From contig JAUVZD010000006.1 of the NCBI GenBank assembly GCA_030602715.1, forward strand, positions 26,465 through 90,464: a stretch of DNA of 64,000 nucleotides. The letters are read 5' to 3'. Source of the DNA: Candidatus Coatesbacteria bacterium. Its GTDB lineage: Bacteria > RBG-13-66-14 > B26-G2 > JAUVZD01. This document shows positions 1-64,000 of the stretch, piece by piece. Positions within the stretch are counted from its first letter, which is position 1; every line of letters starts with the position of its first letter. The notes under the pieces were generated by a model, which worked only from the letters and a program-made list of their open reading frames with translations, was not told where the DNA came from and did not search any database. Made by a program: the position numbers and the translations under genes.

Positions 1-249
1 GGTCTTCTTCCATTGCTTTTTCCAGCTCCTCAACGGTGGCGATGTCCCGCCGAAAGTCGCTTTCCACCGAGAAGGAGTCAAGCAATGCCTGAGCGTCCAT
101 AAGTAACGACGCCTGTACAAAAGTCTCCAGGGTATCCCAGGGGGTGGCGTAGCTGGGGACGAAGGGCTCCTCTGCAGGCTCCTTGCAGGTGGCAAGGAGC
201 AGAACCAGGGAAAGTGCTATCAGTAATTTTCTATGATTTATTTTCATTT
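1..249 (-). CDS. Partial (window-truncated) secreted/lipoprotein-like hypothetical protein. The N-terminus is MKINHRKLLIALSLVLLLATCKEP...
   Basis: Reverse-complement translation of 1..249 gives an ATG (247..249), a hydrophobic signal peptide with Cys after LLAT, then an open frame to the window edge. It is not in the ORF track because no stop lies within the window. Confidence 0.5.
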
Positions 250-649
250 GAGATGCTCTCTGAGTCAAGGATGTTTTTCCGATTTAATGAATCTGATGTT
301 TCAAGTTGGGTTGTTATGGAGATGGACAGGGGCTGATAAGAACAGCCCACCCTCTTTTGTGAAAGGTGGGGTGAGATTTGAAGGCCGGTTACCGGACCCC
401 TCATCTCCCAGGGGAAAACTCCACCCCTGCAGGAATTGGCACCTTAAAGGTTGATTCAGGTTGATGAATATCCAACCTTTGGTTGCCAAGGCTTCTTAGG
501 GCCTGTCCCTCAGCCTTTCTGGATAAGAGGTTAACGGCTAATTTAGCAGAAAGTAAAGGTTTTGTCAAGGGAAATTGGGGGGGATTGAGGGGGAGTTTGG
601 GTGTAGCTGATCTGGAAATTTGTGGTTTTACCTCCACCCTTCTATCTCC

Positions 650-678
650 TTGACAAATTCCACCCCCTTCGCTAATAT
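650..678 (+). promoter_or_regulatory. Sigma70-like promoter for the DedA gene: TTGACA, 17-nt spacer, TAATAT
   Basis: ttgaca at 650..655 and taatat at 673..678, with a 17-nt spacer, about 40 nt upstream of the 717 start. Confidence 0.45.
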
Positions 679-716
679 ACTCATCACTATATTCACTCCA
701 TCTGAAGGGGATTTTC

Positions 717-1394
717 TTGGGTCATCTTTTCTCGTTGGTAGAGGCAATCCTTGCGCCGGTGGTGGGCTGGACCATCAATCTGATCAGCTCGCTCTCCTAT
801 TTCGGCGTCATATTGGCTATGGCTATAGAGAGCGCCTGCATTCCCCTGCCCTCGGAGATCATTATGCCCTTCTCCGGCTATCTGGTCTCCACCGGCACTT
901 TCAACTTCCATCTGGTCTCCTGGGCTGGTGCCTTGGGCAATCTGCTCGGATCGCTTTTGGCTTACTATGTTGGCTACTACGGCGGTCGCCCCTTCATTCT
1001 GCGCTTCGGAAAATATATCCTCATCCGCAAAGAGGAGCTCGCCCGCGCCGACCGCTTCTTTGAACGCTGGGGCTCCTGGGCGGTGTTCATCTGCCGGATG
1101 CTTCCCATCGTGCGCACATTCATCTCCCTTCCGGCGGGCATCTCCCGCATGCGTATCGTTCCTTTCATCCTGCTCACCTTCTTCGGCTCCCTGCCCTGGT
1201 GTTATCTACTCACCTACATCGGAAGGGTGATGGGAGAGAATTGGGAGGATATCAGAGGTTACTTCCACCGCTTTGATCTGGTCATCGCCGGCATCCTCCT
1301 ACTGCTCTTCGGCTGGTGGCTGTGGGCTTATCTGAGAAGGCGGAAGAAGAAAACCAAAGAGGATTCCGGGGTAGCAGAAAAGAAGATAGATTGA
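717..1394 (+). CDS. DedA/SNARE-associated (VTT domain) inner-membrane protein
   Basis: Multi-TM 225-aa protein with a DedA-type glycine/proline-rich re-entrant motif region (…GYLVSTGT…LGNLLGSLLAYYVGYYGGRPF…FICRMLPIVRTFISLPAGI…). Confidence 0.7.
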   Translation: MGHLFSLVEAILAPVVGWTINLISSLSYFGVILAMAIESACIPLPSEIIMPFSGYLVSTGTFNFHLVSWAGALGNLLGSLLAYYVGYYGGRPFILRFGKYILIRKEELARADRFFERWGSWAVFICRMLPIVRTFISLPAGISRMRIVPFILLTFFGSLPWCYLLTYIGRVMGENWEDIRGYFHRFDLVIAGILLLLFGWWLWAYLRRRKKKTKEDSGVAEKKID

Positions 1395-1396
1395 CT

Positions 1397-2332
1397 ATGA
1401 AGAATCTTATATTTAACATATATTTTCTTTTCACGATAATACTCCTTCTGGCGATCGCTTTTCTGGAAATCTTCAGGATACTTGACCGGCGAACCAGAAT
1501 AGTCATCGTCATACTTCTGGCAATATTTTTAATTTTCAGCTACCTGTTCTTCACCTTGGTTATCGCCCGGTTTATGGTCTTTGGGCTGGCTCTGTTCATC
1601 GCCACATGTTTGATAATCTTTTATCTCGTATATGGTATCCTATTCTCCAAGAGCGAGATCTGGGGCAAGGTCTTCTGGCATGGGGAGAGTGAGGAGTGGG
1701 CTGTCGCCCTGACCTTTGACGACGGACCCACGCCCCGGAACACGCCGCAGATATTGGAGATACTGGAGAAATTTAACATCAAAGCCACATTTTTTATGGT
1801 GGGGAAAAGCATCCGCCGTTATCGGGAACTTGCCAGGCAGGTGGATTCCGCCGGGCATGCCATCGGCAATCATTCTTTCAGCCATCCGGTTCTGGTCTCC
1901 GAGCGTAAGGGGCAGATTCGCCGGGAGGTGATGCTTACCGACCGCATTATCCGCCAGGTTATCGGCAAGCGTCCCTATATTTTTCGTCCCCCACATGGGT
2001 TCAAGGACCCTCGGGTATTCAACATAGCCAGAGAACTGCAGTATGTTATCGTTTCCTGGTCCAATATGCCGGAAGATTGGAAGGAGATAAGCGCAGAGAA
2101 GATTGCCGAGCGGGTTTTGGAGAGGGCTGAGCCGGGGGATATTATCCTGCTACATGACGGTGACCGGGGGGAGAGAGAGGCTGATAGAACGGAGACGGTG
2201 AAGTCCCTGCCGTTGATAATTGAGGGTATCCTTTCGCAGGGATACGCCTTCAAGACCATACCTGAGATGTTAGGGGAGTCGGAGTGGATTCTGGAAATGA
2301 TTCGCCGCTGGGGCTGGCAGATACCCCACTGA
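1397..2332 (+). CDS. Membrane-anchored polysaccharide deacetylase (NodB homology domain)
   Basis: ATG at 1397 follows the DedA stop. N-terminal TM helices are followed by NodB motifs (ALTFDDGP, HSFSHP, LLHDGD). The track ORF starting at 1316 overlaps DedA, so 1397 is the more likely start. Confidence 0.7.
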   Translation: MKNLIFNIYFLFTIILLLAIAFLEIFRILDRRTRIVIVILLAIFLIFSYLFFTLVIARFMVFGLALFIATCLIIFYLVYGILFSKSEIWGKVFWHGESEEWAVALTFDDGPTPRNTPQILEILEKFNIKATFFMVGKSIRRYRELARQVDSAGHAIGNHSFSHPVLVSERKGQIRREVMLTDRIIRQVIGKRPYIFRPPHGFKDPRVFNIARELQYVIVSWSNMPEDWKEISAEKIAERVLERAEPGDIILLHDGDRGEREADRTETVKSLPLIIEGILSQGYAFKTIPEMLGESEWILEMIRRWGWQIPH

Positions 2333-3504
2333 TAGTCTGCTTTCACGCCGGAATTGGCTACGGTCACACCAAGGGTTCCCAGGCGATAGCAGAGGCGATA
2401 AAATTTCTTAATACGGGGGTGAGGCTGGAGGTTCTGGATTGCCTGGATTTCTCTTCGTCCATTCGTGCCTGGCTGACCAAAAATCTCTATCTGTTCACCG
2501 TTAAGAATTTTCCCCGTCTGTGGGAGAGACTGTATAGTAGCAAGGGGCGTTTCCACCGGCTGAGTTTGTGTTTCTCCCGTTTCCTGATGGTGCGTTCACT
2601 TAGAAAGCGGCTCGGTCGCTTCCTGGGAGACAATCCCGTCGCTTCGGTTATATGTACCCATTTTTTCGCCCCTGCTGCATTGGTCAAATTGCGGGAAAAG
2701 AAAGGTTTTGACTTTAAAATATTTGTAGCCATCACCGACTACGACGCTCATCCCTTCTGGAGTATGCCCGGTGTTGACGGCTACTTTGTCGCCAATGATA
2801 CCGCCAAGAAGCGATTGATGAAAGTTGATGTCCCCCGGGAGTTGGTCAAAGTCAATGGTGTGCCCATAGAGATGAAGTATATGCGCTGGCGCCCCAGGGA
2901 TTTAGCCCGCCGTAAGCTGGGGCTCTCCCGCAGGCGGGAGGGAGTGTTGGTCGTCGGCGGGGGCGATGGTCTTGGTCCCATCTATAAGCTGGTGGAGGGA
3001 TTGGACAGACGCTTGAAGGACGCTTTGATACTGGTCGTCTGCGGAAAGAATGAGAGACTGCGCAGAAGATTGGAGGATTATTCACCCGTTGGCGACAATG
3101 AGATAAAGTTATACGGTTTTGTGGATTATATGGACATGATGTATGATGCCTGCGATCTGGTGGTGACCAAGCCGGGGGGAGTTACCTCTGCAGAGCTGTT
3201 GGCAAAGGGTGTGCCGGTGGTCAGCATGGAGATTTTCGGAGGTCAGGAACGGCGCAACCTGGAGTATCTGCACCATTCCGGTGGACTCTTTGAGGTGGGC
3301 GATGTTGAAGAAGGTGTGGAGAGGGTTGCTGAGCTTTTACCCAGGAAGAAATACCTGGCAAAGTTGAAGCGACGCATGCGCCGTTTTGCTCGCCCGGACT
3401 CCTCTCTGCTCATCGCCGGACAGGTGCTCTCCGCCCTGGGGCTTCCCCCCACGCCCAAAAAACCCACCCCCAAAGAGGAACCCAGGAAAACATCGGGAAG
3501 TTAA
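2284..3504 (+). CDS. Glycosyltransferase family 28, MGDG-synthase/UgtP-like (diacylglycerol glycosyltransferase)
   Basis: N-terminal FHAGIGYGHTKGSQAIAEAI and DYDAHPFW motifs are typical of the MGDG_synth N-domain plus the GT28 C-domain. The only in-frame ATG (2284) overlaps the deacetylase by 49 nt. Confidence 0.6.
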   Translation: MDSGNDSPLGLADTPLIVCFHAGIGYGHTKGSQAIAEAIKFLNTGVRLEVLDCLDFSSSIRAWLTKNLYLFTVKNFPRLWERLYSSKGRFHRLSLCFSRFLMVRSLRKRLGRFLGDNPVASVICTHFFAPAALVKLREKKGFDFKIFVAITDYDAHPFWSMPGVDGYFVANDTAKKRLMKVDVPRELVKVNGVPIEMKYMRWRPRDLARRKLGLSRRREGVLVVGGGDGLGPIYKLVEGLDRRLKDALILVVCGKNERLRRRLEDYSPVGDNEIKLYGFVDYMDMMYDACDLVVTKPGGVTSAELLAKGVPVVSMEIFGGQERRNLEYLHHSGGLFEVGDVEEGVERVAELLPRKKYLAKLKRRMRRFARPDSSLLIAGQVLSALGLPPTPKKPTPKEEPRKTSGS

Positions 3505-3509
3505 GAACC

Positions 3510-4820
3510 GTGCTTTATACCGACGCATTAGAATTTCTATATTCCTTCGTGGACTATGAGCGGCAGGAGATAACCCCCAGAGCCACCCGGGACTTTGACC
3601 TGGAGCGCTTCGCCCGTCTGCTCCATCTGTTGGACAAGCCGCAGGATTCCTTCAGGATAGTCCATATCGCCGGCACCAACGGCAAGGGTTCCACCGCTGC
3701 GATTCTGGCTAATATACTCTCCAACGCCGGTCTTCGTGTGGGGCTATACACCTCCCCCCATCTCAAGCACATTCGGGAGCGCATACGGGTGGACGGAGTG
3801 GATATAAACCGGGAGGAGTTCGCAGAGGGAATTGAGCAAATCCAGATGAAGCACTCCTTGTTGGATGGGAGTCAAGGGGGTTACCGCACCGTCTTTGAGA
3901 TCGTAACCGCTCTGTCTTTGCTTTACTTTCAGAGGCGTAATGTGGATTGGGCGGTGGTGGAAGCCGGGTTGGGCGGTCGGCTGGATGCCACCAACGTGCT
4001 CACTGCCGAGATGACCCTGCTTACACCTATAGACATAGACCATAGCAGAATCCTCGGTGAAACCCTGTCCGAGATAGCCACCGAGAAGGTGGCAATCATC
4101 AAGCCGGGAACGTTAGCCCTCTCCGCTCCCCAGAAGCCTGCCGTCAGGAGGGTTTTGTTTTCTAAAGGGGATGAACTGGGCGTTAGCGTGCGCATTTTAG
4201 GTCGGGACTATGAATATCAGGTATTACGGGCGGATTTATCCGGCACTGACTTTCTCCTGGAGGGGAAGGAGTATCAAACAACGCTTCTCGGAGGCTACCA
4301 GGTGATCAATTGCGCTCTGGCTGGTGCTGCCATTCTCTATCTACAAGAGAAGGGGTTGGTTGATGGTATTGAGGGGGCAATTGCCCCTGGCTTTCAAAAT
4401 CCTCGCTGGCCCGGTCGTCTGGAGGTCTGGGCGGGAAAGCCCACCTTAGTTTTTGACGGAGCGCACAACCCCGGCGGTGCTGAACAGTTGGCTCGCTCAT
4501 TTAAGGAGCTTTTCGGTGAGGAGAAGTGTGTGTTGGTTTTAGGGGTAACCAGGGGAAAGGATGCGGTGGGAATCGCATCTGCCCTGGCGCCTTTGGCACA
4601 TGCGGTCGTTATCACCCAGGCTGATTTCCCCCGGGCTATGCCGGCGGGTCAGCTTGCGAGAATTGTGGGTGAATATATAGACAATGTGAGGGTTGAGGAG
4701 AGGATGATGTACGCCCTGGAGGTGGCTAAAGAGCTTTCCTGCGGCAATCGCCCAATTCTGGTCGCCGGCTCGCTATATCTTATCGGCGATGTCCAGCGAA
4801 AACTGTCTCCTGATGACTGA
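3510..4820 (+). CDS. folC: Folylpolyglutamate synthase / dihydrofolate synthase
   Basis: HIAGTNGKGST P-loop, Mur-ligase-family central and C-terminal domains, 436 aa. GTG start. Confidence 0.8.
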   Translation: MLYTDALEFLYSFVDYERQEITPRATRDFDLERFARLLHLLDKPQDSFRIVHIAGTNGKGSTAAILANILSNAGLRVGLYTSPHLKHIRERIRVDGVDINREEFAEGIEQIQMKHSLLDGSQGGYRTVFEIVTALSLLYFQRRNVDWAVVEAGLGGRLDATNVLTAEMTLLTPIDIDHSRILGETLSEIATEKVAIIKPGTLALSAPQKPAVRRVLFSKGDELGVSVRILGRDYEYQVLRADLSGTDFLLEGKEYQTTLLGGYQVINCALAGAAILYLQEKGLVDGIEGAIAPGFQNPRWPGRLEVWAGKPTLVFDGAHNPGGAEQLARSFKELFGEEKCVLVLGVTRGKDAVGIASALAPLAHAVVITQADFPRAMPAGQLARIVGEYIDNVRVEERMMYALEVAKELSCGNRPILVAGSLYLIGDVQRKLSPDD

Positions 4821-4835
4821 AAGACGGAGTGAGGC

Positions 4836-5363
4836 TTGAGACCATCACAGGTTACATCCATGTTGGCTAAAGAACTGGTGGTGCAAGCCCTCCTTGTTGA
4901 GGGACGCAGTCTGTTGCTCACAGTTTCTGGAAGTTCCATGGAGCCCAATATTCTGGACGGTGATCTGGTGGATGTAGCGCCCATAGATGAAATCAGCAAA
5001 CTAAAAATCGGCGATGTGGTCCTGTTTGAGGAATATGGGGTGCTAATGCTTCATCGGGTTCTTAGGATTTATAGGAAAAGGGCACTTCTCAAGGGAGATG
5101 GAGCGTTGTTGAGCGAGGGAGCGGTCGCCTGGGACTTAGTTGTGGGTCGGGCGGAGAGCATTCGTCGGGGGGAGAGGGAGTACGACCTGAGGGGTTTGCG
5201 TGCAGGCAGTCGCGCCAGAGCCTGGGCAGGGATATCCCACCTGGTGGATTTTCTATTTAGATTGCTGGCGAGGATCAGTTGGGGGTTGGGGGGACGGGGT
5301 TCGTCAGCCCTGCGATGGGTCCTTCTCTTTCTTTCACGCATATTCAGATTGCCCTTGACTTGA
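4836..5363 (+). CDS. S24/S26-family peptidase-like protein (LexA C-domain or signal-peptidase-like Ser nucleophile motif)
   Basis: The motif TVSGSSMEPNILDGDLVDV resembles the GxSMxP…DGD catalytic region of the S24/S26 clan. The remainder is Arg-rich with no clear match. Confidence 0.35.
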   Translation: MRPSQVTSMLAKELVVQALLVEGRSLLLTVSGSSMEPNILDGDLVDVAPIDEISKLKIGDVVLFEEYGVLMLHRVLRIYRKRALLKGDGALLSEGAVAWDLVVGRAESIRRGEREYDLRGLRAGSRARAWAGISHLVDFLFRLLARISWGLGGRGSSALRWVLLFLSRIFRLPLT

Positions 5364-5431
5364 GCATAGAGCATTTAATATAATCAGTGGAAATGTATGA
5401 GCTTTTTGTAGTTTCACCGAAGGGGAATGCA

Positions 5432-6022
5432 ATGCGAATATCATTAATCCTGCTGGTGCTTATTTCAATTTTGAGCTGGGGAGGAGCTTATTGTGCACAG
5501 ATGGAACTTCCCCGCACAGCTGTCCTGGGGGAGGAGATCACCCTTGCCCTCACTCTTGATGGAGCGGAGGTATGTCTGGTCTTTACCCCGTATGAAGGCG
5601 GGGAGGCTTTCACCTACTCCTGCTTCTTTAGGGACGGGACCTTCCCCATAGATACCGGCAGATTTGCCCCCGGCAGTTACCTTGTGGAGCTGAGGGATGA
5701 TGGCGACGGAGAAATCCTGGACAGCACTATATTGATTATTACCACTGAGCCGGTATTCCAGTTAACCGACATCTATACCCGCCCCAATCCTTTTGACCTG
5801 ACCGCTACCAACCCCAGAGTTGAGTTCGTCAATGTTCCTCCCTGGGCTACGGTGCGCATCTTTGACCTGGGCGGGGAGTTGGTCATCAACTTGACCGGTA
5901 ATCCCATCTTGTGGGACGGTCGCAACCAGGACGGAGATTTTGTCAGCGCCGGTAGCTACATCTACCTGGTGGAAGATGAAAGCGGTAATGAATTCGTGGG
6001 AAAGATGGCGGTGTTAAAATAA
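5432..6022 (+). CDS. Secreted protein with a C-terminal FlgD-Ig/T9SS-type sorting-like domain
   Basis: ATG at 5432 is preceded by gaagggga. Signal peptide MRISLILLVLISILSWGGAYC. C-terminus …RPNPFDL…VRIFDLGGELV…GDFVSAGSYIYLV. The track ORF from 5387 is an in-frame upstream extension. Confidence 0.5.
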   Translation: MRISLILLVLISILSWGGAYCAQMELPRTAVLGEEITLALTLDGAEVCLVFTPYEGGEAFTYSCFFRDGTFPIDTGRFAPGSYLVELRDDGDGEILDSTILIITTEPVFQLTDIYTRPNPFDLTATNPRVEFVNVPPWATVRIFDLGGELVINLTGNPILWDGRNQDGDFVSAGSYIYLVEDESGNEFVGKMAVLK

Positions 6023-6024
6023 CT

Positions 6025-7125
6025 ATGCCGAAAGCTGTTGTCCTGTTGCTTCTGGTGGGGATGTTCATAGCTCTGGTCACTATGACCGGGGCGATTGATT
6101 TGGTCTCGGTAAGCGCTTTCCCCCATCTGACCTACACCCGCCTGGAGTTTACCTTTGATGGTGAGTTTGAGGTCGCCCAAAAGCCAGCACCTGAGGGGGG
6201 ATTGCGTTTCGTGGTAGCAACGGTCGGAATCGGTGATCTCCTCTCCTTACCCGATCTGTCTGTGGATAGGCTGGTTACGGGCGTATCGGTGGAGGGGACC
6301 GCACAGGGGCTGGAGCTATGCCTGGCTACTTCAATCTTTGCCGACCGCTTTGAGGCTTATGCGACTTCCGACCCGGATAGGTTGGTGGTCAAGGTTTATC
6401 GCAAGTTGGTCAACCTGGAGGAATATGCCACTTTACAGAGACGATTGGAAGCCGTCAGGGGGATGAAGATTCTTCTGGTTGATGATGACGACGGGATAAA
6501 TAATGGGAATATTCTCGGGGGAGTGGATGTAGATGGGATATATGAGAAAATCTTGACCGAAAACCTTATCACCTATGATATTCTGCGGGTGGGACACGGC
6601 TCTGCGGGTCCCTCCTACGACAAACTGAAGGACTATGACTGCGTCATCTGGTTTACCGGCATAGACGCCCTTCCATGTCTGCTCTGTTCCGCAGACCAGT
6701 CCAACTTGACCGGCTTTTTAGAGGGGGGAGGGCGCTTGCTATTGGTCAGCCAGAATTACCTCTCCGAGTTGGGGGTGAAGAACCCTACCGCCAATCTGGC
6801 TTTCAAGATGGGTATATGCAAGATAAAAGCGGACACTCAGGAGACCGATGTCTTTGGGGCTGAAGGGAGTTTCGCCTGGGGGCTGGCATTGGATTTGGAT
6901 TACAGGTTCAGGCCCGGGGGAAACTGGGGGGACGGCTTTGAGATTTCCGATAGTTCCTACAGCCGGGCGGTGCTTGTTGGGGATGATGGCAGATACTACG
7001 GCTTGCAAGGTGAGGTAGGACGAGGGAATTTTGTATTCTTTTCGGTGGCTTTTGAGAATGCCTCCATGCCCGTAGATCGGGAGGAGTTATTTTTGGCAGC
7101 CCTCGGCTGGTTAACGGGAAAATAA
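6025..7125 (+). CDS. Secreted/membrane-anchored hypothetical protein, 3 nt downstream of the 5432 gene
   Basis: N-terminal hydrophobic helix, 366 aa, no confident family assignment. Co-oriented with the upstream gene and nearly abutting it. Confidence 0.4.
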   Translation: MPKAVVLLLLVGMFIALVTMTGAIDLVSVSAFPHLTYTRLEFTFDGEFEVAQKPAPEGGLRFVVATVGIGDLLSLPDLSVDRLVTGVSVEGTAQGLELCLATSIFADRFEAYATSDPDRLVVKVYRKLVNLEEYATLQRRLEAVRGMKILLVDDDDGINNGNILGGVDVDGIYEKILTENLITYDILRVGHGSAGPSYDKLKDYDCVIWFTGIDALPCLLCSADQSNLTGFLEGGGRLLLVSQNYLSELGVKNPTANLAFKMGICKIKADTQETDVFGAEGSFAWGLALDLDYRFRPGGNWGDGFEISDSSYSRAVLVGDDGRYYGLQGEVGRGNFVFFSVAFENASMPVDREELFLAALGWLTGK

Positions 7126-7138
7126 AGATGAGTTTAAC

Positions 7139-7166
7139 TTGACTTGTCCTTCTGCCTGTGATAAAT
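7139..7166 (+). promoter_or_regulatory. Sigma70-like promoter: TTGACT, 16-nt spacer, ATAAAT (a TATAAT follows immediately downstream)
   Basis: ttgact at 7139..7144 and ataaat at 7161..7166, about 30 nt upstream of the 7195 start. Confidence 0.4.
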
Positions 7167-7194
7167 TTATAATGAGATTGAAAAGGAACTCAGT

Positions 7195-8031
7195 TTGATG
7201 TTATTCCCCACGACGAAATTTCTCATTTTGGCGGGTAATCTTATGAGTTTACTGAAATGCTTGGCGACCCTCTTTCTGGTTTTGGCTTTTGCCGGAAGTG
7301 CTTTGGGAGTTGCCATAACATACCAGTTTCAAACCGATCCACCGGAGCCCCAACCCATCGGATTGACCTATGACGGTAACTATCTTTGGGTTATGGGCCT
7401 AGTGAGCGGGGAACTCTATAAATACAGCACGGATGGCACTCTCATTGGCTCCTATACTCCGATTCCCACGATTACCTGGGTAACCGGGCTGGCTTATATC
7501 CCCGACGAGTACAGTATTTATGCCCTGAGGAATAACTATCCTGACCTTTCTGTGTATTCCATTTTTCTGTTTAATTTTCACACCGAAAATCTCTTCTCCG
7601 TCTCCATCTCATATCCTAATGGCTTGGCTTACGATGGTGATGATGGGCTGTGGATAGGTTCATCTAACTACGACCGATATGTTTATGGATTGGATATGAA
7701 CGGCGTGGAGTGGACCAGTTTTCCCACTTTGGCGAAGTACCCCTATGGGGTAATGACCGACGGGACCTATGTCTATGTCCTGGGTTACCAGGACGGGAAA
7801 ATTTGGAAGTACGATACGGACGGCAACACAATTTACGAAGACCCTTTTCCCCTGGACCCGCTCTTTGAGGTCGGTGAAGAGCACAATTACTGTGGTAATC
7901 TAGTATGGGCTGGGGACGGCGTCTTCTATCAGTCCTGTCGGGATACCTTTACCATATATAAAATTGACCTGAATGTAGAAGAAGCCGTTCAACCAAACAG
8001 CATCGGTTACATCAAAGCCTTGATGCGTTGA
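7195..8031 (+). CDS. Secreted beta-propeller-repeat protein of a paralog family (GLTYDGNYLWV…), sharing its C-terminal tail with the 37873 gene
   Basis: Signal peptide, then repeated Trp/Tyr/Asp/Gly-rich blade-like segments. Clearly paralogous to 37873..38691 (shared GLTYD…LWV segment and C-terminal SIGYIKALMR versus SLGEIRALFK). Confidence 0.55.
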   Translation: MMLFPTTKFLILAGNLMSLLKCLATLFLVLAFAGSALGVAITYQFQTDPPEPQPIGLTYDGNYLWVMGLVSGELYKYSTDGTLIGSYTPIPTITWVTGLAYIPDEYSIYALRNNYPDLSVYSIFLFNFHTENLFSVSISYPNGLAYDGDDGLWIGSSNYDRYVYGLDMNGVEWTSFPTLAKYPYGVMTDGTYVYVLGYQDGKIWKYDTDGNTIYEDPFPLDPLFEVGEEHNYCGNLVWAGDGVFYQSCRDTFTIYKIDLNVEEAVQPNSIGYIKALMR

Positions 8032-8064
8032 TGGTGGTCAGGCTTTTTCAGGAAGACCGACTAT

Positions 8065-8925
8065 ATGGCTGAGAATCTTCTCCCTCCTCGGATGAACATA
8101 GCGGACATCTCGTTTTTACTTGCTCTGCAAAACGAAGGACAGAGGGAGATAGTAGAAGGTTATTTAGACCATTCCGAAGCTCTGAGCGATAATATATACA
8201 AAATCGCTTTCTTTGAGCACGGAAAATATTTTAACCGACCCCCGGGTTACGAACCCACTTACGAAAGCCCTTATTATTATCGTGGGGGTGGTTTGGTTCA
8301 TTATCTGTGGAGCCAGACATTCTTTGGGTTCATTGATCTTCTGGTAAAGAGGGGACGTTTCTTTTTTTCCAGTAATAAGGAGCTTTTTGCAGAACCTTTT
8401 CTGCGTTTCTGCTCCGCTTGGGCTCTCTTCGATGGTGCCGGATTAATGTTCCATTCCGCTGGGTTGTCTCTTGCCGGATGCGGACTTCTCTTTCCTGCCC
8501 GACCGGAGGGGGGAAAGAGCACCATATGCAGTTTATCTTTGGGGTTGGCGGAAGTATTATGCGATGAGATGAACGTAGCCCGGCGCAGAGCCGACGGTTG
8601 GTATCTGTGGGGAACCCCCTTCTGGGGAGATGCGGATTCGGGAAGTAGGATTAGTCAGGGATTTCCCTTAAAGGCTATACTCTTCCCCCATAAAGACAAA
8701 AGATTTTGGCTGAAGAGGTGCGACGGCTCCAGCGCAGTTATCGGAATCCTTGCCAACATCCTTATGTTTGGACGCTCTGCGCAGGTTGGAAGGAAAGCTT
8801 TTGAGCTTGCCTGGGATATGGCGTTGAATGTCCCCACTTTTGACTTTGGGTTTACTCAGAGTAAAGATTTGGTATCCTATCTGAGGGAGAATCTTGTCGG
8901 AAAAATTTGCACAGAATCCCAATAG
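8065..8925 (+). CDS. HPr-kinase/phosphorylase C-terminal-domain-like P-loop protein (HprK-related kinase)
   Basis: 286 aa with a mid-protein Walker-A-like LFPARPEGGKSTICS, comparable to GxSGxGKSE of the HprK C-domain. First gene of the overlapping kinase-PqqD-rSAM set. Confidence 0.45.
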   Translation: MAENLLPPRMNIADISFLLALQNEGQREIVEGYLDHSEALSDNIYKIAFFEHGKYFNRPPGYEPTYESPYYYRGGGLVHYLWSQTFFGFIDLLVKRGRFFFSSNKELFAEPFLRFCSAWALFDGAGLMFHSAGLSLAGCGLLFPARPEGGKSTICSLSLGLAEVLCDEMNVARRRADGWYLWGTPFWGDADSGSRISQGFPLKAILFPHKDKRFWLKRCDGSSAVIGILANILMFGRSAQVGRKAFELAWDMALNVPTFDFGFTQSKDLVSYLRENLVGKICTESQ

Positions 8926-9166
8926 TGCCTTTCGCATCATAGACGGTGAGGCGGTCATACTCGTCCCTGAAAGGCAGACGCTCCATCGTTTGGCTGATGT
9001 TGGACTGCGAGTGTGGGAGCTAGCCTGTGAGGGCAAGGCAGAGGAGGAGATAAGTAAGCAGATTGCCGAGGAGTATGAGGTAGAAGCGGATAAGGCGGAG
9101 CGGGAGGCAAAGGAATTTTTGGAACTTTTGGTGAAAAATGGCATTATCATCCCCCAGAGTGAGTGA
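8894..9166 (+). CDS. PqqD-family protein (RiPP recognition element / peptide chaperone)
   Basis: 90 aa with the pattern FRIIDGEAVILVPERQTLHRLADVGLRVWELACEGKAEEEI…ELLVKNGII, typical of PqqD/RRE proteins. Overlaps both flanking genes. Confidence 0.65.
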   Translation: MSEKFAQNPNSAFRIIDGEAVILVPERQTLHRLADVGLRVWELACEGKAEEEISKQIAEEYEVEADKAEREAKEFLELLVKNGIIIPQSE

Positions 9167-10265
9167 GAGTAAGACCGTCGTTGAGGAGAAGCCCTCCGAT
9201 ATCTATAGCTGGCTGTTAGCCACCTCCTGGCAAGAGCTTATTCCCCTCTATACTTTGATTGAGCTTACCGGGGAGTGTAACCTCAACTGTCGGCATTGTT
9301 ACCTGACCGCCGAGGAGAAGACTAATAAGGGTCTGTCAACAGCCCAGTGGTTTGAGCTACTGGAGCAGTTGTATCACAGCAAGACATTATTCCTCAGTCT
9401 GAGCGGGGGAGAGATATTCCTGCGCCAGGACCTGTTCTCCATCATAGAAAAGGCAAGAGAACTCAACTTCTCCACACGTTTGTTTACCAACGGAACGCTC
9501 ATCACCAGGGATGTCGCCAGGCGGGTAGCCGAGACGTCTCCTGAAGCGGTGGAGGTGAGCCTTTACGGCGCTCTCCTTGAAACTCACGATTGGTTGACCG
9601 GCGTTCCCGGTTCCTTCAAAAAGACTATTGGGGCGGTTGAAGCGCTGGTGGAGTTGGGAGTCATGGTGGTAATCAAGAATGTGTGGATGAACTTTAATTG
9701 GACTGAAGCCGAAAGGTGGCTTTCCCTGGTCAGAAGGTTGGGAGCCCTTCCCCGTTGGTGCGTCAATGTGGTTCCGCAAAATGACGGGGCTTTAAGCCCC
9801 ACGGAGTTTCGCATGGGAGACGAGGAGCTTGCCGAACTGCATCGCTGGGAGCTTTCCGTGGAAAGAGATTATGATGGAGCGGAAGGCGCCGATGCCAATC
9901 CCTTTTGCGGGGCGGACGGCGATGGGGTTACCTCCCGCAGTAAGGAGAGGGTTTTGGGTTGCGGAGCGGCGGCTAATCATTGTATAATTGACATCAACGG
10001 AGAGGTGCTTCCCTGTTCACAGATTCGCATCTCCGCCGGAAATGTTACCAAGGAGCCTTTTGGACACATCTGGCGAGATTCCCGTTTTCTAAATCAACTC
10101 AGGGCAATTCGGGAACTGCCGGTATCGGGATGTGCGGGATGTTCCTATCTGGAGCAATGTGTGAGGTGTCCCGGACTGGCTTGGCTTGAGGACGGTGGTT
10201 TGGCTCTGCGGTCATCGTGGGCATGTAAAGTAGCCAGGATTTATTCGGAGGTGGAAGATGAATAA
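9138..10265 (+). CDS. Radical SAM enzyme with a C-terminal SPASM/twitch Cys-rich domain (peptide-modifying rSAM type)
   Basis: CNLNCRHCY (CxxxCxxC) near the N-terminus and the C-terminal cluster CGAAANHC…LPCSQ…CAGCSYLEQCVRCPG. The C-terminal Cys-cluster arrangement matches SPASM-type peptide-modifying radical SAM enzymes. Confidence 0.75.
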   Translation: MALSSPRVSESKTVVEEKPSDIYSWLLATSWQELIPLYTLIELTGECNLNCRHCYLTAEEKTNKGLSTAQWFELLEQLYHSKTLFLSLSGGEIFLRQDLFSIIEKARELNFSTRLFTNGTLITRDVARRVAETSPEAVEVSLYGALLETHDWLTGVPGSFKKTIGAVEALVELGVMVVIKNVWMNFNWTEAERWLSLVRRLGALPRWCVNVVPQNDGALSPTEFRMGDEELAELHRWELSVERDYDGAEGADANPFCGADGDGVTSRSKERVLGCGAAANHCIIDINGEVLPCSQIRISAGNVTKEPFGHIWRDSRFLNQLRAIRELPVSGCAGCSYLEQCVRCPGLAWLEDGGLALRSSWACKVARIYSEVEDE

Positions 10266-10407
10266 AAAGAAGAAATACAGCAAACCGACATTGGTATCCC
10301 AGAAGGTCTTTACCGCCACGTTGGGCTGTACCTGGACAAAGACCACTCCAGGCTGTATTTTACAGGAAAAACATCCTGGAGGATGGCCTCCGATTCCTCG
10401 CACCTGA
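10258..10407 (+). CDS. Candidate RiPP precursor peptide (49 aa): MNKKKKYSKPTLVSQKVFTATLGCTWTKTTPGCILQEKHPGGWPPIPRT
   Basis: Hand translation. The ATG at 10258 overlaps the rSAM stop (ATGAATAA), with GGAGGTG 6 nt upstream. Below the 60-aa cutoff of the ORF track. Lys-rich leader with YSKPTL, then a Thr- and Cys-containing core. Confidence 0.5.
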   Translation: MNKKKKYSKPTLVSQKVFTATLGCTWTKTTPGCILQEKHPGGWPPIPRT

Positions 10408-10562
10408 TGCTCTATCGCCCTTGGCATCATGTCAATGTCGGTCTCAGCGGGAGTTGTAGCCCTTTCATCTGGAGGCGAAGATGTGCCTGGAGGTAAAATG
10501 GGAGGTGTGGGAACATCCTGCCGGGCGGTGGTTAAGGGATAGATTACAGTTTTTGTGTATCC

Positions 10563-10595
10563 AGCGGATGGGAGCTTTACCCATCCGCTTTTTTC
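10563..10595 (+). terminator. Rho-independent terminator closing the kinase-PqqD-rSAM-peptide operon
   Basis: 10-bp stem agcggatggg/cccatccgct with a 7-nt loop, followed by TTTTTT. Confidence 0.6.
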
Positions 10596-10645
10596 TCGCT
10601 TTCGTATCATCAAAATGCCCCACACATTTTTAATAACCTCACCAC

Positions 10646-10674
10646 TTGACTTATGGGGTGTAGGGGTGTAAATT
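10646..10674 (+). promoter_or_regulatory. Sigma70-like promoter: TTGACT, 17-nt spacer, TAAATT
   Basis: ttgact at 10646..10651, 17-nt spacer, taaatt at 10669..10674, with aggagg upstream of the 10715 start. Confidence 0.4.
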
Positions 10675-10714
10675 AATATATAAGTGAAAAGAGATTTACT
10701 AGAAAGGAGGTTTT

Positions 10715-12382
10715 GTGGTGCGTTACTTAACTGCGGGAATAGGGTTCTTGCTGGTTTTAGCCCTGGCGATGGGGTTAACCTTCGCCGGGAGTTGGGAGAT
10801 AACCTCTGTTGATACATCGCTGGAACAATATAGTGGGCAAACCTCCATAGTGATTGACTCATCTGACTATCCCCACATATCGTATTTTGATAATTGGTAT
10901 ACCGCCGATCTAAAATATGCGTTCTGGGATGTTTCCGGTTGGGAGATAAGCGCTGTTGATACGGAGGAGTATGTAGGTTCTTTCAGCTCCATAGCAATTG
11001 ACTTTTTCAACAAACCCCACATATCGTATTACGATATTGGCAACGGTGACCTCAAATATACGCATTGGGATGGTTCTATCTGGCTGACGGTGACCGTTGA
11101 CGCTGAAGGATATACGGGCTTTCATAGCTCAATTGCCCTTGACTCATCCAATAATCCCCACATATCTTATTACAACTGGAGCAACGGGGACCTCAAATAT
11201 GCGTTTTGGGATGACTATAGTTGGCAGATAATGACTGTAGATACTGCGGGGGATGTAGGTATGACCCCATCCATTGTGCTTGACGCATATAACCGCCCTC
11301 ACATATCGTATTACGATAACAGCGCCGGTGACCTCAAGTATGCCTACTATGGAGGCTCTACCTGGCAGATCTCCTCAGTTGATACTTCGGGAGACGTAGG
11401 TTGGAATACCTCCATTGCAATTGACTCGGATGATTGTCCCCACATATCGTATTACGATGCTACCGATGGGAACCTCAAATATGCCTATTACGATGGTTCC
11501 AACTGGCAGATAATCTCCGTTGACACTTCTGGAAATGTGGGTGATTGTAGTTCCATTGCGATTGACTCAGATGATTATCCTCACATATCGTATCTGCACC
11601 TGGATGACTTAGACCTTAAGTATGCCTGGTGGTCGGGAAGCAAATGGAAATTCGTGACCGTGGACAGTGAAGGATGGGTGGGCTTTGATACCTCCATAGC
11701 CCTGGATAGCCAGGATAATCCCCACATCTCGTATTATGACTCCACCAACAACGACCTCAAGTATGCCCGGTATATTCCTTCTGTAGAGGTTGAACTTGCC
11801 TCCTTCACAGCTCAGGGGGAGGGGGATTCTATCTCCTTATGCTGGATAGTCCATGCTACCGAGGGCGAGGACATCCTGGGCTTCAACCTTTATCGCCGGG
11901 AGGCTGAGGTAAGAGAACCATCTTCCCCCTTAGGGACGGATTTTTCCCAAATATGCAAGCCCATCAATTCGGGGCTTATCACCGGACAGAACCCCTACAA
12001 TTACACCGACTCCGGAGTGGAGGGGGGGCGCAGATACGAATATCGCCTGGAGGCGGTGTTTGCCGACGATACTCCGACCACGCTGGGCACCTGTCAGGTG
12101 ACCGCCGGCATCACACCCCGATGGTTCTCCATCATTGCCGTCTATCCCAATCCCGCCTGCGAGCGGCTGACCTGTCTTCTCTTTGTGCCCGATGCAGGTG
12201 CGGTGGAGCTATGCCTATACGACCTCTCCGGTCGCCTGGTGGCGGAGAAGCGCCTAACTGCCGACGAGGCGGGGGAGATGGAAGCCGAACTATGTGTTGC
12301 CGGACTTGCGTCGGGGGTTTATTCACTGCGGGCGTACGCTTTCGGTGCAAGCGCTGATGGTTGTGCGGTTATAGTCAGGTAA
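10715..12382 (+). CDS. Secreted seven-repeat (PHISYYD…GDLKYA…W…VDT…SIAIDS) putative beta-propeller protein with a T9SS-type C-terminal sorting domain
   Basis: Signal peptide, then seven tandem repeats of about 47 aa (DNA period about 141-147 nt across roughly 10790..11780). C-terminus …VYPNPACERL…LYDLSGRLV…GVYSL… resembles the Por/T9SS tail. Confidence 0.55.
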   Translation: MVRYLTAGIGFLLVLALAMGLTFAGSWEITSVDTSLEQYSGQTSIVIDSSDYPHISYFDNWYTADLKYAFWDVSGWEISAVDTEEYVGSFSSIAIDFFNKPHISYYDIGNGDLKYTHWDGSIWLTVTVDAEGYTGFHSSIALDSSNNPHISYYNWSNGDLKYAFWDDYSWQIMTVDTAGDVGMTPSIVLDAYNRPHISYYDNSAGDLKYAYYGGSTWQISSVDTSGDVGWNTSIAIDSDDCPHISYYDATDGNLKYAYYDGSNWQIISVDTSGNVGDCSSIAIDSDDYPHISYLHLDDLDLKYAWWSGSKWKFVTVDSEGWVGFDTSIALDSQDNPHISYYDSTNNDLKYARYIPSVEVELASFTAQGEGDSISLCWIVHATEGEDILGFNLYRREAEVREPSSPLGTDFSQICKPINSGLITGQNPYNYTDSGVEGGRRYEYRLEAVFADDTPTTLGTCQVTAGITPRWFSIIAVYPNPACERLTCLLFVPDAGAVELCLYDLSGRLVAEKRLTADEAGEMEAELCVAGLASGVYSLRAYAFGASADGCAVIVR

Positions 12383-12678
12383 AACGCAGTTCTTTTCGTC
12401 TTGCGGATGGGTTGAGCCCAAACCACGAGCTAAGGGTTGCTCATCCCCAAATATTTTACTTTCATGTTGCTAAGTTCCCTTGAGCCGACCGAGCAATAGG
12501 ACAATTGTAATTTTTTCAAATTACTCACCCTGGTGTGAGGAGAGTTGGTGGAATACTTGATGGGAACAGTTGTATAAGGGCATAAATTAAAAGAGTTTTA
12601 TTTGAGTAAATGGAACGGGTATGATACATTTTTTTACCTATTTTTTTCTTACAGCAATTTTGAATTGGTGGGGAAGAT

Positions 12679-14223
12679 TTGAGAGTTCGGGGATATATCA
12701 AGTGGCTGGTTGCGGTAGGAATATTTCTGGCTCTCTTGCTTCTGGACTATTTCCAGAGGGGAGAGGTGGAAAAACTGTCCCGGCAAAACCTCACCCTTGC
12801 CAGTGAGAAGGTAACCCTTTCTGTGGAGCGCTCCCTGACCGAGCCGGCGAGTATCGTGCGCCGCTTGCTGGGGATTGTGGAGACCTTCGGGATGGTTGGA
12901 CAGAAGGAGTATGAATCCCCGGGCATAAGCGTCGCAGAGGATTATTCCTTCGTCGTCCAATCGGGGATAATCACCCAGGACAATCAAGTGTTGGCGGAAT
13001 ATCCCCACCATCCCTCCTCGCTTAACGGTGAGACCGTCGCCAAAATGCTCCATTCCGGTGGAAAGACCTTCGTCGGCGGTGAGGGGAAGGTGCCGGTATA
13101 TGTGAGCGACCTTACCGAGACCGCCGACGATAAAATCCTCCTTTACAGCGCCCGGATGCGAGAAGAGAAGGAAGTCGGCTATCTCTATCTGGCTGTCTCC
13201 GTTGCCGACCTGATTCCCCAACCACCGGCTTTGAGTGAGGATGAGGGCTATTGGATGGCAATATACGATTCCAGTAGACAAGAGGTCCTCTCCCACCGAA
13301 TGGACCAAGCCCAGGATTTGGGCATCTCCGCCGAACTTTTTAGCGGGGGGGAGAATCCCTGGACTCTCAAGGTGGGCTATGTCTCCGGCAGTAGCAAAGG
13401 TTGGGTTGTGGGTCGTTTCGTCAACTTTACCTTCGGCATCCTGGTTGCCATCATCATCTGGATTTTGATATTCTTGCTGGACCGCCGGGCTAATACCCTC
13501 GCCTCTGCAGTGAAGAAACGCACCCAGTCCCTGGAGAATGTCAACAAGGAGATGGAGGAGTTCGTCTATGTGGTCTCCCACGACCTGAAGTCGCCGCTTA
13601 TCACCATCCAGGGGATGATAGACCTGTTTGTGGACTCACCTCAGGGGAAGAGGCTCTCCAAGCGCAGTCGGGAGTTTATGGAGACCATCAAAGCAGCCTC
13701 GGAGCGGATGGGGGACCTGATAGGCGACCTGCTTCAGCTTTCCCGGGTGGGCAGGTTTGATGTGGAGACGGAGCAAGTCAACATCGCCGAGGTAGTGGAA
13801 GTGGTCTTCTCCGAGGTGCGCACCGTAGGTGTGAAATACCGCTTCAACTTCTCCATGGAGGGCAATTTCCCCACTCTGCGAGTAAACCGCCGGCGCATCT
13901 ATCAGATATTCGCCAACTTAATCAATAATGCGGTCAAGTTCATGGGTGAGGACAACACCGAGCCCTATGTGCTGGTCACCTGTGAGGATAAGGGCGGGTT
14001 CTACGAATTTCGGGTCAAGGACAACGGTCCGGGAATAGACCCCCGTTACCATAGGAGAATCTTCGGGGTCTTCAAGCGCCTGCACGGTCGGCGGGTGGAA
14101 GGCACCGGCATCGGTCTGGCTTTCGTTAAAAAGATTGTGGAAACGCAGGGGGGTATCATCTGGGTGGAGTCGGATGTCGGCAGGGGCGCCGAGTTTATCT
14201 TCACCCTTCCCAAAGAGGATTAA
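12679..14223 (+). CDS. Sensor histidine kinase (periplasmic sensor, TM, HisKA, HATPase_c)
   Basis: H-box VSHDLKSPL, N-box/G-boxes (NLINNAVKF, DNGPGID, GTGIGLA). Two TM segments flank a periplasmic domain of about 200 aa. Confidence 0.8.
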   Translation: MRVRGYIKWLVAVGIFLALLLLDYFQRGEVEKLSRQNLTLASEKVTLSVERSLTEPASIVRRLLGIVETFGMVGQKEYESPGISVAEDYSFVVQSGIITQDNQVLAEYPHHPSSLNGETVAKMLHSGGKTFVGGEGKVPVYVSDLTETADDKILLYSARMREEKEVGYLYLAVSVADLIPQPPALSEDEGYWMAIYDSSRQEVLSHRMDQAQDLGISAELFSGGENPWTLKVGYVSGSSKGWVVGRFVNFTFGILVAIIIWILIFLLDRRANTLASAVKKRTQSLENVNKEMEEFVYVVSHDLKSPLITIQGMIDLFVDSPQGKRLSKRSREFMETIKAASERMGDLIGDLLQLSRVGRFDVETEQVNIAEVVEVVFSEVRTVGVKYRFNFSMEGNFPTLRVNRRRIYQIFANLINNAVKFMGEDNTEPYVLVTCEDKGGFYEFRVKDNGPGIDPRYHRRIFGVFKRLHGRRVEGTGIGLAFVKKIVETQGGIIWVESDVGRGAEFIFTLPKED

Positions 14224-14238
14224 GGAGGATATTTTATC

Positions 14239-14646
14239 ATGCTCAATATTTTGCTTATTGAGGACGAGCCGGAGCACCGAACTATCACCCGGCTGGTTCT
14301 GGAGGACCGCTTAGGTCCTTTTCGCCTAATGGAGGTGGAGGACGGTCTGGAGGGGATGAAGTATATGCAAGGTCGGGGAAAATACCGCAACCGCAGCAAG
14401 TATCCCCTTCCGGATATTATCCTGCTGGACATCCGTATGCCCAAGGTGGACGGCTTTGAGTTCATGGAGGAGATAAGTGGAAACCGCTTAATGGAGCAGA
14501 TTCCGGTGATAATCATCTCCACCTCAACCCAGGAACAGGAGATATCAAGAGCCTTCTCCCTGGGGGCTTACGCCTACATCACCAAGCCCATAAATTTTGA
14601 TAAACTGGTGGAGAAGATAATATCCGCCAGGGATGCGAAGGGATGA
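14239..14646 (+). CDS. Single-domain response regulator (CheY-like receiver)
   Basis: LLIEDEP…DIILLDIRMPKVDGFEF…K, 135 aa, no output domain. 15 nt after the kinase gene. Confidence 0.8.
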   Translation: MLNILLIEDEPEHRTITRLVLEDRLGPFRLMEVEDGLEGMKYMQGRGKYRNRSKYPLPDIILLDIRMPKVDGFEFMEEISGNRLMEQIPVIIISTSTQEQEISRAFSLGAYAYITKPINFDKLVEKIISARDAKG

Positions 14647-14757
14647 TGTTCGTCGGCATATTTTGAGTAAAACAGTTGGGATTAAGCTGTTATGCTCTCC
14701 TTCCGGGGTTGTCGTTAGCATCGTCGCCTTTAACCTATGAAGGTTCAAATAAGGTAA

Positions 14758-14781
14758 TCCCCGTCCTGAAAAGGGCGGGGA
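14758..14781. terminator. Stem-loop between the convergent response-regulator gene and tRNA-Glu (a possible bidirectional terminator)
   Basis: tccccgtcc / gggcgggga stem of 9 bp with one G-U pair and loop tgaaaa. Modest T-runs on both sides. Confidence 0.35.
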
Positions 14782-14796
14782 TGGTTGTATTCGGAA

Positions 14797-14868
14797 TGAC
14801 CCCAAGGGGACTCGAACCCCTGCTGCCGCCGTGAAAGGGCGGAGTCCTTACCGCTAGACGATGGGGCC
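14797..14868 (-). tRNA. tRNA-Glu (anticodon TTC)
   Basis: The reverse complement GGCCCCATCGTCTAGCGGTAAGGACTCCGCCCTTTCACGGCGGCAGCAGGGGTTCGAGTCCCCTTGGGGTCA folds with a 7-bp acceptor stem, anticodon loop CTTTCAC and T-loop GGTTCGAGTCC. CCA is not encoded. Confidence 0.85.
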
Positions 14869-14921
14869 TCAGTAATTTAGCATTTTAAGACAACTTTGGC
14901 GCCGAATCAAGGGGAAAATCG

Positions 14922-15902
14922 TCACTGGGTGTAGCGATTGACAATCGCCAGCGCCTGGGGGTCGGCGAACCCCCCCATGGTCATCAGAGTATCCCCGGTG
15001 GTGCCTATGTGCACCAGTTGGTTGTTTGTGGGGTCGGCGACCCAACAGGTTAAACCGTCATACACCGCGCCGATACAGCTGATGGTGCCGAAGCCGGATA
15101 CGGTGTATTCAATTGAAGCATCTGTGCGCACCAGGTGGAGGTCGCCGTCCTCTTCGGCGAGCCAAATATACTGCGAGGGCTCATCATATGACATCATAAC
15201 CGGTCTTTCGCAGACGGGATTGTTCACATCAAATTCAAGCACTTCCCCGTTCAACTGATACAGGAAGAGGTTGCCGGTCTCATACTCTACAACCCAGCAG
15301 GAGCCGGTATCCGTCTCCACCACCGGGCTTACGGGGGTGGTCACCTCAAAGGAGACCAGCTCGTCTCCGCCGGAGGTGATGCAGGTAAGGGTTCCACTGT
15401 AGTCGGCTACCCACACATACCCCCGAGCCTTATCCACATCCAGGTGGCGCACCTCGGTGAAGCCATCGTAGCGTGCAATTATGTCCCCCTCGCTTGACAG
15501 GTGCACCACCCGCCCGCCCAGACCGTCAGCCACCCACACGGTGTCGTCATAATAACTATATACCACCCAGCGGGGGTCGGTGAAGCCGGCGATTATCTTC
15601 TCAATCTCTCCGTCCCTGCTTAAGCGATAGAGCTTCTTCTGCCCGGCGTCCAATGCCCACAGTTGGCTGTCCTCAAAATCCACGCTCATACTGACAATGT
15701 CCTCAAAGCCCCCCATGTTGATGACATACTCGCCGGGTTCGGGGTCTATCTTGACCAGGCGGTCGGTGCCGGAACTGAAGACCCAGACGAAGTCGCTGTC
15801 ATCGGGCTGAAACTGCCAATCAACCGGGCAGGATATTATTATAGTGACCGTTGCTAGAAGCATGAGGGTGGTTAAGAGCCTTTTTACCGTTTTCATTTTC
15901 AT
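14922..15902 (-). CDS. Secreted beta-propeller repeat protein (repeats …VWVADxxGGRVVHL… about every 40 aa)
   Basis: Signal peptide MKMKTVKRLLTTLMLLATVTIIISC, then at least seven blade-like repeats each containing [VC]W[VL][AV][DE]. Confidence 0.5.
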   Translation of the reverse strand: MKMKTVKRLLTTLMLLATVTIIISCPVDWQFQPDDSDFVWVFSSGTDRLVKIDPEPGEYVINMGGFEDIVSMSVDFEDSQLWALDAGQKKLYRLSRDGEIEKIIAGFTDPRWVVYSYYDDTVWVADGLGGRVVHLSSEGDIIARYDGFTEVRHLDVDKARGYVWVADYSGTLTCITSGGDELVSFEVTTPVSPVVETDTGSCWVVEYETGNLFLYQLNGEVLEFDVNNPVCERPVMMSYDEPSQYIWLAEEDGDLHLVRTDASIEYTVSGFGTISCIGAVYDGLTCWVADPTNNQLVHIGTTGDTLMTMGGFADPQALAIVNRYTQ

Positions 15903-15915
15903 CGTTTCCCGGGGG

Positions 15916-16638
15916 CTAGGGTTTTTGGCATTTTAGCAGGCTGTGGATGCGAATATCAACTACCCAGAGTATGTCTCCGTCAATAGCCAGACCGGTGGGG
16001 TTATGCCATGGGGCTAGATGGTATTCAAATATGCTCATCTCGCTGTTAAAAAGGTAGATGAGCCCCTGAAAGTAGTCGCAAGCCCAGAGGGTGTCCCCGT
16101 CAAAGGTGAGACCGAAGTAAAAGTCATAGTTGTAAGTGCCGGCGTAGGTTTCGGCGACGGAGAGGTCGTTTTCGTGCAGATAGATACAACCAGCGACCCT
16201 ATCCGCACTCCACAACCGCCCCTGGGGGTCAAATGCCAGCCCGGAGATGTCCTCGGCGGGTGCGGGGTAGGTTTTGGCGACGGTGAAGTCGGGGTTTAGC
16301 TTATAGATGCTGTCGCTGTCCTCGTCGGAGACCCAGAAGTTAGCCCCATCATAGGCGATAGCGGTGGGCTTCACCCCGGGGGCGCCATATATGGAGATGG
16401 TGCTGCCGTCGTCCGCTGAGACCAGGTAGATATAACCGGGATAATCCCTATCCACCAGCCAGATTCCCTGGGAGGTTGCCACCAGACCGCAGGGGGAGGT
16501 AGCCTCCAGGGGATAGTGGTTGAGGACGGTCAGGTCGGATTGATAGGGGTCCTCTTTCTCGGTCTCATTGCCGCAATTGGCAAGCAGGGCGCTCAGGAGA
16601 AGGAGTATCAGTAAGGCTGTGTTTTTACTCTTGGTCAT
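15916..16638 (-). CDS. Secreted/lipoprotein beta-propeller repeat protein (YDGANFWVSD, FDGDTLWACD, IDGDILWVVD repeats)
   Basis: Signal peptide with Cys (LLANCGNE). The repeat signature DGxxLWVxDxxxxxIY… is shared with the 7195, 37873 and 14922 genes. Confidence 0.5.
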   Translation of the reverse strand: MTKSKNTALLILLLLSALLANCGNETEKEDPYQSDLTVLNHYPLEATSPCGLVATSQGIWLVDRDYPGYIYLVSADDGSTISIYGAPGVKPTAIAYDGANFWVSDEDSDSIYKLNPDFTVAKTYPAPAEDISGLAFDPQGRLWSADRVAGCIYLHENDLSVAETYAGTYNYDFYFGLTFDGDTLWACDYFQGLIYLFNSEMSIFEYHLAPWHNPTGLAIDGDILWVVDIRIHSLLKCQKP

Positions 16639-16714
16639 AGGTGGATTGAAAGGGATCTTTGGGATTGGCGCACACTCCCAAATTAACTAGCGAATAAGGG
16701 GACCTGTTAGCAGG

Positions 16715-17086
16715 TTATCTATTATGAGCGGTGGCTTTTTGCTCAATTTCTTCCGGGGTGGTATCCTCGGTCTCCTCATTGAGGGGGATTATGATGGTCT
16801 CTTGCTCCTCCTGCTGGTGCTTCTTCTTATAGTGGTCAAGTATACCCTGGTATATGGCAAATCCGGCGAAGCCGGCGGCGACAATAAATACTATCGCCGG
16901 GACCCCTCCATCCTCCCCCGAACTACTCCCGCCAGGATCTCCTGGGTCTCGGGCTAGAGCTTCACCCAGCCCGGTCCATAGAAGGACGGCGCAACAGGTA
17001 AAGAGGCCAGTAGTTACCAGACCAGCAAACCTGAACCAGTAAGCTCCAGTAAACATAGATAAGCCTCCCCGATAACGCATTGGCAA
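16715..17086 (-). CDS. Small membrane protein, hypothetical (two TM segments, acidic C-terminus)
   Basis: Hydrophobic segments only, with no family recognised. The start is uncertain and could be an internal Met. Confidence 0.3.
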   Translation of the reverse strand: MPMRYRGGLSMFTGAYWFRFAGLVTTGLFTCCAVLLWTGLGEALARDPGDPGGSSSGEDGGVPAIVFIVAAGFAGFAIYQGILDHYKKKHQQEEQETIIIPLNEETEDTTPEEIEQKATAHNR

Positions 17087-17287
17087 GGGGATGGTGTTGA
17101 AGGACTGCTACCAAAAGGACGATGCGTCTATTCAGATGAACTCATATACATTATATTCCCTTTTGCAGGCTAAGTCAAGGGAATTTATAGCAAATGGAAA
17201 TTGTTGAAAACAAACCCGTTCTGTGTTAATTTCTGATTGTAAAATCCTTTAGCCATTTCCGGCTGAGTAGGAGGCGGAAGGTATTCC

Positions 17288-18667
17288 ATGTCTTATCTTT
17301 CCACTGTTCTCCTCATCCCCACAGTCTGCGCGACGGTATGTTATTTCCTCTGCTTCCGCACACCTCGTCTGGCTGGATATGTTTCTCTAGCAGGTTCGGT
17401 GTCCGCTCTGGTGATTCTGGGGTTTCTCTATCATCAATTTCATACCTCCGTAGTGTCCCCGGTCTCCTTTGGTAGCGGCTTTTTTGCCCTGAATTTTGAA
17501 GTCAATCACATTGCCCTGGTCCTGGCTTTCCTTTCCGCACTCACTGCACTCATCAGTTCCCTTATCTCCCCCAGAGATGTGGGCAGTTATCATTATGTGC
17601 TCATCCAACTGTCCCTGGCGGTGGTATTCGCCTTTCTCTTCAGCACCTCCCTGGTCTATTTCCTCCTGTTCTTGGAGCTTGCCAGCTTCCTCGCCTGGCG
17701 CTTGGGTGATACCACCCCGCTGGTCAAGGTGATGGTGCTAAATGACCGTTCTCTTCTGGTTCGCCAGGTGGGTATCCTGCTCTTGCTCATCGGATTGGTG
17801 CTGGCGGCTAAGACCTTCGGTTACGATGTGGCACATCTGGGGGCGAATGCTACCGGCTCGGCTCGCTTTCTCATGTTGCTGGGCATTTTGGCTTTGTGTG
17901 GGCAGGTGCCCTTCCAGACCTGGTTTCACGATGTGGGCACAGCAATGCCTTCCGCAGGAGCGCTTATCAACACGGTTCTCACCGCCAACCTGGGGTTCTA
18001 CTCCTATGTGATTCTCTTTGGGGGTGAGCCGATTACCGGCTTTTCCATCGCCTTTGCCTCCTATCTTGCTCTGGCTACGGCGATAATCTGCGGCGGAGCG
18101 GCGGTTATTGAGAATGATATGGGGAGGATGTTGGGTTACTCCACCGCCAGCGTGGTGGCTTTAGCCCTGCTTTCCGTCTTTCGTGGCGGGGATTTCGGTC
18201 TTGCTATGGGCTTACTGCTCATCGTGGTCAACTCCCTGATCAAGATGGGCTTCTTCGCCTTTATGGCTATAAACGACTCTCTGGGGTTGAAACGAGACTT
18301 CCGCTTCATGGGCGGATACGGCAAATCCTTCCCCTGGGTGGTGGTCGGGGCGATTCTCCTGAGCTTAGCCCTGACCCCATTCTCCCCCTTGATAAGCTTT
18401 TTCGCCTATTCGTTGTTTGCGGTTAATTTAGCCTGGGTCGGCTCCACCTGGATGGTGGTGCTGATAATGGGCGTTCTGGTGCTATACTGTGCCAATTCGT
18501 TGAGGATTATCTATTTCATATCCTTTGGTGCCCGGAGTGAGAGTCAGGTGGAGGGGAGGATGGTTGCCTCTCGGGTGCTTGCCTTCTCTCTCTCCGTGCT
18601 GTTTCTGCTCTTGTTTTCTCTGGGTGCCGTCCTCTATCCCCGTTTGATATATTCAATTGTGGGCTGA
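17288..18667 (+). CDS. Proton-conducting membrane transporter family protein (NuoL/NuoM/NuoN / Mrp MnhD-like antiporter subunit), highly divergent
   Basis: FQTWFHDVGTAMPSAGALINTVLTANLG aligns to the family [26 protein letters not shown] motif. GYSTASVVALALLSVF…LIKMGFFAF aligns to AYSSISHMGFVLL…FFKALLF (conserved Lys retained). About 14 TM segments. Confidence 0.55.
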   Translation: MSYLSTVLLIPTVCATVCYFLCFRTPRLAGYVSLAGSVSALVILGFLYHQFHTSVVSPVSFGSGFFALNFEVNHIALVLAFLSALTALISSLISPRDVGSYHYVLIQLSLAVVFAFLFSTSLVYFLLFLELASFLAWRLGDTTPLVKVMVLNDRSLLVRQVGILLLLIGLVLAAKTFGYDVAHLGANATGSARFLMLLGILALCGQVPFQTWFHDVGTAMPSAGALINTVLTANLGFYSYVILFGGEPITGFSIAFASYLALATAIICGGAAVIENDMGRMLGYSTASVVALALLSVFRGGDFGLAMGLLLIVVNSLIKMGFFAFMAINDSLGLKRDFRFMGGYGKSFPWVVVGAILLSLALTPFSPLISFFAYSLFAVNLAWVGSTWMVVLIMGVLVLYCANSLRIIYFISFGARSESQVEGRMVASRVLAFSLSVLFLLLFSLGAVLYPRLIYSIVG

Positions 18668-18673
18668 TGTAGG

Positions 18674-20401
18674 ATGTATGTAGCTAACTTCTCCATCGCA
18701 CTGGTGATTCCCTTTCTTGCCGGTCTGCTCATCCCCCTGACCGGCTCTGCCGGTAAATCTGTTGGTCGCTGGATTTTGGGCTTAGCCGGTCTTTCTGTCG
18801 CAGGGCTCTGGGGGGTCTGCGCCCTCCTTTATCCCCGGGGAGAACTCCTCCTCATCAAGGGTGGAATGATGGGTTTGGGGTTTTCGTTCCGTTCGGGAAT
18901 TCTGGAATACTGTCTGCTTATTCTCCTCTCCCTGGTTTCCGCCGTCTCCCTGTTTTATTCCAAAAAGGAGGATGAGGGCAGACCCGCCTTCTTATCCCTT
19001 GTGGCGTTCTGCTGGTGCTCCGTTCAGCTCTTTTTGGTCAGCTCGTTTATATTCCAGGGGATGTTCTTCCTCTTCATCTGGGGTTTACTGGTGGTGGTGA
19101 GGACCGCCTGGGTGGGTGGGGATTTGGGAAAGGAGGAGGGCAAGAGGAGCGCTTATTATTTTGCCGGGGTGATAATATTTTTGCTTTTTGCCTGGATAAC
19201 TGGCTACAAAATTGTAAGTGGCTTTGGGAATGTCTACATTTCGCCGTCTCTCACCGAAGCCTCCAGGACCGGTCTGGTCTTTGCCGCCCTGGCAACGCTG
19301 ACTATCTGGGGAGGAGCGCCGTTTTCCACATATAACTATACACTGCGCCGGAGGGTTGGGTCGGAGGAGAGGTTCCTCTTCTTCGCCCAAACTGCGGTTT
19401 TAGGGGGCTATCTACTGATAAAGGTGGGGACCGCTTTCATTGCTGGGGGGAGTTTTCTACCCTTTCTCATCCTGGGCTCAATAGCCGTCCTCGGCGGGGG
19501 GTTTGCTGCCCTCAAAGAATCCGACCCCCAGCATTATCTCGTGCAGGCACGTTCGGTATTGGGTGGAATACTGCTCATCTTTTTGGGGGCGGGCGTTCCC
19601 CAGGGGACAACAGCCGCATTTATCGGGGTTATGCTTTCGGTTGTGCTTTTCTTTTCCCTGGATGTGCTCTGGCGCAATCGTGAGGTAAGCCCCGGTGTGG
19701 TCAGGGTGGCTACCTGGGCTTTGGCGGTTCTCGTGTGTGGTCTTCCCCCCTTTGCTGGTTATTTCATGTTCTACTTTGGCTACACCGCCCTACTTACCCT
19801 CCCCTTGTGGCAGAAGATATTATTTATTCCCATAGCCGTCCTCGGTCAGGGGCTTTTGCTCTCCGCCTTACTGCGGGTGGCGCCTGCAAAAAGCGTTGTT
19901 GAATCGCCTGGTGAGGGTTCTGATGGGGTGGGAAGGTGGAAAGTCATCCCCGCCATCGTTGGCGTGGTTTTAATCGCCCTCGGTCCTCTGTGGTATCATC
20001 TCTCCACAAGGGCGAAGGCGATTATGTTAAACGAGTTTGTGCCCTTCTTTGGGGGGTGGGGTTTTGAATGGAGGATTGAGGTGCTCCTTTTGCTTCTCTT
20101 GGGCGTGGGGGTGTGGATAGTGTTGACCGGAATGACCCGTGATGCTCCGGGCAAGCTGGGCGGGGGAGATAGCCCCATCTTCCACTGGAAGCCCATTGCT
20201 TTGCTTTACTCCTTCTCCGCCGGAGGATGGCTTGATGCTTACCGCTATATTTCCTCAGCCATTTGGTTCACATCCTTCGCCCTTCTCCGTACTGAGAGGG
20301 CTATAGACCACATGCCCCGCTCTATCGCCTGGGCGCTGACCTTGCCGGCGCGCCTGCTCTATGACCGTATATTTGAGGATAAGGGTAAAGGGAGAGGGTA
20401 G
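18674..20401 (+). CDS. Multi-pass membrane protein, probably a second divergent NuoL/M/N-family antiporter-like subunit
   Basis: 575 aa, about 16 TM segments. A C-terminal-region CGLPPFAGYFMFYFGY matches the family GlPPlxGFxxKf helix motif. Core motifs are weak. Confidence 0.35.
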   Translation: MYVANFSIALVIPFLAGLLIPLTGSAGKSVGRWILGLAGLSVAGLWGVCALLYPRGELLLIKGGMMGLGFSFRSGILEYCLLILLSLVSAVSLFYSKKEDEGRPAFLSLVAFCWCSVQLFLVSSFIFQGMFFLFIWGLLVVVRTAWVGGDLGKEEGKRSAYYFAGVIIFLLFAWITGYKIVSGFGNVYISPSLTEASRTGLVFAALATLTIWGGAPFSTYNYTLRRRVGSEERFLFFAQTAVLGGYLLIKVGTAFIAGGSFLPFLILGSIAVLGGGFAALKESDPQHYLVQARSVLGGILLIFLGAGVPQGTTAAFIGVMLSVVLFFSLDVLWRNREVSPGVVRVATWALAVLVCGLPPFAGYFMFYFGYTALLTLPLWQKILFIPIAVLGQGLLLSALLRVAPAKSVVESPGEGSDGVGRWKVIPAIVGVVLIALGPLWYHLSTRAKAIMLNEFVPFFGGWGFEWRIEVLLLLLLGVGVWIVLTGMTRDAPGKLGGGDSPIFHWKPIALLYSFSAGGWLDAYRYISSAIWFTSFALLRTERAIDHMPRSIAWALTLPARLLYDRIFEDKGKGRG

Positions 20402-20433
20402 CGACACCTGATGCCGACGGATAAAATTGAGGG

Positions 20434-21813
20434 GTGGTTATGTCCTGGATATACATCTTCGCTATATTAATACCGGCGGTCAAGGCGGTTCTGTTGTTTG
20501 CCATATGGAAAAGCCCCCGTTGGTTGTATCTGGTCTTTGCTCTTTCGTTTGCATTCTGCTTCATTTTCTTCCTCGCCTTGACCCTGGGCACTTACTTCAA
20601 CCTGGGTTTCCTCTCCCATCTATCCAGCACGGTAGAACCTCAACCGCTCTTCTTTATCGCCGCCTTCAATATATTCTCCGCCTCCGTATTTGCTTACCTG
20701 GCATTCTTGAGAGAGGGGCTGTTTCATATCTCCGCAGTCAAACTATATATCCCTCTGCAGGTGCTCTTCTCCTGGACACTTCTTTTCCCCAGCTGGCCCA
20801 ACCTTCCCCTGGCATTGATTGTCTCCTCACTGGTCCTGTTCTTCGCTCTCTTATGGTGGGGGCATTTAGTGGGGCACAGATTCTGGGTCTATTTTCTGAC
20901 CACCGGTGCGGTAGTGGGTCTTCTTGTCTGGTTAATTCTGGAGATGTTCATTCCCCAAGGTGTCGGCTATGCGGGCGCAGGGATGTTATATCTGCTTTCG
21001 GTGGTCTTCGCCCATCTCGGTCTGGGTTTTCTTGCCGGTCAGGCGGTCATCACCCTATCCATACGCAAAAGGCATACTAAAAACGGCTTTCTGGCTCCGC
21101 TGGGTATCCTGACCGCTTTTTCGGTGCCGTTTATCTTCTGGACGATTTGGGGGGCGCACCATCCACCCTTGCGCATACCCTTGATGGTGGTTGGGCTGTT
21201 CCTTCTGGGCGTGGGGGCTCTGCTCTCCGGCAGCCGCCGCAACCAGCACTCCACCCCCATCTTCACTCTGCTCTGCAACTTTGGTTTAGTCTCCCTGGGG
21301 CTTGCCGCGGGAGGAGTTGAGGGCTATCTGGGGGCGGTTTTGGTGATGATGGGGATGCTTCTAACCAAACTTCCTCAAGCGATAGCCGTCTTCTATGGGG
21401 TGGATGCTGCTGGGGAGAAATTCAACTACGACCTGGAGGGGTTGGGAGAGGCTATGCCCCGTATGCAGAAGGTGCTGCGCTTCGCCGATGCCGCAGAGGC
21501 CGGGCTTCCGCCATTCCCCGGCTTCTTTGGAAGGCTTCTTATTGTCATCGCCTGCGTCAAAGCATTTCACTTCTCCGTGGCTTTGGTAGCCGCGGTGTTG
21601 GCTTTGGCTATCTTCGGACTGCTCTTAAATATGGAGATGCGCACTTATAGAGGAAAGCCCACACTGGATGTCTCCTCCATAAATGACATCGGAAGACTTC
21701 AGGTCATTCTTTTAGGCAGTACAATCATAATTCTTTTCATCTTCGGTCTGCTCTCCCCTTGGCTTATTGATGGACTGGGCAGTGTGGTCGTCTCTCGCTT
21801 TGCTGGAATGTAG
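20434..21813 (+). CDS. Multi-pass membrane protein, probably a third divergent NuoL/M/N-family antiporter-like subunit
   Basis: 459 aa with TPIFTLLCNFGLVSLGLAAGG…LLTKL and EAGLPPFPGFFGRLL, matching the family YSSxxHxG…K and GlPPxxGF motifs. Confidence 0.4.
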   Translation: MVMSWIYIFAILIPAVKAVLLFAIWKSPRWLYLVFALSFAFCFIFFLALTLGTYFNLGFLSHLSSTVEPQPLFFIAAFNIFSASVFAYLAFLREGLFHISAVKLYIPLQVLFSWTLLFPSWPNLPLALIVSSLVLFFALLWWGHLVGHRFWVYFLTTGAVVGLLVWLILEMFIPQGVGYAGAGMLYLLSVVFAHLGLGFLAGQAVITLSIRKRHTKNGFLAPLGILTAFSVPFIFWTIWGAHHPPLRIPLMVVGLFLLGVGALLSGSRRNQHSTPIFTLLCNFGLVSLGLAAGGVEGYLGAVLVMMGMLLTKLPQAIAVFYGVDAAGEKFNYDLEGLGEAMPRMQKVLRFADAAEAGLPPFPGFFGRLLIVIACVKAFHFSVALVAAVLALAIFGLLLNMEMRTYRGKPTLDVSSINDIGRLQVILLGSTIIILFIFGLLSPWLIDGLGSVVVSRFAGM

Positions 21814-21862
21814 GGATGGAGGGAATTTTTCAATCATTCGGGTAGTTAACTAAAATGGATAT

Positions 21863-22324
21863 TTGAAAGGTTTCAGGAGATTGGTTATGGGTGGAAATGA
21901 GGAACTGATACTGAAAATTCTCCGGGAGGCAAAGACACTTGCAGTTGTGGGCTTGTCTGACAAGCTCGGTCGGGCAAGCCACCGGGTGGGTGCTTATATG
22001 AAGAATAAAGGCTATCGCATAATACCGGTCAATCCCCGCTGTAAGGATGTATTGGGTGAGCGATGCTATCCTTCCTTGAAGGATGTTCCCGAGAGAGTGG
22101 ATGTGGTGTTGGTGTTCCGCCGACCGGAGGACACCCCTCCCATAGCAGAAGATGCGGTGGCGGTCGGTGCCGGGTATCTCTGGCTGCAGGAGGGGATCTC
22201 AAATGAGCAGGCGAAGAGTGTAGCTGTTGAGGGCGGGCTTGAGGTGGTGATGGACAGGTGTATGATGAAGGCGCATATGGAGCATAAAGAAAAACTGGGA
22301 GGAAATCCAAGCTCGGATGTGTGA
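21863..22324 (+). CDS. CoA-binding domain protein (YccU-like)
   Basis: …AKTLAVVGLSDKLGRASHRVGAYMKNKGYRIIPVNPR…ERCYPSLKDVPERVDVVLVFRRPEDTP…AGYLWLQEG is the typical CoA_binding_2 pattern. Confidence 0.7.
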   Translation: MKGFRRLVMGGNEELILKILREAKTLAVVGLSDKLGRASHRVGAYMKNKGYRIIPVNPRCKDVLGERCYPSLKDVPERVDVVLVFRRPEDTPPIAEDAVAVGAGYLWLQEGISNEQAKSVAVEGGLEVVMDRCMMKAHMEHKEKLGGNPSSDV

Positions 22325-22327
22325 GAG

Positions 22328-22492
22328 GTGGTCATAGTGGGCGGAGGCCCTGCGGCGTTGACTGCAGCTATCTACGCCTCACGCAGTGGCAACCGTACTC
22401 TGCTGCTGGAGGCCGGTCTGCCCGGTGGGATGGTGCGGCGGCGGTGTTTTCAGCCCATCGTTATCTTGAAGGATATTAGGAGGCAAAGATGA
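22328..22492 (+). pseudogene. Remnant of a thioredoxin-reductase-like (FAD/NAD Rossmann N-terminus) gene, 54 codons
   Basis: Reading in frame directly after the CoA-binding gene stop gives [36 protein letters not shown]…, the canonical N-terminal dinucleotide-binding segment of TrxB-like flavoproteins. It then runs into a stop after 54 codons with no catalytic CxxC region. Confidence 0.45.
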
Positions 22493-22608
22493 ACGAATTC
22501 AAAGAGAAGAGCGGAAAGTGGATGATAGCCCTTATTATCGGCTTAGCACTTTTCGCCCTGTTAATCTACATCAGCGGAATGCTGGGCTGGTTCGGCGGGA
22601 GTAGCTGA
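22489..22608 (+). CDS. Small membrane protein (39 aa): [39 protein letters not shown]
   Basis: The ATG overlaps the TGA of the trxB-like remnant (agATGa), with aggagg 7 nt upstream. One TM helix. Too short for the ORF track. Confidence 0.35.
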
Positions 22609-22811
22609 ATGTAATTGGAGCGGTGCTCTTGAGGAGGCTCAAGAGCTGAGAAATGGGGGAGGGAAAAAACCTTACCCGATAAAGTCTGTTTGTGCCGGAA
22701 ACATTTTGATGAGGGGATATCTATTTGGATATCTCCTCATTTATTATAAATAGGTTGGTATTCGTGGAAATTATCTTAGACTCTATTTAAAAAAAAAACA
22801 GCAAAAAAGCC

Positions 22812-22840
22812 TTGACAGGGGAAAGAAATTTTGGTAATAT
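22812..22840 (+). promoter_or_regulatory. Near-consensus sigma70 promoter: TTGACA, 17-nt spacer, TAATAT
   Basis: ttgaca at 22812..22817 and taatat at 22835..22840 inside an A/T-rich tract (with an A10 run just upstream), about 50 nt upstream of the 22892 start, which has an aggagg RBS. Confidence 0.55.
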
Positions 22841-22891
22841 GTAATTGAATTACGAGTAACTATGTTTCTTATTTTAAGAAGGAGGTGAACG

Positions 22892-23434
22892 ATGGAAGAG
22901 AAAAAAGGTAAGAAGAGAGCTCACCGTGCAGGCGTTGGGCGCAAAGGCAAGGAAGAGCCTACTAAGGGAGAAAAGAAGGGGGAGGAAGAGGTGGAGGAGC
23001 GCTTGATTGAGCGCATCGGTCGGGGAATTCGTCAATCCCGCATCACCGAAGCCATCTCCTCAGCAGGCGAAGTTACCGGAGAGGTAATCAGGGGCTTGAT
23101 GAGCGGAAGAGAGAATGTCCTCATGGTGCGAATAAGCCGGGAGGTGATGGAGAAGATTGATAGTCTGGTGGATGCGGGCATGGCGCGAAGTCGCTCCGAG
23201 GGCGCCGCTTTCCTGATGGCTGTGGGCATCAGCTCCCAGGAGGAGCTCTTTAAGCTGATTGGAAAAAAGATCGCCCAGATCCGTAAGATTCGTGAAGAGC
23301 TACAGGGAATGGTCAAGGAAAGGGTCAAGGGATTCGTCGCCGAAGAGGCGAAGCAGGGTAAGAGACCGGAGAAAAAGCCTGCTGATGAGCCGGAGAAGAA
23401 ACCAGATGAGGAACCCGAAGGGAGCCCGCAGTAA
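22892..23434 (+). CDS. Lys/Glu-rich protein with a ribbon-helix-helix-like (CopG/Arc/MetJ-type) core
   Basis: Highly charged N- and C-terminal tails (KKGKKRAH…, …KRPEKKPADEPEKKPDEEPE). Central VLMVRISREVMEKIDSLVDAGMARSRSEGAAFLMAVGI resembles the RHH beta-strand, helix, G-x-S/T-R-S-E helix-start pattern. Confidence 0.4.
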   Translation: MEEKKGKKRAHRAGVGRKGKEEPTKGEKKGEEEVEERLIERIGRGIRQSRITEAISSAGEVTGEVIRGLMSGRENVLMVRISREVMEKIDSLVDAGMARSRSEGAAFLMAVGISSQEELFKLIGKKIAQIRKIREELQGMVKERVKGFVAEEAKQGKRPEKKPADEPEKKPDEEPEGSPQ

Positions 23435-23463
23435 GCAAGACGCCTGAAACCTACACAAAAAAA

Positions 23464-23494
23464 AGACCGTCTGAATCGTCTCGGACGGTCTTTT
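23464..23494. terminator. Bidirectional Rho-independent terminator between the convergent 22892 and gmhB-like genes
   Basis: gaccgtc / gacggtc 7-bp stem, 12-nt loop, TTTT downstream and AAAAAAA upstream. Confidence 0.55.
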
Positions 23495-23509
23495 ACTTCT
23501 CAGGCAGGA

Positions 23510-24088
23510 CTATTTGTTATATGCCAGAAGCCAGCGCACCGCCCAGAGCAGGTCGGGAAAGACCATTTTTGGAGCAACCTGCAAAGCCCGCACATCTTTC
23601 TGCTGGAGACAACCAGAGAGAACCAGGATGGGCTCGCAATAGACCGCCTTGCCGGCGGTTATATCACGTTCGTTGTCCCCGATGATATATCTGTTTTTGG
23701 GGATTATCCCCTTCTCCCGGGAAAGCGTCTTCAGTATCTCCTCCAACATACCCGCCTTTGGCTTTCGGCACCCACAGTCCTCATCCGGCTTGTGCGGGCA
23801 GTATCTGGCAATGGTGATTCTTCCCCCCGCCTGGCGGATGTCGCTCATCATTTGGTTGTGCACCGCCATCAACTGTTCCTGACTCATCAACCCCCGCCCA
23901 ACGCCAGATTGGTTGGAGACGATAGCGGTGAGGATTCCTGCCTCCTTGAGCAGACGCAGTGCTTGAAGTGAGCCGGGGATGTATGTGATGTCCTCGGGAC
24001 GGGTGATAAACTCTCCGCTCTCGGTGGTGATTACTCCATCACGGTCCAGAAAGACCAAGATGGTGCTAGATGGGGAGCTTTTTTTCAT
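23510..24088 (-). CDS. gmhB: D,D-heptose 1,7-bisphosphate phosphatase-like HAD-IIIA (histidinol-phosphatase family) enzyme
   Basis: DRDGVI (the HAD motif I DxDGT variant), Zn-site Cys pattern CPHKPDEDCGCRKPKAGM, and motif IV GDNERD. Confidence 0.65.
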   Translation of the reverse strand: MKKSSPSSTILVFLDRDGVITTESGEFITRPEDITYIPGSLQALRLLKEAGILTAIVSNQSGVGRGLMSQEQLMAVHNQMMSDIRQAGGRITIARYCPHKPDEDCGCRKPKAGMLEEILKTLSREKGIIPKNRYIIGDNERDITAGKAVYCEPILVLSGCLQQKDVRALQVAPKMVFPDLLWAVRWLLAYNK

Positions 24089-24091
24089 GGA

Positions 24092-25018
24092 CTAGTCGGA
24101 TAGGCTTTGCAGGAGGAGGTCTATGCCCTCTTTCAGGTTGACAATCGGCTCCCAGCCGAGCTCTTTTTTTGCCTTGTTGCAGTCCAGGCAGATGTGATTG
24201 ATATCGCCTAATTTTGGTGAGGAATAGGTGGGTTTTTTCTTGTAGGAGAGGGCATCTGCCAGGAGGTGGAATATCTCCTTGACCGAGGTCTCCACTCCGC
24301 TGCCGATGTTGTAACTGCCTGTGGGCACATTGTTGGTTACCAATAGGTTGGAGCGCACCACATCGGAGACGAATAGGTAATCTCTGGTGGCGCTGCCGTC
24401 ACCGAAGATGGTGAGGGGTTTGCCCTCCAGCATGGCTTGGCTGAAGATAGCCAACACCCCCGCTTCCCCGTGTGGGTCCTGCCGGGGACCATAAACATTG
24501 GGGTAGCGCAGGCAGACATAGGGCAGATTGGTCTGGCAGTGGATGAGCCTCAGGTACTCCTCCACGGTGTATTTTGAGAGTCCGTATGGGGAGACGGGGT
24601 TGATGGGATGGTCTTCTGGCACCGGGCAGTATAGCGGCTCACCATAGATGGCTCCGCCGGAGGATATGTAGATAAATTTTTCCGCCCCGGCTTTGACCCC
24701 GGCTTTGATGACATTTATGGAGCCGATGATGTTTATCCGGGCGTCGTAGGAGGGTTTTTTCACCGATAGACGGGCATCAATTTGGGCGGCGTAATGGTGG
24801 ATGTAGTTGGGGGAAAAATCGTGGATAGACTTAAATATCGCCTCCTCATCGCAGATGTCCAGCACCTTCAGTTCCGCCCGGGGGTTTACATTCTCCCGCC
24901 TTCCGCTGGATAGGTTGTCAATGACCAGAACCTCGTGTCCCAGCTCAACCAGGGAATCTACCAGATGGGAACCGATGAAGCCGGCGCCGCCGGTTACCAA
25001 CGACCTCAATTTATACAC
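24092..25018 (-). CDS. NAD-dependent epimerase/dehydratase (UDP-sugar 4-epimerase-like SDR)
   Basis: [16 protein letters not shown] Rossmann motif and a YxxxK-containing extended SDR fold. 308 aa. Confidence 0.7.
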   Translation of the reverse strand: MYKLRSLVTGGAGFIGSHLVDSLVELGHEVLVIDNLSSGRRENVNPRAELKVLDICDEEAIFKSIHDFSPNYIHHYAAQIDARLSVKKPSYDARINIIGSINVIKAGVKAGAEKFIYISSGGAIYGEPLYCPVPEDHPINPVSPYGLSKYTVEEYLRLIHCQTNLPYVCLRYPNVYGPRQDPHGEAGVLAIFSQAMLEGKPLTIFGDGSATRDYLFVSDVVRSNLLVTNNVPTGSYNIGSGVETSVKEIFHLLADALSYKKKPTYSSPKLGDINHICLDCNKAKKELGWEPIVNLKEGIDLLLQSLSD

Positions 25019-25027
25019 CGCCCTTCA

Positions 25028-26515
25028 TCAATAGGCACCTTTCATTGTAAATACCGAGGGAAGAGTCATAAGCAGAATCTTTATGTCTAACCAGAGGCTC
25101 CAATTTTCAATGTAGAAGAGGTCCAGCTTTATTATCTCATCAAAGGATAATTCTGAACGACCCCTTACCTGGGGCAATCCGGTAATTCCCTGAGGCGCCT
25201 GCAAACGGCGGTAATGCCAGGGCTTGAATCTTTCTACCTCTTTGGGAGTAAGAGGGCGGGGTCCGATGATGGACATATGGCCCAAGAGGACATTTAGCAG
25301 TTGGGGGAGCTCGTCCAGGGAGGTCTTGCGCAGGAAGCGTCCTACTCTGGTTATTCGTGGGTCATCCTTCTGTTTAAAGAGGACTTCATCCTTCTTCAGC
25401 CTTTTTAAATGCTCCTTCATCGCCTCCGCATTCTGTTGCATGGAACGGAATTTGAAGATGCGGAAGATTTTATTCCCCTCTCCCACTCTTTCCTGGCGGA
25501 AGAATACCGGTCCGGGGGAATCCAGTTTTATCGCCAGGGCGATGATGAGCCATATGGGTGAAGTAACGGCGATGGTTATAGAGGAGATGGAAAAATCTGC
25601 CAGCCGTTTGATAGATCGGAAGAACCAGTTTAAACGACTGCCCACCAGGGAGTACAAGGTGATGGAGCCGATCTGATAGGGTTTCACCTTAAAGCTGATC
25701 ACCTCAAAGACGTCCGGCATAATTCGGAAGGTGATTTCGTTCTTTCTCAGTATGGTGATTATTTTTAGCAGTTTGTCATGGCTTATTGAGGGCATGGCGA
25801 TGAATACCTGGCTTACATCCATCTTTTCACAAAGGCTGATCAGCCTCCCCCCTTTTCCAAGATATGGCAATTTCTTGCCCTGGTAGATGGTGATTCCTTT
25901 ACCTTTGCCTTTGGGGTCATCGTCCACAAATCCTTGCAGGGCTTTGGCATGTGGTGAGAACAGGAGAATCTCTGAGGCAAGTAGCTTTCCCGCTTTACCG
26001 GCGCCATAGATGATGATATTTCCGAGATTGTATCCTCGCTGTAGAAGGAAGGTGTTTATTGAATAGAGCAGAACCCGCCAACCTCCGACGAGTATTATAG
26101 TGAACATCATGCTCCACAGGACGATAAAGCGGGAGATTTTAATCCACTTAAAGAAATAGCAGATGCCGATGGTTATTATCAGACCAAAGATGGCGATCTT
26201 GGCTGCATTGGCGAACTCGTCCAGTCTGGAGGACCGTTGCTCAAGGTCGTAGGCACGAAAGTGGAGGCTTACCAAAGTCATAATGGCGCTGTAGAGCACC
26301 GAGGCTTTGATGTAGGTATAGATTCTTACGGGTATAAAAACGTCGGGAATGTGAAGAATATCATGGATTCCTAGGTTTTGTACCAGGCTGTATAGAATAT
26401 CGCTCAACAGGAAACGCAGTTCGTATGCCAGAAACATCGCCAGGTAGAAGAGCAGAAAATCTACCACCCAGACCAATATTTTGGTTGTCAGTTGTGCTTG
26501 CCTCTTTCGCTTCAT
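25028..26515 (-). CDS. Polyprenyl-phosphate sugar phosphotransferase (WbaP/WcaJ-like initiating 'bacterial sugar transferase')
   Basis: N-terminal TM helices, a central Rossmann-like segment, and C-terminal …FKFRSM…SLDELPQLLNVLLGHMSIIGPRP, which is diagnostic of this family. Confidence 0.8.
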   Translation of the reverse strand: MKRKRQAQLTTKILVWVVDFLLFYLAMFLAYELRFLLSDILYSLVQNLGIHDILHIPDVFIPVRIYTYIKASVLYSAIMTLVSLHFRAYDLEQRSSRLDEFANAAKIAIFGLIITIGICYFFKWIKISRFIVLWSMMFTIILVGGWRVLLYSINTFLLQRGYNLGNIIIYGAGKAGKLLASEILLFSPHAKALQGFVDDDPKGKGKGITIYQGKKLPYLGKGGRLISLCEKMDVSQVFIAMPSISHDKLLKIITILRKNEITFRIMPDVFEVISFKVKPYQIGSITLYSLVGSRLNWFFRSIKRLADFSISSITIAVTSPIWLIIALAIKLDSPGPVFFRQERVGEGNKIFRIFKFRSMQQNAEAMKEHLKRLKKDEVLFKQKDDPRITRVGRFLRKTSLDELPQLLNVLLGHMSIIGPRPLTPKEVERFKPWHYRRLQAPQGITGLPQVRGRSELSFDEIIKLDLFYIENWSLWLDIKILLMTLPSVFTMKGAY

Positions 26516-26519
26516 AGAC

Positions 26520-27053
26520 TCAATCTATCTCCAATACCTCGGTTTCCATCTGCGGAAGTTTAAGGAGCACGGCGGTCTTTTTCCCGAAAAGCCAACCCCC
26601 AAGTTCGCCGGGATTGATGACTAATGTGTTATGCCTGGTCTCTATCAGTAGCTGGTGGTTGTGTCCGAAGACGACGATGTCCGATTCGCCGATGAAGGGT
26701 TCGGCGGTTTGGGGGCGGTGGCAGACCACCATGCTTTTTCCCATCATCTCCAGAGAGAACGGCTCCTCATGGACGGGGAAACCAACCGCACTGAAACGTT
26801 CGGTGATGAGCTTTCGCTCACCCTCGTTGTTCCCCAAGACCACAGTTAGGGGAAGACCGGCTTCCTTGAACGGCTCCAGGGTGAAGGGAGAGACCAGGTC
26901 CCCGGCGTGAATCACCTGTTCCACCCCCCGCTCTGTGAATATACCCAGGACCGCTTTCATGGCGGGGAGGTTATCGTGGCTGTCGGAGATGATGCCTGTA
27001 AGCATTGTAAATCCTCTCTTCAAATTTGAGATATTAACATAGTTAGTGCTCAA
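26520..27053 (-). CDS. Metallophosphoesterase (MJ0936/YfcE-like phosphodiesterase)
   Basis: ISDSHDN…GDLVSP…GNNEGE…GHNH metal-binding motifs. 177 aa. Confidence 0.7.
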   Translation of the reverse strand: MSTNYVNISNLKRGFTMLTGIISDSHDNLPAMKAVLGIFTERGVEQVIHAGDLVSPFTLEPFKEAGLPLTVVLGNNEGERKLITERFSAVGFPVHEEPFSLEMMGKSMVVCHRPQTAEPFIGESDIVVFGHNHQLLIETRHNTLVINPGELGGWLFGKKTAVLLKLPQMETEVLEID

Positions 27054-27076
27054 AATACATTACTTCATACAACGAA

Positions 27077-28084
27077 TTACCACCAGATTGAAAAATATTG
27101 ACAATCCCTACAGAGGGGAGTTGCTTGAAAACGCCCCTCTAAATGGGCTTCCCGAAATTGATTTATAATCTCACCGTGCCATATTTCGATAATACTTTGT
27201 TTTGTGGAGTTACCCAATGGCACTTTTGCGTCGAAATCCCGACAACAGAGGGGCACCGTGCCATCCCAGTAGATGTTGACCTGACTCCAAAGGTGGATGC
27301 AGGGTGAGCGGTAGCTGGGTAAAATTGCGCTATGAGGTGTCTTAATTCCATTGGGAAGGGTAATTTGTCCCGCCCAAGATTCAGGCCGGCGGAAGATCAG
27401 TTTGTCGGCGATACCTTGCAGAAGTTTTTTCATAGACCTTTTCTCTCTCTCGTTTTGCGGAGTTAGTATTACATCAACCGTTATCATCGGCTTTCCTTGG
27501 CGACGGATTGAGGATAAGTACCGCAGATTGTTAATCACCACATCAAAGTCCAGATTGGGCCGGATGGCGTTGTAAGTTTCGGGAGTGGCGCCGTCTATAG
27601 AGACATCTATGGCTGTAAGTCCGGCTTCAACTAGCTCCAGTGCCCGCTTGGGTGTGAGCAGGGAACCGTTGGTGAAGAAGCCTACGTACTCAATACCCGC
27701 ATTCTTGGCAAAGGCGACTTTATCGGCAAGGTTCTTGTCCATTAAGGGTTCGCCGAAGCCGGAGAGGTATAACCTTGTCCTGGGGTGTTGTTTTATCTGT
27801 TCAATCAGGCTGCGGTATAGCTTGTTCGACATTACCCCCAACTTTCGTTTCATCACCTTACGGGTGCAGAGAAGGCAGTTGGCGTTGCACAATGCGGAGG
27901 ATTCAATTGCGATAGTGTGGGGGAACTTTAGCATACTGCGAATACGGTTTTCAATCCTACACTGGTGAAGACGGCGATAGAGATAGTTGCCCAATACCGC
28001 CGGCCGGGTGAGCATAAAGTAGGCGAATTCGCGGGGAATATAGTGACTCCGCGCCCACCAATGGATTTTTTCGTATATCAACAT
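27077..28084 (-). CDS. Radical SAM protein with a C-terminal SPASM/twitch-like Cys cluster, embedded in the polysaccharide locus
   Basis: ALCNANCLLCTRK (CxxxCxxC) and the C-terminal cluster CIHLW…GTVPLCCRDF…CRDCQYF. Confidence 0.6.
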   Translation of the reverse strand: MLIYEKIHWWARSHYIPREFAYFMLTRPAVLGNYLYRRLHQCRIENRIRSMLKFPHTIAIESSALCNANCLLCTRKVMKRKLGVMSNKLYRSLIEQIKQHPRTRLYLSGFGEPLMDKNLADKVAFAKNAGIEYVGFFTNGSLLTPKRALELVEAGLTAIDVSIDGATPETYNAIRPNLDFDVVINNLRYLSSIRRQGKPMITVDVILTPQNEREKRSMKKLLQGIADKLIFRRPESWAGQITLPNGIKTPHSAILPSYRSPCIHLWSQVNIYWDGTVPLCCRDFDAKVPLGNSTKQSIIEIWHGEIINQFREAHLEGRFQATPLCRDCQYFSIWW

Positions 28085-28277
28085 CCGTTAGCTTTCCTGT
28101 CGCTTAGAAGCTTTTGCTGTCGGAAAAATCAATATTTGCTAAAAACCAACGATTAGGTTATAAAATACAAAGGTCAATTAGTCAAGGAAGGAATGAGCTT
28201 ATATTCAGAACCACCTTAGCCTGCTTTATGCTATCATTTGGGAGGATTAATCACTACATAAAACTTATGGAGGCAAG

Positions 28278-30275
28278 GTGTTTCTGAAGTCATCCCTTTT
28301 TCGGTTCCTGTTGGTAGTGTTTGCGTCTGTATCTATCATCTCTACTGTCGGATGTAAGCATGACCAGGTTGACCAGGAGGTTCAACCCGCCCAGAAGGAA
28401 CTAGCCCGGTCGGGACCATATCTAAAGAGCGACCAGGAGTCCTACCTGCGCTACGAGGTGGTGCAGATAGACCTCTTTTTGCCAGGTGTGGACATAGAGA
28501 GCGCCAAGAATATGGCTATTGAGGCTCGGGGGAAGATATATAAAGACGATGAACAGGTCCTTGGCGTTGCAGGATTTTCGGATTTTCCCCTCAGCTACGA
28601 CCCCCATCAGGGCTGTTGGGTGGGGAAGTGGGCTATGCCCTGGAACCCGGAACTGGGCGATTATCAGGCGGTGGTTACCGCGGTCACACCGGAGGGAAAC
28701 CTGAAACTGTCCGCTCAATTTGAGATTTGCGGAAAATCCCCCAGCAAGGATGTTTCCTTTCCGCTTACCGCAGTTACACTGGAGACGGATACCAGATATG
28801 ACCGCATCAAATTTATGCAACCCGACGGCAGTTTGGGAGATTGGCAGGGGGTGATAGATTGGGCGGAATTTATGGGCGCCGATTCCGTCTGGTATCTGAC
28901 CGGCTTGACCAAGGCTATGTATTACCCCACTCCGGATGAGCCCTTCAGGGAGTATAATTTTGAGCTGGCGAAGAAACTGGGTGCTTATGCTCACCAGCGG
29001 GGATTGAAGTTCGGTGCCTGGATCGGTTGTTTTCTCCCCTACGGCAGGACCCAGCCGGATGTGGGGGCAAAGTTCTCTCGCAACTATGTGGACGGTTCCT
29101 TCATATATACGCTTCACTTCTCTTTGGCTGATGAGAAACGTAAGGGGGATATCATAGACCTTGTAAGGTGGATGGACGGGCAGGCGGAGATAGATTATAT
29201 CGGCTTTGATTATATCCGCACCGGCTTCGGGGGCTATGAGCTGGTGGATGAGTTTGTCAGGGACCTGGGTTTGGAGGTGCCGGAAGATTTTTGGCAGAGG
29301 AGGCTTGAGGGGCGGATGCTGTGGTTGGTGAGCAAACTGGCGAACCGGGTTCCCGGCTGGATTGAGCTCTGGCAGTGGTGGCGGGCAAGCAAGGTAGCCC
29401 GTCTGGTGAAAGAGCTGGTGGAAGCGTCAGGCACGGAAAAGCCCATATTCTGCTTCACCCTGGGCTGGGAGATGGGGCACCAACACGGTCAGGATGTGCT
29501 CATGATGAATGACGCCGGGGTGGATTTCGTAGCCCTTATGTTATACGAGGCTACCCGGGACGAGTTTGACTATATGATGCTCAGTTGGCCCCAATATATC
29601 CGTGATAACCAGGCAAATCTGGTCCTGGGCAACTGCCTCAATGAGCACCTGCTGGATAACAAGTGGTATCCCGGTCAGATCGCCCCCAAGGAGTATTTTG
29701 ACCGTTCGGTTACCGCTCTGGAGAAGCTCTATCCCGACGGCGTCCCGGAGGGCGTCTTCTGGCACGACATAGACCGAGCCCTCTCCGGACTGGGAGGGGA
29801 TTTTCCAGTGATGGAGTTCGCCCTGGCGGGCGGGGCGGCATTCTCCACCGTGCGGGAGATGAACGGAACCCTGCCCCTTGCGGTCCATATCAAAGATATA
29901 GGCGAGAGTGGAGCCGGTGATTGGGCTCTTGAGGTGGAACTCATCAACCATACCTCTGCGGATATTGAGGATGTAATGCTCCAGATACCTCCCACTCTGG
30001 GGGTTAAACCGGCGCAGAAGGAGTGGTCTCTCGGCAAGGTCCCCGCAGGGCAGACGATGAACATCACCCTCCCTCTATCCCTGGGCAGAGCGCGCTATAC
30101 ATTGCTGGTGGGGGTGCTGTGCACCTGGGGTGAAGGTGGGGTGGATGAGCGTTCCTTTGATGTGGTCACTGTGCACATATTTAAGAAGCCCAAAGAGAAG
30201 GTTGATGAGGGGGCTTCAGAGGTTGGCAGCGATTCAAGCACAGAAAGCATGGAGTTGAGTAAAGATGGGTTTTGA
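28278..30275 (+). CDS. Large lipoprotein, putative TIM-barrel glycoside-hydrolase-like (GHL-type) protein
   Basis: Signal peptide with a lipobox-like STVGC. Central region …GAWIGCFLPYG…IDYIGFDYIRTGFGGYEL… resembles hypothetical glycosyl-hydrolase-like families. No catalytic residues assigned. Confidence 0.35.
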   Translation: MFLKSSLFRFLLVVFASVSIISTVGCKHDQVDQEVQPAQKELARSGPYLKSDQESYLRYEVVQIDLFLPGVDIESAKNMAIEARGKIYKDDEQVLGVAGFSDFPLSYDPHQGCWVGKWAMPWNPELGDYQAVVTAVTPEGNLKLSAQFEICGKSPSKDVSFPLTAVTLETDTRYDRIKFMQPDGSLGDWQGVIDWAEFMGADSVWYLTGLTKAMYYPTPDEPFREYNFELAKKLGAYAHQRGLKFGAWIGCFLPYGRTQPDVGAKFSRNYVDGSFIYTLHFSLADEKRKGDIIDLVRWMDGQAEIDYIGFDYIRTGFGGYELVDEFVRDLGLEVPEDFWQRRLEGRMLWLVSKLANRVPGWIELWQWWRASKVARLVKELVEASGTEKPIFCFTLGWEMGHQHGQDVLMMNDAGVDFVALMLYEATRDEFDYMMLSWPQYIRDNQANLVLGNCLNEHLLDNKWYPGQIAPKEYFDRSVTALEKLYPDGVPEGVFWHDIDRALSGLGGDFPVMEFALAGGAAFSTVREMNGTLPLAVHIKDIGESGAGDWALEVELINHTSADIEDVMLQIPPTLGVKPAQKEWSLGKVPAGQTMNITLPLSLGRARYTLLVGVLCTWGEGGVDERSFDVVTVHIFKKPKEKVDEGASEVGSDSSTESMELSKDGF

Positions 30276-31020
30276 CCGCTATAGTAGGCAATATATCCTC
30301 TCCGAGATAGGTGCCAAGGGACAGGATAGATTGGCTTCCTCTCGGGTGGTGGTGGTCGGTCTGGGGGCATCGGGCGGGATAACTGCCGAATACCTGGCTA
30401 GAGCCGGTGTGGGTTATCTTCGGATAATTGACCGGGATATTGTGGAGGAATCCAATCTGTCCCGCCAGACGCTCTTCACCCAGAAAGATGCCGATGAGGG
30501 CTTGCCCAAGGCTTTGGCGGCGAAACGTTATCTGCATCTGGTAAACGCCACTATAGAGATAGAGTCTCATAACTCGGACCTTAACGCCTCCAACTGTGAT
30601 GAGTTGCTCTCCGATGTGGATATTATCCTGGACGGAACGGATAACTATCCCACCCGTTTCCTGATAAATGACTATGCGGTGAAGATGGGTTTGCCGTGGA
30701 TATATACCGCCGTTTTGGGGATGGAAGGGGTCTGTATGGCCATAGTCCCCGCCAAAGGTCCCTGCTTAACTTGCCTTATGGAGAGGGAGCCGGAGGCGGG
30801 CAGTTTTGGGACTACCGAGTGTGTGGGTGTGCTTGGACCAATGCCCGGCTTGGTTAGCTGTCTGCAGTCAGCGAGGGCAATCCGTTATCTTGTGGAGGGG
30901 GATGTGGACCTCAACCTGGTATCCGTAAATATCTGGACCGGAGATTTTCGCAGTCGTTCCTTAGCTAGAAGAAAAGACTGCCCCACTTGCGGGCGGGGCG
31001 AATTCCCCTATCTTGGTTAG
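30265..31020 (+). CDS. ThiF/MoeB/HesA-family E1-like adenylyltransferase with a C-terminal CxxC…CxxC zinc motif
   Basis: YSRQ…VVVVGLGASGG nucleotide-binding loop. CLTC…CPTCG near the C-terminus. The ATG overlaps the upstream gene end by 11 nt. Confidence 0.65.
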   Translation: MGFDRYSRQYILSEIGAKGQDRLASSRVVVVGLGASGGITAEYLARAGVGYLRIIDRDIVEESNLSRQTLFTQKDADEGLPKALAAKRYLHLVNATIEIESHNSDLNASNCDELLSDVDIILDGTDNYPTRFLINDYAVKMGLPWIYTAVLGMEGVCMAIVPAKGPCLTCLMEREPEAGSFGTTECVGVLGPMPGLVSCLQSARAIRYLVEGDVDLNLVSVNIWTGDFRSRSLARRKDCPTCGRGEFPYLG

Positions 31021-31030
31021 AAACATAGAA

Positions 31031-31093
31031 GGCGAGGGTGGAATCCTCGCCTTTAGAAATAGATGAAAAGCGACCCCATTTTAACAGGTCGCT
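31031..31093. terminator. Pair of convergent terminator hairpins (ThiF-like gene on +, UXS gene on -)
   Basis: ggcgagg…cctcgcc followed by ttt (31031..31054) for the + gene. agcgacc…ggtcgct (31069..31093) followed on the minus strand by TTTTCATC for the - gene. Confidence 0.45.
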
Positions 31094-31094
31094 C

Positions 31095-32045
31095 TTATTC
31101 TTGCAGTCTCTCCCGGAAGTAATCCAGGGTTTCCTTCAAGCCCGCTTCCAGCTCAATCTTTGGTTCCCAGCAAAGAATCTCCCGTGCTTTGGTGATGTCC
31201 GGCTTGCGGCGAGCGGGGTCGTCGGGGGGCATCTTCTTGGTGGTGTATTTCGGCTTCTTCCCCAGTATCTTCCAGATGAGTTCACCCAGTTCCCTGATGG
31301 TCATCTCCAAGGGGTTGCCAATATTGATTGGAAGGTGGTAGTCGCTTTCAAGCAGGCGCAGGAGACCCTCAACCATGTCGCTTATGTAGCAGAAAGAGCG
31401 GGTCTGGCTACCGTCGCCGTAGAGGGTAAGTGATTTTCCAGTGAGGGCTTGCACCATGAAGTTGGGTATGACCCGCCCGTCGTTTAAGCGCATGCGAGGA
31501 CCGAAGGTGTTGAATATGCGGGCGATGCGCACCTTCAAGCCGTGGATGCGGTGATAAGCCATGGTGATGGCTTCGGCGAAGCGCTTGGATTCATCGTAAG
31601 CTCCTCTAATGCCAATGGGATTGACATTGCCTCGATATTCCTCCGTCTGGGGATGCTCCAATGGGTCGCCGTAGACCTCGGATGTGGAGGCAAGGAGCAT
31701 CACTGCCCCTTTGGCTTTGGCGATTCCCAGTGCGTTATGAGTTCCCAGGGCGCCGACCTTTAATATCTGTATTGGTAGGGTGGCGAAGTCGGCGGGACTT
31801 GCCGGACTTGCCAGGTGGAGAACATAGTCCAGAGAGCCCTCAATATTGATGCCTTTGGTGACATCGGCTTCAATGAAGGTGAAGCGGGGGTGGTCGGTGA
31901 TAGCGGCAAGGTTCTCCCGCCTGCCGGTGATCAGATTGTCGATGCAGATTACCTGATGACCCTCATCTATCAGCCGTTCACAGAGATGAGAACCGATAAA
32001 ACCGGCACCGCCGGTTACCAGTGTGCAGGGAGCTTTCTTTACCAT
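31095..32045 (-). CDS. UDP-glucuronate decarboxylase (UDP-xylose synthase)-type SDR
   Basis: [17 protein letters not shown], and [34 protein letters not shown] is near-diagnostic for UXS/ArnA-C-type decarboxylases. Confidence 0.75.
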
Positions 32046-32059
32046 AGAAATATAGTGGT

Positions 32060-33652
32060 TTAGAGGTTGAAGCGAACCAGTCCGAAAAATCTAATAAGGT
32101 TTCGGCTTACTCCTTGCTGATTGGATAGGTTTTTTATGCTTTCGTAACGTATGCCCAGCGAGTAGTCCATCCGCCACAGGAGGGGCTCACCCTCAATCAC
32201 ACAGCCGAAGGCGTTTGAGGTCTCCACAATCCCAGAGGGAAAGGGCAAGCCCTTGGCGTCTATCCCCTCCTGCCAGGTCTCATCAATGGTGCCCTCACCC
32301 TTTCGCTGGCGGTCAAAGAATAGATGGGTGGAGAGCTGGGGAGAGATGAAATAGCTCACCTGCACAAAGAGCTGGTCGGCGTCCGGTCCCAACCAGAAGC
32401 CGATACAGCGGTCTTTGTTAATATAACGGTTACGTTCGTATATATGAGTGTAGGTGTAGCGGTTTACGCGGGCGTATTCCACATGTAGGTCCAGGCTGGG
32501 GAGAAAGGCGGGGATATACTGTCCCCCGATGGAGAAGCCCAGCTTGTTGGGCGCTCCCTGGGGGATGCTCTCGTATTGGAAGTCGTCTATCAAAAACTCA
32601 CCGTAGAGGCGCAAGCCATCAAACGGGCGACATTCGCCGTCAAGCGACCAGAGGATGTTGTCCTTATCCTTCTGATTCCACTGTAGAACGTAGTAGGGGA
32701 TAATGGGGTTGAAATACTGCACCATAATCCCCTGCTCGGCGAAGAATAGCACCTCTGAGGCGGAGAGGGCTATGCGGTCGGTCACCCGCACCGTTACCCG
32801 ATGACCGGAGAGGAAGGAGTCTGTGGGAGGGTCTATTGCTGCAGCGAAGGATTCAAAGGTTATCCTGCCGAAGCCGGTGCGCAGGCGGAAGAAATCCATG
32901 GAGGGTTGATTGAGGGACAGGAGCAGACCACTGCGATAGCCCGGTCCCCATATCATCCTATCCCGCCCCACCTCAAGGGTCAGATATTTCAGGTCCAGGT
33001 TGATGTAAGCCTGCTCCACAGCTGGCAGGAAACCTGCCCAGTCCCTTGATGAAGTTATCATATCCGCAGGAAAATCAAAGGGATGAGGTTCGTCCCTGAA
33101 GATTCTTCGCACGCGCATCTGGTTGTGGAGAAGGATTCGCTCTCCGAGGGCAACCCCACCGAATATCCCCAATCCAGCAAACAGGGTGTCCTCTTTAAGG
33201 CTCCGGCGGTAGAGTATCCCCCCCAGGACCAGATTTCCCCCCAGATGGTATTTGATGCCGTCATCTTCTCCAAGAATAAGGTAGCCGGGAAGATAGCCGA
33301 TATTTCCCTCTTCAACGGCGACATTGGAGGTGCTTGGTGGGTAAATGTCCAGAAGCTTGCTCAGACGCTGGAGGTAGTAGTTGTCCAGCTCATCCAGCCT
33401 GTTGGGGGGGATGTTGCGGTTGATGTGGTCCAGGACCTCGGCGAACTCCCTCTCGGTTATTGGACGCTCCAGATAAAACTTACCGGGAAGGTAGCCCTTG
33501 GCGGAGAAGTGGTCCAGAGCCTGGTAAGCCCAATCCTGCTGCCAGGGAATCGCCCAATCCTCCAGATTAACATTCTCCAGCTCCAGGGCGCCTGCTGTTG
33601 TGCTGGTAATTATGCAGATGAGCAGAATAGGGGGGAGTAGGAGACGATACAT
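32060..33652 (-). CDS. Secreted putative outer-membrane beta-barrel protein (possibly capsule-assembly Wzi-like)
   Basis: Signal peptide, 530 aa, alternating amphipathic beta-strand character, C-terminal …LVRFNL aromatic-terminal residue. Sits between UXS and Ugd in the polysaccharide locus. Confidence 0.3.
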
Positions 33653-33664
33653 ATTACAACTTTT

Positions 33665-34954
33665 CTACCTTCCGATGCCGTAATAGGTGAAGCCCAGCTC
33701 CCTCATCTCCCGGGGGTGGTAAATATTTCGCCCGTCTATGATGATGGGGGAAGCCATCAGCCCTTTTATCTTTTTTATGTCAGCCTGCTTGAATTCGTTC
33801 CACTCGGTCATTATCAGCAGGGCGACCGCTCCCTTGACCGCACCATAGGAGTCCGAGGCGTATTCTATATCCGGCAGGATTTTTTGGGTATTTTCCCCCG
33901 CTACCGGGTCATATGCGGACACCTCCGCGCCCATCTCCAGCAACTTGATGATCACATCTGTTGCCGGTGCCTCACGGATGTCGTCGGTATTGGGTTTGAA
34001 CGATAATCCCCACACCGCGACGCGTTTCCCGCTCAAGTCACGAAACTCCGTGAGCAGTTTGTCAATTACCCGAAATCGCTGGCGGGCGTTTACCTCAATG
34101 ACCGAGTTTAGAACCTTGAAGTTGTAGCCGACATTATCAGCGATGTTGACCAGAGCCAGGGTGTCCTTGGGGAAGCAGGAGCCACCATAGCCCACGCCGG
34201 CATTTAGAAAGGCGGGGTTGATGCGCTTGTCCAGACCCATACCGTGAACTACCTCATTGATGTCTGCTCCTACCAGTTCGCAGATGTTGGCGATTTCGTT
34301 GATGAAGCTGATTTCGGTGGCTAGAAAGGCGTTGGAGGAGTATTTTATCATCTCTGCAGAGAGGATATCGGTGATGATGATGGGACAGTTAAGCGGACGG
34401 TATAGCTGGGCAATCTCCGCGCCGGCGGTATCGCTGTCGGTGCCGATGACCACCCGGTCGGGGTTCATGAAGTCGAAGATAGCCGCTCCTTCTCTGAGAA
34501 ACTCCGGATTGGAGACCACGGTCACTTCGGGGTGGTGCACAGTATTTTCGGCTATCAGCCTTGCCACCAGATTTCCAGTGCCCACCGGGACGGTTGACTT
34601 GTTGACCACTACCGCATTATGGTCCAGGTGCCTGGCAATCTCCATGGCTACGTTCTCCACTTGCGATAGGTCCGCCTCGCCATTGGGTCCGGAAGGGGTG
34701 CCCACGGCGATGAAGATGGCTTCGGCTTTCTCAATGCCCTCCTTTAATGAGGTGGTGAAATGGAGACGACCACGCTCGGAGTTCTCCCGGACCATCTCAA
34801 AGAGACGTGGTTCGTAGATGGGAATCTCCCCCTGAGAAAGCCTCTCTATCTTCTCCTTGTCGGTGTCTATACAGAATACGTTGTTGCCCAGGTCGGCAAA
34901 GCAGACTCCGGTTACCAAGCCAACATATCCTGTTCCGATTACGGCAATCTCCAT
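33665..34954 (-). CDS. ugd: UDP-glucose 6-dehydrogenase
   Basis: MEIAVIGTGYVGLVTGVCFADLGNNV… Rossmann N-domain, catalytic Cys region GGSCFPKD, and the UDP-binding C-domain. Confidence 0.85.
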   Translation of the reverse strand: MEIAVIGTGYVGLVTGVCFADLGNNVFCIDTDKEKIERLSQGEIPIYEPRLFEMVRENSERGRLHFTTSLKEGIEKAEAIFIAVGTPSGPNGEADLSQVENVAMEIARHLDHNAVVVNKSTVPVGTGNLVARLIAENTVHHPEVTVVSNPEFLREGAAIFDFMNPDRVVIGTDSDTAGAEIAQLYRPLNCPIIITDILSAEMIKYSSNAFLATEISFINEIANICELVGADINEVVHGMGLDKRINPAFLNAGVGYGGSCFPKDTLALVNIADNVGYNFKVLNSVIEVNARQRFRVIDKLLTEFRDLSGKRVAVWGLSFKPNTDDIREAPATDVIIKLLEMGAEVSAYDPVAGENTQKILPDIEYASDSYGAVKGAVALLIMTEWNEFKQADIKKIKGLMASPIIIDGRNIYHPREMRELGFTYYGIGR

Positions 34955-34955
34955 T

Positions 34956-35918
34956 TTAAACTCTTTCTCGCCAGTATTGAATTAGGTCCTCAATGGTCTT
35001 TTCCAGTTTTATCTCATTCTTCCATCCGGTTGCTTTGCGAAATTTGCTGGAATCTCCTATGAGTATGGGGACATCGCTGGGCCGTATTCTCTCCGGATTT
35101 TGACTGACCTTCACCTTCTTGGGGTCAAGTCTGGATTTGCTGATGATAAGCTCAAGAATATCCTTGATGGGCACCCCGGTCCCGCTGGCGATGTTATACG
35201 CTTCCCCCGGTTTACCCTTTTCCACCGCCATCCAGTAAGCTCTGACCACATCACGAACATCGGTGAAATCCCTGATTGCGTCTAAATTCCCTACCATTAT
35301 CTCCTTACGTTTACCTTTCTCCATCTCCACCAACTGAAGGGCAAAGTTGGAACAGACAAAGACCCTTCCTCTCCTTGGTCCGGTGTGGTTGAAAGCCCGG
35401 GTGCGAAAAACAGGTATTTTGTAGCTTTGGAAGTATTGGTATCCGAGCATATCCTGGGCTACCTTACTTACCCCGTAGGGGGAGAGGGGGCGCAGAGGAC
35501 ATTCTTCAGTTATAGGCAGGTCATCTTTTTGCACCTTGCCGTATTCCTCTGAGGAACAAGCCAGTTGTACCTTCGGGGGGTCGGCTAGAGTGCGGGCTGC
35601 TTCAAGAATATACAATGTGGAGAGGACATTGGTAGTTATGGTTTCACCGGGGGCGGACCAGGATGTGGGCACGAAGCTTTGGGCGGCGAGGTGGAAGATG
35701 ATTTCTGGTTTTGCCTGAGTAATCAGGCTCTTTGTGGAGGAGGAGTCTCGCAGGTCGGTCTCAATCAGATTGACCCTGCCCTCCAGGTGGCGGATGTTCT
35801 CCATAGGACTGCGCCAGCGGATGGTGCCGATGATCTCCGCCTGCGGGAAGTTGTCCAGGATATACTCCGCCAGGTGGCTTCCGGCAAATCCGGTTACTCC
35901 GGTAATCAAAACTCGCAT
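34956..35918 (-). CDS. NAD-dependent sugar-nucleotide dehydratase/reductase (GDP-mannose 4,6-dehydratase / Rmd-like)
   Basis: MRVLITGVTGFAGSHLAEYIL…, with the catalytic YxxxK (SPYGVSK) and a short GMD/Rmd-type architecture. Confidence 0.6.
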   Translation of the reverse strand: MRVLITGVTGFAGSHLAEYILDNFPQAEIIGTIRWRSPMENIRHLEGRVNLIETDLRDSSSTKSLITQAKPEIIFHLAAQSFVPTSWSAPGETITTNVLSTLYILEAARTLADPPKVQLACSSEEYGKVQKDDLPITEECPLRPLSPYGVSKVAQDMLGYQYFQSYKIPVFRTRAFNHTGPRRGRVFVCSNFALQLVEMEKGKRKEIMVGNLDAIRDFTDVRDVVRAYWMAVEKGKPGEAYNIASGTGVPIKDILELIISKSRLDPKKVKVSQNPERIRPSDVPILIGDSSKFRKATGWKNEIKLEKTIEDLIQYWRERV

Positions 35919-36011
35919 ATTGACTTCCTGATGGATGTTTTTGAGGGGAATAATAATTAAATGGGATTATATCCCACTTATATACATGGGTCAACCACTT
36001 TCGCTTTGGGA

Positions 36012-36947
36012 TTAGTCTTTCTGTGCCAGTCTGCCCACTATATCGGTAATTTCTTCATAACCTTTTTCTAAAAGGTATTGACTTAGACCGTCGCAGATTC
36101 TCTCGGCAATGTCCGGCTGGACGAAGATGGCGGTTCCCACCTGCACCGCGCTCGCTCCTGCCAGAAGGAAAGCGCAAGCGTCATCAGAACAGCTTATCCC
36201 CCCCATCCCCACAACGGGAATCTTGACCGCTTGGGCGACCATATAGACCTGGCGCAGGGCAAAGGGTAGAATCGCTGGACCGGATAGCCCCCCGAAGGTG
36301 TTCCCCAGCACTGTTCTTTGGCGTTCAACATCAACAACCAGGGCGGGGAGGGTATTTACGAGAGAGATGGCGTCGGCGCCGGCGTCCTCGGCGGACCTGG
36401 CTATAACCGTGATGTCGGTGACCAGAGGGGCGAGCTTTACCCAGATGGGAAGTGCAGTGGCTTTCTTAACTGCGGAAGTAATTTTAGAGACTACTTTGGG
36501 GTCGGTGCCGAAGTGCATTCCCCCGGCTTTAATGTTGGGGCAGGAGAGGTTTAGCTCCAGAACATCAAGGGGTGAGGCTTGGTTGCACTTCTCGGCCATA
36601 CTTACAAAACCATTATCGTCGTCTGCGGATAGATTGAGAATGATGCGGGTGCCGGCGGACGCCAAGTCCTCAAGCTGGGGTAGTTTCTCCTTGATGACCA
36701 CAGCTATCCCCGGGTTCTCCAGTCCGATGGAGTTGACCAATCCCGCCGGCGTCTCCACCAGTCTGGGAGGGGGATTTCCCGCCTGGGGCTTGGGGGTGGT
36801 GCCCTTGAGCGCCACCCCGCCGAAGACTCTTGGGTCGGCGCTGGGTTCATACTCCCTCCCGTAGCCGAAGGTTCCGGATGCGGCTATGATCGGGTTCTTG
36901 AACTCCAGACTCCCCACAGTGGTGGCAAGTGACGGATGTGTTACCAT
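36012..36947 (-). CDS. pyrD: Dihydroorotate dehydrogenase, class 1B catalytic subunit
   Basis: FKNPIIAASGTFGYG…NLSCPN…GMGGI… TIM-barrel motifs. Overlaps pyrK by 7 nt, the usual pyrK-pyrD arrangement. Confidence 0.85.
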   Translation of the reverse strand: MVTHPSLATTVGSLEFKNPIIAASGTFGYGREYEPSADPRVFGGVALKGTTPKPQAGNPPPRLVETPAGLVNSIGLENPGIAVVIKEKLPQLEDLASAGTRIILNLSADDDNGFVSMAEKCNQASPLDVLELNLSCPNIKAGGMHFGTDPKVVSKITSAVKKATALPIWVKLAPLVTDITVIARSAEDAGADAISLVNTLPALVVDVERQRTVLGNTFGGLSGPAILPFALRQVYMVAQAVKIPVVGMGGISCSDDACAFLLAGASAVQVGTAIFVQPDIAERICDGLSQYLLEKGYEEITDIVGRLAQKD

Positions 36948-37735
36948 CTCAGCTCCTCAATTCTGAAAACCGGTCCCTGCCGGCAGACGGTGGCGTAGCT
37001 TCCGTCGGCGAGCTGGACGGAGCAACCCAGGCAAGCCCCCACCCCGCAAGCCATTGTCTCCTCTAGGGAGATAAAGCAGGGGGGGGTTGAGGGGATGACT
37101 TCTTTGAGGGCGGAAAGCATCTCCCGGGGACCGCAGGCATAAACCGCATCGTGGGCACCGGGAAGATGTTCCTTTGCCAGCGTGACTACATCGCCTGCAA
37201 AGCCCACGGTCCCGTCCTCGGTGGCTAAATGTATCTCTGCCCGACCCAGTTCTGGGAGGGGGATGAGCTCATCCTCGGTTCTGGCTCCGAAGAGGATTTT
37301 GGGGACTATGAGCTTGTCAAGGAAACGTCTGGCGAGGAAGTGGAGTGAGGCTATGCCGGTGCCTCCGCCGATTAGCAGGGGGCTTACCCCCTCAATGGGA
37401 TAAGGTTTTCCCAATGGACCAAGGATGGAGACTTGGTCTCCAGCCTTCAGGTGGGACATAATCCTCGTCGCTTGCCCTACGACCTTGTAGAGAATTTCCA
37501 CACGTGGAGCCATCCCTGCAATCTTTGAGGCGTTGAAGATGGAGAAGGGTCTTCGCAAGAGTGGGGAATGGGTGTCGCCCACCTTGATGGTGAGGAATTG
37601 GGCGGGAAGTGACTGAGTTGCCAACTCGGTGTTGAGCAATGCCAACAGGAATAAGCCCGGCTTCAGTCTGTGATTATACTCAACGGTGGCGGTGTGCAGG
37701 CGGGCGGTATTGGTGTGGAGGTGCAAAACAGCCAT
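36941..37735 (-). CDS. pyrK: Dihydroorotate dehydrogenase electron-transfer subunit (FAD/NAD-binding, 2Fe-2S)
   Basis: Ferredoxin-reductase-like fold with C-terminal CGVGACLGCSV… cysteines. Directly upstream of pyrD. Confidence 0.8.
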   Translation of the reverse strand: MAVLHLHTNTARLHTATVEYNHRLKPGLFLLALLNTELATQSLPAQFLTIKVGDTHSPLLRRPFSIFNASKIAGMAPRVEILYKVVGQATRIMSHLKAGDQVSILGPLGKPYPIEGVSPLLIGGGTGIASLHFLARRFLDKLIVPKILFGARTEDELIPLPELGRAEIHLATEDGTVGFAGDVVTLAKEHLPGAHDAVYACGPREMLSALKEVIPSTPPCFISLEETMACGVGACLGCSVQLADGSYATVCRQGPVFRIEELRW

Positions 37736-37801
37736 TTGGATGAATATTAGGCTATAAATGTTGGCAAGTCAAGGGTGATAATTCCTTTATTCTCACTTAG
37801 C

Positions 37802-37830
37802 TTGACAGTGTAATTATCATGTGTTAGAAT
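37802..37830 (+). promoter_or_regulatory. Sigma70-like promoter: TTGACA, 17-nt spacer, TAGAAT
   Basis: ttgaca at 37802..37807 and tagaat at 37825..37830, upstream of the 37873 start. Confidence 0.45.
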
Positions 37831-37872
37831 TACCCAAGAATATGCGTCTCTTGAGCCCAGGGGGTTAAGGCT

Positions 37873-38691
37873 ATGAAATGGCATATAGTTTTAGTATTCT
37901 CTTTGCTTATCGTTGTGCAGGCGGTGTCCCAATCTGTTTCCGGACCGGTGAGTGTGGTGGATACCTTGGATATCACCGGGATAACCACCGGCGGATTCGG
38001 TCTCACCTACGACTGGAGCACGGATTGTCTTTGGGTCGGCGATCTTGACGCCGGTATTCTTTATCGCATCACCAAAACCAATCCCCCGACCATACAACAG
38101 ATAGTGCTGGTTCTTGTCGGTCCGAGCGATGTTTACGGTTTGACTTACGACAGCTCAACGGTGATGTTGTGCGGCAACGACAAGAAGATCTACACTATGG
38201 ACCTGGTTACCGGGATTGGCAGCCTTTACCGCAATGTCCCTGGTTATTGGATTGGGGACCAGCCTTTAGCGCTGGATGTGGTCAACGATGCCATCTATAG
38301 CGGTGACTGGGAGGTGGATGACCTGGCTTACGCCAGTCCGGCCCAGACCGGCAGTTGGCATACCTGGGGCATGACCGATATATCTGGGCTGGCTTGCTCT
38401 TTCAGTGGGAGCGAACCTGCGCAGTATCTCTTTGCGGTGAGTCAACATCCCTCCCAGGGCTACCTTATAATTTACATTCTGGATGGGGGAATTCCCCAGT
38501 TCCCCGCCTACGGCATAGAACCACTACCGGAGGAGCTGTCCCAGATCAATGTCGCTGACTGTGCCTATGACGGGGTCTATCTTTATGTTCTGGATAACCA
38601 GGGTTCCGCCAGCTATATCTTTGTGTTGGATTGGCTGGATAATGTGGTTCAATCGCAGAGCTTAGGGGAGATCAGAGCGCTGTTTAAGTAG
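37873..38691 (+). CDS. Secreted beta-propeller-repeat protein, paralog of the 7195..8031 gene
   Basis: Signal peptide. The shared GLTYDWSTDCLWVGDL segment and C-terminal SLGEIRALFK tail align with the 7195 gene product. Confidence 0.55.
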   Translation: MKWHIVLVFSLLIVVQAVSQSVSGPVSVVDTLDITGITTGGFGLTYDWSTDCLWVGDLDAGILYRITKTNPPTIQQIVLVLVGPSDVYGLTYDSSTVMLCGNDKKIYTMDLVTGIGSLYRNVPGYWIGDQPLALDVVNDAIYSGDWEVDDLAYASPAQTGSWHTWGMTDISGLACSFSGSEPAQYLFAVSQHPSQGYLIIYILDGGIPQFPAYGIEPLPEELSQINVADCAYDGVYLYVLDNQGSASYIFVLDWLDNVVQSQSLGEIRALFK

Positions 38692-38805
38692 CACTGCCGA
38701 AAGATTGAAGATGTTGGATGGGGCTGATTCAGCCCCATTTTTTATTTACGCAATATATGTTGAGTCTGGGAATATAAAAAGTGGAGGGATTTTGCAATTT
38801 TTCTC

Positions 38806-38833
38806 TTGACACGGGCAGGTTTTGATGTATAAT
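38806..38833 (+). promoter_or_regulatory. Pmra-type sigma70 promoter of the dcw cluster: TTGACA, 16-nt spacer, TATAAT
   Basis: ttgaca at 38806..38811 and tataat at 38828..38833 (preceded by TG), about 50 nt upstream of mraZ. Confidence 0.55.
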
Positions 38834-38883
38834 GGCAATATAAGGCAAGTATCGGCAAAGTTTGGAAAGTTCGTAAAAAGAGC

Positions 38884-39333
38884 ATGAACTACGAATTCAT
38901 AGGGCATTATCGTCATTCAATTGACAGCAACGGGCGCTTGATGGTCCCCAAGAAATTCCGTCAGAACCTGGACGGGGAGATTCTCACCCAGTATTATATG
39001 ACCCAGGGGTTGGACGGTTGTATCTACATCTTCCCTCCCGACGAGTGGAAGAAGTTCCAGCGCCAGGTCTATAAGAACCCGGTCAAAAGCCGTGAGGACC
39101 GCATCCTGAAACGCTTCTTCTTCTATAATGCGGTTACAGTTAAGACTGACTCCATGGGTCGCATCACCATACCCCAGCACCTGAAGGACTACGCCGCCCT
39201 TGAAGGAGAGGTGGTGTTAGCCGGCTTCGTCTCCCACATTGAGGTGTGGAACCTGGAGAAGTGGGAAGAATTCTCCCAGATTATGAACGATGAGGAGAAG
39301 GTCAATCAGCGCCTTATGGAACTGGGCTTCTGA
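38884..39333 (+). CDS. mraZ: Transcriptional regulator MraZ
   Basis: The duplicated MraZ/SpoVT-AbrB-like halves (GRLMVPKKFRQNL… and GRITIPQHLKDYA…) are diagnostic. First gene of the dcw cluster. Confidence 0.9.
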   Translation: MNYEFIGHYRHSIDSNGRLMVPKKFRQNLDGEILTQYYMTQGLDGCIYIFPPDEWKKFQRQVYKNPVKSREDRILKRFFFYNAVTVKTDSMGRITIPQHLKDYAALEGEVVLAGFVSHIEVWNLEKWEEFSQIMNDEEKVNQRLMELGF

Positions 39334-40214
39334 TGACCTCCATACATATTCCAGTGATGCTTTCGGAGGTGCTGGACCTGATAAAGCCCCAAGCAGGAAA
39401 GACCTACATAGACGTCACCCTGGGTGGAGGAGGACACACCAAAGCGCTCCTTGAGGCTTCCGCCCCCACAGGTAGGGTATTTGCCCTGGATTGGGATGCA
39501 GGGACTATTGAATCCGCAGAAGCACAGTTGGGGAGAACTTATTCCAGATTGACATTGATTGAGGGGAACTTTGCCGACATTGGCGAGCTGGTCGGCGAGA
39601 GTGCCGACGGTATCCTCTTTGATTTGGGCTTATCCTCCGACCAGTTGGCGGATATGGAGAGGGGTTTCAGCTTCACTTCCGATTCATTGCCGGATATGCG
39701 CATGAGCCCCAAGGGTCGCCCGGCATATCAGCTTCTGCAAAAAGGCGGGGAGGAAGAGATAGCCGATGTGCTCTACGAATACGGCGGGGAGAGGCTCTCT
39801 CGGCGGATTGCCAGGGCGATAGTCTCCGCCGGCAAGCGGGGTGAGGAGCTTTCCGCCAAGAGGCTCGCCTCTCTGGTCGCAAAATGCTATCGCCCCGGCA
39901 GACATCGCATCCATCCCGCGACCCGCACTTTTCTTGCTTTGCGCATCTGGGCTAACGATGAGCTCACCAACCTGAAGGCGGGTCTGGAGGGTGCTTGCGG
40001 TTTGCTCAATCTTAGGGGAAGGCTCCTGGTCATCTCCTATCACAGCCTGGAGGACGGCTTGGTCAAGCGCTACTTTCGGGGGTTGGCTGGAAAGGAAAGC
40101 GGAGGGAGATTTGAGCTACTCACTAAAAAGCCCCTCAAGCCTACTCCAGATGAGGTGAGGGAGAACCCCAGGGCTCGCTCGGCAAGGCTACGGGTGATTG
40201 AGAGGGTGGCATAA
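39333..40214 (+). CDS. rsmH: 16S rRNA (cytosine1402-N4)-methyltransferase
   Basis: HIPVMLSEVL…DVTLGGGGH…ILFDLGLSS…SYHSLEDGLVK are the MraW/RsmH signature motifs. Confidence 0.9.
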   Translation: MTSIHIPVMLSEVLDLIKPQAGKTYIDVTLGGGGHTKALLEASAPTGRVFALDWDAGTIESAEAQLGRTYSRLTLIEGNFADIGELVGESADGILFDLGLSSDQLADMERGFSFTSDSLPDMRMSPKGRPAYQLLQKGGEEEIADVLYEYGGERLSRRIARAIVSAGKRGEELSAKRLASLVAKCYRPGRHRIHPATRTFLALRIWANDELTNLKAGLEGACGLLNLRGRLLVISYHSLEDGLVKRYFRGLAGKESGGRFELLTKKPLKPTPDEVRENPRARSARLRVIERVA

Positions 40215-40215
40215 T

Positions 40216-40539
40216 ATGGCTTTTTTGCGGGAGAAGAAGGAGCAGATGAGGAGGGACGAGGGGAGACGCGGTCGGGTTTTTGCCATCTACTCCCTTTGTA
40301 TCATAATCGTCTTTGGCTTGGTTCTCCTTTACTCCTACCAGTATATGAGAATCATAAGCCTGAACTACGAGATAGCTCACAACAAGAACATTCTCTCCCG
40401 ACTGCGCATTGAGAACGAGGCTTTGAAATCGTCCATAACCAAAGAATACTCCCTGGAGAGGATAAAGCAGGAGGCGGAGAAGGAGTTTGGTTTGATGCCT
40501 GCGGACCCCTCCCAGGTGGTCTGGGTGCAGGAGCCGTAA
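40216..40539 (+). CDS. ftsL: Cell-division protein FtsL-like (single TM plus coiled coil)
   Basis: Small bitopic protein in the canonical position between rsmH and ftsI. The ATG at 40216 lies just after the rsmH stop. The track ORF from 40198 is an upstream extension. Confidence 0.6.
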   Translation: MAFLREKKEQMRRDEGRRGRVFAIYSLCIIIVFGLVLLYSYQYMRIISLNYEIAHNKNILSRLRIENEALKSSITKEYSLERIKQEAEKEFGLMPADPSQVVWVQEP

Positions 40540-42668
40540 TGGAGCGCGACGAAAAGAGGGAACTGCGCAGATTCCGCATAAAAGTGGGGTTTATCTTCAT
40601 CCTTCTGGCTGTGTCCTTCATTGCCCTGATTGGCAGGACCTTCTATCTGCAGGTAGTCCGCGGGGGAGAACTGAGGGAGATTGCGGATAAGAATCAGATA
40701 GCCATAGAGGACATACCTGCCGATCGGGGTTTGATTTTGGACGCCAACGGGGAGCTTTTCGCTACCACCATCATTGCTCCTTCAATTTATGCCCTGCCAA
40801 ACGACATTCCCGACAAGGAATATACCGCCAAGCAACTGTCCCTGGCTCTGGATATGGATGAGGGCTATCTTTTGGGGAGGCTCAATTCAGGCTACCGTTT
40901 CGTCTGGCTTGCCCGAAAGATTGAGCCCGGACTGGAGCAAAGGGTTAAAGAACTGGATTTATTGGGAATAGTGGTCTCCGCTGAACAAGCCCGCCGTTAT
41001 CCTCTGGGTTCGCTTGCCTGCCACATCCTCGGCTTTGTGGATGTTGATGGGAGGGCGGTGGGGGGAGTGGAACATTCGCTGGATGAGTATCTGCGGGGAT
41101 ACCCCGGCTTCCGTCTCTCGGTGCACGACGCTTGGGGTCGCTCGGTGACCTCTGCCGATGATAATTTCATCGCTCCCAGAGACGGCTGTACAGTAACTCT
41201 GACCATTGACCAATGGTGCCAGCGAGTGGTGGAGAGCGAGCTTTCCTTGGCTGTGGAGAGATATGGCGCTAAGGGAGGGACGGTCATCGTCATGGAGGTG
41301 GAGAGCGGACGCATCCTGGCTATGGCTTCCCTTCCCAACTTCAATCCTAATGAATACAAAACCTCCGACCCGACAAGTTGGAAGAATCCGGCGGTCAACC
41401 TGGTCTATGAACCCGGCTCCACCATCAAGCCACTCATCGTTGCCGCCGCTTTGGAACAGGCTAAGATCGGTGTTTATACCCTCATAAATTGTGAGGGTCC
41501 TCTTCAGGTGGGGGAAGCATCCATCACCGATGTGCTGGTTCATGAGCCCACCCTCTCTATCAGCCAGGTGCTGACCAAATCCAGCAATGTGGGCATCGCC
41601 AGGATAGCTATGGACCTGGGGGGAGGAGTCATTCTCCGGTATATGGAGCTTATGGGCGCAGGAAAGAAGACCGGGATTGAGCTTCCTTATGAATCTGCGG
41701 GCATAATCCATTCCCAATGGATGAAGACCAAGGACGGGGCTGCCTTCACCTCCTTCGGGCAGGGGCTGGCTTTGACCCCACTTCAATTAGCTTGCGCCAT
41801 TAACACCATCGCCAATGGTGGGACCTGGGTTCAGCCGACTATCATAGATTCCATCTTTGATGGGGAGGGATACCTGGACTTACCTGAGAGGGAGGAGGTC
41901 TCGGTCTTTTCTTCCAAGGTGGCAGGACAAGTCGCTCTGCTGATGGAGCTGGTGGTGACCGACGGCGGAGGAAAGCTGGCTATGGTGTCCGGCTATCGGG
42001 TGGCTGGCAAGACCGGCACCTCGCAGAAGACCAAGGAAGACGGCGACGGCTATGAGAAGGGCAGCTTCATCGCCTCCTTCGTCGGCTTCGCCCCGGTGGA
42101 GGACCCGAAGGTGCTGGTGCTGGTGATGATTGATGAACCGACCAACCACCTATACGGCGGCACCGTTGCCGCTCCCACCTTCTCCCGCATCATGGGGGGG
42201 ATATTGCAGTATCTGGGAATAAGCCCTAGCATCACCAAACCGCTTACGCCTCCCGATCCCAGGTGGGGATGGGAGCAGGAGGCGATGGATGACCTGTCGC
42301 AGATGGATTTGGTGCAGTTGATTCGCTGGGCTAAACATAGTGGGATTGCCCTCCGCCTGGAGGGGGAGGGATCACAGGTTGCGGGCTTTGAGCTACCTTC
42401 AGGTGAGAAGTATACCCTCCAAGATTACATCACGGTTAATCTGACGGAGGGCAATGTAACCATGCCCCGGCTGAGGGGTCTTTCCGTAGGGGAGGCTTAC
42501 GAGATACTGGTCAACCTGGGGTTGGAGGTGCGGGTTGAGGGTTGCGGTCCCGTGGTGGTGGGGCAGTATCCGTCGCCGGGCGGGAAAATTGAACCGGAAG
42601 TGGTCCTCAGTTTGGGTTGGGGTGATACTGTTCTCGGCGGTGATGAGCAGGGGAGCGGTATCCTATGA
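40539..42668 (+). CDS. ftsI: Penicillin-binding protein (FtsI-type transpeptidase) with two C-terminal PASTA domains
   Basis: N-terminal TM, dimerisation domain, and transpeptidase motifs (STIKP, SSN, KTGT). Two C-terminal PASTA-like units (…GIALRLEGEGSQVAGFELPSGEK… and …GLSVGEAYEILVNLGLEVRVEGCGPVVVGQYPSPGG…). Confidence 0.85.
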   Translation: MERDEKRELRRFRIKVGFIFILLAVSFIALIGRTFYLQVVRGGELREIADKNQIAIEDIPADRGLILDANGELFATTIIAPSIYALPNDIPDKEYTAKQLSLALDMDEGYLLGRLNSGYRFVWLARKIEPGLEQRVKELDLLGIVVSAEQARRYPLGSLACHILGFVDVDGRAVGGVEHSLDEYLRGYPGFRLSVHDAWGRSVTSADDNFIAPRDGCTVTLTIDQWCQRVVESELSLAVERYGAKGGTVIVMEVESGRILAMASLPNFNPNEYKTSDPTSWKNPAVNLVYEPGSTIKPLIVAAALEQAKIGVYTLINCEGPLQVGEASITDVLVHEPTLSISQVLTKSSNVGIARIAMDLGGGVILRYMELMGAGKKTGIELPYESAGIIHSQWMKTKDGAAFTSFGQGLALTPLQLACAINTIANGGTWVQPTIIDSIFDGEGYLDLPEREEVSVFSSKVAGQVALLMELVVTDGGGKLAMVSGYRVAGKTGTSQKTKEDGDGYEKGSFIASFVGFAPVEDPKVLVLVMIDEPTNHLYGGTVAAPTFSRIMGGILQYLGISPSITKPLTPPDPRWGWEQEAMDDLSQMDLVQLIRWAKHSGIALRLEGEGSQVAGFELPSGEKYTLQDYITVNLTEGNVTMPRLRGLSVGEAYEILVNLGLEVRVEGCGPVVVGQYPSPGGKIEPEVVLSLGWGDTVLGGDEQGSGIL

Positions 42669-42713
42669 ATATTATGATACGGCTGTTATGGGATTTCCGG
42701 CAGTGGAGGACGG

Positions 42714-44123
42714 GTGGAGAGTAAAACTCATACCGGTTTGGGCTTCAGCCTGGAGGAGGTGCTGAAGGTTACCTCAGGGCGTCTGGTTTCGGGGGCGGGA
42801 CCGCACCATTTCAACCGGGTGGGCACCGATAGCCGTAAGGTTTTTGCCGGGGAGCTCTTCATCGCCCTGAAGGGGGAAAATTTTGACGGTCATCAGTTTG
42901 TGCTTCAAGCTTTAGAGGCGGGTGCCTTGGGGGCGATTGTAGCAAAACATTTGGAGGGCGAAGTCCCCAAGGATAAGGTGGTCATTGAGGTGGACGACAC
43001 CTTGCAAGCCCTGCAGAGGTTGGCAGGTTATCATCGTAGTCGCTTCCAGATACCGGTGGTGGCGATAACCGGCACCGCCGGCAAGACCACCACTAAAAAC
43101 ATGATAGGAGCGATACTTTCCAGCAAGTTCAAAACAATGGTGAACCCCGGCAACATCAATAATGAATTCGGCGTGCCCTTAAATCTGCTTTCCATCACAC
43201 CCCAACATCAGGTTGTGGTGTTAGAGTTGGGGATGAACCACCCGGGGGAGGTCGCTCAGTTCACCTCTTTGGTAGCGCCAGATGTGGGTGTAGCCACCAA
43301 TGTAGGCTTGGGTCATATAGGGTTCTTTGAGAGTATTGAGGAGATCGCTCGTGAGAAGGGCTCTCTTTTCACAGCCCTACCGGAGGACGGCTACGCCATA
43401 CTCAACTACGACGATGAACGGGTGCGGGCTTTTTCCACCCCGGCGCACCGGGTGACCTACGGCATCGGTAAAGGTGCCCAGGTGCGTCCGGAGAAAGTGT
43501 TTGATAAGGGTCTTGCAGGGATAGAGTTTGTCCTTGAGGGAGTTACATTCCATCTGCCTATTTTCGGCATCTACAATCTGCATAATGCGCTTGCCGCCTT
43601 GGCAGTAGGTTATTCTCTGGGGCTTGCCTGGTCACAGATGGCTCCTGCGCTGGCAGGTGCCCCGAGCGAGCCTTTGCGTGGAGATCAGGAGGAGATTTGC
43701 GGTATAACGGTGATAAATTCCGCCTACAACGCCAACCCTCTCTCTCTGACTTCCGCCATCAATTGGCTGGCGACCCTTTCTACCAAGGGGCGAAGGATTC
43801 TCCTCTTGGGCGATATGCTGGAGCTTGGCGATACAGCACCTCAATTGCACCGGGAGATAGGGGCGCTGGTCGCCCGGTTGTGGCGGGAGGGAAAGCTCTA
43901 CGCCCTGTTAACTGTCGGTGATTTAGGCGGATATATCGCCTCCGGCGCCTGGGAGGCGGGGATGAGCAGGGACTTGGCGCTTCATCATGGGAGTCGGGAG
44001 GATGTGGTGGAGATGCTTACCGAAATGCTTGAGGAAGGGGACATTCTACTGGTCAAGGCGAGCCGCATGATGAGACTTGAGGAGTTGGTCGTCTTGCTCA
44101 AGGAGCGTTTGGAGCCATCGTAG
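42714..44123 (+). CDS. murF: UDP-N-acetylmuramoyl-tripeptide--D-alanyl-D-alanine ligase
   Basis: …FIALKGENFDGHQFVLQALEAGALGAIV…, the Mur-ligase P-loop ITGTAGKTTTKNM, and the MurF C-domain. It follows ftsI directly, so no murE lies between them. Confidence 0.85.
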   Translation: MESKTHTGLGFSLEEVLKVTSGRLVSGAGPHHFNRVGTDSRKVFAGELFIALKGENFDGHQFVLQALEAGALGAIVAKHLEGEVPKDKVVIEVDDTLQALQRLAGYHRSRFQIPVVAITGTAGKTTTKNMIGAILSSKFKTMVNPGNINNEFGVPLNLLSITPQHQVVVLELGMNHPGEVAQFTSLVAPDVGVATNVGLGHIGFFESIEEIAREKGSLFTALPEDGYAILNYDDERVRAFSTPAHRVTYGIGKGAQVRPEKVFDKGLAGIEFVLEGVTFHLPIFGIYNLHNALAALAVGYSLGLAWSQMAPALAGAPSEPLRGDQEEICGITVINSAYNANPLSLTSAINWLATLSTKGRRILLLGDMLELGDTAPQLHREIGALVARLWREGKLYALLTVGDLGGYIASGAWEAGMSRDLALHHGSREDVVEMLTEMLEEGDILLVKASRMMRLEELVVLLKERLEPS

Positions 44124-44147
44124 CCTAAAACAGGAGGGGGGTGCACC

Positions 44148-45248
44148 GTGCTCTACTATCTTCTGTATCCGTTAAAGGAATATTCCACATTCTTCAACCT
44201 CTTTCGTTACATCACCTTTCGCTCCGCCGGTGCGGTGGTCACCGCCATACTGCTCACTTTCATCTTTGCGCCCATTATAATCAGAGCCCTGAAAAAGAGG
44301 AAGGTCAGGGAGACGGCGGATACCATTCGGGAGGAGGGACCGCAGGCTCATCGGGATAACAAAGCGGGGACTCCCTCAATGGGGGGGCTGATAATTCTTC
44401 TGGCAATAGTCCTGCCCACACTATTGTGGGCGGATATTGCCAATAGATATGTAATTGTAGCCCTTTCGGTTACCGTCATGCTGGGCTTGGTCGGCTTTAT
44501 TGACGACTATCTGAAGCTGGTGGTAAGGAAAAGAAGCGGGCTTTTGGGAAGATTCAAGCTGATCGCCCAGATATTGGTGGGACTTGGTGTGGGCGTATTG
44601 CTCTACCTCGCTCCTCTGGAAAACGGCATGACTACCTTTGTTACTATGCCCTTCTTGAAGTCGGTGATTATCCCCCTGGGGATATTCTATATAATCTTTG
44701 TAGCCATAGTGGTAGTAGGCAGTTCAAATGCGGTCAACCTCACCGACGGTCTTGACGGATTGGCTATCGGCACGATAGCCTTCGCCTCTCTTGCATACGC
44801 CGGTTTCTGTTACATCGTGGGTAACTTCAAGATAGCCGGTTATTTACAGGTGATGTTCATAGACGGTGTTGGAGAGCTGACCGTCTTCATGGCTTCCATT
44901 CTGGGAGCCGCATTGGGTTTCTTATGGTACAACTCCCACCCGGCTGAGGTGTTTATGGGGGATACCGGCTCCCTGTCATTGGGTGGGGCTATCGGCACGG
45001 TGGCGGTTTTAATCAAACAGGAGCTTCTTTTAGTCATCGTCGGCGGGGTCTTCGTCATAGAAGCCGCCTCGGTCATCATCCAGGTGCTCTATTTCAAGCT
45101 CAGCGGCGGAAAGCGGGTCTTTAAGATGGCTCCCCTGCACCATCATTTTGAACTCATGGGGATACCGGAATCCAAGGTGATAGTGCGCTTCTGGATTCTG
45201 GCGGCGATTTTTGCCCTGATCGGTCTTAGCACCCTCAAGATACGTTGA
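44148..45248 (+). CDS. mraY: Phospho-N-acetylmuramoyl-pentapeptide transferase
   Basis: 10-TM PNPT family with conserved NAVNLTDGLDGLA and HHHFE motifs. Confidence 0.9.
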   Translation: MLYYLLYPLKEYSTFFNLFRYITFRSAGAVVTAILLTFIFAPIIIRALKKRKVRETADTIREEGPQAHRDNKAGTPSMGGLIILLAIVLPTLLWADIANRYVIVALSVTVMLGLVGFIDDYLKLVVRKRSGLLGRFKLIAQILVGLGVGVLLYLAPLENGMTTFVTMPFLKSVIIPLGIFYIIFVAIVVVGSSNAVNLTDGLDGLAIGTIAFASLAYAGFCYIVGNFKIAGYLQVMFIDGVGELTVFMASILGAALGFLWYNSHPAEVFMGDTGSLSLGGAIGTVAVLIKQELLLVIVGGVFVIEAASVIIQVLYFKLSGGKRVFKMAPLHHHFELMGIPESKVIVRFWILAAIFALIGLSTLKIR

Positions 45249-45325
45249 CCGAGAATCGCAATGAAGATAAGCGGTTTGGAGGGGTGACGCTTATCTTATA
45301 AACGGCAGAAGGTGGGGAATGTTTT

Positions 45326-46684
45326 GTGGAAAATTATGAGCACAAGTTGGTATTGGTGGTCGGTCTAGGCCGAAGTGGTCAGGCGGCGGCATCGCTTCTT
45401 GCCCGCAAGGGCGCTCAGGTCAAGGCGGTTGACCTCCGCTCCCAAGGCTTGGAGGAGGTGGCGGAGTCGCTCGGACGCCAGGGTGTTGACTATCGACTGG
45501 GTGGGTATGACCCTGGTGACCTGGCGGGTGTTGACCTGGTGGTGGTCAGCCCTGGCGTTCCCCCCACCGATAAACTGGTCGGTGCTGCTTATAAGGCGGG
45601 TATTGAGGTGGTAGGCGAGCTGGAATTAGCCTACCGCCACCTGAAGGCGGAGAAGTTGATAGCTGTAACCGGCTCAAACGGCAAGTCCACCACTACAACG
45701 CTGGTCGGTGCTCTGCTCACCGGGGCGGGGATAAGCAACTTCGTGGCTGGAAATATCGGCTCCCCGCTCTCCTCCTTCGTTGATTTGGAGGTTAAAGCTG
45801 CGGTGGTGGAGGTATCCACCTTTCAGTTGGAGACCACAATTCAATTTCACCCTGATATAGCCGTTCTGCTCAATATTACCCCGGACCATATTGACCGCCA
45901 CGGTAGTTTTGAGGAGTATGCACGCTTGAAGGGGCGCATCTTTTCCACCCAGACCGAGGGCGACATAGCGGTAATCAACTTTGACGACCCCACCGCCTGG
46001 AATTTCTCCATGTCCTGTTCGGGGGAGGTTCTGCCCTTCTCCACCAGCCAGAAGATGGAGGTGGGTGCCTGGCTGGAGGAGGGGTTCATCTGGGTCAACC
46101 GGGGAGAGGATAGGACCTTCGTCTGCCCAGCGGACAAGGTCAGCCTGCCGGGCTTGCACAATATGGAGAACATCCTGGCTTCCTCACTCTGCGCCTTGGT
46201 CTTGGGTGCCGAGCCAGTCTCTATGAGTATGACCCTGCAGAGCTTTTCCGGACTTCCCCACCGCATTGAGCTGGTGGCTGAGATAGACGGCGTTTTATAT
46301 TTCAACGACTCCAAAGCCACCAATGTGGTCAGCATGGAGAAGGCTTTGGAGAGTTTCAGCGCTCCTCTGGTGGTCATCGCCGGCGGAAGGGATAAGGGGA
46401 GCGATTTTGCCCCTTTGGCTCCGCTGGTGAAGGAGCGGGTGAAGTCTTTGGTCCTGATCGGCGAGGCGGCAAAGAAGCTGGAGGAAGTCTTTTCGGTTTA
46501 TACTCACATACTGCGTGCGAGTGATTTAGCAACTGCGGTGCGCGTGAGCCGAGAGGAAGCTTCCCCCGGCGATGTAGTGCTCCTCTCTCCGGGCTGTGCC
46601 AGCTTTGATCAGTTTGACAACTTTGAGCACCGGGGCGACCTTTTCCGGGAAGAAGTGCTCAAGATGAAGGAGGAGGGTCGGTAG
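45326..46684 (+). CDS. murD: UDP-N-acetylmuramoylalanine--D-glutamate ligase
   Basis: VVGLGRSGQAAASLL Rossmann-like N-domain, GSNGKSTTTTL P-loop, and the MurD C-domain. Confidence 0.9.
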   Translation: MENYEHKLVLVVGLGRSGQAAASLLARKGAQVKAVDLRSQGLEEVAESLGRQGVDYRLGGYDPGDLAGVDLVVVSPGVPPTDKLVGAAYKAGIEVVGELELAYRHLKAEKLIAVTGSNGKSTTTTLVGALLTGAGISNFVAGNIGSPLSSFVDLEVKAAVVEVSTFQLETTIQFHPDIAVLLNITPDHIDRHGSFEEYARLKGRIFSTQTEGDIAVINFDDPTAWNFSMSCSGEVLPFSTSQKMEVGAWLEEGFIWVNRGEDRTFVCPADKVSLPGLHNMENILASSLCALVLGAEPVSMSMTLQSFSGLPHRIELVAEIDGVLYFNDSKATNVVSMEKALESFSAPLVVIAGGRDKGSDFAPLAPLVKERVKSLVLIGEAAKKLEEVFSVYTHILRASDLATAVRVSREEASPGDVVLLSPGCASFDQFDNFEHRGDLFREEVLKMKEEGR

Positions 46685-47841
46685 TGCTTCCTCGTTCCCA
46701 GACGGAGATAATACTTACCGGTGCTACCCTATTTTTGGTCGCTATTGGTATCTATATGGTCTTCTCCGCCTCGGCAGCCATCGGCTACCTGGAGTTTGAC
46801 GGTGATGCCAACTATTTTATGAAAAAACAGCTCGTGGGATTGCTTTTAGGGATTGCTGCCTTCATCGTCCTGCGCCGATTGGACTACCACCTCCTCTCCG
46901 CATTGAGCCCCTATTTTGTGATGCTCTGCCTGGCGCTTTTGGTCCTGGTCCTGTTCATCGGCGTGGGTCCGGCAGGCTACGATGTCCACCGTTGGCTCAA
47001 GGTGGGTCCCGTGTTCATTCAACCTTCGGAGCTCTCCAAGCTGGTGCTGGCTTTATACATCCCCCAGGTGCTGATCAAGCTCTCCAAACGTGAGGGTGGG
47101 GTGAAGGATTGGCGCAGACCGCTACCATTTCTCTTGCTCTTTGCAGTGGTATTCGTCCTCATCGCCGCCGAGCCGGATATGAGTATGGCTATTATTATCA
47201 TGGTCATCGCCTTGATCACCCTCTTTGTGGGTGGGGTTCGCCTGACCCACATCGCTGCCTTGACTATGGCTTCGGTGCCTTTTGTGTGGTATATGATTGT
47301 ATCCGAGCCCTATCGCTTCCGACGCATCTTCTCCTTCCTGGACCCTTGGGCGGACCCCGCAGCGGGTGGCTATCAGGCGGTGCAATCGCTCATATCCATC
47401 GGCTCGGGAAAGTTCTTCGGGCTGGGCTTGTGTGCCAGCCGACAGAAGCTATTCTACCTGCCAGCCCCACACACCGACTTCATCTTCGCTGTGCTGGGGG
47501 AGGAGACCGGCTTTTGGGGGACAACTCTGGTAGTGACGTTGTTCTTGGTGGTAATGATAGTCTCCCTGCGCATGGCGGTTAAAGCAAAAGACCGGCTGGG
47601 AGGTCTGCTCGCCGTTTCCCTTTCGCTGATGATAACCGTCCCGGCGCTGGTGAATATGGGTATGGTGGTGGGTCTTCTGCCGGTTACCGGAATACCCCTG
47701 CCCTTCATAAGTTATGGAGGGTCTTCGCTGGCGGTAAGCCTGGCGGCTATGGGGGTGCTGTGCAACATAGCTCACCAGAACCGCAAGGAACAACTGAGAC
47801 AGATGGAGGATAAAATAACTCCTAAATGGATGGGAGTATAA
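46684..47841 (+). CDS. ftsW: Peptidoglycan glycosyltransferase FtsW (SEDS family)
   Basis: 10-TM SEDS protein with conserved …PSELSKL… and …TDFIFAV…GE…G… segments. In the canonical position. Confidence 0.85.
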   Translation: MLPRSQTEIILTGATLFLVAIGIYMVFSASAAIGYLEFDGDANYFMKKQLVGLLLGIAAFIVLRRLDYHLLSALSPYFVMLCLALLVLVLFIGVGPAGYDVHRWLKVGPVFIQPSELSKLVLALYIPQVLIKLSKREGGVKDWRRPLPFLLLFAVVFVLIAAEPDMSMAIIIMVIALITLFVGGVRLTHIAALTMASVPFVWYMIVSEPYRFRRIFSFLDPWADPAAGGYQAVQSLISIGSGKFFGLGLCASRQKLFYLPAPHTDFIFAVLGEETGFWGTTLVVTLFLVVMIVSLRMAVKAKDRLGGLLAVSLSLMITVPALVNMGMVVGLLPVTGIPLPFISYGGSSLAVSLAAMGVLCNIAHQNRKEQLRQMEDKITPKWMGV

Positions 47842-47842
47842 A

Positions 47843-48937
47843 ATGAGAAAGTCAACGATAATCATTGCCGGTGGAGGAACCGGGGGTCATCTCTTCCCCG
47901 GGGTGGCTGTAGCCGAAGCCCTGTGCCGACTGGACCCCAGCCGGCGGATAATCTTCACCATAAGCGGGTCCCGGGAGAATAGACATCTAAAACCATATCA
48001 ACTAGAGGTAGTCAGGATAAGTTCAGCACCATTTTACAGAGGATTGGATCCAAGGATATTTGCATCACTCGTCATCACCTTTCTTGGTTTGATACAGTCA
48101 CTGGCGCTGATAATGCGGGTGCGACCGGAGGTGGTGGTGGGGATGGGGGGCTATGTAGCCGGTCCGGTGACCTTAGCCGCATACCTGAGAGGGGTTCCGA
48201 GTATAATCTGTGAACAGAATGCGGTCCCCGGGTTGACCAATCGGCTCCTTGCCCGCCTGGCGGATATTGTTGCAATGTCCTTTGAGGATACACCCATTAA
48301 GAGTAAAGCGAGGCTGGTGGTTACCGGAAACCCCATTCGTGAGGAGTGTCGTCCCTTACCCAAGGGTAAGGCGCGTGCCCGGTTGGGCATTTCCAGATCA
48401 AAACCTGTAATTCTGGTGATGGGAGGAAGCCAGGGGGCACACCGCATAAACCGGGCGGTCATCCGGGCTTTTGAGATGGGCTTTGGAAGGAGGTATCGGT
48501 TTATCCTCCAGACCGGCGAGGCTGATTTCTCGGCGGTGAAGGAAGCGGTGGACAGAGCGGGGATAAGTGCTTTGGTTCGCCCCTTCTACGAGAGGATGGG
48601 AGCCATCTATGGCGCCGCCGACCTGGCTCTGACCCGCTCCGGTGGGGGCACCTTTGAACTTCTGGCTTGCGGCATCCCCCTCATATTGGTCCCCTATCCC
48701 TATGCCGCCGCCGGTCACCAAACCGCAAACGCCCTTCACTGGCAGAGGGGCGGAGCGGCGGTGGTCGTCAAGGACCGGGAGTTTGACGGTGAGAGGTTCG
48801 CTAAACTTATAGACGATTTGATGGCGGATAAGGGAAGACTGAAGCGGATGGCGAAATCTTCCCGTAAAATGGCTCATCCTCATGCCGCTGGTGTTGTGGC
48901 ACAGTTGGCGCTTGAGCTGGCGGGAGGCGAAAAGTGA
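47843..48937 (+). CDS. murG: UDP-N-acetylglucosamine--N-acetylmuramyl-(pentapeptide) pyrophosphoryl-undecaprenol GlcNAc transferase
   Basis: GGTGGHLFPGVAVAEAL N-terminal motif and the GT28 C-domain. Confidence 0.9.
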   Translation: MRKSTIIIAGGGTGGHLFPGVAVAEALCRLDPSRRIIFTISGSRENRHLKPYQLEVVRISSAPFYRGLDPRIFASLVITFLGLIQSLALIMRVRPEVVVGMGGYVAGPVTLAAYLRGVPSIICEQNAVPGLTNRLLARLADIVAMSFEDTPIKSKARLVVTGNPIREECRPLPKGKARARLGISRSKPVILVMGGSQGAHRINRAVIRAFEMGFGRRYRFILQTGEADFSAVKEAVDRAGISALVRPFYERMGAIYGAADLALTRSGGGTFELLACGIPLILVPYPYAAAGHQTANALHWQRGGAAVVVKDREFDGERFAKLIDDLMADKGRLKRMAKSSRKMAHPHAAGVVAQLALELAGGEK

Positions 48938-50331
48938 TGTTTGGAAAGGTGCGCCACATACATTTTGTGGGCATAGGCGGGGCTGGCATGTGCGGGCTTG
49001 CAGAACTGCTGCACAACCTTAGTTTTACGGTCACCGGCTCCGATTTGGTGGAGGGTGAGACGGTGAAGCGGCTGAAGAAGTTGGGGGTGAAGGTGGTTTT
49101 GGGTCATAAGGCACGGAACTGCTCGGGTGCTGAGGTGGTGATCTATTCCTCGGCAATTCCGGAGGATAATCCCGAGATGACCTGGGCTCGCCGGGAGGGG
49201 GTGCCCATCATCCCCCGGGCGGAGATGCTCGCCGAGCTGATGCGCTTGAAGGTGGGGATAGCGGTTGCCGGCACCCATGGCAAGACCACCACTACCTCCA
49301 TTCTGGCTTCAATACTGGCTTCGGCCGGCTTGGACCCCACCTATGTCATCGGCGGTCGGCTGAACAGTATCGGGGCGGGAGCCAAGCTGGGCGACGGACA
49401 GTATCTGGTAGCCGAAGCCGATGAGAGCGATGGCTCCTTCCTCAAGCTTTCTCCCATCTATGTGATCGTAACCAATATTGACCGGGACCACCTGGATTAT
49501 TACCCCGACCTGGCGGCGATACAGGAGGCGTTTGTGCAGTTTATCAATAAAGTGCCTTTCTACGGTGCCGCCTTCATCTGCGGAGACGACCCCAATCTGG
49601 CTACCATTAGACCGCACATCAATCGCCGGGTGCGCATCTATGGAATGACTTCGCAGGCGGAGCTCTCTGCCTTTGATGTGCACCACCGACCGATGTCCTC
49701 CAGCTTCCGCCTGAACATAGAAGGGGAGGATGTGGGGGAGATTGAGGTCAACCTGCCCGGTCGGCATAATGTCTATAACGCCCTGGCGTCCATCGGTGTG
49801 GCTTTAGAGCTGGGGGTGGAGTGGGAGGATATTCGCCGGGCACTTTCCACCTTTGACGGCATAGAGATGCGCTTTCAGGTGGTGGGCAAGACCGCAGATG
49901 ACATCATCATCATGCACGATTATGCACATCATCCGACGGAGATAAAAGCCACCCTCAAAGCCTTGGTTGATTCCTGGAATAAGCGCATACTGGCAATATT
50001 CCAGCCCCACCGTTATTCCCGCACCCAGCACCTGACCGAGGAGTTTGCTCGTTCCTTCTTCCAGGCTGATGAGCTGATAGTTACCGATATCTATCCTGCA
50101 GGGGAGGAGCCTATAGACGGGGTGAGGGCGGAGACGATGGTGGAGATGGCTCGGGCTTTCGGACACAGGCGTGCAACTTACATCGCCGATAAGGAGAAGA
50201 TACCGGCGGTGGTCGCAGAGAGAGCCCAGCCTGACGATATGGTAATCCTGATGGGGGCTGGTGATGTATGGAAGGTAGCGCGAAAGGTCGCCGAACTGCT
50301 TGAGGAGGGTCATGGAAGGACAGATGGTTAA
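48934..50331 (+). CDS. murC: UDP-N-acetylmuramate--L-alanine ligase
   Basis: HIHFVGIGGAGMCGLAELL, the GTHGKTTTTS P-loop, and the MurC C-domain. Confidence 0.9.
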   Translation: MMFGKVRHIHFVGIGGAGMCGLAELLHNLSFTVTGSDLVEGETVKRLKKLGVKVVLGHKARNCSGAEVVIYSSAIPEDNPEMTWARREGVPIIPRAEMLAELMRLKVGIAVAGTHGKTTTTSILASILASAGLDPTYVIGGRLNSIGAGAKLGDGQYLVAEADESDGSFLKLSPIYVIVTNIDRDHLDYYPDLAAIQEAFVQFINKVPFYGAAFICGDDPNLATIRPHINRRVRIYGMTSQAELSAFDVHHRPMSSSFRLNIEGEDVGEIEVNLPGRHNVYNALASIGVALELGVEWEDIRRALSTFDGIEMRFQVVGKTADDIIIMHDYAHHPTEIKATLKALVDSWNKRILAIFQPHRYSRTQHLTEEFARSFFQADELIVTDIYPAGEEPIDGVRAETMVEMARAFGHRRATYIADKEKIPAVVAERAQPDDMVILMGAGDVWKVARKVAELLEEGHGRTDG

Positions 50332-51244
50332 AGGACTTTCCATAGAGGACATCCCGGGACTGACCCTGCTTTATGATGAGCCCGCCTCCCGCCACACTAC
50401 CTTGCAGGTGGGGGGACCGATGGACCTTCTGGTCATACCGAAGAGCAAACAGGCTCTGGTCAAGCTGGTTCGTCGGCTCAGGGAGGTGGGAGTGAAACCG
50501 TTAGTCATCGGCGCCGGCACCAACCTGCTGGTGCGGGACGGCGGTATACGTGGTGTGGTGGTCAAGGTTGGGGAGGAGTTGGGAGGAGTTACTTGGGGAA
50601 GTGAGGGAGTGACCGTTGGGGCTGGAGAACCGCTTATTGACCTCTCCCGCCAGGCAGTGGAGCGGGGAATGAGCGGTCTGGAGTATGCCTGCGGTATTCC
50701 CGGAACCATTGGTGGTGCTCTGTATATGAACGCCGGTGCCTACGGCTGGAGCGTGGCTGATGTGGTGAGTGAGGTGGAACTACTCTCTTACAGCGGGAGG
50801 GTGCAGAGAGTTGACCCACGCCTGCTCAAGTTCGGTTACCGCTCAAGCGTTCTTGGGGATAAGGGTATAGCTCTGTCCTGCAGGATGAGCTTGCTTGCAG
50901 GCGACAGTAAATTGCTCAAGCGCCTGGTTGACGAGGTGCTTGCGGTTCGCCGGGAAAAGATGCCGCTGGATTATCCCAGCGCCGGCTCATTTTTCAAGAA
51001 CCCGTCAAAGGAGCTTCCCGCCGGACGACTTCTGGAGGAGGCTGGCTGTAAGGGAATGCGGGTGGGGAAGGCGGAAATTAGCGAAAAACACGCAAATTTC
51101 ATCGTCAACACCGGTGGGGCTTCCTCTGCGGATATTCTCAACCTGATGGAGTTGGCACAGGAGAAAGTGCGGCGACTGTTTGGGATGAAGCTTGAGCCGG
51201 AGGTATGCATCGTTGGAGAGGAGGAGGTGAAGGATGGCAAATAG
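50324..51244 (+). CDS. murB: UDP-N-acetylenolpyruvoylglucosamine reductase
   Basis: FAD-binding PCMH domain (…TTLQVGGPMDLLV…IGAGTNLLVRDGG…) plus the MurB C-domain. The ATG at 50324 overlaps the murC stop (ATGGTTAA). Upstream in-frame ATGs at 50300 and 50312 are also possible. Confidence 0.85.
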   Translation: MVKGLSIEDIPGLTLLYDEPASRHTTLQVGGPMDLLVIPKSKQALVKLVRRLREVGVKPLVIGAGTNLLVRDGGIRGVVVKVGEELGGVTWGSEGVTVGAGEPLIDLSRQAVERGMSGLEYACGIPGTIGGALYMNAGAYGWSVADVVSEVELLSYSGRVQRVDPRLLKFGYRSSVLGDKGIALSCRMSLLAGDSKLLKRLVDEVLAVRREKMPLDYPSAGSFFKNPSKELPAGRLLEEAGCKGMRVGKAEISEKHANFIVNTGGASSADILNLMELAQEKVRRLFGMKLEPEVCIVGEEEVKDGK

Positions 51245-52073
51245 GGATATGGTCTTTGGTAATAGGGTGACGCTGGACCGGGCGCGGGTGGCAGAGAGAA
51301 CCACCAGAGCGCCAAAAAGGGGTTTTATCCACCGGCTGGTGGAAGTATTGCTGATGTTTGCCGTGGCGATGGGAATAGCCTTCGGGATAGTCAAGCTGTC
51401 ACTCTTTTTGGGGCTGATAGAGGTGGACAGGATAACAGTTGAGGGCAACTGCTTCATCTCCGACGATGAGGTGGCTCGGCTTGCCGGCATCGCCGTCGGA
51501 CAAAATATTGAGGAGATAGACGAAGGTAAGGTGGCAGACGCCCTCCTATCTAACCCCAGAGTTATGTCGGTGGTGGTCAATAAGTCTCTCTCCGGTGAGG
51601 TGGTCATCCAGATCACCGAGTCCATCCCCGTAGCTCTCATTCGTCTGGGGGATAGTCTGCGAGTGGTGGACAACCACAGTTGTCTTTATGACAGCAGTGG
51701 TGAGGTGGTGCGTGGTGAACTTCCTCTCATCGGTCCTACGGTCTTTGAGGATGCCGATGGAGACGGTCACATTGAAAGTGAGGATCTGCAGTCTGCCCTT
51801 GATGTCCTTACCAGCATGCGCAAGGAGAATCTGTATCTTGGGGCAAGGCTCTGCTATTTTGACCTTGATGAGTTTAGAGGATATACCGTTGAAGGCATCT
51901 CGGTGGTATTTGCCCCCGATATGAGCAAGAAGGAACTTGTCCGTGCTTCGGCAATATATCGTCTTGCGGTGGAGAAGGGATGGGTGGAGGTTGATGCTCG
52001 GTTTGATGACCGTATTATCGTTGATAAAGGGGAGGTAATAAATGGAAGTGAGCCGAAGGGAGAGGAGGGATGA
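51234..52073 (+). CDS. ftsQ: Cell-division protein FtsQ (POTRA-containing)
   Basis: N-terminal TM, POTRA-like …VDRITVEGNCFISDDEV…, in the canonical slot between murB and ftsA. Confidence 0.7.
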   Translation: MANRDMVFGNRVTLDRARVAERTTRAPKRGFIHRLVEVLLMFAVAMGIAFGIVKLSLFLGLIEVDRITVEGNCFISDDEVARLAGIAVGQNIEEIDEGKVADALLSNPRVMSVVVNKSLSGEVVIQITESIPVALIRLGDSLRVVDNHSCLYDSSGEVVRGELPLIGPTVFEDADGDGHIESEDLQSALDVLTSMRKENLYLGARLCYFDLDEFRGYTVEGISVVFAPDMSKKELVRASAIYRLAVEKGWVEVDARFDDRIIVDKGEVINGSEPKGEEG

Positions 52074-53296
52074 TGGCTGAAAGTGAGGAGTTGGTTTTGG
52101 GACTTGACATCGGCACCACCAAGATAGCTGCGATCATCTGTGAGGTCGGCGAACTGGGGAAGGTTAGTGTCGTGGGGGTGGGTATGCATCCCTCCAAGGG
52201 CTTGAAGAGAGGTGCGGTGGTCAACCTGGAGGAGACGGTTCACTCCGTCACTAATGCCATACATTCTGCGGAGCTGATGGCTGGTGTAAGTATGGACGAG
52301 GTTTTGGTGGGTATCGCCGGCGAACACATAGAAAGCACCGACAGCAGGGGGGTAATCGCCATCTCCGCACCCAATCGGGAGATAACCCACGAGGATGTCA
52401 ACCGGGTTATTGAGGCGGCAAGTGCGATAGCCCTACCGGCGGACAGGCGCATTGTGGACATCATCCCCCAGAAGTTTGAGATAGATGACCAGGGGGGGGT
52501 GGACAATCCGGTGGGTCTGACCGGTACCCGTCTGGAAGCCACCGTTCATCTGGTGACCTGCGCCGAGGGCTTTGCCGAGAATATCATCAAATCGGTGGAG
52601 CGGGCTGGCTACGGCGTCTCCCGCCTGGTCCTGGAACCCCTGGCGAGTGCCGAGGCGGTGCTGACCGAAGATGAGAAGGAGCTTGGCGTGGTGCTTCTGG
52701 ATATTGGCGGAGGGACTACAGATACAGCGGTCTTTCTGGATAGATGTATAACCAAGACCTTTGTGGTTCCCTTGGGTGGAAACGACATGACCCGTGATTT
52801 AGCCATCGGTCTGCGCACCCCCATGAACAGTGCCGAGGAATTGAAGAAGGAGTTCGGTTCGGTGTGGATGCCCTTGATAGATGAGGATGAGAGCGTGGAG
52901 GTTCCCGGAGTGGGAGGGCGGGCGGCTAAGATGGTAGCCCAGACCTCCCTGGTGGAGATATTGGGTGCAAGGATGGAGGAGATATATCTGTGGGCAAAGC
53001 GGGAGATACATAAGTTGAACCTCTATGACATGTTAGCCGCCGGGGTGGTCATCACCGGTGGTTCAGCCAAGATATCCGGAGCGGTGGAGCTGGCGGAGGA
53101 GGTCTTTGAGCTTCCTACCCGCCTGGGCGCTCCACACGATATCGGTGGGTTGGGTGATGTCATCGGCGACCCCATCTATGCCACCGGTGTAGGCTTGGTG
53201 CTATACGATATACTGCAGGAGCAACCCAAAGCACGCAAGCGCCGTCGGGTTGGGGTGTTCCGTTGGTTCAGAGAGCTCTTTCAGGACTTTTCCTAA
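52070..53296 (+). CDS. ftsA: Cell-division protein FtsA
   Basis: Actin-fold ATPase motifs (LVLGLDIGTTKI…, …VLLDIGGGTTD…) and the FtsA-type 1C subdomain. Confidence 0.9.
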   Translation: MMAESEELVLGLDIGTTKIAAIICEVGELGKVSVVGVGMHPSKGLKRGAVVNLEETVHSVTNAIHSAELMAGVSMDEVLVGIAGEHIESTDSRGVIAISAPNREITHEDVNRVIEAASAIALPADRRIVDIIPQKFEIDDQGGVDNPVGLTGTRLEATVHLVTCAEGFAENIIKSVERAGYGVSRLVLEPLASAEAVLTEDEKELGVVLLDIGGGTTDTAVFLDRCITKTFVVPLGGNDMTRDLAIGLRTPMNSAEELKKEFGSVWMPLIDEDESVEVPGVGGRAAKMVAQTSLVEILGARMEEIYLWAKREIHKLNLYDMLAAGVVITGGSAKISGAVELAEEVFELPTRLGAPHDIGGLGDVIGDPIYATGVGLVLYDILQEQPKARKRRRVGVFRWFRELFQDFS

Positions 53297-53387
53297 AAAA
53301 AGTATTAAGGGTGTTGGATATGGTCTTTCATTTCGGATTCATCAATGGGTTCATTAATTCTTTTAAACAAGAAAGGAGGTGGGGAGG

Positions 53388-54509
53388 ATGATTACCTCCC
53401 AACCATCCGAGATGCTTCATTTTGAGCAGGAGTATCAAGCAGGTGCGACCATCAAGGTGGTGGGTGTGGGCGGCGGGGGTGGAAATGCGGTAAACCGTAT
53501 GATTGAGAGCCACTTGCGGGGTGTGGAGTTCATCGCCGTCAACACCGATGCTCAAGTCCTGCGGAACAATAAAGCCATACAAAAGGTGCAGATAGGAAGC
53601 AAGCTGACCAAGGGTCTGGGTGCTGGAGCCTGTCCGGAGATTGGGCGGGCAGCCGCACAGGAGGACGAGGGCAGTCTGGTAAAAGCTCTGGAAGGGTCGG
53701 ATATGGTCTTTATCACCTGCGGGCTCGGCGGAGGCACCGGCACTGGGGCATCACCGATAATTGCGGACATCGCCAAGAGCCTTGGCTCTCTGGTCGTGGC
53801 TGTAATTACCAAGCCTTTTGAATTTGAGGGGAAAAAGCGTATGCGTCAGGCGAATTCGGGGCTCAGCGACTTGAAGGGACGATTGGATACTGTAATAGTC
53901 ATTCCCAATCAAAGGCTATTTTCCGTGGTGGATAAGAACACCTCGTTCATTGAAGCTTTTCGCCTGGCGGATGATGTGCTGGTGCGGGCGGTGCGGGGTA
54001 TCTCCGACCTCATCACCGTGCCCGGGTTGATTAATGTTGATTTTGCCGACGTGCGCACGGTGATGGCTGAATGCGGTGGGGGCGCCATCATGGGCACCGG
54101 TCAAGCAAGTGGTGAGAACAGGGCGGCACAAGCCGCTGAGGAGGCTATCAGCAGTCCCCTGCTTGAGGGATATACCATCAGCGGAGCAAAGGGATTGCTG
54201 ATAAACATCACCGGGGACCCTTCTATGACTCTGAACGATGTTCAACAAGCCACAGAAGTTATCACCGGGGTGGCGGACGAGGAAGCCAACATAATCTTCG
54301 GAGCGGCTATCAAGGAGGGACAGAGCGACTTCTCCGTCACCGTCATCGCCACCGGTTTCCCCCAGGACGGCGATGATCCAAGCCGCAAGTATCCGGAGAT
54401 AATAGAGTTCGTCCCGGAGCAGGGAGTTGTCGGCGGGGCGAGGATGGTTGAAGATCGGAGCGTTCCCGCCTATCTGCGGAAGGAGGAGATAGTCAAGGAG
54501 ATGGAGTAG
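53388..54509 (+). CDS. ftsZ: Cell-division GTPase FtsZ
   Basis: GVGGGGGNAVN tubulin signature and the GLGGGTGTGASP T4 loop. ATG at 53388 is preceded by aaaggaggtgggg. The track ORF from the GTG at 53379 is 3 codons longer. Confidence 0.9.
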   Translation: MITSQPSEMLHFEQEYQAGATIKVVGVGGGGGNAVNRMIESHLRGVEFIAVNTDAQVLRNNKAIQKVQIGSKLTKGLGAGACPEIGRAAAQEDEGSLVKALEGSDMVFITCGLGGGTGTGASPIIADIAKSLGSLVVAVITKPFEFEGKKRMRQANSGLSDLKGRLDTVIVIPNQRLFSVVDKNTSFIEAFRLADDVLVRAVRGISDLITVPGLINVDFADVRTVMAECGGGAIMGTGQASGENRAAQAAEEAISSPLLEGYTISGAKGLLINITGDPSMTLNDVQQATEVITGVADEEANIIFGAAIKEGQSDFSVTVIATGFPQDGDDPSRKYPEIIEFVPEQGVVGGARMVEDRSVPAYLRKEEIVKEME

Positions 54510-54598
54510 GTGAAATTTGGAGAGATTTCAGGTTGCCTTTACGAGTGGGGATTTTGCTGGTTTAATCCCCGAAGATAGGATAGTTCTATAATTAAGCC

Positions 54599-54627
54599 GG
54601 GACGGCGGACGCCGTCCCATTTTTTAT
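54599..54627 (+). terminator. Rho-independent terminator at the end of the dcw cluster
   Basis: gggacggc / gccgtccc 8-bp stem, 4-nt loop, then TTTTTTATT. Confidence 0.65.
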
Positions 54628-54724
54628 TGTCAAACTACTATAGAAAGCCCGGTTTCCCGGTCTGAGATATTTGCCCTTCCTTTAATAACCTCCACATAAA
54701 AACCTCTCTCCTTTACAGATTCCG

Positions 54725-56428
54725 CTAGTCTACCCGAGGCGAACCCAGACCCCCGTCCAGCACCCTGTCCGGTGTGATCACAAAATATTGATAACCCTGT
54801 TCGGTGAGAAACAGTTGGCGTTTCTTGGAGAACTCCTCCTCGGAGGTCTCCTCGCTTACCAAGGTGTAGAAGTAAGCCATATTTTCGCCCTTTTTGGGGC
54901 GCAGGATTCTGCCCAGCCTCTGCGCCTCCTCCTGGCGGGAGCCGAAGGTGCCGGATATTTGTATGGCAACATTGGCGTCGGGGAGGTCCACAGCGAAGTT
55001 GGCTACCTTACTGACCACGATGATGCGCTGTATCCCCCTGCGGAAGGCGTCGTAAATCTTCTCCCGCTCGGTGGTGGGCATGGAGCCTTGAATGAGGGGC
55101 ACCCCTAACATCTTTGCCACCTTACGTAGTTGGGAGAGATAGAGCCCGATGACCAGGATCTGGGCCTGGGGATGGCGGCCAATTATGGTTTTTATCAGCG
55201 GCAGTTTCTCGGGGTTTTCGCTGGCGATGCGGAACTTGGTGCGCACCTCGCTGGTGACATAGGAGAGTCGTTCGCTCTTGGGCATGGGCACCCGCACCTC
55301 GTAGCAGGAGGCGATGGCAATCCAGCCGGCTTTTTCCAGCCGGCGCCAGGCAATATCATATTTCTTGGGTCCGATGAGGGAGAAGACATCCCCCTCCCGA
55401 CCGTCCTCCCGGATGAGAGTGGCGGTCAAGCCCAGCCGGCGCTTAGCCTGAATCTGAGCGGTGATGCGGAATATGGGAGCGGGAAGAAGATGCACCTCGT
55501 CGTAAAGAACCAGCCCCCACTCCTCCTTATCAAAGAGGGTAAAGTGGGGGAATCCGCTCGTCTTGTCCTTTCGCCAGGTCAGTATCTGGTAGGTGGCTAT
55601 GGTTACCGGTTTGATTGCCTTGCGCTCTCCGGAATACTCCGCTACCTCATCTTCGGTCAGGGTGGTTTTGTCCAGCAGTTCGTCTATCCACTGCCGGGCG
55701 GCGGTGATGTTGGTGACCACGATGAGCGTCCAGCTGGCTACCTTTTCCATAATTCCCATCCCCAAGATGGTCTTTCCCGCCCCGCAGGGCAGAACCACCA
55801 CTCCGCTTCCTCCGGTGGTAGCCCCCTCGGCGTAGAAGGCTCGCATAGCCGACTGCTGATAATCTCGCAAAAGGAAGGGTTCACCCGATAAGGCGGTTTC
55901 TCTGAGGGAGAAGGACAGCGGTGCGCCGTCTATATAGCCGGCGGTGTCCTCAACCGGATGACCCAGGTGGATGAGTATCTGCTTGATGAGACCTCTGGAC
56001 ATATCCTTGACCAGCAGATTGCGCTCATCTACCTGACCGATTATATGGGGTTTTGCCTTGCGCAGGTTGGCTATCTCCTCTATGAGCAGGGGGTCTTCGG
56101 AGGTGAGCAGGAGCCCTTCGTCTGCGCGCACCAACTTGAGACGACCGTATCTGCCAATCTGCTGGATGATGAAGGAGCGGATGTTTTGGGGAATCTCGTA
56201 TCTGCCGTAGCGCTCCAGGGTGGCTAAGATGAAGACATCGTCAATTCCCCCGGAGGCGGCGTTCCACAGGGAGATGGGGGAGATGCGGTAGGTGTGGATA
56301 TGCTCCGGAGATTTGACCAGTTCGGCGAAGGTGAGCAGATGGTCGCGCACCTCCTCAAAGAGGGGCGAGTCCACCTCCAGGAGGATGGTGTAGTCGGATT
56401 GAACGATGAGGGGCTTTTCTCTTGTCAT
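54725..56428 (-). CDS. XPB/Rad25/Ssl2-family superfamily-2 DNA helicase (bacterial/archaeal XPB homolog)
   Basis: N-terminal damage-recognition-like domain, helicase motif I (VVLPCGAGKT), DEVH box (LYDEVHLLPAPIF), and C-terminal helicase motifs including QRLGRILR. 567 aa. Confidence 0.7.
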   Translation of the reverse strand: MTREKPLIVQSDYTILLEVDSPLFEEVRDHLLTFAELVKSPEHIHTYRISPISLWNAASGGIDDVFILATLERYGRYEIPQNIRSFIIQQIGRYGRLKLVRADEGLLLTSEDPLLIEEIANLRKAKPHIIGQVDERNLLVKDMSRGLIKQILIHLGHPVEDTAGYIDGAPLSFSLRETALSGEPFLLRDYQQSAMRAFYAEGATTGGSGVVVLPCGAGKTILGMGIMEKVASWTLIVVTNITAARQWIDELLDKTTLTEDEVAEYSGERKAIKPVTIATYQILTWRKDKTSGFPHFTLFDKEEWGLVLYDEVHLLPAPIFRITAQIQAKRRLGLTATLIREDGREGDVFSLIGPKKYDIAWRRLEKAGWIAIASCYEVRVPMPKSERLSYVTSEVRTKFRIASENPEKLPLIKTIIGRHPQAQILVIGLYLSQLRKVAKMLGVPLIQGSMPTTEREKIYDAFRRGIQRIIVVSKVANFAVDLPDANVAIQISGTFGSRQEEAQRLGRILRPKKGENMAYFYTLVSEETSEEEFSKKRQLFLTEQGYQYFVITPDRVLDGGLGSPRVD

Positions 56429-56519
56429 AGCTTGCCTGGGGAAAAGTCCCCGGAGGGCAATTGGTCAGACTAACATAGCTGAGGTAAAATTGGAAGGGGA
56501 AAAGGGAGGAAGAGAAGCG

Positions 56520-56550
56520 AAAAAAACCCGCCCCAGATGATTGGGGCGGG
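56520..56550 (-). terminator. Rho-independent terminator on the minus strand for the 56570..57511 gene
   Basis: cccgcccca…tggggcggg stem. On the minus strand it is followed by TTTTTTT (A7 at 56520..56526 on the plus strand). Confidence 0.6.
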
Positions 56551-56569
56551 TTAAAGTGATGAATTACGC

Positions 56570-57511
56570 CTACTCCACATACACCTTCCAGAGTTCGCGC
56601 CACATAAGGTCATAGACTATCCATTTGCCGTCGGGGGACCAGGAGAGTGAGCTCACCCCTGGCATCTCTAAGCCAGGGCCGTAGGGGAAGTAGGTTAGCC
56701 TTTCAGGTTCTCCCCCCTCGGCGGATATAATCCATACCTCCTTATGACCATATTCATAGCCCGGGGGAACATAATAGCCGCCAAATGCTATCCACTCTCC
56801 ATCGTAAGACCAGCGGGGAAAACAGAGGTCAAGGTTGGTCTCGTATATTACCTCTTCGTTCTGGGATGGCAAATCATAGACGCACAGTTCGTATTCCCAA
56901 TCGTTTTGTCCAAGAGGTATCCCTCTTATGTAGGTTAACATCGTCCCATCGTGAGACCAGTCAATACCGTATATGAAGTCTCCCTCCGCAACCAACTGGG
57001 GTTCGGAGCCGTGGATGTCGGACAGGTATATGCCGTTGCTCAACACGTCATATTCATGGATAAGGTATGCGATGTTGTAGGTTCCATCTATGTTGCCTTT
57101 AACTGTAGGAGTTGAGCCCGGGAATAAATATACCGGTTCATTCCCTTGCGGGGGGATATAATAAATATTTCCGGGAAGTAGGCTAGAGTCGTCAGTGAAC
57201 AGAAGGTAGCAGTCATCACTGTAATCGTAGGGGTAGAGAGCGTTTGCTGGCGGGTCGAACTCATTGGTGCTTAGAAAAAGTGTTAGATTTCCCCCCTCCG
57301 GGTCTATGGTCCAAAGCTCAAAACTCGAGAAAACTATGGTATCCCCCAAAGGAGACCATACGGGATGTTCCGCGTCTATCTCATCAAAGATTAGTTGAGG
57401 CGTTTTGGATGAGACGTTGTCATACTCCTCCGAACATCCCCAAAGAAGTAGAGCGAGCCCTAAAAGTCCCAAAAGGACTGTGAATATGATTGTGTTCTTC
57501 ATTCCTATCAA
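56570..57511 (-). CDS. Secreted TolB-like/PD40-type beta-propeller protein
   Basis: Signal peptide, then repeats of the WSPDG/WSPLGD type (…VWSPLGDTIVFSS…, …LSWSPDGKWIVYD…). Confidence 0.5.
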   Translation of the reverse strand: MIGMKNTIIFTVLLGLLGLALLLWGCSEEYDNVSSKTPQLIFDEIDAEHPVWSPLGDTIVFSSFELWTIDPEGGNLTLFLSTNEFDPPANALYPYDYSDDCYLLFTDDSSLLPGNIYYIPPQGNEPVYLFPGSTPTVKGNIDGTYNIAYLIHEYDVLSNGIYLSDIHGSEPQLVAEGDFIYGIDWSHDGTMLTYIRGIPLGQNDWEYELCVYDLPSQNEEVIYETNLDLCFPRWSYDGEWIAFGGYYVPPGYEYGHKEVWIISAEGGEPERLTYFPYGPGLEMPGVSSLSWSPDGKWIVYDLMWRELWKVYVE

Positions 57512-57922
57512 CTCCTTTTTGCCTTTATGGTGCGAAAACTATCTTGCGAGACTCGCATAGCCCGGGGGCGGAGACGTGGATAAAATAAACTCCAGACTCC
57601 AGCCCCAGGTTGTTGAGGGGAAAAAATAGAAATGTACAGGTGAATCGGTAAGAGAGCAGGTGAAATGCGGGCTTTATCTTTAATGTCCTGCTGTTCCTTA
57701 ACATTACAATACCCACTTGTATGAGGTTATAAATCGCATATTTGGGAAATATTTCACATTATTAAACTTTTCTAACATAATAGCACAGATTAGGTCAAGT
57801 TGTCAAGTGTAAAAAGAAAAGAATGTGAGAAAAAGTCTTAGTTTTTTCTAGCTTTCCCGGCAATGATAAAACCGAGGGGCGAGTCCTCGGCTGAAAATGT
57901 CATGATTTGCTTAAATCTTATC

Positions 57923-58906
57923 CTACCTCCACACTCCGGGAATCTCCCTCCCGCAGAAGAGGCATCTGCCCTCAGCGGTCAGCTTCACCTCGCCGATGTT
58001 GTAGCCCCTGCGCCTGATGATGGTGGCACCACAGCCGGGGCAGTAGGTGGACTCTCCGGGGTGACCGGGCATGTTGCCCACATAGACATAGTTGTGTCCC
58101 ACCTCCAGGGCGATATTGCGGGCTCGGGTGAGGGTGGAGGTTGGGGTGGGGGGGAGGTTGCTCAGTTTGTAGGTGGGGTAGAAGCGGGAGAGGTGGAGGG
58201 GGATGTCGGGACCCAGCTCGTCCAGCACCCAGTGGAAGTAGTCGTAGAACTCCTCGTCGGTGTCGTTTAAAGTGGGGATGATCAGATAGGTCAGCTCCTG
58301 CCAAACCCCTTCCTGCTGGATTGTCTTTATAGCCCTCTGCACCGGGGGCAGTTCCCCGTCGCATATCTCCTGATAGTATTCGTTGCGGATGGACTTCAGG
58401 TCGGTGTTGGTGGCGTCAATGAACTGACAGAGCTCCCTTAGAGGCTTCTCGTCTATGAAGGCGGCGGTGACCAGAACATTGCGCAGTCCCTCACCGCGAG
58501 CCAGGCGGGCGGTGTCTTTGACATACTCATAGAAGACCACCGGCTCGGAGTAGGTGTAAGCCACCGAACCGCATCCGCTAGCTTTTGCCTCGGCGACCAC
58601 ATCGGCCGGCACCAGGCGGAAGTTTCTGGTGTCCTCCGGGTTGGATTGGGAGAGCTGCCAGTTCTGGCAGAATTTGCAGTGCAGGTTGCAACCGGCGGTG
58701 GCGATGGAGAATATCCAGGTAGCCGGCAGGAAGTGGAAGAGGGGTTTCTTCTCCATAGGGTCAATGTTGGCGGAGCAAGCCTCTGCCCAGACCAGGGTAT
58801 GGAGCTCCCCGCCCACATTCACCCGCACCCTGCAGTCGCCCCGTTCATATTCTCGCAGTTCGCAGTGGCGGGGACAGAGCAGACATTGGACTTGTTTAGT
58901 CGCCAC
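57923..58906 (-). CDS. Radical SAM enzyme, PflA-like (AmmeMemoRadiSam-system type)
   Basis: N-terminal CLLCPRHCELREYERGDCRVR Cys cluster followed by GCNLHCKFCQNW (CxxxCxxC). 327 aa. Confidence 0.6.
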   Translation of the reverse strand: MATKQVQCLLCPRHCELREYERGDCRVRVNVGGELHTLVWAEACSANIDPMEKKPLFHFLPATWIFSIATAGCNLHCKFCQNWQLSQSNPEDTRNFRLVPADVVAEAKASGCGSVAYTYSEPVVFYEYVKDTARLARGEGLRNVLVTAAFIDEKPLRELCQFIDATNTDLKSIRNEYYQEICDGELPPVQRAIKTIQQEGVWQELTYLIIPTLNDTDEEFYDYFHWVLDELGPDIPLHLSRFYPTYKLSNLPPTPTSTLTRARNIALEVGHNYVYVGNMPGHPGESTYCPGCGATIIRRRGYNIGEVKLTAEGRCLFCGREIPGVWR

Positions 58907-59135
58907 CTTCCACCTCCAGCGGTTTCCAGTGCTCCGCCGGATGGAGCTCCAGATTTCCCTTCTCCAGAGCCTTCAGGAACTGGTCCTTGCGCTCCTCGGT
59001 CAGTTGCGCCTCGCGCTCCTCAGGCGTGGGCGGAAAGACGCTGTCATATATCGCCCACCAGGCAAGGGCGACCACGGAGACGATTATCGCCAGAAGGGTG
59101 AAAGCTCCGATGATATTCTGTAAACGCCTGCTCAT
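58896..59135 (-). CDS. Small single-TM membrane protein (hypothetical). Its stop overlaps the rSAM start.
   Basis: 79 aa, one hydrophobic helix, translationally coupled to the downstream rSAM gene on the minus strand. Confidence 0.3.
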   Translation of the reverse strand: MSRRLQNIIGAFTLLAIIVSVVALAWWAIYDSVFPPTPEEREAQLTEERKDQFLKALEKGNLELHPAEHWKPLEVEGGD

Positions 59136-59179
59136 TATCTATATTATACAACAAATTTTAACGCAGATGGGTTCATTTT

Positions 59180-60511
59180 TCATGATTTGATGGCTCCCCT
59201 GGGGCAGACCCGGAAGCACTCCCCGCAACGGAGGCAGAGGGTGGGGTCAATGTAAGGGAGCGTCTCTCCCCCGGTTATGCTGATTGCCTCCACCGGGCAT
59301 GCGGGGATGCACCGTTCGCATAGGTCACAGTTTTTATCCTTGCGCACCGCCACCGGAGCGAATGCCGAACAGGCTCCCAGGATAGCTCCCACGCCACAGA
59401 GATAACGGCACCAGAGATAAGGGTATAGTAAGCTTGCGGAGAAGATGGCTATGGTCAAGATGACCACAGCGAATTTAATTCCGGTGAGATAGAGGATGGT
59501 GAAGGGTTCCCAGCCGGCGGGACCCACCCCGCCCACATGGAGGCATAAGAGCACGACCAGTATTAACAGGATGTATTTGACCGCACCGGCAGAATGTTTT
59601 GCCCAGCTGGGTATTTTCGCCTGGGGCGTCTTCAGGCGATAAGCCAGGTCCATCACCAAGCCCAGTGGACAGAGGTATCCGCAGTAGGTTCGTCCGAAGA
59701 TAGTCGTAGTAAGGAGGGAGAGGAAAAGAAGCAGGTAGAAGATGGGGATGACCAGCAGGGGTTGGGGCTTGCCCATAAGCAGGTAAGCCAATCCCTGCAG
59801 GGAGAGAAAGATTCCCCAAATGAGTGCCACTAGAATGGTGAAGGTGAGGATTGATAGGTAACGGAGCAGGCGGCTTTTTGGTTTAAGTTTTGCCAGGGAG
59901 AATGCCCCGATGAAGATCAGGAAAACGACGGAGAGCTTGATGATGGTCGCTGTCCGGTTGCCCCCTTCGGCCGAGAAAGAGACGTCCCTCTTGAGAACTC
60001 CGGTGGATATGACCGCGGCAATCTCTTTAGTGCCCAAGACGATCGCTTGCCAGGTCACCGTGGCTCGGCTCACACCGTCCAGGTCATCACCGATTGCGAA
60101 TCTGTCGCTTATGCTCTTTCCGCTCAGGGCGGAGAAGGCTTTGGACTCCAGCACCTTATATAGGTAGTTGGGGGTCTCAGCGTTGCCCAGCACCACCACC
60201 CCAGCCACCCTTCCCTCTACATCCAAACCCACTACCAGCTCCATAGCCCCTCCGTAACCGCTCACCTCTATACCCAGGGCGGAGCTGGAGGCGGAGTAGC
60301 CAAGGAGCTCTCCTTCTCCATCGTAGACTCCATAGATACCCGCTATATCGGGATAGGGTTTCCCCTTGCTTGCGCCGGGGAAGGGGAGCAGGGCGGATTC
60401 TTCAGAGAAGGGCGGGGGTTCATCTTCGGGGAAGAAAAGCCCCCAGAACAGGGGCAGAGCGGCGAGCGCCACAAGGAAGAGGGGCTTTAGGCGGGAGAGT
60501 TTCATGGTCAT
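59180..60511 (-). CDS. NosR/NapH-like membrane flavo-iron-sulfur protein (FMN-bind domain, TM helices with CxxxCP motifs, C-terminal 2x[4Fe-4S] ferredoxin)
   Basis: N-terminal signal/TM and FMN_bind-like …DLDGVSRATVTWQAI…. Membrane region with TYCGYLCPLG and WCRYLCGVG. C-terminal CDLCERCIPACP and CLRCGECFRVCP. Confidence 0.6.
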   Translation of the reverse strand: MTMKLSRLKPLFLVALAALPLFWGLFFPEDEPPPFSEESALLPFPGASKGKPYPDIAGIYGVYDGEGELLGYSASSSALGIEVSGYGGAMELVVGLDVEGRVAGVVVLGNAETPNYLYKVLESKAFSALSGKSISDRFAIGDDLDGVSRATVTWQAIVLGTKEIAAVISTGVLKRDVSFSAEGGNRTATIIKLSVVFLIFIGAFSLAKLKPKSRLLRYLSILTFTILVALIWGIFLSLQGLAYLLMGKPQPLLVIPIFYLLLFLSLLTTTIFGRTYCGYLCPLGLVMDLAYRLKTPQAKIPSWAKHSAGAVKYILLILVVLLCLHVGGVGPAGWEPFTILYLTGIKFAVVILTIAIFSASLLYPYLWCRYLCGVGAILGACSAFAPVAVRKDKNCDLCERCIPACPVEAISITGGETLPYIDPTLCLRCGECFRVCPRGAIKS

Positions 60512-60588
60512 AGAGATTTTACGGAAGGGGCGAATACAAAATTATTTAGCTTTTGGTCTCAGGGGATTGAGTCCATCAAGGGGTAAGG

Positions 60589-61254
60589 CTATCGCTCACC
60601 GGTCTGTTCACCGCTGTCCTTCTCCTTTTTCTCCTCCTTCACCTTCTCCTCCTCATCCCGCCCCCGTCTTTTCTCCTTTTTGTATTCTTTTTCTCGGCGC
60701 CAGGCGGAGGTTTCCTTTTGAAGTAAGTTGTAGATAAACCCCACCGCCAGGCCTCCCAGCAGGCAGGCGACCACTCCGCCTAGAGCCCATCCGCCCAGCA
60801 CGGTGCGGGGGAACTGGGTGTGGATGGCTAGGAGCGCCCAGACGGGAACCTGTCCCAGTAACCAGGCGAAGAGACCGAAGGTCAGACCGGAGAAAATCCA
60901 GTGGCGAGGAAGTGATTTTCGCAGATAGACATAGCCGAGACCCCAAAGGAAGCCGAGGATGATATTGGCGCCGAGCAGGGTGATGTAGTTACGCAGTCCG
61001 CCGGTATTGGCGAAGAGCTGAGGTATAAATGCCAGTTCCGGGTTGTCCATCAGCCTTTTCAGTTGGGCGGAGTTAATGACCTCGGTGGAGACCTTCTGGA
61101 AATAATCCGGGGCGACGATATCCTTCCAGATTATGATGAAGGCGATTATGGTGATGGTAATGATGATGCCGGCTACAATCCCGGCAAGTATGCCGTTTAG
61201 GAATGAGCGCATCTTTACCTCCTTGTCGGGGGGATGTCGTATGAATATTAGCAT
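60589..61254 (-). CDS. Membrane protein, hypothetical (4 TM segments, Lys/Glu-rich C-terminal tail)
   Basis: Hydrophobic core and a charged EKEYKKEKRRGRDEEEKVKEEKKEKD tail. The start is possibly at the internal MRSF (near 61212). Confidence 0.35.
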   Translation of the reverse strand: MLIFIRHPPDKEVKMRSFLNGILAGIVAGIIITITIIAFIIIWKDIVAPDYFQKVSTEVINSAQLKRLMDNPELAFIPQLFANTGGLRNYITLLGANIILGFLWGLGYVYLRKSLPRHWIFSGLTFGLFAWLLGQVPVWALLAIHTQFPRTVLGGWALGGVVACLLGGLAVGFIYNLLQKETSAWRREKEYKKEKRRGRDEEEKVKEEKKEKDSGEQTGER

Positions 61255-61324
61255 AGTTTATCCATTATGTCAATTGTGGCGAAATCCACTGGTCTAACCA
61301 ACCTGACTGTGTTAGATTCTATCT

Positions 61325-62239
61325 ATGGGCGAAGCCGAAACCTGGCCGGCTTATCTGGAGCTTTTTGAGGAGGGGAGGCTGGCGGAGCTTGCCGATAAGT
61401 TCACCGCCCGCCTCTCCGAATGCGACCTGTGCCCCCGCCTCTGCAAGGTGAACCGCATCGGAGGGGAGCTTGGCTTCTGTCGGGGAGGGGAGAGGGCGCT
61501 GGTGGCAAGCTATGGACCCCATTATGGCGAGGAGCGTCCCCTGGTTGGGGTTCGTGGTTCCGGGACCATCTTCTTCGCCGGCTGTAATCTGGGCTGTATA
61601 TTCTGTCAGAACTACGACATCAGCCACGGCTTGGCTGGAAAAGAATCATCCCCCGAGGAGCTTTCTGAGATAATGCTCCAATTGCAGTCCATCGGCTGTC
61701 ACAATATCAACCTGGTGACCCCCACCCATTTTCTCCCCCAGATTCTCTCCGCTTTGGTCCTCGCAGTGGAGGGGGGCTTACGCCTTCCGCTGGTCTATAA
61801 TTGCGGTGGATATGAGCTTGCCGGGATTTTGCGGGAGATGGATGGCGTAGTTGACATCTACATGCCCGATTTCAAATATTGGGACGAGGAGGTGGCGGAG
61901 AGCTATTCTCAGGCGCCGGACTATCCACGGCGCGCCCGGGACGCTCTGCGGGAGATGCACCGCCAGGTGGGTGATTTGCAGGTGGATGATGGGGGCATCG
62001 CCCGACGGGGGATTATCCTTCGCCATCTGGTGATGCCCGAGGGCATCGCCGGAACCGCCGAAGTGGCTGAGTTTGTTGCCGAGGAGATATCAAAAGGCAC
62101 CTATTTTAACCTGATGGACCAGTATTATCCCACCTATAAAGCCTCCCAGTATTCCCAGCTCTCCAGAAGGATCAACCGGGATGAGTGGAATGAAGCCCTT
62201 CAGGAGGCACGGCGGGCCGGCCTGCGCCGTTTTGACTGA
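61325..62239 (+). CDS. Radical SAM enzyme, PflA-like (AmmeMemoRadiSam-system type), paralog of the 57923..58906 gene
   Basis: CDLCPRLCKVNRIGGELGFCRGG N-terminal Cys cluster followed by GCNLGCIFCQNY. Same architecture as the minus-strand paralog 2.4 kb away. Confidence 0.6.
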   Translation: MGEAETWPAYLELFEEGRLAELADKFTARLSECDLCPRLCKVNRIGGELGFCRGGERALVASYGPHYGEERPLVGVRGSGTIFFAGCNLGCIFCQNYDISHGLAGKESSPEELSEIMLQLQSIGCHNINLVTPTHFLPQILSALVLAVEGGLRLPLVYNCGGYELAGILREMDGVVDIYMPDFKYWDEEVAESYSQAPDYPRRARDALREMHRQVGDLQVDDGGIARRGIILRHLVMPEGIAGTAEVAEFVAEEISKGTYFNLMDQYYPTYKASQYSQLSRRINRDEWNEALQEARRAGLRRFD

Positions 62240-62369
62240 GCGGGGTATCTCACCTCACATATTCGTCCCTATATCCCTGTCCTATGCTATAATCCTGAAA
62301 AGCCAGGTCCTTTGTTTGCAGGCGACCCCGCCAAAGGCGGGGAATCCTCGCCTGCTGGAAGCCTTCCCT

Positions 62370-62388
62370 TTATCTCCTCCTCCGTCAG
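62370..62388. repeat. Direct repeat copy 1 (ttatctcctcctccgtcag), identical to 63586..63604
   Basis: Exact 19-nt match (about 22 of 23 with flanks) with the 3' end of the methyltransferase ORF. On the minus strand it encodes a relic …DLTEEEIKGRLPAGEDSPP… peptide. Confidence 0.6.
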
Positions 62389-62458
62389 GTCACTAATAGA
62401 CAATAATTATTATTAGTATTGTTCATACACCTATTCGATAATGACTCTTGCGACGGGG

Positions 62459-63559
62459 CTATTTATCTTTTTTTCTAGGCTCACGATTATCACAACCAGA
62501 AATACATTTTTCTATGTCATTTAATCCAATTCCTCCATTCCCAATCTGACAACACATAGAATGTTTAACGAATTCTGGGCCCTGGAAACTCCTTGTGATT
62601 ATTACATTAATGTGAAAGTTCTTGCAATTTACTTCATCATGAATTTTAGATAATTCACATTTTTTACATACATCTGTGCTTATAACATTTGTCTCACCTG
62701 GAATTCTAAAATTATCACGATACTCAGCTTTTTCACATACTAAATCATCTTTTCTTTCATACCTATACGGACAATAAGAAACTTCTCTTTTGATTTTTTC
62801 TTTATCGTATGAATAATATTTTGACCTTTTAACTTCATGATACTTATACCAATCATCCGGGTCATGTCTTAAAAAAGATAGTAATGTTCCCTTTAAAAAT
62901 TTTTCTTTTTTAATTCTATATAAATCAATTGGACCATCATAAAAATATGCTTGTTTTTCCGCTTGTAAAGACAAAGCTCTTTCCCAAATATATGTTAGCC
63001 ACACAATTGCCTCGTTATAATTTCTAAATTTCTCTCCTTTAATATTCATTTTTTGATTCAATGCCAAAACTTCCTCGTTTATAAAATTTGTGTAGCCAAT
63101 TGCTTTTACGTGATTAAAACCTTCTGATAAATCTGGAGTTATTTGACAATCGTAATGTCTCAAATTATTGTTATATTTACGTTTTCTTCCACTAATATAA
63201 AATCTTTTATTTTCTCTATCATATCCGCAATGCACAATATGAACAACATCATCTAAAGGTTCTTCCGGAAAGGTTTCTGAAAATACAATATCAAATCGTG
63301 ATGTTTGAATAGATAAACTTATAGTATTAGAAAAATATTTATCACCATATCTTTCCAGTATACGTTCTCTTGTATTTTCAATATGTTTGTCTATGTTTTT
63401 TCCACTCCAAGATGATAAACCTAATGTTGCAATAACATGGTTATCAGACCATTCATAAATTTTTTCACCTTTCTCATAGGTTCCATCACTATTTGAAATT
63501 AGTCTATCACTTGTAACAATTAATTCTTCCTCTGTTAAAACAGTGATAACTAATGTCAT
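62459..63559 (-). CDS. Hypothetical Cys-rich protein encoded in a strongly AT-rich block. A candidate restriction/defence effector partner of the adjacent methyltransferase.
   Basis: 366 aa, Lys/Tyr/Asn-rich, with a C-terminal Cys cluster (CPYRYERKDDLVCEKAEY…CKKCELS…CKNFH…CCQIGNGG…CISGC). Base composition is far more AT-rich than the rest of the window. Confidence 0.45.
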   Translation of the reverse strand: MTLVITVLTEEELIVTSDRLISNSDGTYEKGEKIYEWSDNHVIATLGLSSWSGKNIDKHIENTRERILERYGDKYFSNTISLSIQTSRFDIVFSETFPEEPLDDVVHIVHCGYDRENKRFYISGRKRKYNNNLRHYDCQITPDLSEGFNHVKAIGYTNFINEEVLALNQKMNIKGEKFRNYNEAIVWLTYIWERALSLQAEKQAYFYDGPIDLYRIKKEKFLKGTLLSFLRHDPDDWYKYHEVKRSKYYSYDKEKIKREVSYCPYRYERKDDLVCEKAEYRDNFRIPGETNVISTDVCKKCELSKIHDEVNCKNFHINVIITRSFQGPEFVKHSMCCQIGNGGIGLNDIEKCISGCDNREPRKKDK

Positions 63560-63562
63560 CTT

Positions 63563-64000
63563 TTAATCCACCCCCTCCACCACCCTTATCTCCTCCTCCG
63601 TCAGCCCATACAGCTCATAGACTAGAGCGTCAATCTTTTTATCGGTCTTCTTTATGGCGCGCTCCAGGCGGGTGCGGTCGGCGTCGCTCTTCACACCCGC
63701 AAGCCGTTCGTGGAGAGTGAGCATCTCCTCCACCAGCCCCACCATTCGGTCGTGTAGCTTCACATCATCTGGGTTTGTGAAGTCTATTGAGCGGATGGGG
63801 ATAGAATGAATTTCATACGTTGAAACAGTAGCAGTTCGATAATAGAAACCATACCAGAAATTTATCATCTTTGAATTTAATATGCCAGTTATGTATTTCA
63901 CATTTATATCATCTGGCACATTTTTTGATACATAACAAGTATCAAGCGCAAAAAACTGTTCATTATCATATCCAGCGATAATATTCCTACCACTCCTCCC
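63563..64000 (-). CDS. Partial (5'-truncated by the window) N6-adenine DNA methyltransferase of type IIG/Eco57I-like RM enzymes: target-recognition region plus the TaqI_C-type C-terminal helix
   Basis: C-terminal …IDALVYELYGLTEEEIRVVEGVD and upstream …ITGILNSKMINFWY… are hallmark segments of Eco57I/PglX-type methyltransferases. The minus-strand frame is open to the window edge (…GRSGRNIIAGYDNEQFFALDTCYVSKNVPDDINVKY…). Also carries repeat copy 2 at 63586..63604. Confidence 0.55.
   Translation of the reverse strand, partial: GRSGRNIIAGYDNEQFFALDTCYVSKNVPDDINVKYITGILNSKMINFWYGFYYRTATVSTYEIHSIPIRSIDFTNPDDVKLHDRMVGLVEEMLTLHERLAGVKSDADRTRLERAIKKTDKKIDALVYELYGLTEEEIRVVEGVD

Follow-up and report, generated by a model that had tools for sequence, protein, structure and literature searches.

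An operon joining a kinase-fold protein, a lasso-type recognition element and a radical-SAM/SPASM enzyme represents a widespread family of RiPP clusters

The locus described here is a biosynthetic cluster for a small modified peptide (RiPP) and belongs to a widespread family with an as yet uncharacterised product. It lies in a 64,000-nucleotide stretch of DNA (the window, by which we mean the whole stretch analysed), where four co-directional genes form a chain on the + strand (8065-10407) and encode a protein of kinase fold, a RiPP recognition element (RRE), a radical-SAM/SPASM enzyme and a real precursor peptide with a diversifying core. The same four components co-occur across the family, and its precursors show a bias towards Ser or Thr at the C-terminus. 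The product is likely a cross-linked, phosphorylated peptide, a chemistry that we infer, as we do each reaction of the pathway, the sites of phosphorylation and cleavage, and the membership of a peptidase encoded upstream. In the pathway that we propose, and for which our confidence is good, RRE-guided cross-linking by the radical-SAM enzyme would be combined with phosphorylation by the kinase and removal of the leader by the peptidase.

An earlier note on this DNA had described an overlap-chained, co-directional operon closed by a clean terminator, and the coordinates and overlaps are as it claimed. Gene 1, a ScmC-family P-loop protein of HprK/PEPCK fold (8065-8925, +, 286 aa, ATG start), overlaps gene 2, a discrete PqqD-family RRE (8894-9166, +, 90 aa, TTG start), and this in turn overlaps the open reading frame of gene 3, the radical-SAM/SPASM enzyme (9138-10265, +, 375 aa, ATG start). 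The second overlap (9138 against 9166) is present between the reading frames, but the true start of gene 3 is uncertain and may lie later than 9138; homologues at 60% identity are 358 aa long and do not overlap the PqqD gene. The precursor ORF (10258-10407, +, 49 aa, ATG start) begins inside gene 3: in ATGAATAA the peptide ATG occupies 10258-10260 and the radical-SAM stop TAA 10263-10265. As read from the sequence, a Shine-Dalgarno GGAGG (10247-10251, +) stands 6 nt 5' of this ATG, and GGAGGTGGAA is likewise found 5' of the peptide ATG in two related loci (L001 and L002). The operon is closed by an intrinsic terminator (10563-10595, +; hairpin 10563-10589 followed by a T-run), which ranks top among the terminator-like sites in a 13 kb scan (1-13000) and whose hairpin (10 pairs, 7 of them G-C; -19.6 kcal/mol; z = -4.15) was equalled in folding by 0 of 200 shuffles. 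It is conserved in L004 and in L091, where one stem change, C to T on the 3' arm, still permits G-U pairing.

The cassette is located in a polysaccharide/capsule locus. The description of the neighbours as secreted beta-propellers calls for correction: for the gene at 7195 the label comes from a weak SGL match (E 0.0075) and nothing else, and the product of the gene at 10715 has BNR-like repeats and a tail for T9SS sorting. A second radical-SAM gene in the window (27077-28084) is 17 kb off, on the opposite strand and unrelated. In a motif screen of ABC-like genes near 44 cassettes, such a gene lay close to only 1, and no MsbA-like exporter was found with the window cassette; NTP_transf_5 had no match in the window.

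As judged from comparative sequence, the 49-codon ORF is a genuine precursor gene and not a chance ORF, because in-frame orthologues occupy the same position in six close relatives (L004, L091, L001, L092/L093 and L006). The peptide consists of MNKKKKYSKPTLVSQKVFTATLG followed by CTWTKTTPGCILQEKHPGGWPPIPRT, with the predicted cleavage site between the two parts, and it combines a Lys-rich leader carrying a YxxPxL motif (Y7-x-x-P10-x-L12) with a conserved pair of Cys and a C-terminal PRT that is likewise conserved. In the comparison with L004, dN was 0.056 for the leader, 0.257 for the core and 0.027-0.041 for the enzymes; the core evolves 6-9 times faster (dN) than the enzymes, with the Cys residues and the PP[IV]PRT tail retained, and its dN/dS is about 1.5 against L091. 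No Pfam or NCBIfam model matched the precursor, and its exact sequence was absent from a collection of 15 billion proteins.

This cassette, together with a precursor of the same type, recurs across many phyla, in 33 of 80 species-representative loci, and the cassette occurs in Omnitrophota, Planctomycetota, Kiritimatiellia, Elusimicrobiota, Acidobacteriota, Nitrospirota, Desulfobacterota, Chloroflexota and others. A small ORF with a YxxPx[LIVM] leader directly follows the radical-SAM gene in 24 of the 33 ScmC-positive loci versus 2 of the 47 ScmC-negative ones (Fisher p = 5.5e-11; species-representative loci, n = 80). Among 44 ScmC loci, 42 have a radical-SAM gene, 36 an RRE, 19 a SipW-like peptidase and 13 an NTP_transf_5 gene. 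Most precursors contain three Cys (21/31) or two (7/31), and 25 of the 31 end in Ser or Thr, versus a background of 16%; the six without a terminal Ser or Thr include one mis-picked ORF (L022), where what is likely the true precursor ends in Ser. The adjacent small Cys/Thr peptide on which the earlier note had staked its reading is matched in homologous triads elsewhere, where a small Cys peptide is nearly always adjacent and no PQQ- or mycofactocin-type setting was seen.

Gene 2 matches PF05402 (PqqD; E 6e-14), in agreement with the PqqD-type RRE read from it earlier. Its top NCBIfam match is lasso_PqqD_Bac (E 6e-11; 42 bits, below the cut-off of 80). A profile built from 21 cassette RREs matched TbiB1 (5v1u) at E 6e-20, followed by 9x90_B (6e-14), 9x8z_B (7e-12) and TfuB1 (1e-8), and because PqqD itself (3g2b) reached just 1e-7, we classify gene 2 by sequence profile as a discrete RRE of the type found in lasso B1 proteins and in linear polyphosphorylated peptide (LPP) systems. 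The models for ScmD (16.7 bits; cut-off 100) and for PqqD_rel_X of the HPr-rel-A system (TIGR04353; 16.9 bits, cut-off 35) were both missed.

For gene 1, the motif RPEGGKST (residues 146-153) had suggested an HprK C-domain-like protein, and the protein does have the PEPCK/HprK fold, whose absence in profile searches the earlier note had named as a refutation. Its fold resembles that of PEP carboxykinase, and it has a P-loop as well as a conserved His and a conserved Asp. The pattern H...GxGxLF...GKST...DE extends across 33 relatives, in which H130 and GKST are invariant and D167 nearly so. No Pfam family, including the HPr-kinase C-domain PF07475, was matched in a local library that is without the PF27840 model, and a PDB search with the protein's own sequence returned no match. 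Precomputed PF27840 (ScmC) matches are flagged 'weak' on homologues at 94-49% identity and unflagged on the L007 and L009 homologues. Against the ScmC model TIGR04249 gene 1 scores 16 bits (E 0.0056), short of the cut-off of 125, and the more distant cassette members reach just 25-39 bits. The HPr-rel-A neighbourhood named in the earlier note amounts to a distant match, in that HPr-rel-A kinase A (TIGR04352) scores 24.9 bits and misses its cut-off of 200. From its fold, its P-loop and analogy, gene 1 most likely encodes a peptide Ser/Thr kinase.

That gene 3 is a radical-SAM protein with a SPASM domain, as first noted, is confirmed by matches to PF04055 (3e-17) and PF13186 (1e-8). It carries a CNLNCRHC motif, and nine Cys are invariant in 24 relatives (C47, C51 and C54, together with C275, C293, C332, C335, C341 and C344); the SPASM domain is full, and no RRE is fused to it. 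All of its NCBIfam scores are far below cut-off, both for NirJ2 (151 bits; cut-off 500), AhbD (139; 500), ScmE (125.3; 400) and ScmF (92; 400) and for the mycofactocin and PQQ enzymes MftC (115.5; 265) and PqqE (93; 381), and the sacti- and ranthipeptide maturase models StsB (96.8; 625), AlbA (65.4; 850) and PapB (58.7; 340) were missed as well. The closest PDB matches are SkfB (2e-14), BlsE, PqqE and SuiB. On these profile scores we describe gene 3 as an unclassified radical-SAM/SPASM enzyme.

The earlier note had seen neither a lasso cyclase nor a leader protease. The operon indeed has no lasso cyclase or B2 protease, but a candidate leader peptidase lies outside the interval that it considered, in a SipW/archaeal-type signal-peptidase-I-like gene at 4836-5363 (+, 175 aa). 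Its product matches TIGR02228 sigpep_I_arch (E 1.3e-8), SipW (7e-7) and PF00717 (3e-6) and contains the motifs GSSMEP, HR and KGD. TIGR02228 is matched by 14 of 15 cassette-linked homologues; across the 15, H73 and R74 do not vary, and S34 and D88 hardly do. Synteny is kept in L001 and L006, and the gene adjoins the cassette in eight further loci (L007, L009, L011, L021, L022, L038, L050 and L060), and this synteny and recurrence in the family suggest that it belongs to the cluster. In the window it is 2.7 kb upstream of the cassette with three genes between, at least one of which encodes a T9SS sorting tail, and the peptidase might instead process the proteins of these intervening genes. In the LPP family, the SipW-like LppS removes the leader in an RRE-dependent manner (PMC13381572), and by analogy the window protein is probably the leader protease of the cluster.

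The proposed pathway would begin with the 49-residue precursor (10258-10407), whose Lys-rich leader would be bound at YxxPxL by the gene 2 RRE, a module used by lasso peptides and by LPPs. Recognition through YxxP is established for lasso peptides (PMC12710340), and in LPPs the binding of LppB requires this motif (PMC13381572). The RRE would present the precursor to gene 3, which would most likely convert the two core Cys into intramolecular thioether cross-links, and also to gene 1, which would most likely phosphorylate a Ser/Thr hydroxyl, with the conserved C-terminal Thr49 as the best candidate. The SipW-type peptidase homologue (4836-5363) would then most likely cut off the leader, probably near TATLG|C.

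The pathway could run as proposed with gene 3 making another modification than a thioether, for example a C-C or C-O cross-link, an epimerisation or an MftC-like C-terminal chemistry, and with the Cys serving for disulfide formation or metal binding; this is a real but rather unlikely possibility. The top family scores of gene 3 belong to non-thioether enzymes (NirJ2, AhbD, ScmE and MftC) and not to sacti- or ranthipeptide maturases, and the most conserved part of the core is its C-terminus (PP[IV]PRT in the window lineage, GS in the main clade). The RRE that serves gene 3 is discrete, as in PqqE/PqqD and MftC/MftB, whereas in most sacti- and ranthipeptide synthases it is fused to the enzyme. 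However, scores so far below cut-off do not discriminate between chemistries, SkfB, which forms thioethers, is the solved relative nearest in sequence, and no core residues other than the Cys are conserved in every clade, which argues for the thioether. A second alternative, improbable in our view, is that gene 1 is an ATP-binding partner rather than a peptide kinase, such as a scaffold, an ATP-dependent chaperone of the precursor or a phosphorylase. In lasso precursors, HprK-like kinases add phosphate to the Ser at the C-terminus (PMC8498205), and the LPP kinase targets Ser3 of the LPP core (PMC13381572). The counterpoint to phosphorylation by LPP analogy is that the window peptide ends in Thr, which LppK does not accept in place of Ser (PMC13381572). 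Against a non-kinase role stand the His, P-loop and Asp positions conserved as in HprK/P, the strong C-terminal Ser/Thr bias of the precursors, and the fact that the related lasso and LPP kinases are proven peptide Ser kinases (PMC8498205, PMC13381572) with the same RRE, NTP_transf_5 and SipW-type partners.

Two further readings would change the nature of the product. It is very improbable that the peptide is the precursor of a PQQ- or mycofactocin-type redox cofactor instead of a secreted or bioactive peptide: a discrete PqqD-family protein paired with a SPASM radical-SAM enzyme, the presence of MftC and PqqE among the family matches of gene 3 and the lack of an exporter nearby would fit a cofactor, but the core is hypervariable between near-identical clusters (the dN/dS of about 1.5 against L091), as cofactor precursors are not, the RRE belongs to the lasso rather than the PqqD type, MftC and PqqE score below cut-off, and the operon has no PqqB/C, MftD/E/F-like genes or partner dehydrogenases. 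Nor do we give more than the slightest credence to a degenerate or split lasso-peptide cluster whose cyclase and B2 protease are encoded elsewhere. Its lasso-B1-type RRE, its YxxPxL leader and an HprK-like gene as in paeninodin-type clusters (PMC8498205) are what such a cluster would show; yet Pfam/NCBIfam scans of the ORFs scanned within 1316-18667 found neither a lasso C cyclase nor a B2 protease, a Pfam scan of ten cassette-flanking window ORFs likewise, and the gene calls for L001 and L004-L010 included neither, with no asparagine-synthetase-like cyclase or transglutaminase-like B2 among those for seven related loci. Moreover, translational coupling ties the radical-SAM gene to the RRE and the peptide, and wherever the leader might plausibly be cleaved, the core has no Asp/Glu at positions 7-9 from the cut.

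Beyond the proposed pathway of cross-linking, phosphorylation and leader removal, we put forward tentatively, as a proposal of nearly even standing, that the window holds an example of a new and phylogenetically widespread RiPP class, in which a lasso-type module has recruited a radical-SAM cross-linker, an HprK-fold C-terminal Ser/Thr kinase and a signal-peptidase-type leader protease. If this is true, such clusters would make cross-linked phosphopeptides that an NTP transferase would modify further in some clades, and the precursors with a [KR][KR]xYxKPx[LI] leader would be the missing substrate of SynChlorMet-type cassettes. A literature search found no published description of a kinase plus radical-SAM RiPP, and to that extent the earlier note's "undescribed" system stands; the word is nevertheless too strong, because the architecture is already catalogued as the SynChlorMet cassette (TIGRFAMs/NCBIfam) and ScmC as PF27840.

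The nearest characterised systems are the LPPs, known from LppA/K/B/S/D/N of Paenibacillus alginolyticus (Popov et al. 2026, PMC13381572), and the phosphorylated lasso peptides. With the LPPs the window shares the core gene set of a discrete lasso-type RRE, an HprK-like kinase-fold protein and a SipW/archaeal-type peptidase homologue, as well as the polysaccharide/capsule setting, and 13 of 44 relatives of its cassette also have an NTP transferase. Both leaders carry YxxPx[L/V]; the window leader YSKPTLVSQKVFTATLG, with its QKVF, and the LPP consensus YxxPxVLxHQxIxFETxxS share YxxPx[LV] and Q..[VI].F with a one-residue offset, and the FET and Ser3 position of the consensus are unmatched in the window. 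Whereas the LPP product is linear and the LPP core set has no cross-linking enzyme, the cassettes here have short, Cys-containing cores, and in the window a radical-SAM/SPASM gene is coupled in translation to the RRE and the precursor, an enzyme that is present in 42 of 44 cassettes and unmentioned in the main text of the LPP paper (PMC13381572). The window also differs in having no MsbA-like exporter and its lineage in having no NTP transferase; the hosts are uncultured Gram-negative bacteria and candidate phyla, whereas LPPs are reported to be restricted to Bacillota, and the conserved candidate phosphosite is the C-terminal Ser/Thr, whereas the proven LPP site is core Ser3. Phosphorylated lasso peptides (paeninodin and pseudomycoidin; PMC8498205) resemble the family in their HprK-like kinase, B1-type PqqD RRE, [Y/W]xxP leader motif and, in some, a nucleotidyltransferase, and their kinase acts on the C-terminal Ser hydroxyl of the precursor, in line with the Ser/Thr end of 25 of 31 precursors here; they differ in that the family has a radical-SAM/SPASM enzyme in place of the macrolactam cyclase and B2 protease and a core without the ring-forming Asp/Glu.

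Sacti- and ranthipeptides (AlbA, SkfB, CteB and PapB) have in common with the window an RRE-guided SPASM radical-SAM maturase and a Cys-containing core or precursor, but those systems have neither an HprK/PEPCK-type kinase-fold partner nor a SipW-type peptidase; here the RRE is a separate protein, and the maturase models score far below cut-off. The nearest catalogued system is the SynChlorMet cassette (ScmC/ScmD/ScmE/ScmF; TIGR04248-04251; Pfam PF27840), of which the window locus is a divergent relative. Both contain a ScmC-family protein, a PqqD homologue and a PqqE-like radical-SAM/SPASM enzyme, but all four models miss their cut-offs in the window (ScmC 16/125, ScmD 16.7/100, ScmE 125/400 and ScmF 92/400 bits), and SynChlorMet has two PqqE-like radical-SAM/SPASM proteins (ScmE and ScmF), whereas the window operon has one. 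The TIGRFAMs entry for SynChlorMet reportedly states that the SCM precursor was not identified; in the family described here, the precursor family is identified.

The gene cluster in the window is a real RiPP cluster and belongs, as a divergent member, to a large and still uncharacterised family akin to the linear polyphosphorylated peptides (LPPs), the phosphorylated lasso peptides and SynChlorMet, and the concrete new result of this work is the identification of a precursor family for these cassettes. ORF calling reproduced the four gene positions proposed in an earlier note: gene 1, encoding a ScmC-family HprK/PEPCK-fold protein (8065-8925, + strand, 286 aa), gene 2, encoding a discrete PqqD-family RiPP recognition element (RRE; 8894-9166, +, 90 aa, TTG start), gene 3, encoding a radical-SAM/SPASM enzyme (9138-10265, +, 375 aa), and the precursor peptide ORF (10258-10407, +, 49 aa). 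The start of the peptide ORF does overlap the end of the radical-SAM gene as that note had described, with ATGAATAA linking the start at 10258 to the stop at 10263-10265, and a GGAGG can be read 6 nt 5' of this ATG. The terminator that it had placed behind the operon is likewise present, the hairpin at 10563-10589 (-19.6 kcal/mol, z = -4.15 against shuffles) with its T-run being the top terminator-like site of the first 13 kb. From the peptidase gene at 4836 onward, the genes 5' of the operon are co-directional with intergenic gaps of 3-70 nt; therefore, the transcription unit may begin well 5' of 8065. The sites at 5355 and 7144 resemble sigma-70 promoters by consensus match only.

The surroundings of the operon show several further features. 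Three function-unassigned genes (5387-8031, +) lie between the peptidase gene and gene 1, encoding proteins of 211 aa (with a T9SS/CHU_C sorting tail), 366 aa and 278 aa (weak SGL match); their arrangement is conserved within the lineage (3756-6443 in the related locus L001 and 4139-6829 in L006), and their products may be substrates of the SipW-like peptidase, or the genes may be passengers with no link to the cluster. The 155-nt spacer from the peptide stop to the terminator (10408-10562) has diverged less than the peptide core between the window and the close relative L004, is only about 55 nt long in relatives with 49-54% gene 1 identity, where the 155-nt form is absent, and may be a 3'-UTR element. 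A 37-aa ORF within it (10429-10542) was rejected as a gene because of a 23-nt deletion there in the close relative L091, and a 216-aa ORF on the minus strand (10212-10862) was treated as spurious because it overlaps the precursor gene, whose frame is conserved by relatives. Behind the terminator, a 555-aa secreted protein (10715-12382, +) carries BNR-like repeats of about 47 aa (PHISYYD...DLKYA) and a T9SS C-terminal sorting domain, and the 141-144-nt period of its DNA produces a false promoter-like ladder (10854, 10998, 11139, 11280, 11421 and 11562). This gene is missing at the equivalent position in L001 and L006 and is thus an insertion relative to those loci. A histidine kinase gene 3' of the cluster (12679-14223, +) has lineage counterparts within 9163-11174 of L001 and 9529-11541 of L006, and a response regulator lies 3' of the histidine kinase in both and 3' of the cassette in a third related locus, L009. 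Two-component genes (5-6 of 44 loci) and ABC exporters (1 of 44) were both rejected as general cassette partners.

The assignment of the small ORF is based on comparison with close relatives, all of which have an in-frame orthologue abutting the radical-SAM stop. The window peptide is MNKKKKYSKPTLVSQKVFTATLGCTWTKTTPGCILQEKHPGGWPPIPRT, and its counterparts are MNKKKKYSKPTLESQKVFTATLGCTWTKSWPTCMLQEKHPGLPPIPRT in L091 (95% gene 1 identity to the window), MNKKRKYSKPILESQKVFTATLGCTATKQTPTCIFQRKKPVWPPIPRT in L004 (94%), MKKRKIYRKPTLTSQKVYTATAGCTATQFYSLCIEQMKRPLPPVPRT in L001 (54%), MKKRKIYRKPTLTSQKVYTATAGCTATQFYSLCIERMKRPLPPVPRT in L092/L093 (53% in the tblastn best segment) and MKKRKIYRKPQLTSQKVFTATEGCTATQFYSLCIERKKRNLPPVPRT in L006 (49%). 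Length differences among them are whole codons, and the two Cys residues and the PP[IV]PRT tail are retained in every one. By the Nei-Gojobori method, dN between the window and L004 was 0.027-0.041 for the enzymes, 0.056 for the leader and 0.257 for the core; against L091, the values were 0.014-0.024, 0.018 and 0.141, with a core dN/dS of about 1.5 from small counts. Because slow change in the leader and rapid change in the core are the standard mark of RiPP precursors, we assign this ORF as the precursor peptide. The exact window peptide is absent from a collection of 15 billion proteins, and thus gene calling had missed it there.

Gene 1 had no match in a local Pfam library scan, only weak NCBIfam matches (HprK_rel_A 1e-5, ScmC 0.006), and noise only in a single-sequence PDB search with its kinase region. 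Only three close homologues were found among 5.8 billion protein clusters, all with a precomputed hit to PF27840 'ScmC', and the relation to known folds becomes visible only by family profile and predicted structure. The AlphaFold model from a 33-member alignment (pLDDT 88.4, pTM 0.88) matched, one Euglena complex I subunit aside, only PEPCK and HprK families in Foldseek at E<1e-3. In the same alignment H130 and GKST show no variation and D167 almost none, mirroring the HprK pattern His ... GxGxL ... GxSGxGKS ... DD. These structural matches and the conserved His, P-loop and Asp sustain the HprK-C fold similarity on which the earlier note had staked its reading; nevertheless, the protein lacks kinase-family membership at the sequence level, so its predicted kinase role should be read with caution. 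When 1.84 billion representatives (50% identity clusters) were searched with a family profile, the ScmC-type family numbered 4,918 proteins at E<=1e-30; at E<=1e-10 there were 22,506.

Gene 2 is, as proposed, a PqqD-type RRE (PF05402, E 6e-14), and among NCBIfam models the lasso B1 chaperone fits it best (6e-11, below cut-off). A profile of 21 cassette RREs searched against the PDB also found lasso B1 proteins first (TbiB1 6e-20, 9x90_B 6e-14, 9x8z_B 7e-12, TfuB1 1e-8) and reached PqqD only at 1e-7. Gene 3 has the expected CxxxCxxC motif and the full SPASM Cys set, is too short to accommodate a fused RRE, and falls below every curated NCBIfam cut-off (NirJ2 151/500, AhbD 139/500, ScmE 125/400, MftC 115/265); its best solved sequence relative is the thioether-forming SkfB. 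A defence system was rejected, as PADLOC matched only generic radical-SAM (viperin). The window also holds a second, unrelated radical-SAM/SPASM gene (27077-28084, -, 335 aa), whose best NCBIfam match is a tungsten-cofactor oxidoreductase maturase (118 bits against a cut-off of 380) and whose neighbours encode a 665-aa protein without Pfam match (28278-30275, +) and a ThiF-family protein (30265-31020, +).

Radical-SAM relatives at 33-39% identity were found within the same cassette type, and in four related loci (L007, L008, L009 and L010) the gene order is NTP_transf_5, ScmC, PqqD, radical SAM, small ORF and S24-like peptidase. Scanning a single genome of each species gave 80 loci, and in 33 of these our own HMMs found the radical-SAM gene adjoined by a ScmC-family gene; one further locus with a marginal ScmC match (E 8e-5) was left out at a stricter threshold. 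The hosts are Omnitrophota, Planctomycetota, Kiritimatiellia, Elusimicrobiota, Dehalococcoidia, Anaerolineae, Acidobacteriota, Nitrospirota, Verrucomicrobiota, Desulfobacterota, Fermentibacteria and Aminicenantes. Among 44 ScmC loci, 42 have a radical SAM, 36 a discrete RRE (counted with a length-restricted PqqD/RRE model), 19 an S24-like peptidase and 13 an NTP_transf_5 gene. A small ORF with a [KR][KR]xYx[KP]Px[LIV] leader lies directly 3' of the radical-SAM gene in 24 of 33 ScmC-positive species loci versus 2 of 47 ScmC-negative ones (Fisher p = 5.5e-11); the two negative cases do not resemble the precursor family, and several of the remaining positive loci have the precursor elsewhere in the cassette. 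Three Cys follow the leader in 21 of 31 distinct precursors, typically as ...EEVLAxGCK...C...C...GS, and two Cys in 7. Ser or Thr ends 25 of the 31 (GS in 11), against a small-ORF background of 16% in these loci (binomial p 4e-15, which overstates independence because the sequences are related); of the six that end otherwise, one is an ORF picked in error in L022, where the likely true precursor has a terminal Ser. Eight representative precursors were scanned against Pfam and NCBIfam, and none had a match. A B12-binding radical-SAM gene lies directly 3' of the precursor in L007 (7229-8647, +), and additional radical-SAM matches occur in the L022 and L040 cassettes, which suggests further tailoring, e.g. 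methylation, in some clades.

The S24-like proteins of the cassettes have GxSMxP, HR and KGD motifs in common, and 14 of 15 matched the archaeal-type signal peptidase I model and 10 of 15 SipW. Synteny of the window copy (4836-5363) is kept in L001 and L006. The parts of the cassette, their folds, their coupling and their family-wide association are direct observations, and a maturation route may be proposed in which the RRE would dock the YxxPxL leader and the radical-SAM enzyme would cross-link the core via conserved Cys. We favour a thioether, with odds near even; the leading alternative is a different kind of radical reaction, which might act on the conserved C-terminus. The SipW-type enzyme would cut near TATLG|C, where small residues at -1 and -3 suit signal-peptidase specificity. 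The ScmC-type protein would phosphorylate a hydroxyl, most plausibly that of terminal Thr49; a caution on this prediction is that the LPP kinase LppK did not accept Thr at its site (Popov et al. 2026, PMC13381572).

A lasso-peptide reading was rejected because neither a lasso cyclase nor a B2 protease turned up among the called genes of seven related loci or in a Pfam scan of ten ORFs around the window cassette, and a cofactor reading because of the hypervariable core, the lasso-type RRE and MftC and PqqE scores below cut-off. Family databases have listed ScmC/PqqD/radical-SAM cassettes for over ten years, to our knowledge without a known substrate or product. This work supplies them with a conserved precursor family (YxxP leader, core with two or three Cys, C-terminal Ser/Thr) and ties them to two experimentally characterised systems, the phosphorylated lasso peptides and the LPPs. 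This tie suggests that lasso-type RRE, HprK-like kinase and SipW-type peptidase make up a portable toolkit, which this cassette family joins with radical-SAM chemistry across many uncultured phyla. The window cluster is short, with four genes and one peptidase gene upstream of them.

We found no description of a combined kinase and radical-SAM RiPP in the literature searched, which had most subscription journals outside its coverage. The TIGRFAMs cassette SynChlorMet has the same architecture as the window locus, which however misses every SynChlorMet model cut-off and has one radical-SAM enzyme instead of two; more typical members of the wider ScmC family also fall below these cut-offs, and thus the curated models cover only a corner of the family. 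According to a review (PMC8498205), kinases of the paeninodin type add phosphate to the linear precursor at its C-terminal Ser, and in pseudomycoidin a nucleotidyltransferase glycosylates this phosphate. In LPPs, whose leader consensus is YxxPxVLxHQxIxFET, LppK polyphosphorylates core Ser3, and LppS removes the leader only with LppB present (PMC13381572); 'radical SAM' was not found in the main text of that paper. The window itself is largely a polysaccharide or capsule locus (1316-4820 and 24092-34954), with a polysaccharide deacetylase, an MGDG-synthase-like glycosyltransferase, a Mur-ligase/FolC-like protein, a Bac_transf sugar transferase, two epimerases/dehydratases, Wzi and UDP-glucose dehydrogenase. 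LPP clusters are also located in capsule-polysaccharide loci (PMC13381572), and therefore a connection of the peptide with the biology of the envelope or of polysaccharides is possible. Beyond this common setting, the window locus resembles the LPPs and phosphorylated lasso peptides in RRE type, leader motif, kinase fold and peptidase type, whereas it is set apart by the added radical-SAM/SPASM enzyme, the Cys in its core, the lack of an exporter and, in the window lineage, of an NTP transferase. Unlike the LPPs, which were described in Bacillota and reported as restricted there (Popov et al. 2026, PMC13381572), cassettes of the window type occur far outside that phylum.

Follow-up and report, generated by a model that had tools for sequence, protein, structure and literature searches.

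Integrons carry rows of mostly single-gene, often promoterless cassettes, which share one orientation and lie beside a fixed platform, and defense genes occur among their cargo. In the Rhs and CdiA systems, C-terminal displacement arrays with "orphan" modules have been described (Jackson et al. 2009, PMC2935791; Poole et al. 2011, PMC3150448), and the published Rhs model generates such arrays of displaced modules by recombination with circular intermediates (PMC2935791). At restriction-modification (R-M) loci, insertion with long target duplication and allelic substitution of target-recognition domains (TRDs) are known (Furuta, Abe and Kobayashi 2010, PMC2853133). HEPN/abortive-infection genes are embedded in R-M operons, where they are read as a second defense line (Anantharaman et al. 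2013, PMC3710099); in the table of that study, Cthe_2314 has no detected association, and LA2681 is associated only with TPR.

The locus described here lies at the end of a 64,000-nucleotide stretch of DNA, the whole of which was analyzed and is referred to as the window (Table 1). When considering the related loci, the tail end of the Type IIG gene that is found here appears to be a recurrent docking point at which foreign cassettes are swapped.

Table 1. Features of the locus, in window coordinates.
Feature	Position	Strand	Remarks
Host radical-SAM gene	61325..62239	+	Pfam Radical_SAM; GC 0.58, GC3 0.69; window-side border of the locus
GC-rich hairpin GCAGGCGA-CCCCGCC-AAA-GGCGGGG-aatcc-TCGCCTGC	62318..62355	.	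Separates the remnant from the convergent radical-SAM gene
Lower repeat copy	62367..62388	-	19 exact nt, 22/23 with one indel; tail remnant, cut on both sides
AT-rich spacer, distal cassette end	62389..62458	-	From the ORF stop to the lower repeat
Cassette gene, 366-aa orphan ORF	62459..63559	-	ATG 3 nt past the Type IIG stop codon
Type IIG gene end, last 145 codons and stop	63563..64000	-	From translation; the gene continues to about 66457
Conserved GC-rich tail …IPIRSIDFTNPDDVKLHDRMV…IDALVYELYGLTEEEIRVVEGVD-stop	63563..63790	-	Backbone segment, repeated downstream in relatives
Upper repeat copy	63586..63604 (22-mer 63583-63604)	-	Codes for LTEEEI within the functional tail
3' part of the AT-rich TRD module	63791..64000	-	Module from FDAVIGNPPY (about 64738) to about 63791

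The 19-mer TTATCTCCTCCTCCGTCAG is present in two exact copies, at 62370-62388 and at 63586-63604, on the same (plus) strand, as a direct repeat, which widens to 22/23 nt when one indel is allowed (62367-62388 versus 63583-63604). No further match with up to three mismatches is found in the 64 kb, where 0.02 are expected, and two or more such matches are reached in 0 of 100 shuffles; the possibility, raised with the original prediction, that the 19-mer is a common genomic repeat is therefore answered in the negative, there being only the two copies in the window. Read on the minus strand, each copy encodes LTEEEI, as had been predicted together with their positions. In the upper copy LTEEEI is followed by RVVEGVD and the stop codon, and in the lower copy by KGRLPAGEDSPPLAGSPANKGPGFSGL and a stop codon. 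The lower copy had been described as the start of a relic frame; the shared LTEEEI is confirmed, but the continuation has no similarity to the tails of the family and coincides with a region that forms a strong hairpin (fold z = -3.85). The homology with the tail begins abruptly at 62388, and the counterparts of the lower copy in relatives are tail remnants of 23-236 nt. Judged from these comparisons, the repeat is a leftover piece of the conserved 3' end of the Type IIG gene.

None of 200 shuffled sequences folds as well as the hairpin, where CCCCGCCNNNGGCGGGG has its only occurrence in the window. The hairpin is not a canonical terminator and has no match in Rfam, and promoter or terminator signals above background are not seen at the locus. 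The neighboring radical-SAM gene is carried by the window's own contig only, the best relatives in genomes being 61% identical, and the radical-SAM genes near the relatives' loci are not orthologous to it. No genome closely related to that of the window was found.

The GC content is 27-29% at 62400-63560, 48-56% across 63500-63799 and 31% at 63800-63999, and it is 50-58% in the remainder of the window. This profile is in agreement with the predicted drop from about 62400 and with the GC-rich island. The block bracketed by the repeats (about 28% GC) contains the 366-aa ORF. An independent Logan assembly (L001) has no mismatches to window positions 57966-64000, and because this agreement extends over 6035 nt, the arrangement is not an artefact of a single assembler.

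Most of the Type IIG gene lies beyond the window end, and its full-length product, P0122, was obtained via the cluster of the Logan fragment. The domains found in P0122 are HSDR_N (residues 27-126), MmeI_Mtase/Eco57I/N6_Mtase (384-716) and TaqI_C (770-888). The N-terminal region, encoded outside the window, matches HSDR_N (E = 7e-8, above the cutoff) as well as HSDR_N_2, and the nuclease motif ADYCF…FIVETK is visible in this domain, which is of the PD-(D/E)xK type. Motifs I (DPACGSGSF) and IV (FDAVIGNPPY) of the gamma-class N6-adenine methyltransferases are present, the scores being 1.3e-37 for Eco57I, 2e-22 for N6_Mtase and 6.9e-10 for MmeI_Mtase, and PADLOC assigns REase_MTase_IIG to the C-terminal half (7.7e-40). 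The TRD is matched by TaqI_C with E = 1.2e-16 (2.8e-11 for the window portion alone). About 20 full-length relatives are 46-56% identical to P0122, which is predicted to be an intact, single-chain Type IIG enzyme of 964 residues with nuclease, methyltransferase, TRD and helical tail. The original prediction had named an Eco57I-type methyltransferase; the Eco57I match stands, but the protein is not a stand-alone methyltransferase, as it has its own N-terminal nuclease. A 5'-truncated gene was also considered, the Logan contig stopping in GC-rich hairpins before FDAVIGNPPY and a 368-aa product being recorded; this is refuted by P0122, in which the hairpin DNA is read through in frame.

The tail comprises about 75 codons and is helical, with …LVYELYGLTEEEI… in its helices. 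Its GC content (0.56) and GC3 (0.71) are host-like, and its identity is 65-76% to the tails of the clade and only 43% to that of the protein whose TRD matches best. The DNA similarity with the loci of relatives is limited to this tail segment (63563..63790), which has no special DNA structure when its folding is compared with that of shuffles (z = 0.06).

The TRD has a GC content of 0.30 and a GC3 of 0.28, versus 0.71 for the tail and 0.17 for the ORF. It is 23-36% identical to the TRDs of the clade, but its identity to P0003, a methyltransferase whose contig has 27% GC throughout, is 50%, so that the identities to the clade are incongruent when considered by region (backbone 61-67%, tail 65-76%, TRD 23-36%). 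The AT-rich segment at 63791-64000 is, by these measures, the enzyme's own TRD, located outside the cassette and apparently imported from an AT-rich lineage. In three relatives, GC3 is 0.80-0.88 in backbone and tail versus 0.32-0.41 in TRD and first cassette. L083 and L085 share 85% identity in the backbone, 80% in the tail and also the first cassette, and their TRDs have no similarity. From such alignments it can be seen that TRD and cassette have been exchanged independently in relatives. The 1.6-kb block proposed originally is indeed AT-rich, but it is made up of these two modules, the cassette at 62389-63562 and the TRD from 63791 onward.

The ORF block is compositionally foreign, the GC3 of the ORF being 0.17 versus 0.68-0.78 in the neighboring host genes, which agrees with the laterally acquired module that had been predicted. 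By our own arithmetic, the chance of a 1101-nt open frame in 29% GC DNA is about 1e-13, and this low value argues that the ORF is or recently was coding. Nine cysteines lie among its final 100 residues. No match is found in Pfam, PADLOC, PHROGs, NCBIfam or the PDB, and neither the 5.8 billion clustered proteins nor the 1.84 billion representatives scanned in full with HMMER contain a homologue, so that the ORF has no recognizable family, as predicted. An AlphaFold single-sequence model (pLDDT 33) is unusable. The proposal that the ORF is a restriction partner is not upheld; it has no link to any nuclease fold, and such a partner is not needed because P0122 carries its own N-terminal nuclease domain. 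An Ntn/HslV-type hydrolase, considered for the N-terminus (MTLVITVL…VTSDRL…), was rejected, with no Pfam match at E values up to 10 and a BLASTP E value of 8 against an approximate HslV query sequence, and the similarity to the similar-looking N-terminus of an ORF of L084 is not significant. A silent alternative TRD was likewise rejected: the ORF starts with an ATG of its own, contains neither methyltransferase nor TaqI_C motifs, and resembles no TRD.

The ORF is probably co-transcribed and translationally coupled with the Type IIG gene, and it may have a defense-related role. In 24 of 77 loci, the start of an ORF of at least 80 aa lies within 20 nt of the stop codon. The conserved GGAGG in the VVEG codons was considered as ribosome-binding site of the coupled gene but has no statistical support, coupled genes being found in 9 of 24 loci with GGAGG and in 15 of 53 without.

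The survey covers 74 related loci, and the arrays of L166, L169 and L172 were found later, outside these 74; in the metagenome scan, the matches listed show the broader family at 33-40% identity, and the close clade was fetched protein by protein. Extra tail copies are present in 14 of the 74 loci (34 HSPs), and all 34 are downstream and direct. Given that 58% of the flanking sequence is downstream, our arithmetic gives p values of about 5e-4 for all 14 loci being downstream and about 6e-5 for all 14 being direct. There are up to eight tail remnants per related gene, 5'-truncated at varying points and mostly running through the stop codon, which separate AT-rich genes of defense type. These genes include HEPN_Cthe2314, HEPN_LA2681 with TPR, NYN, GIY-YIG and SocA_Panacea, plus many of no known family, and HEPN genes are directly downstream of the R-M gene in L083, L085, L116 and L172. 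In L166, the identity between the two tail copies is about 97% as far as LTE(E/K)EI, beyond which they diverge (RVVEGEKN-stop versus IAIVEKEN-stop), and this divergence point suggests a crossover at the motif that the window 19-mer encodes. L174 has the Type IIG gene without a cassette; it has a single tail, as does L173, but the chromosomal sites of both differ from that of the window locus. The relatives thus carry different cassettes or none, with non-uniform composition, and the cassette exchange site of the original prediction is largely supported, the tail being a recurrent junction for different cassettes. By comparison with these arrays, the window is the minimal case, with one cassette and one remnant of 19-22 nt.

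The remnants could instead be tandem paralogous Type IIG or methyltransferase genes eroded by deletion, with the cassettes as old neighbors and no capture involved. In L167 two such genes are indeed adjacent, their tails being 97% identical, and about 130 codons, some of them from the TRD, survive in the remnant at 13495-13869 of L085, and 97 codons in that of L160. This explanation is nevertheless considered unlikely, since three equal-length control segments of the gene are each repeated in 1 of 74 loci, including backbone and TRD, compared with 14 of 74 for the tail. The ORFs of the cassettes between remnants are also intact, the deletions would need repeated endpoints inside the last 200 nt, and a deletion by homologous recombination between tandem genes does not leave any remnant.

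What the loci themselves show is a modular anatomy, the repeat, arrays across the family, and TRDs and cassettes that are exchanged independently of each other. The process that is proposed for them, and that is considered fairly probable, is recombination at the conserved tail, by which cassettes are captured and displaced, as proposed for Rhs toxin genes. The locus consists of a conserved GC-rich backbone (nuclease and methyltransferase), an exchangeable AT-rich TRD and a conserved GC-rich tail, which would act as the recombination anchor. Incoming DNA, with a tail fragment ahead of a foreign gene, would recombine with the resident tail, in the simplest form by a single crossover with a circular intermediate, as in Rhs C-terminal displacement. 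The new gene would land directly behind the stop codon, and a 5'-truncated tail copy would be displaced further together with the former downstream DNA. A single crossover with a circle carrying a partial tail predicts remnants that are 5'-truncated and yet run through the stop codon, as is observed for most of them. Repeated rounds would generate arrays, and recombination between tail copies could delete or release cassettes. In the window, one event would have set the AT-rich ORF 3 nt behind the gene, leaving the 19-22-nt remnant at the far end, and a cassette-free allele would have GAGGAGATAA joined directly to AGGGAAGGCTTCC. A separate double crossover, with one exchange in the NPPY region and one in the tail, would have replaced the TRD.

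Several points count against this mechanism. The window remnant is also cut on its 3' side, unlike most remnants. At 19-22 nt, it is about as short as, or shorter than, what RecA-dependent exchange usually requires. GC-rich codons are used in the 24 nt that follow the upper repeat (RVVEGVD and stop), which is at odds with the simple model because their arrival with the AT-rich cassette is predicted. In L172 there are also inverted tail fragments 7 kb upstream, and in L167 the upstream tail copy is the end of a complete neighboring gene, so that not every copy fits one mechanism.

The 19 exact nucleotides and the sharp edges of the repeat could also be explained by a site-specific or single-strand transposition enzyme, either an integrase acting at an att core in the LTEEEI codons, in the way that phage e14 integrates in icd, or a Y1 transposase of the IS200 type that uses hairpins, with the 19-mer as core site. 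The break of identity at the same motif in L166 would fit, and so would the similar CCCCGCC/GGCGGGG hairpins at both ends of the AT-rich segment and the recurrence of Y1_Tnp genes, which lie next to the Type IIG gene in L085, form a cassette in L100 and in L172, and occur in frame within P0096. However, no integrase is found either in the cassette or among the genes annotated at related loci, the Y1 gene is missing at most loci, the remnant start points differ between loci, unlike a fixed core, and the tail DNA is without hairpin structure, which makes an enzyme of this kind improbable. Coincidence or an assembly artefact, in which the lower copy is unrelated or the metagenome-derived contig is a chimera of AT-rich and GC-rich organisms, is most improbable even though LTEEEI is widespread in the methyltransferase superfamily, because only 0.02 matches are expected even at up to three mismatches, the two assemblies are identical base for base, the junctions lack long repeats able to mislead an assembler, and the same GC/AT/GC/AT mosaic with tail copies is seen in independent samples and assemblies.

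More tentatively, the tail could be the platform of a cassette system that resembles integrons but needs no recombinase. A tail fragment and the gene behind it would circulate as a unit, possibly as a circle, between distant hosts, dock by homologous recombination, be expressed from the transcript of the restriction gene and be shuffled or shed by recombination between tail copies. If so, each lineage would obtain changing second-line defense genes, some of them entirely new, like the 366-aa orphan, and the GC3 contrast between anchor and modules would record GC-biased gene conversion in the recombining segments. The locus would be a natural test case for the question of why conserved recombining segments are GC-rich and exchangeable modules AT-rich. 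If the tail is a general docking point, a gene between two tail copies provides a sequence handle for finding new defense genes in metagenomes; many such genes, including the window ORF, are of no known family. The displacement logic of Rhs would then extend from toxin genes to R-M genes, and homologous recombination alone could build cassette arrays without a dedicated recombinase.

When compared with known systems, the locus differs from the inversion shufflons of the hsdS type, as its repeats are direct, the remnants have no TRDs and no recombinase is present. It shares with the HEPN-containing R-M operons the HEPN gene directly downstream of the R-M gene in the four relatives, but the published description concerns neighborhoods and not a tail-remnant architecture (PMC3710099), and the window cassette gene is neither HEPN nor a member of any known family. 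The likeness to integrons lies in the one-orientation row of cassettes with a repeated element between them, the fixed platform and the defense genes. The repeated element is, however, a coding fragment with variable boundaries and no imperfect palindrome; an attC-like structure in the tail was considered and rejected, the tail folding no better than shuffles (z = 0.06), and neither IntI nor any other integrase family is found among the genes annotated in the related loci and in L001, a set that does not extend to the sequence 5' of the Type IIG gene of the window.

The variable-length direct repeats that duplicate the target without a mobility gene, and the replacement of a Type IIG TRD, are also known from insertion with long target duplication (PMC2853133). 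There, however, an R-M system is inserted and an unrelated target of more than 30 bp is duplicated (PMC2853133), whereas here the R-M gene's own tail would be the target, the inserts are non-RM and insertion is serial at one anchor. With 19-22 nt, the window repeat is below this published length (PMC2853133), and the repeats in relatives measure 30-236 nt.

There is a close likeness to the Rhs arrays, in which a GC-richer conserved region and AT-richer variable modules evolve independently, as is seen here from the region-wise identities and from the comparison of L083 with L085. In both cases the displaced modules lie downstream of the full gene, in direct orientation, each headed by a fragment of the conserved region, and the proposed origin is homologous recombination with laterally acquired, possibly circular DNA. 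The anchor is here, however, the extreme 3' end of an R-M gene, and the module is a separate, unfused gene past the stop codon. Rhs modules consist of a toxin tip and its immunity gene, whereas those found here are assorted genes of defense type or orphans with no toxin-immunity logic evident, and the variable part of the protein, the TRD, lies upstream of the anchor and would be swapped by a separate double crossover. The locus works like an Rhs array but belongs outside the Rhs family.

The 19-mer TTATCTCCTCCTCCGTCAG is present in two copies on the same strand, and these are the only matches in the 64-kb window with up to three mismatches permitted (0.02 expected). When one indel is allowed, the repeat becomes 22/23 nt, and both 19-mer copies encode LTEEEI on the minus strand. 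The GC content is 27-29% over 62400-63560, compared with 50-58% before, returns to 48-56% over 63500-63799 and is then 31% to the window end. The sole other marked composition dip in the last 10 kb is a short stretch beside the host flank, which comprises two radical-SAM-type genes and an FMN_bind/multi-4Fe-4S membrane protein. Radical-SAM genes, not orthologous to these, are also found near the Type IIG gene in three related loci (L085, L169 and L173).

Features of the window and of related loci (window coordinates unless a locus handle precedes)
Feature	Location	Strand	Remark
Low-GC stretch (0.35-0.37)	57600-57900		directly upstream of radical-SAM-like gene
Radical-SAM-like gene	57923-58906	-	host flank
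Host-flank gene	59180-60511	-	
Host-flank gene	61325-62239	+	
Hairpin	62326-62342		beside tail remnant
19-mer copies	62370-62388, 63586-63604		
366-aa ORF	62459-63559		
Swapped TRD	63791-64000		
GC-rich hairpin element	L001 1-76		~64739-64814, past window end
IS200-like Y1 transposase genes	L085 5278-5907; L100 9331-9957; L172 12060-12503; L166 ~5190-5800		L166 gene within P0096
VVEG codons	L100 8284-8296; L166 6948-6958		gene ends
Tail copies	L167 1-133, 1793-2042		
HEPN_Cthe2314	L083, L085, L172		cassette gene
HEPN_LA2681 with TPR	L116		cassette gene
Two NYN genes, GIY-YIG gene, IS200-like Y1 transposase	L100		cassette genes
SocA_Panacea with partner gene	L100, L085		cassettes
HTH and Peptidase_M78	L166		cassette
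DUF5677	L125		cassette

The C-terminal half of the gene product is grouped with Type IIG enzymes by PADLOC. A truncated gene was first suggested by the end of the Logan contig L001, which lies in GC-rich hairpin DNA directly upstream of the FDAVIGNPPY codons, and this was ruled out by P0122, a protein of 964 aa that is encoded on a 155-kb NCBI contig and clusters at 90% identity with the Logan product. P0122 combines an HSDR_N nuclease-type domain at its N terminus with the adenine methyltransferase motifs of the gamma class, a TaqI_C target-recognition domain (TRD) and a helical C terminus, and about 20 full-length relatives are 46-56% identical to it. The hairpin DNA is translated in frame into GGGGGGPAPQHAGPAPQHAG, part of a loop where several relatives have insertions too. 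To judge from these domains, the gene encodes an intact single-chain restriction-modification enzyme; because nuclease, methyltransferase and TRD are all present in P0122, a separate nuclease is not needed, and the proposal that the Cys-rich ORF is a restriction partner is not supported.

The hairpin element of L001 reads GCCCCGCCCCGCC-TAT-GGCGGGGGCGGGG, followed by two copies of GTCCTGCCCCGCAACATGCGG, with in-frame readthrough directly before FDAVIGNPPY. Its CCCCGCC/GGCGGGG stem, a motif found once in the 64-kb window, is shared with the hairpin beside the tail remnant, so that similar hairpins lie at both ends of the AT-rich segment. Genes of IS200-like Y1 transposases are recurrent in the related loci, and in the related protein P0096 the transposase is fused in frame at the loop directly before FDAVIGNPPY, the site of the hairpin insert of the window gene. 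The N terminus of another relative, P0012, has an apparent transposase C-terminal remnant at the same place.

When P0122 is split at GNPPY and at the tail start and each piece is compared with its relatives, identity to the clade is 61-67% for the backbone and 65-76% for the tail, but only 23-36% for the TRD, which is 50% identical to P0003, a stand-alone methyltransferase on a contig of uniformly 27% GC. The third-position GC in the window is 0.71 for the tail (host genes, 0.68-0.78), 0.28 for the TRD and 0.17 for the downstream ORF, and in the relatives L083-L085 it is 0.80-0.88 for backbone and tail and 0.32-0.41 for the TRD and the first downstream gene. The DNA of L083 and L085 is 85% identical up to the NPPY codons, lacks similarity in the TRD, and resumes at 80% identity from the tail start into the first downstream gene. 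On these grounds the GC island is the conserved backbone tail, and the AT-rich DNA at 63791-64000 a swapped TRD, separate from the bracketed cassette; the single 1.6-kb block of the original prediction is thereby resolved into two modules. Third-position GC is similar more widely (L083, L084, L085, L169 and L172-L174: backbone and tail 0.80-0.88, TRDs and cassettes 0.3-0.4, contigs ~50-57% GC), and the TRD is lower in GC than the backbone in nearly all of 74 loci. The contrast may stem from a mobile pool that is AT-rich, or else from GC-biased gene conversion where segments recombine.

Self-comparison of the relatives' loci reveals that further tail copies follow the gene downstream: L083 has one, L084 about six and L085 four, with lengths of 23-236 nt and identities of 79-100%. 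The same was examined in 74 loci whose downstream sequence reaches at least 300 nt: that of the window, those of three close relatives and 70 from the broader family that are among the matches listed in a metagenome scan. The last 250 nt of the gene have extra copies in 14 of them (34 HSPs), all downstream and all direct (by hand arithmetic over the 14 loci, p ~5e-4 for position, given that 58% of flanking sequence is downstream, and p ~6e-5 for orientation), whereas the pre-NPPY, mid-backbone and TRD segments, taken at the same length as controls, are each repeated in only 1/74. Arrays are also present in L166, L169 and L172, fetched after this count, and L100 has eight copies in 5.6 kb. The start point within the tail varies, most copies extend through the stop codon, and few contain any TRD sequence. 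Exceptions are L172, with additional inverted fragments 7 kb upstream, L167, with its extra copy upstream, and L173 and L174, which have a single tail, the latter without any cassette. In the relatives the copies separate differing cassettes, as the idea of a hot-swap site had anticipated. Even where a locus is very rich in AT, the VVEG codons stay GTGGTGGAGGG and keep G in third position, which hints at a constraint acting on the DNA or RNA; a ribosome-binding-site role found no support in a simple test.

The cassettes are 0.3-2 kb long and mostly AT-rich, and many of their proteins have no family. An ORF of at least 80 aa begins within 20 nt of the stop codon in 24/77 loci; in the window this gap is 3 nt. 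No relatives of the 366-aa ORF were found in the related loci compared, among 5.8 billion protein clusters or by a complete HMMER scan across 1.84 billion representatives, and a search for a family or solved-structure match found none. An open frame of this length is very unlikely to arise by chance in 29% GC DNA, and therefore the ORF is a real gene, or recently was one. An accessory role in defence or conflict is suggested by where the gene lies, by its composition and by the genes found at such sites.

It is probable, though by no means assured, that the tail serves as a recombination anchor; this explanation is the best supported, with mechanistic details that we infer. A circle with a gene and part of the tail would be taken in through one crossover within the tail, which would generate an intact tail, the new gene and then a 5'-truncated tail running through the old stop codon. 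The anatomy predicted in this way is the anatomy observed. In L166 the two tail copies are ~97% identical up to LTE(E/K)EI and then diverge (RVVEGEKN* versus IAIVEKEN*), a glimpse of a crossover, at the same motif as the 19-mer of the window. Against an anchor in the window itself count the very short remnant (19-22 nt), its lack of the stop-proximal part and the GC-rich codons behind the upper repeat. No near relative of the window genome was found for presence/absence comparison of the locus.

It is also possible that the tail copies arose by erosion of tandem paralogues. The upstream copy in L167 forms the end of a neighbouring gene that is complete. In this locus P0003, the closest relative of the window's TRD, begins 8 nt before the end of the preceding gene, and the final 133 nt of the latter match the tail of P0003 at 97% identity, so that a complete methyltransferase gene lies between two tail copies, with a SocA_Panacea pair behind it. 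Another possibility is a mechanism that uses a site-specific enzyme or a Y1 transposase; an integron-like or phage-like site-specific one is not indicated, since folding of the tail DNA is unremarkable (z = 0.06) and none of the loci has an annotated integrase. A coincidental repeat or chimeric contig is very unlikely: L001 (a Logan assembly of run SRR14872667) matches all 6035 nt of window 57966-64000 exactly and reaches 814 nt beyond, making the arrangement independent of any single assembler, and no repeat at the junctions is of a length that could produce a false join. The direct repeat around the AT-rich block and its ORF is confirmed.

Insertion with target duplication at restriction-modification loci and HEPN genes beside restriction-modification genes are known, as are TRD replacement within Type IIG genes (PMC2853133) and Rhs/CDI orphan arrays (PMC2935791). 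No description of serial cassettes divided by the 3'-end remnants of a Type IIG gene was found in open-access text, and such remnants go unmentioned in a 2025 review of restriction-modification biology. The window holds the smallest example, and the interest arises from the family-wide pattern to which it led. This pattern fits the recombination model proposed for Rhs genes, in which DNA gained by lateral transfer, perhaps circular and with part of the conserved region on it, undergoes recombination with the resident gene, and the earlier module is pushed downstream, behind a conserved-region fragment (PMC2935791).
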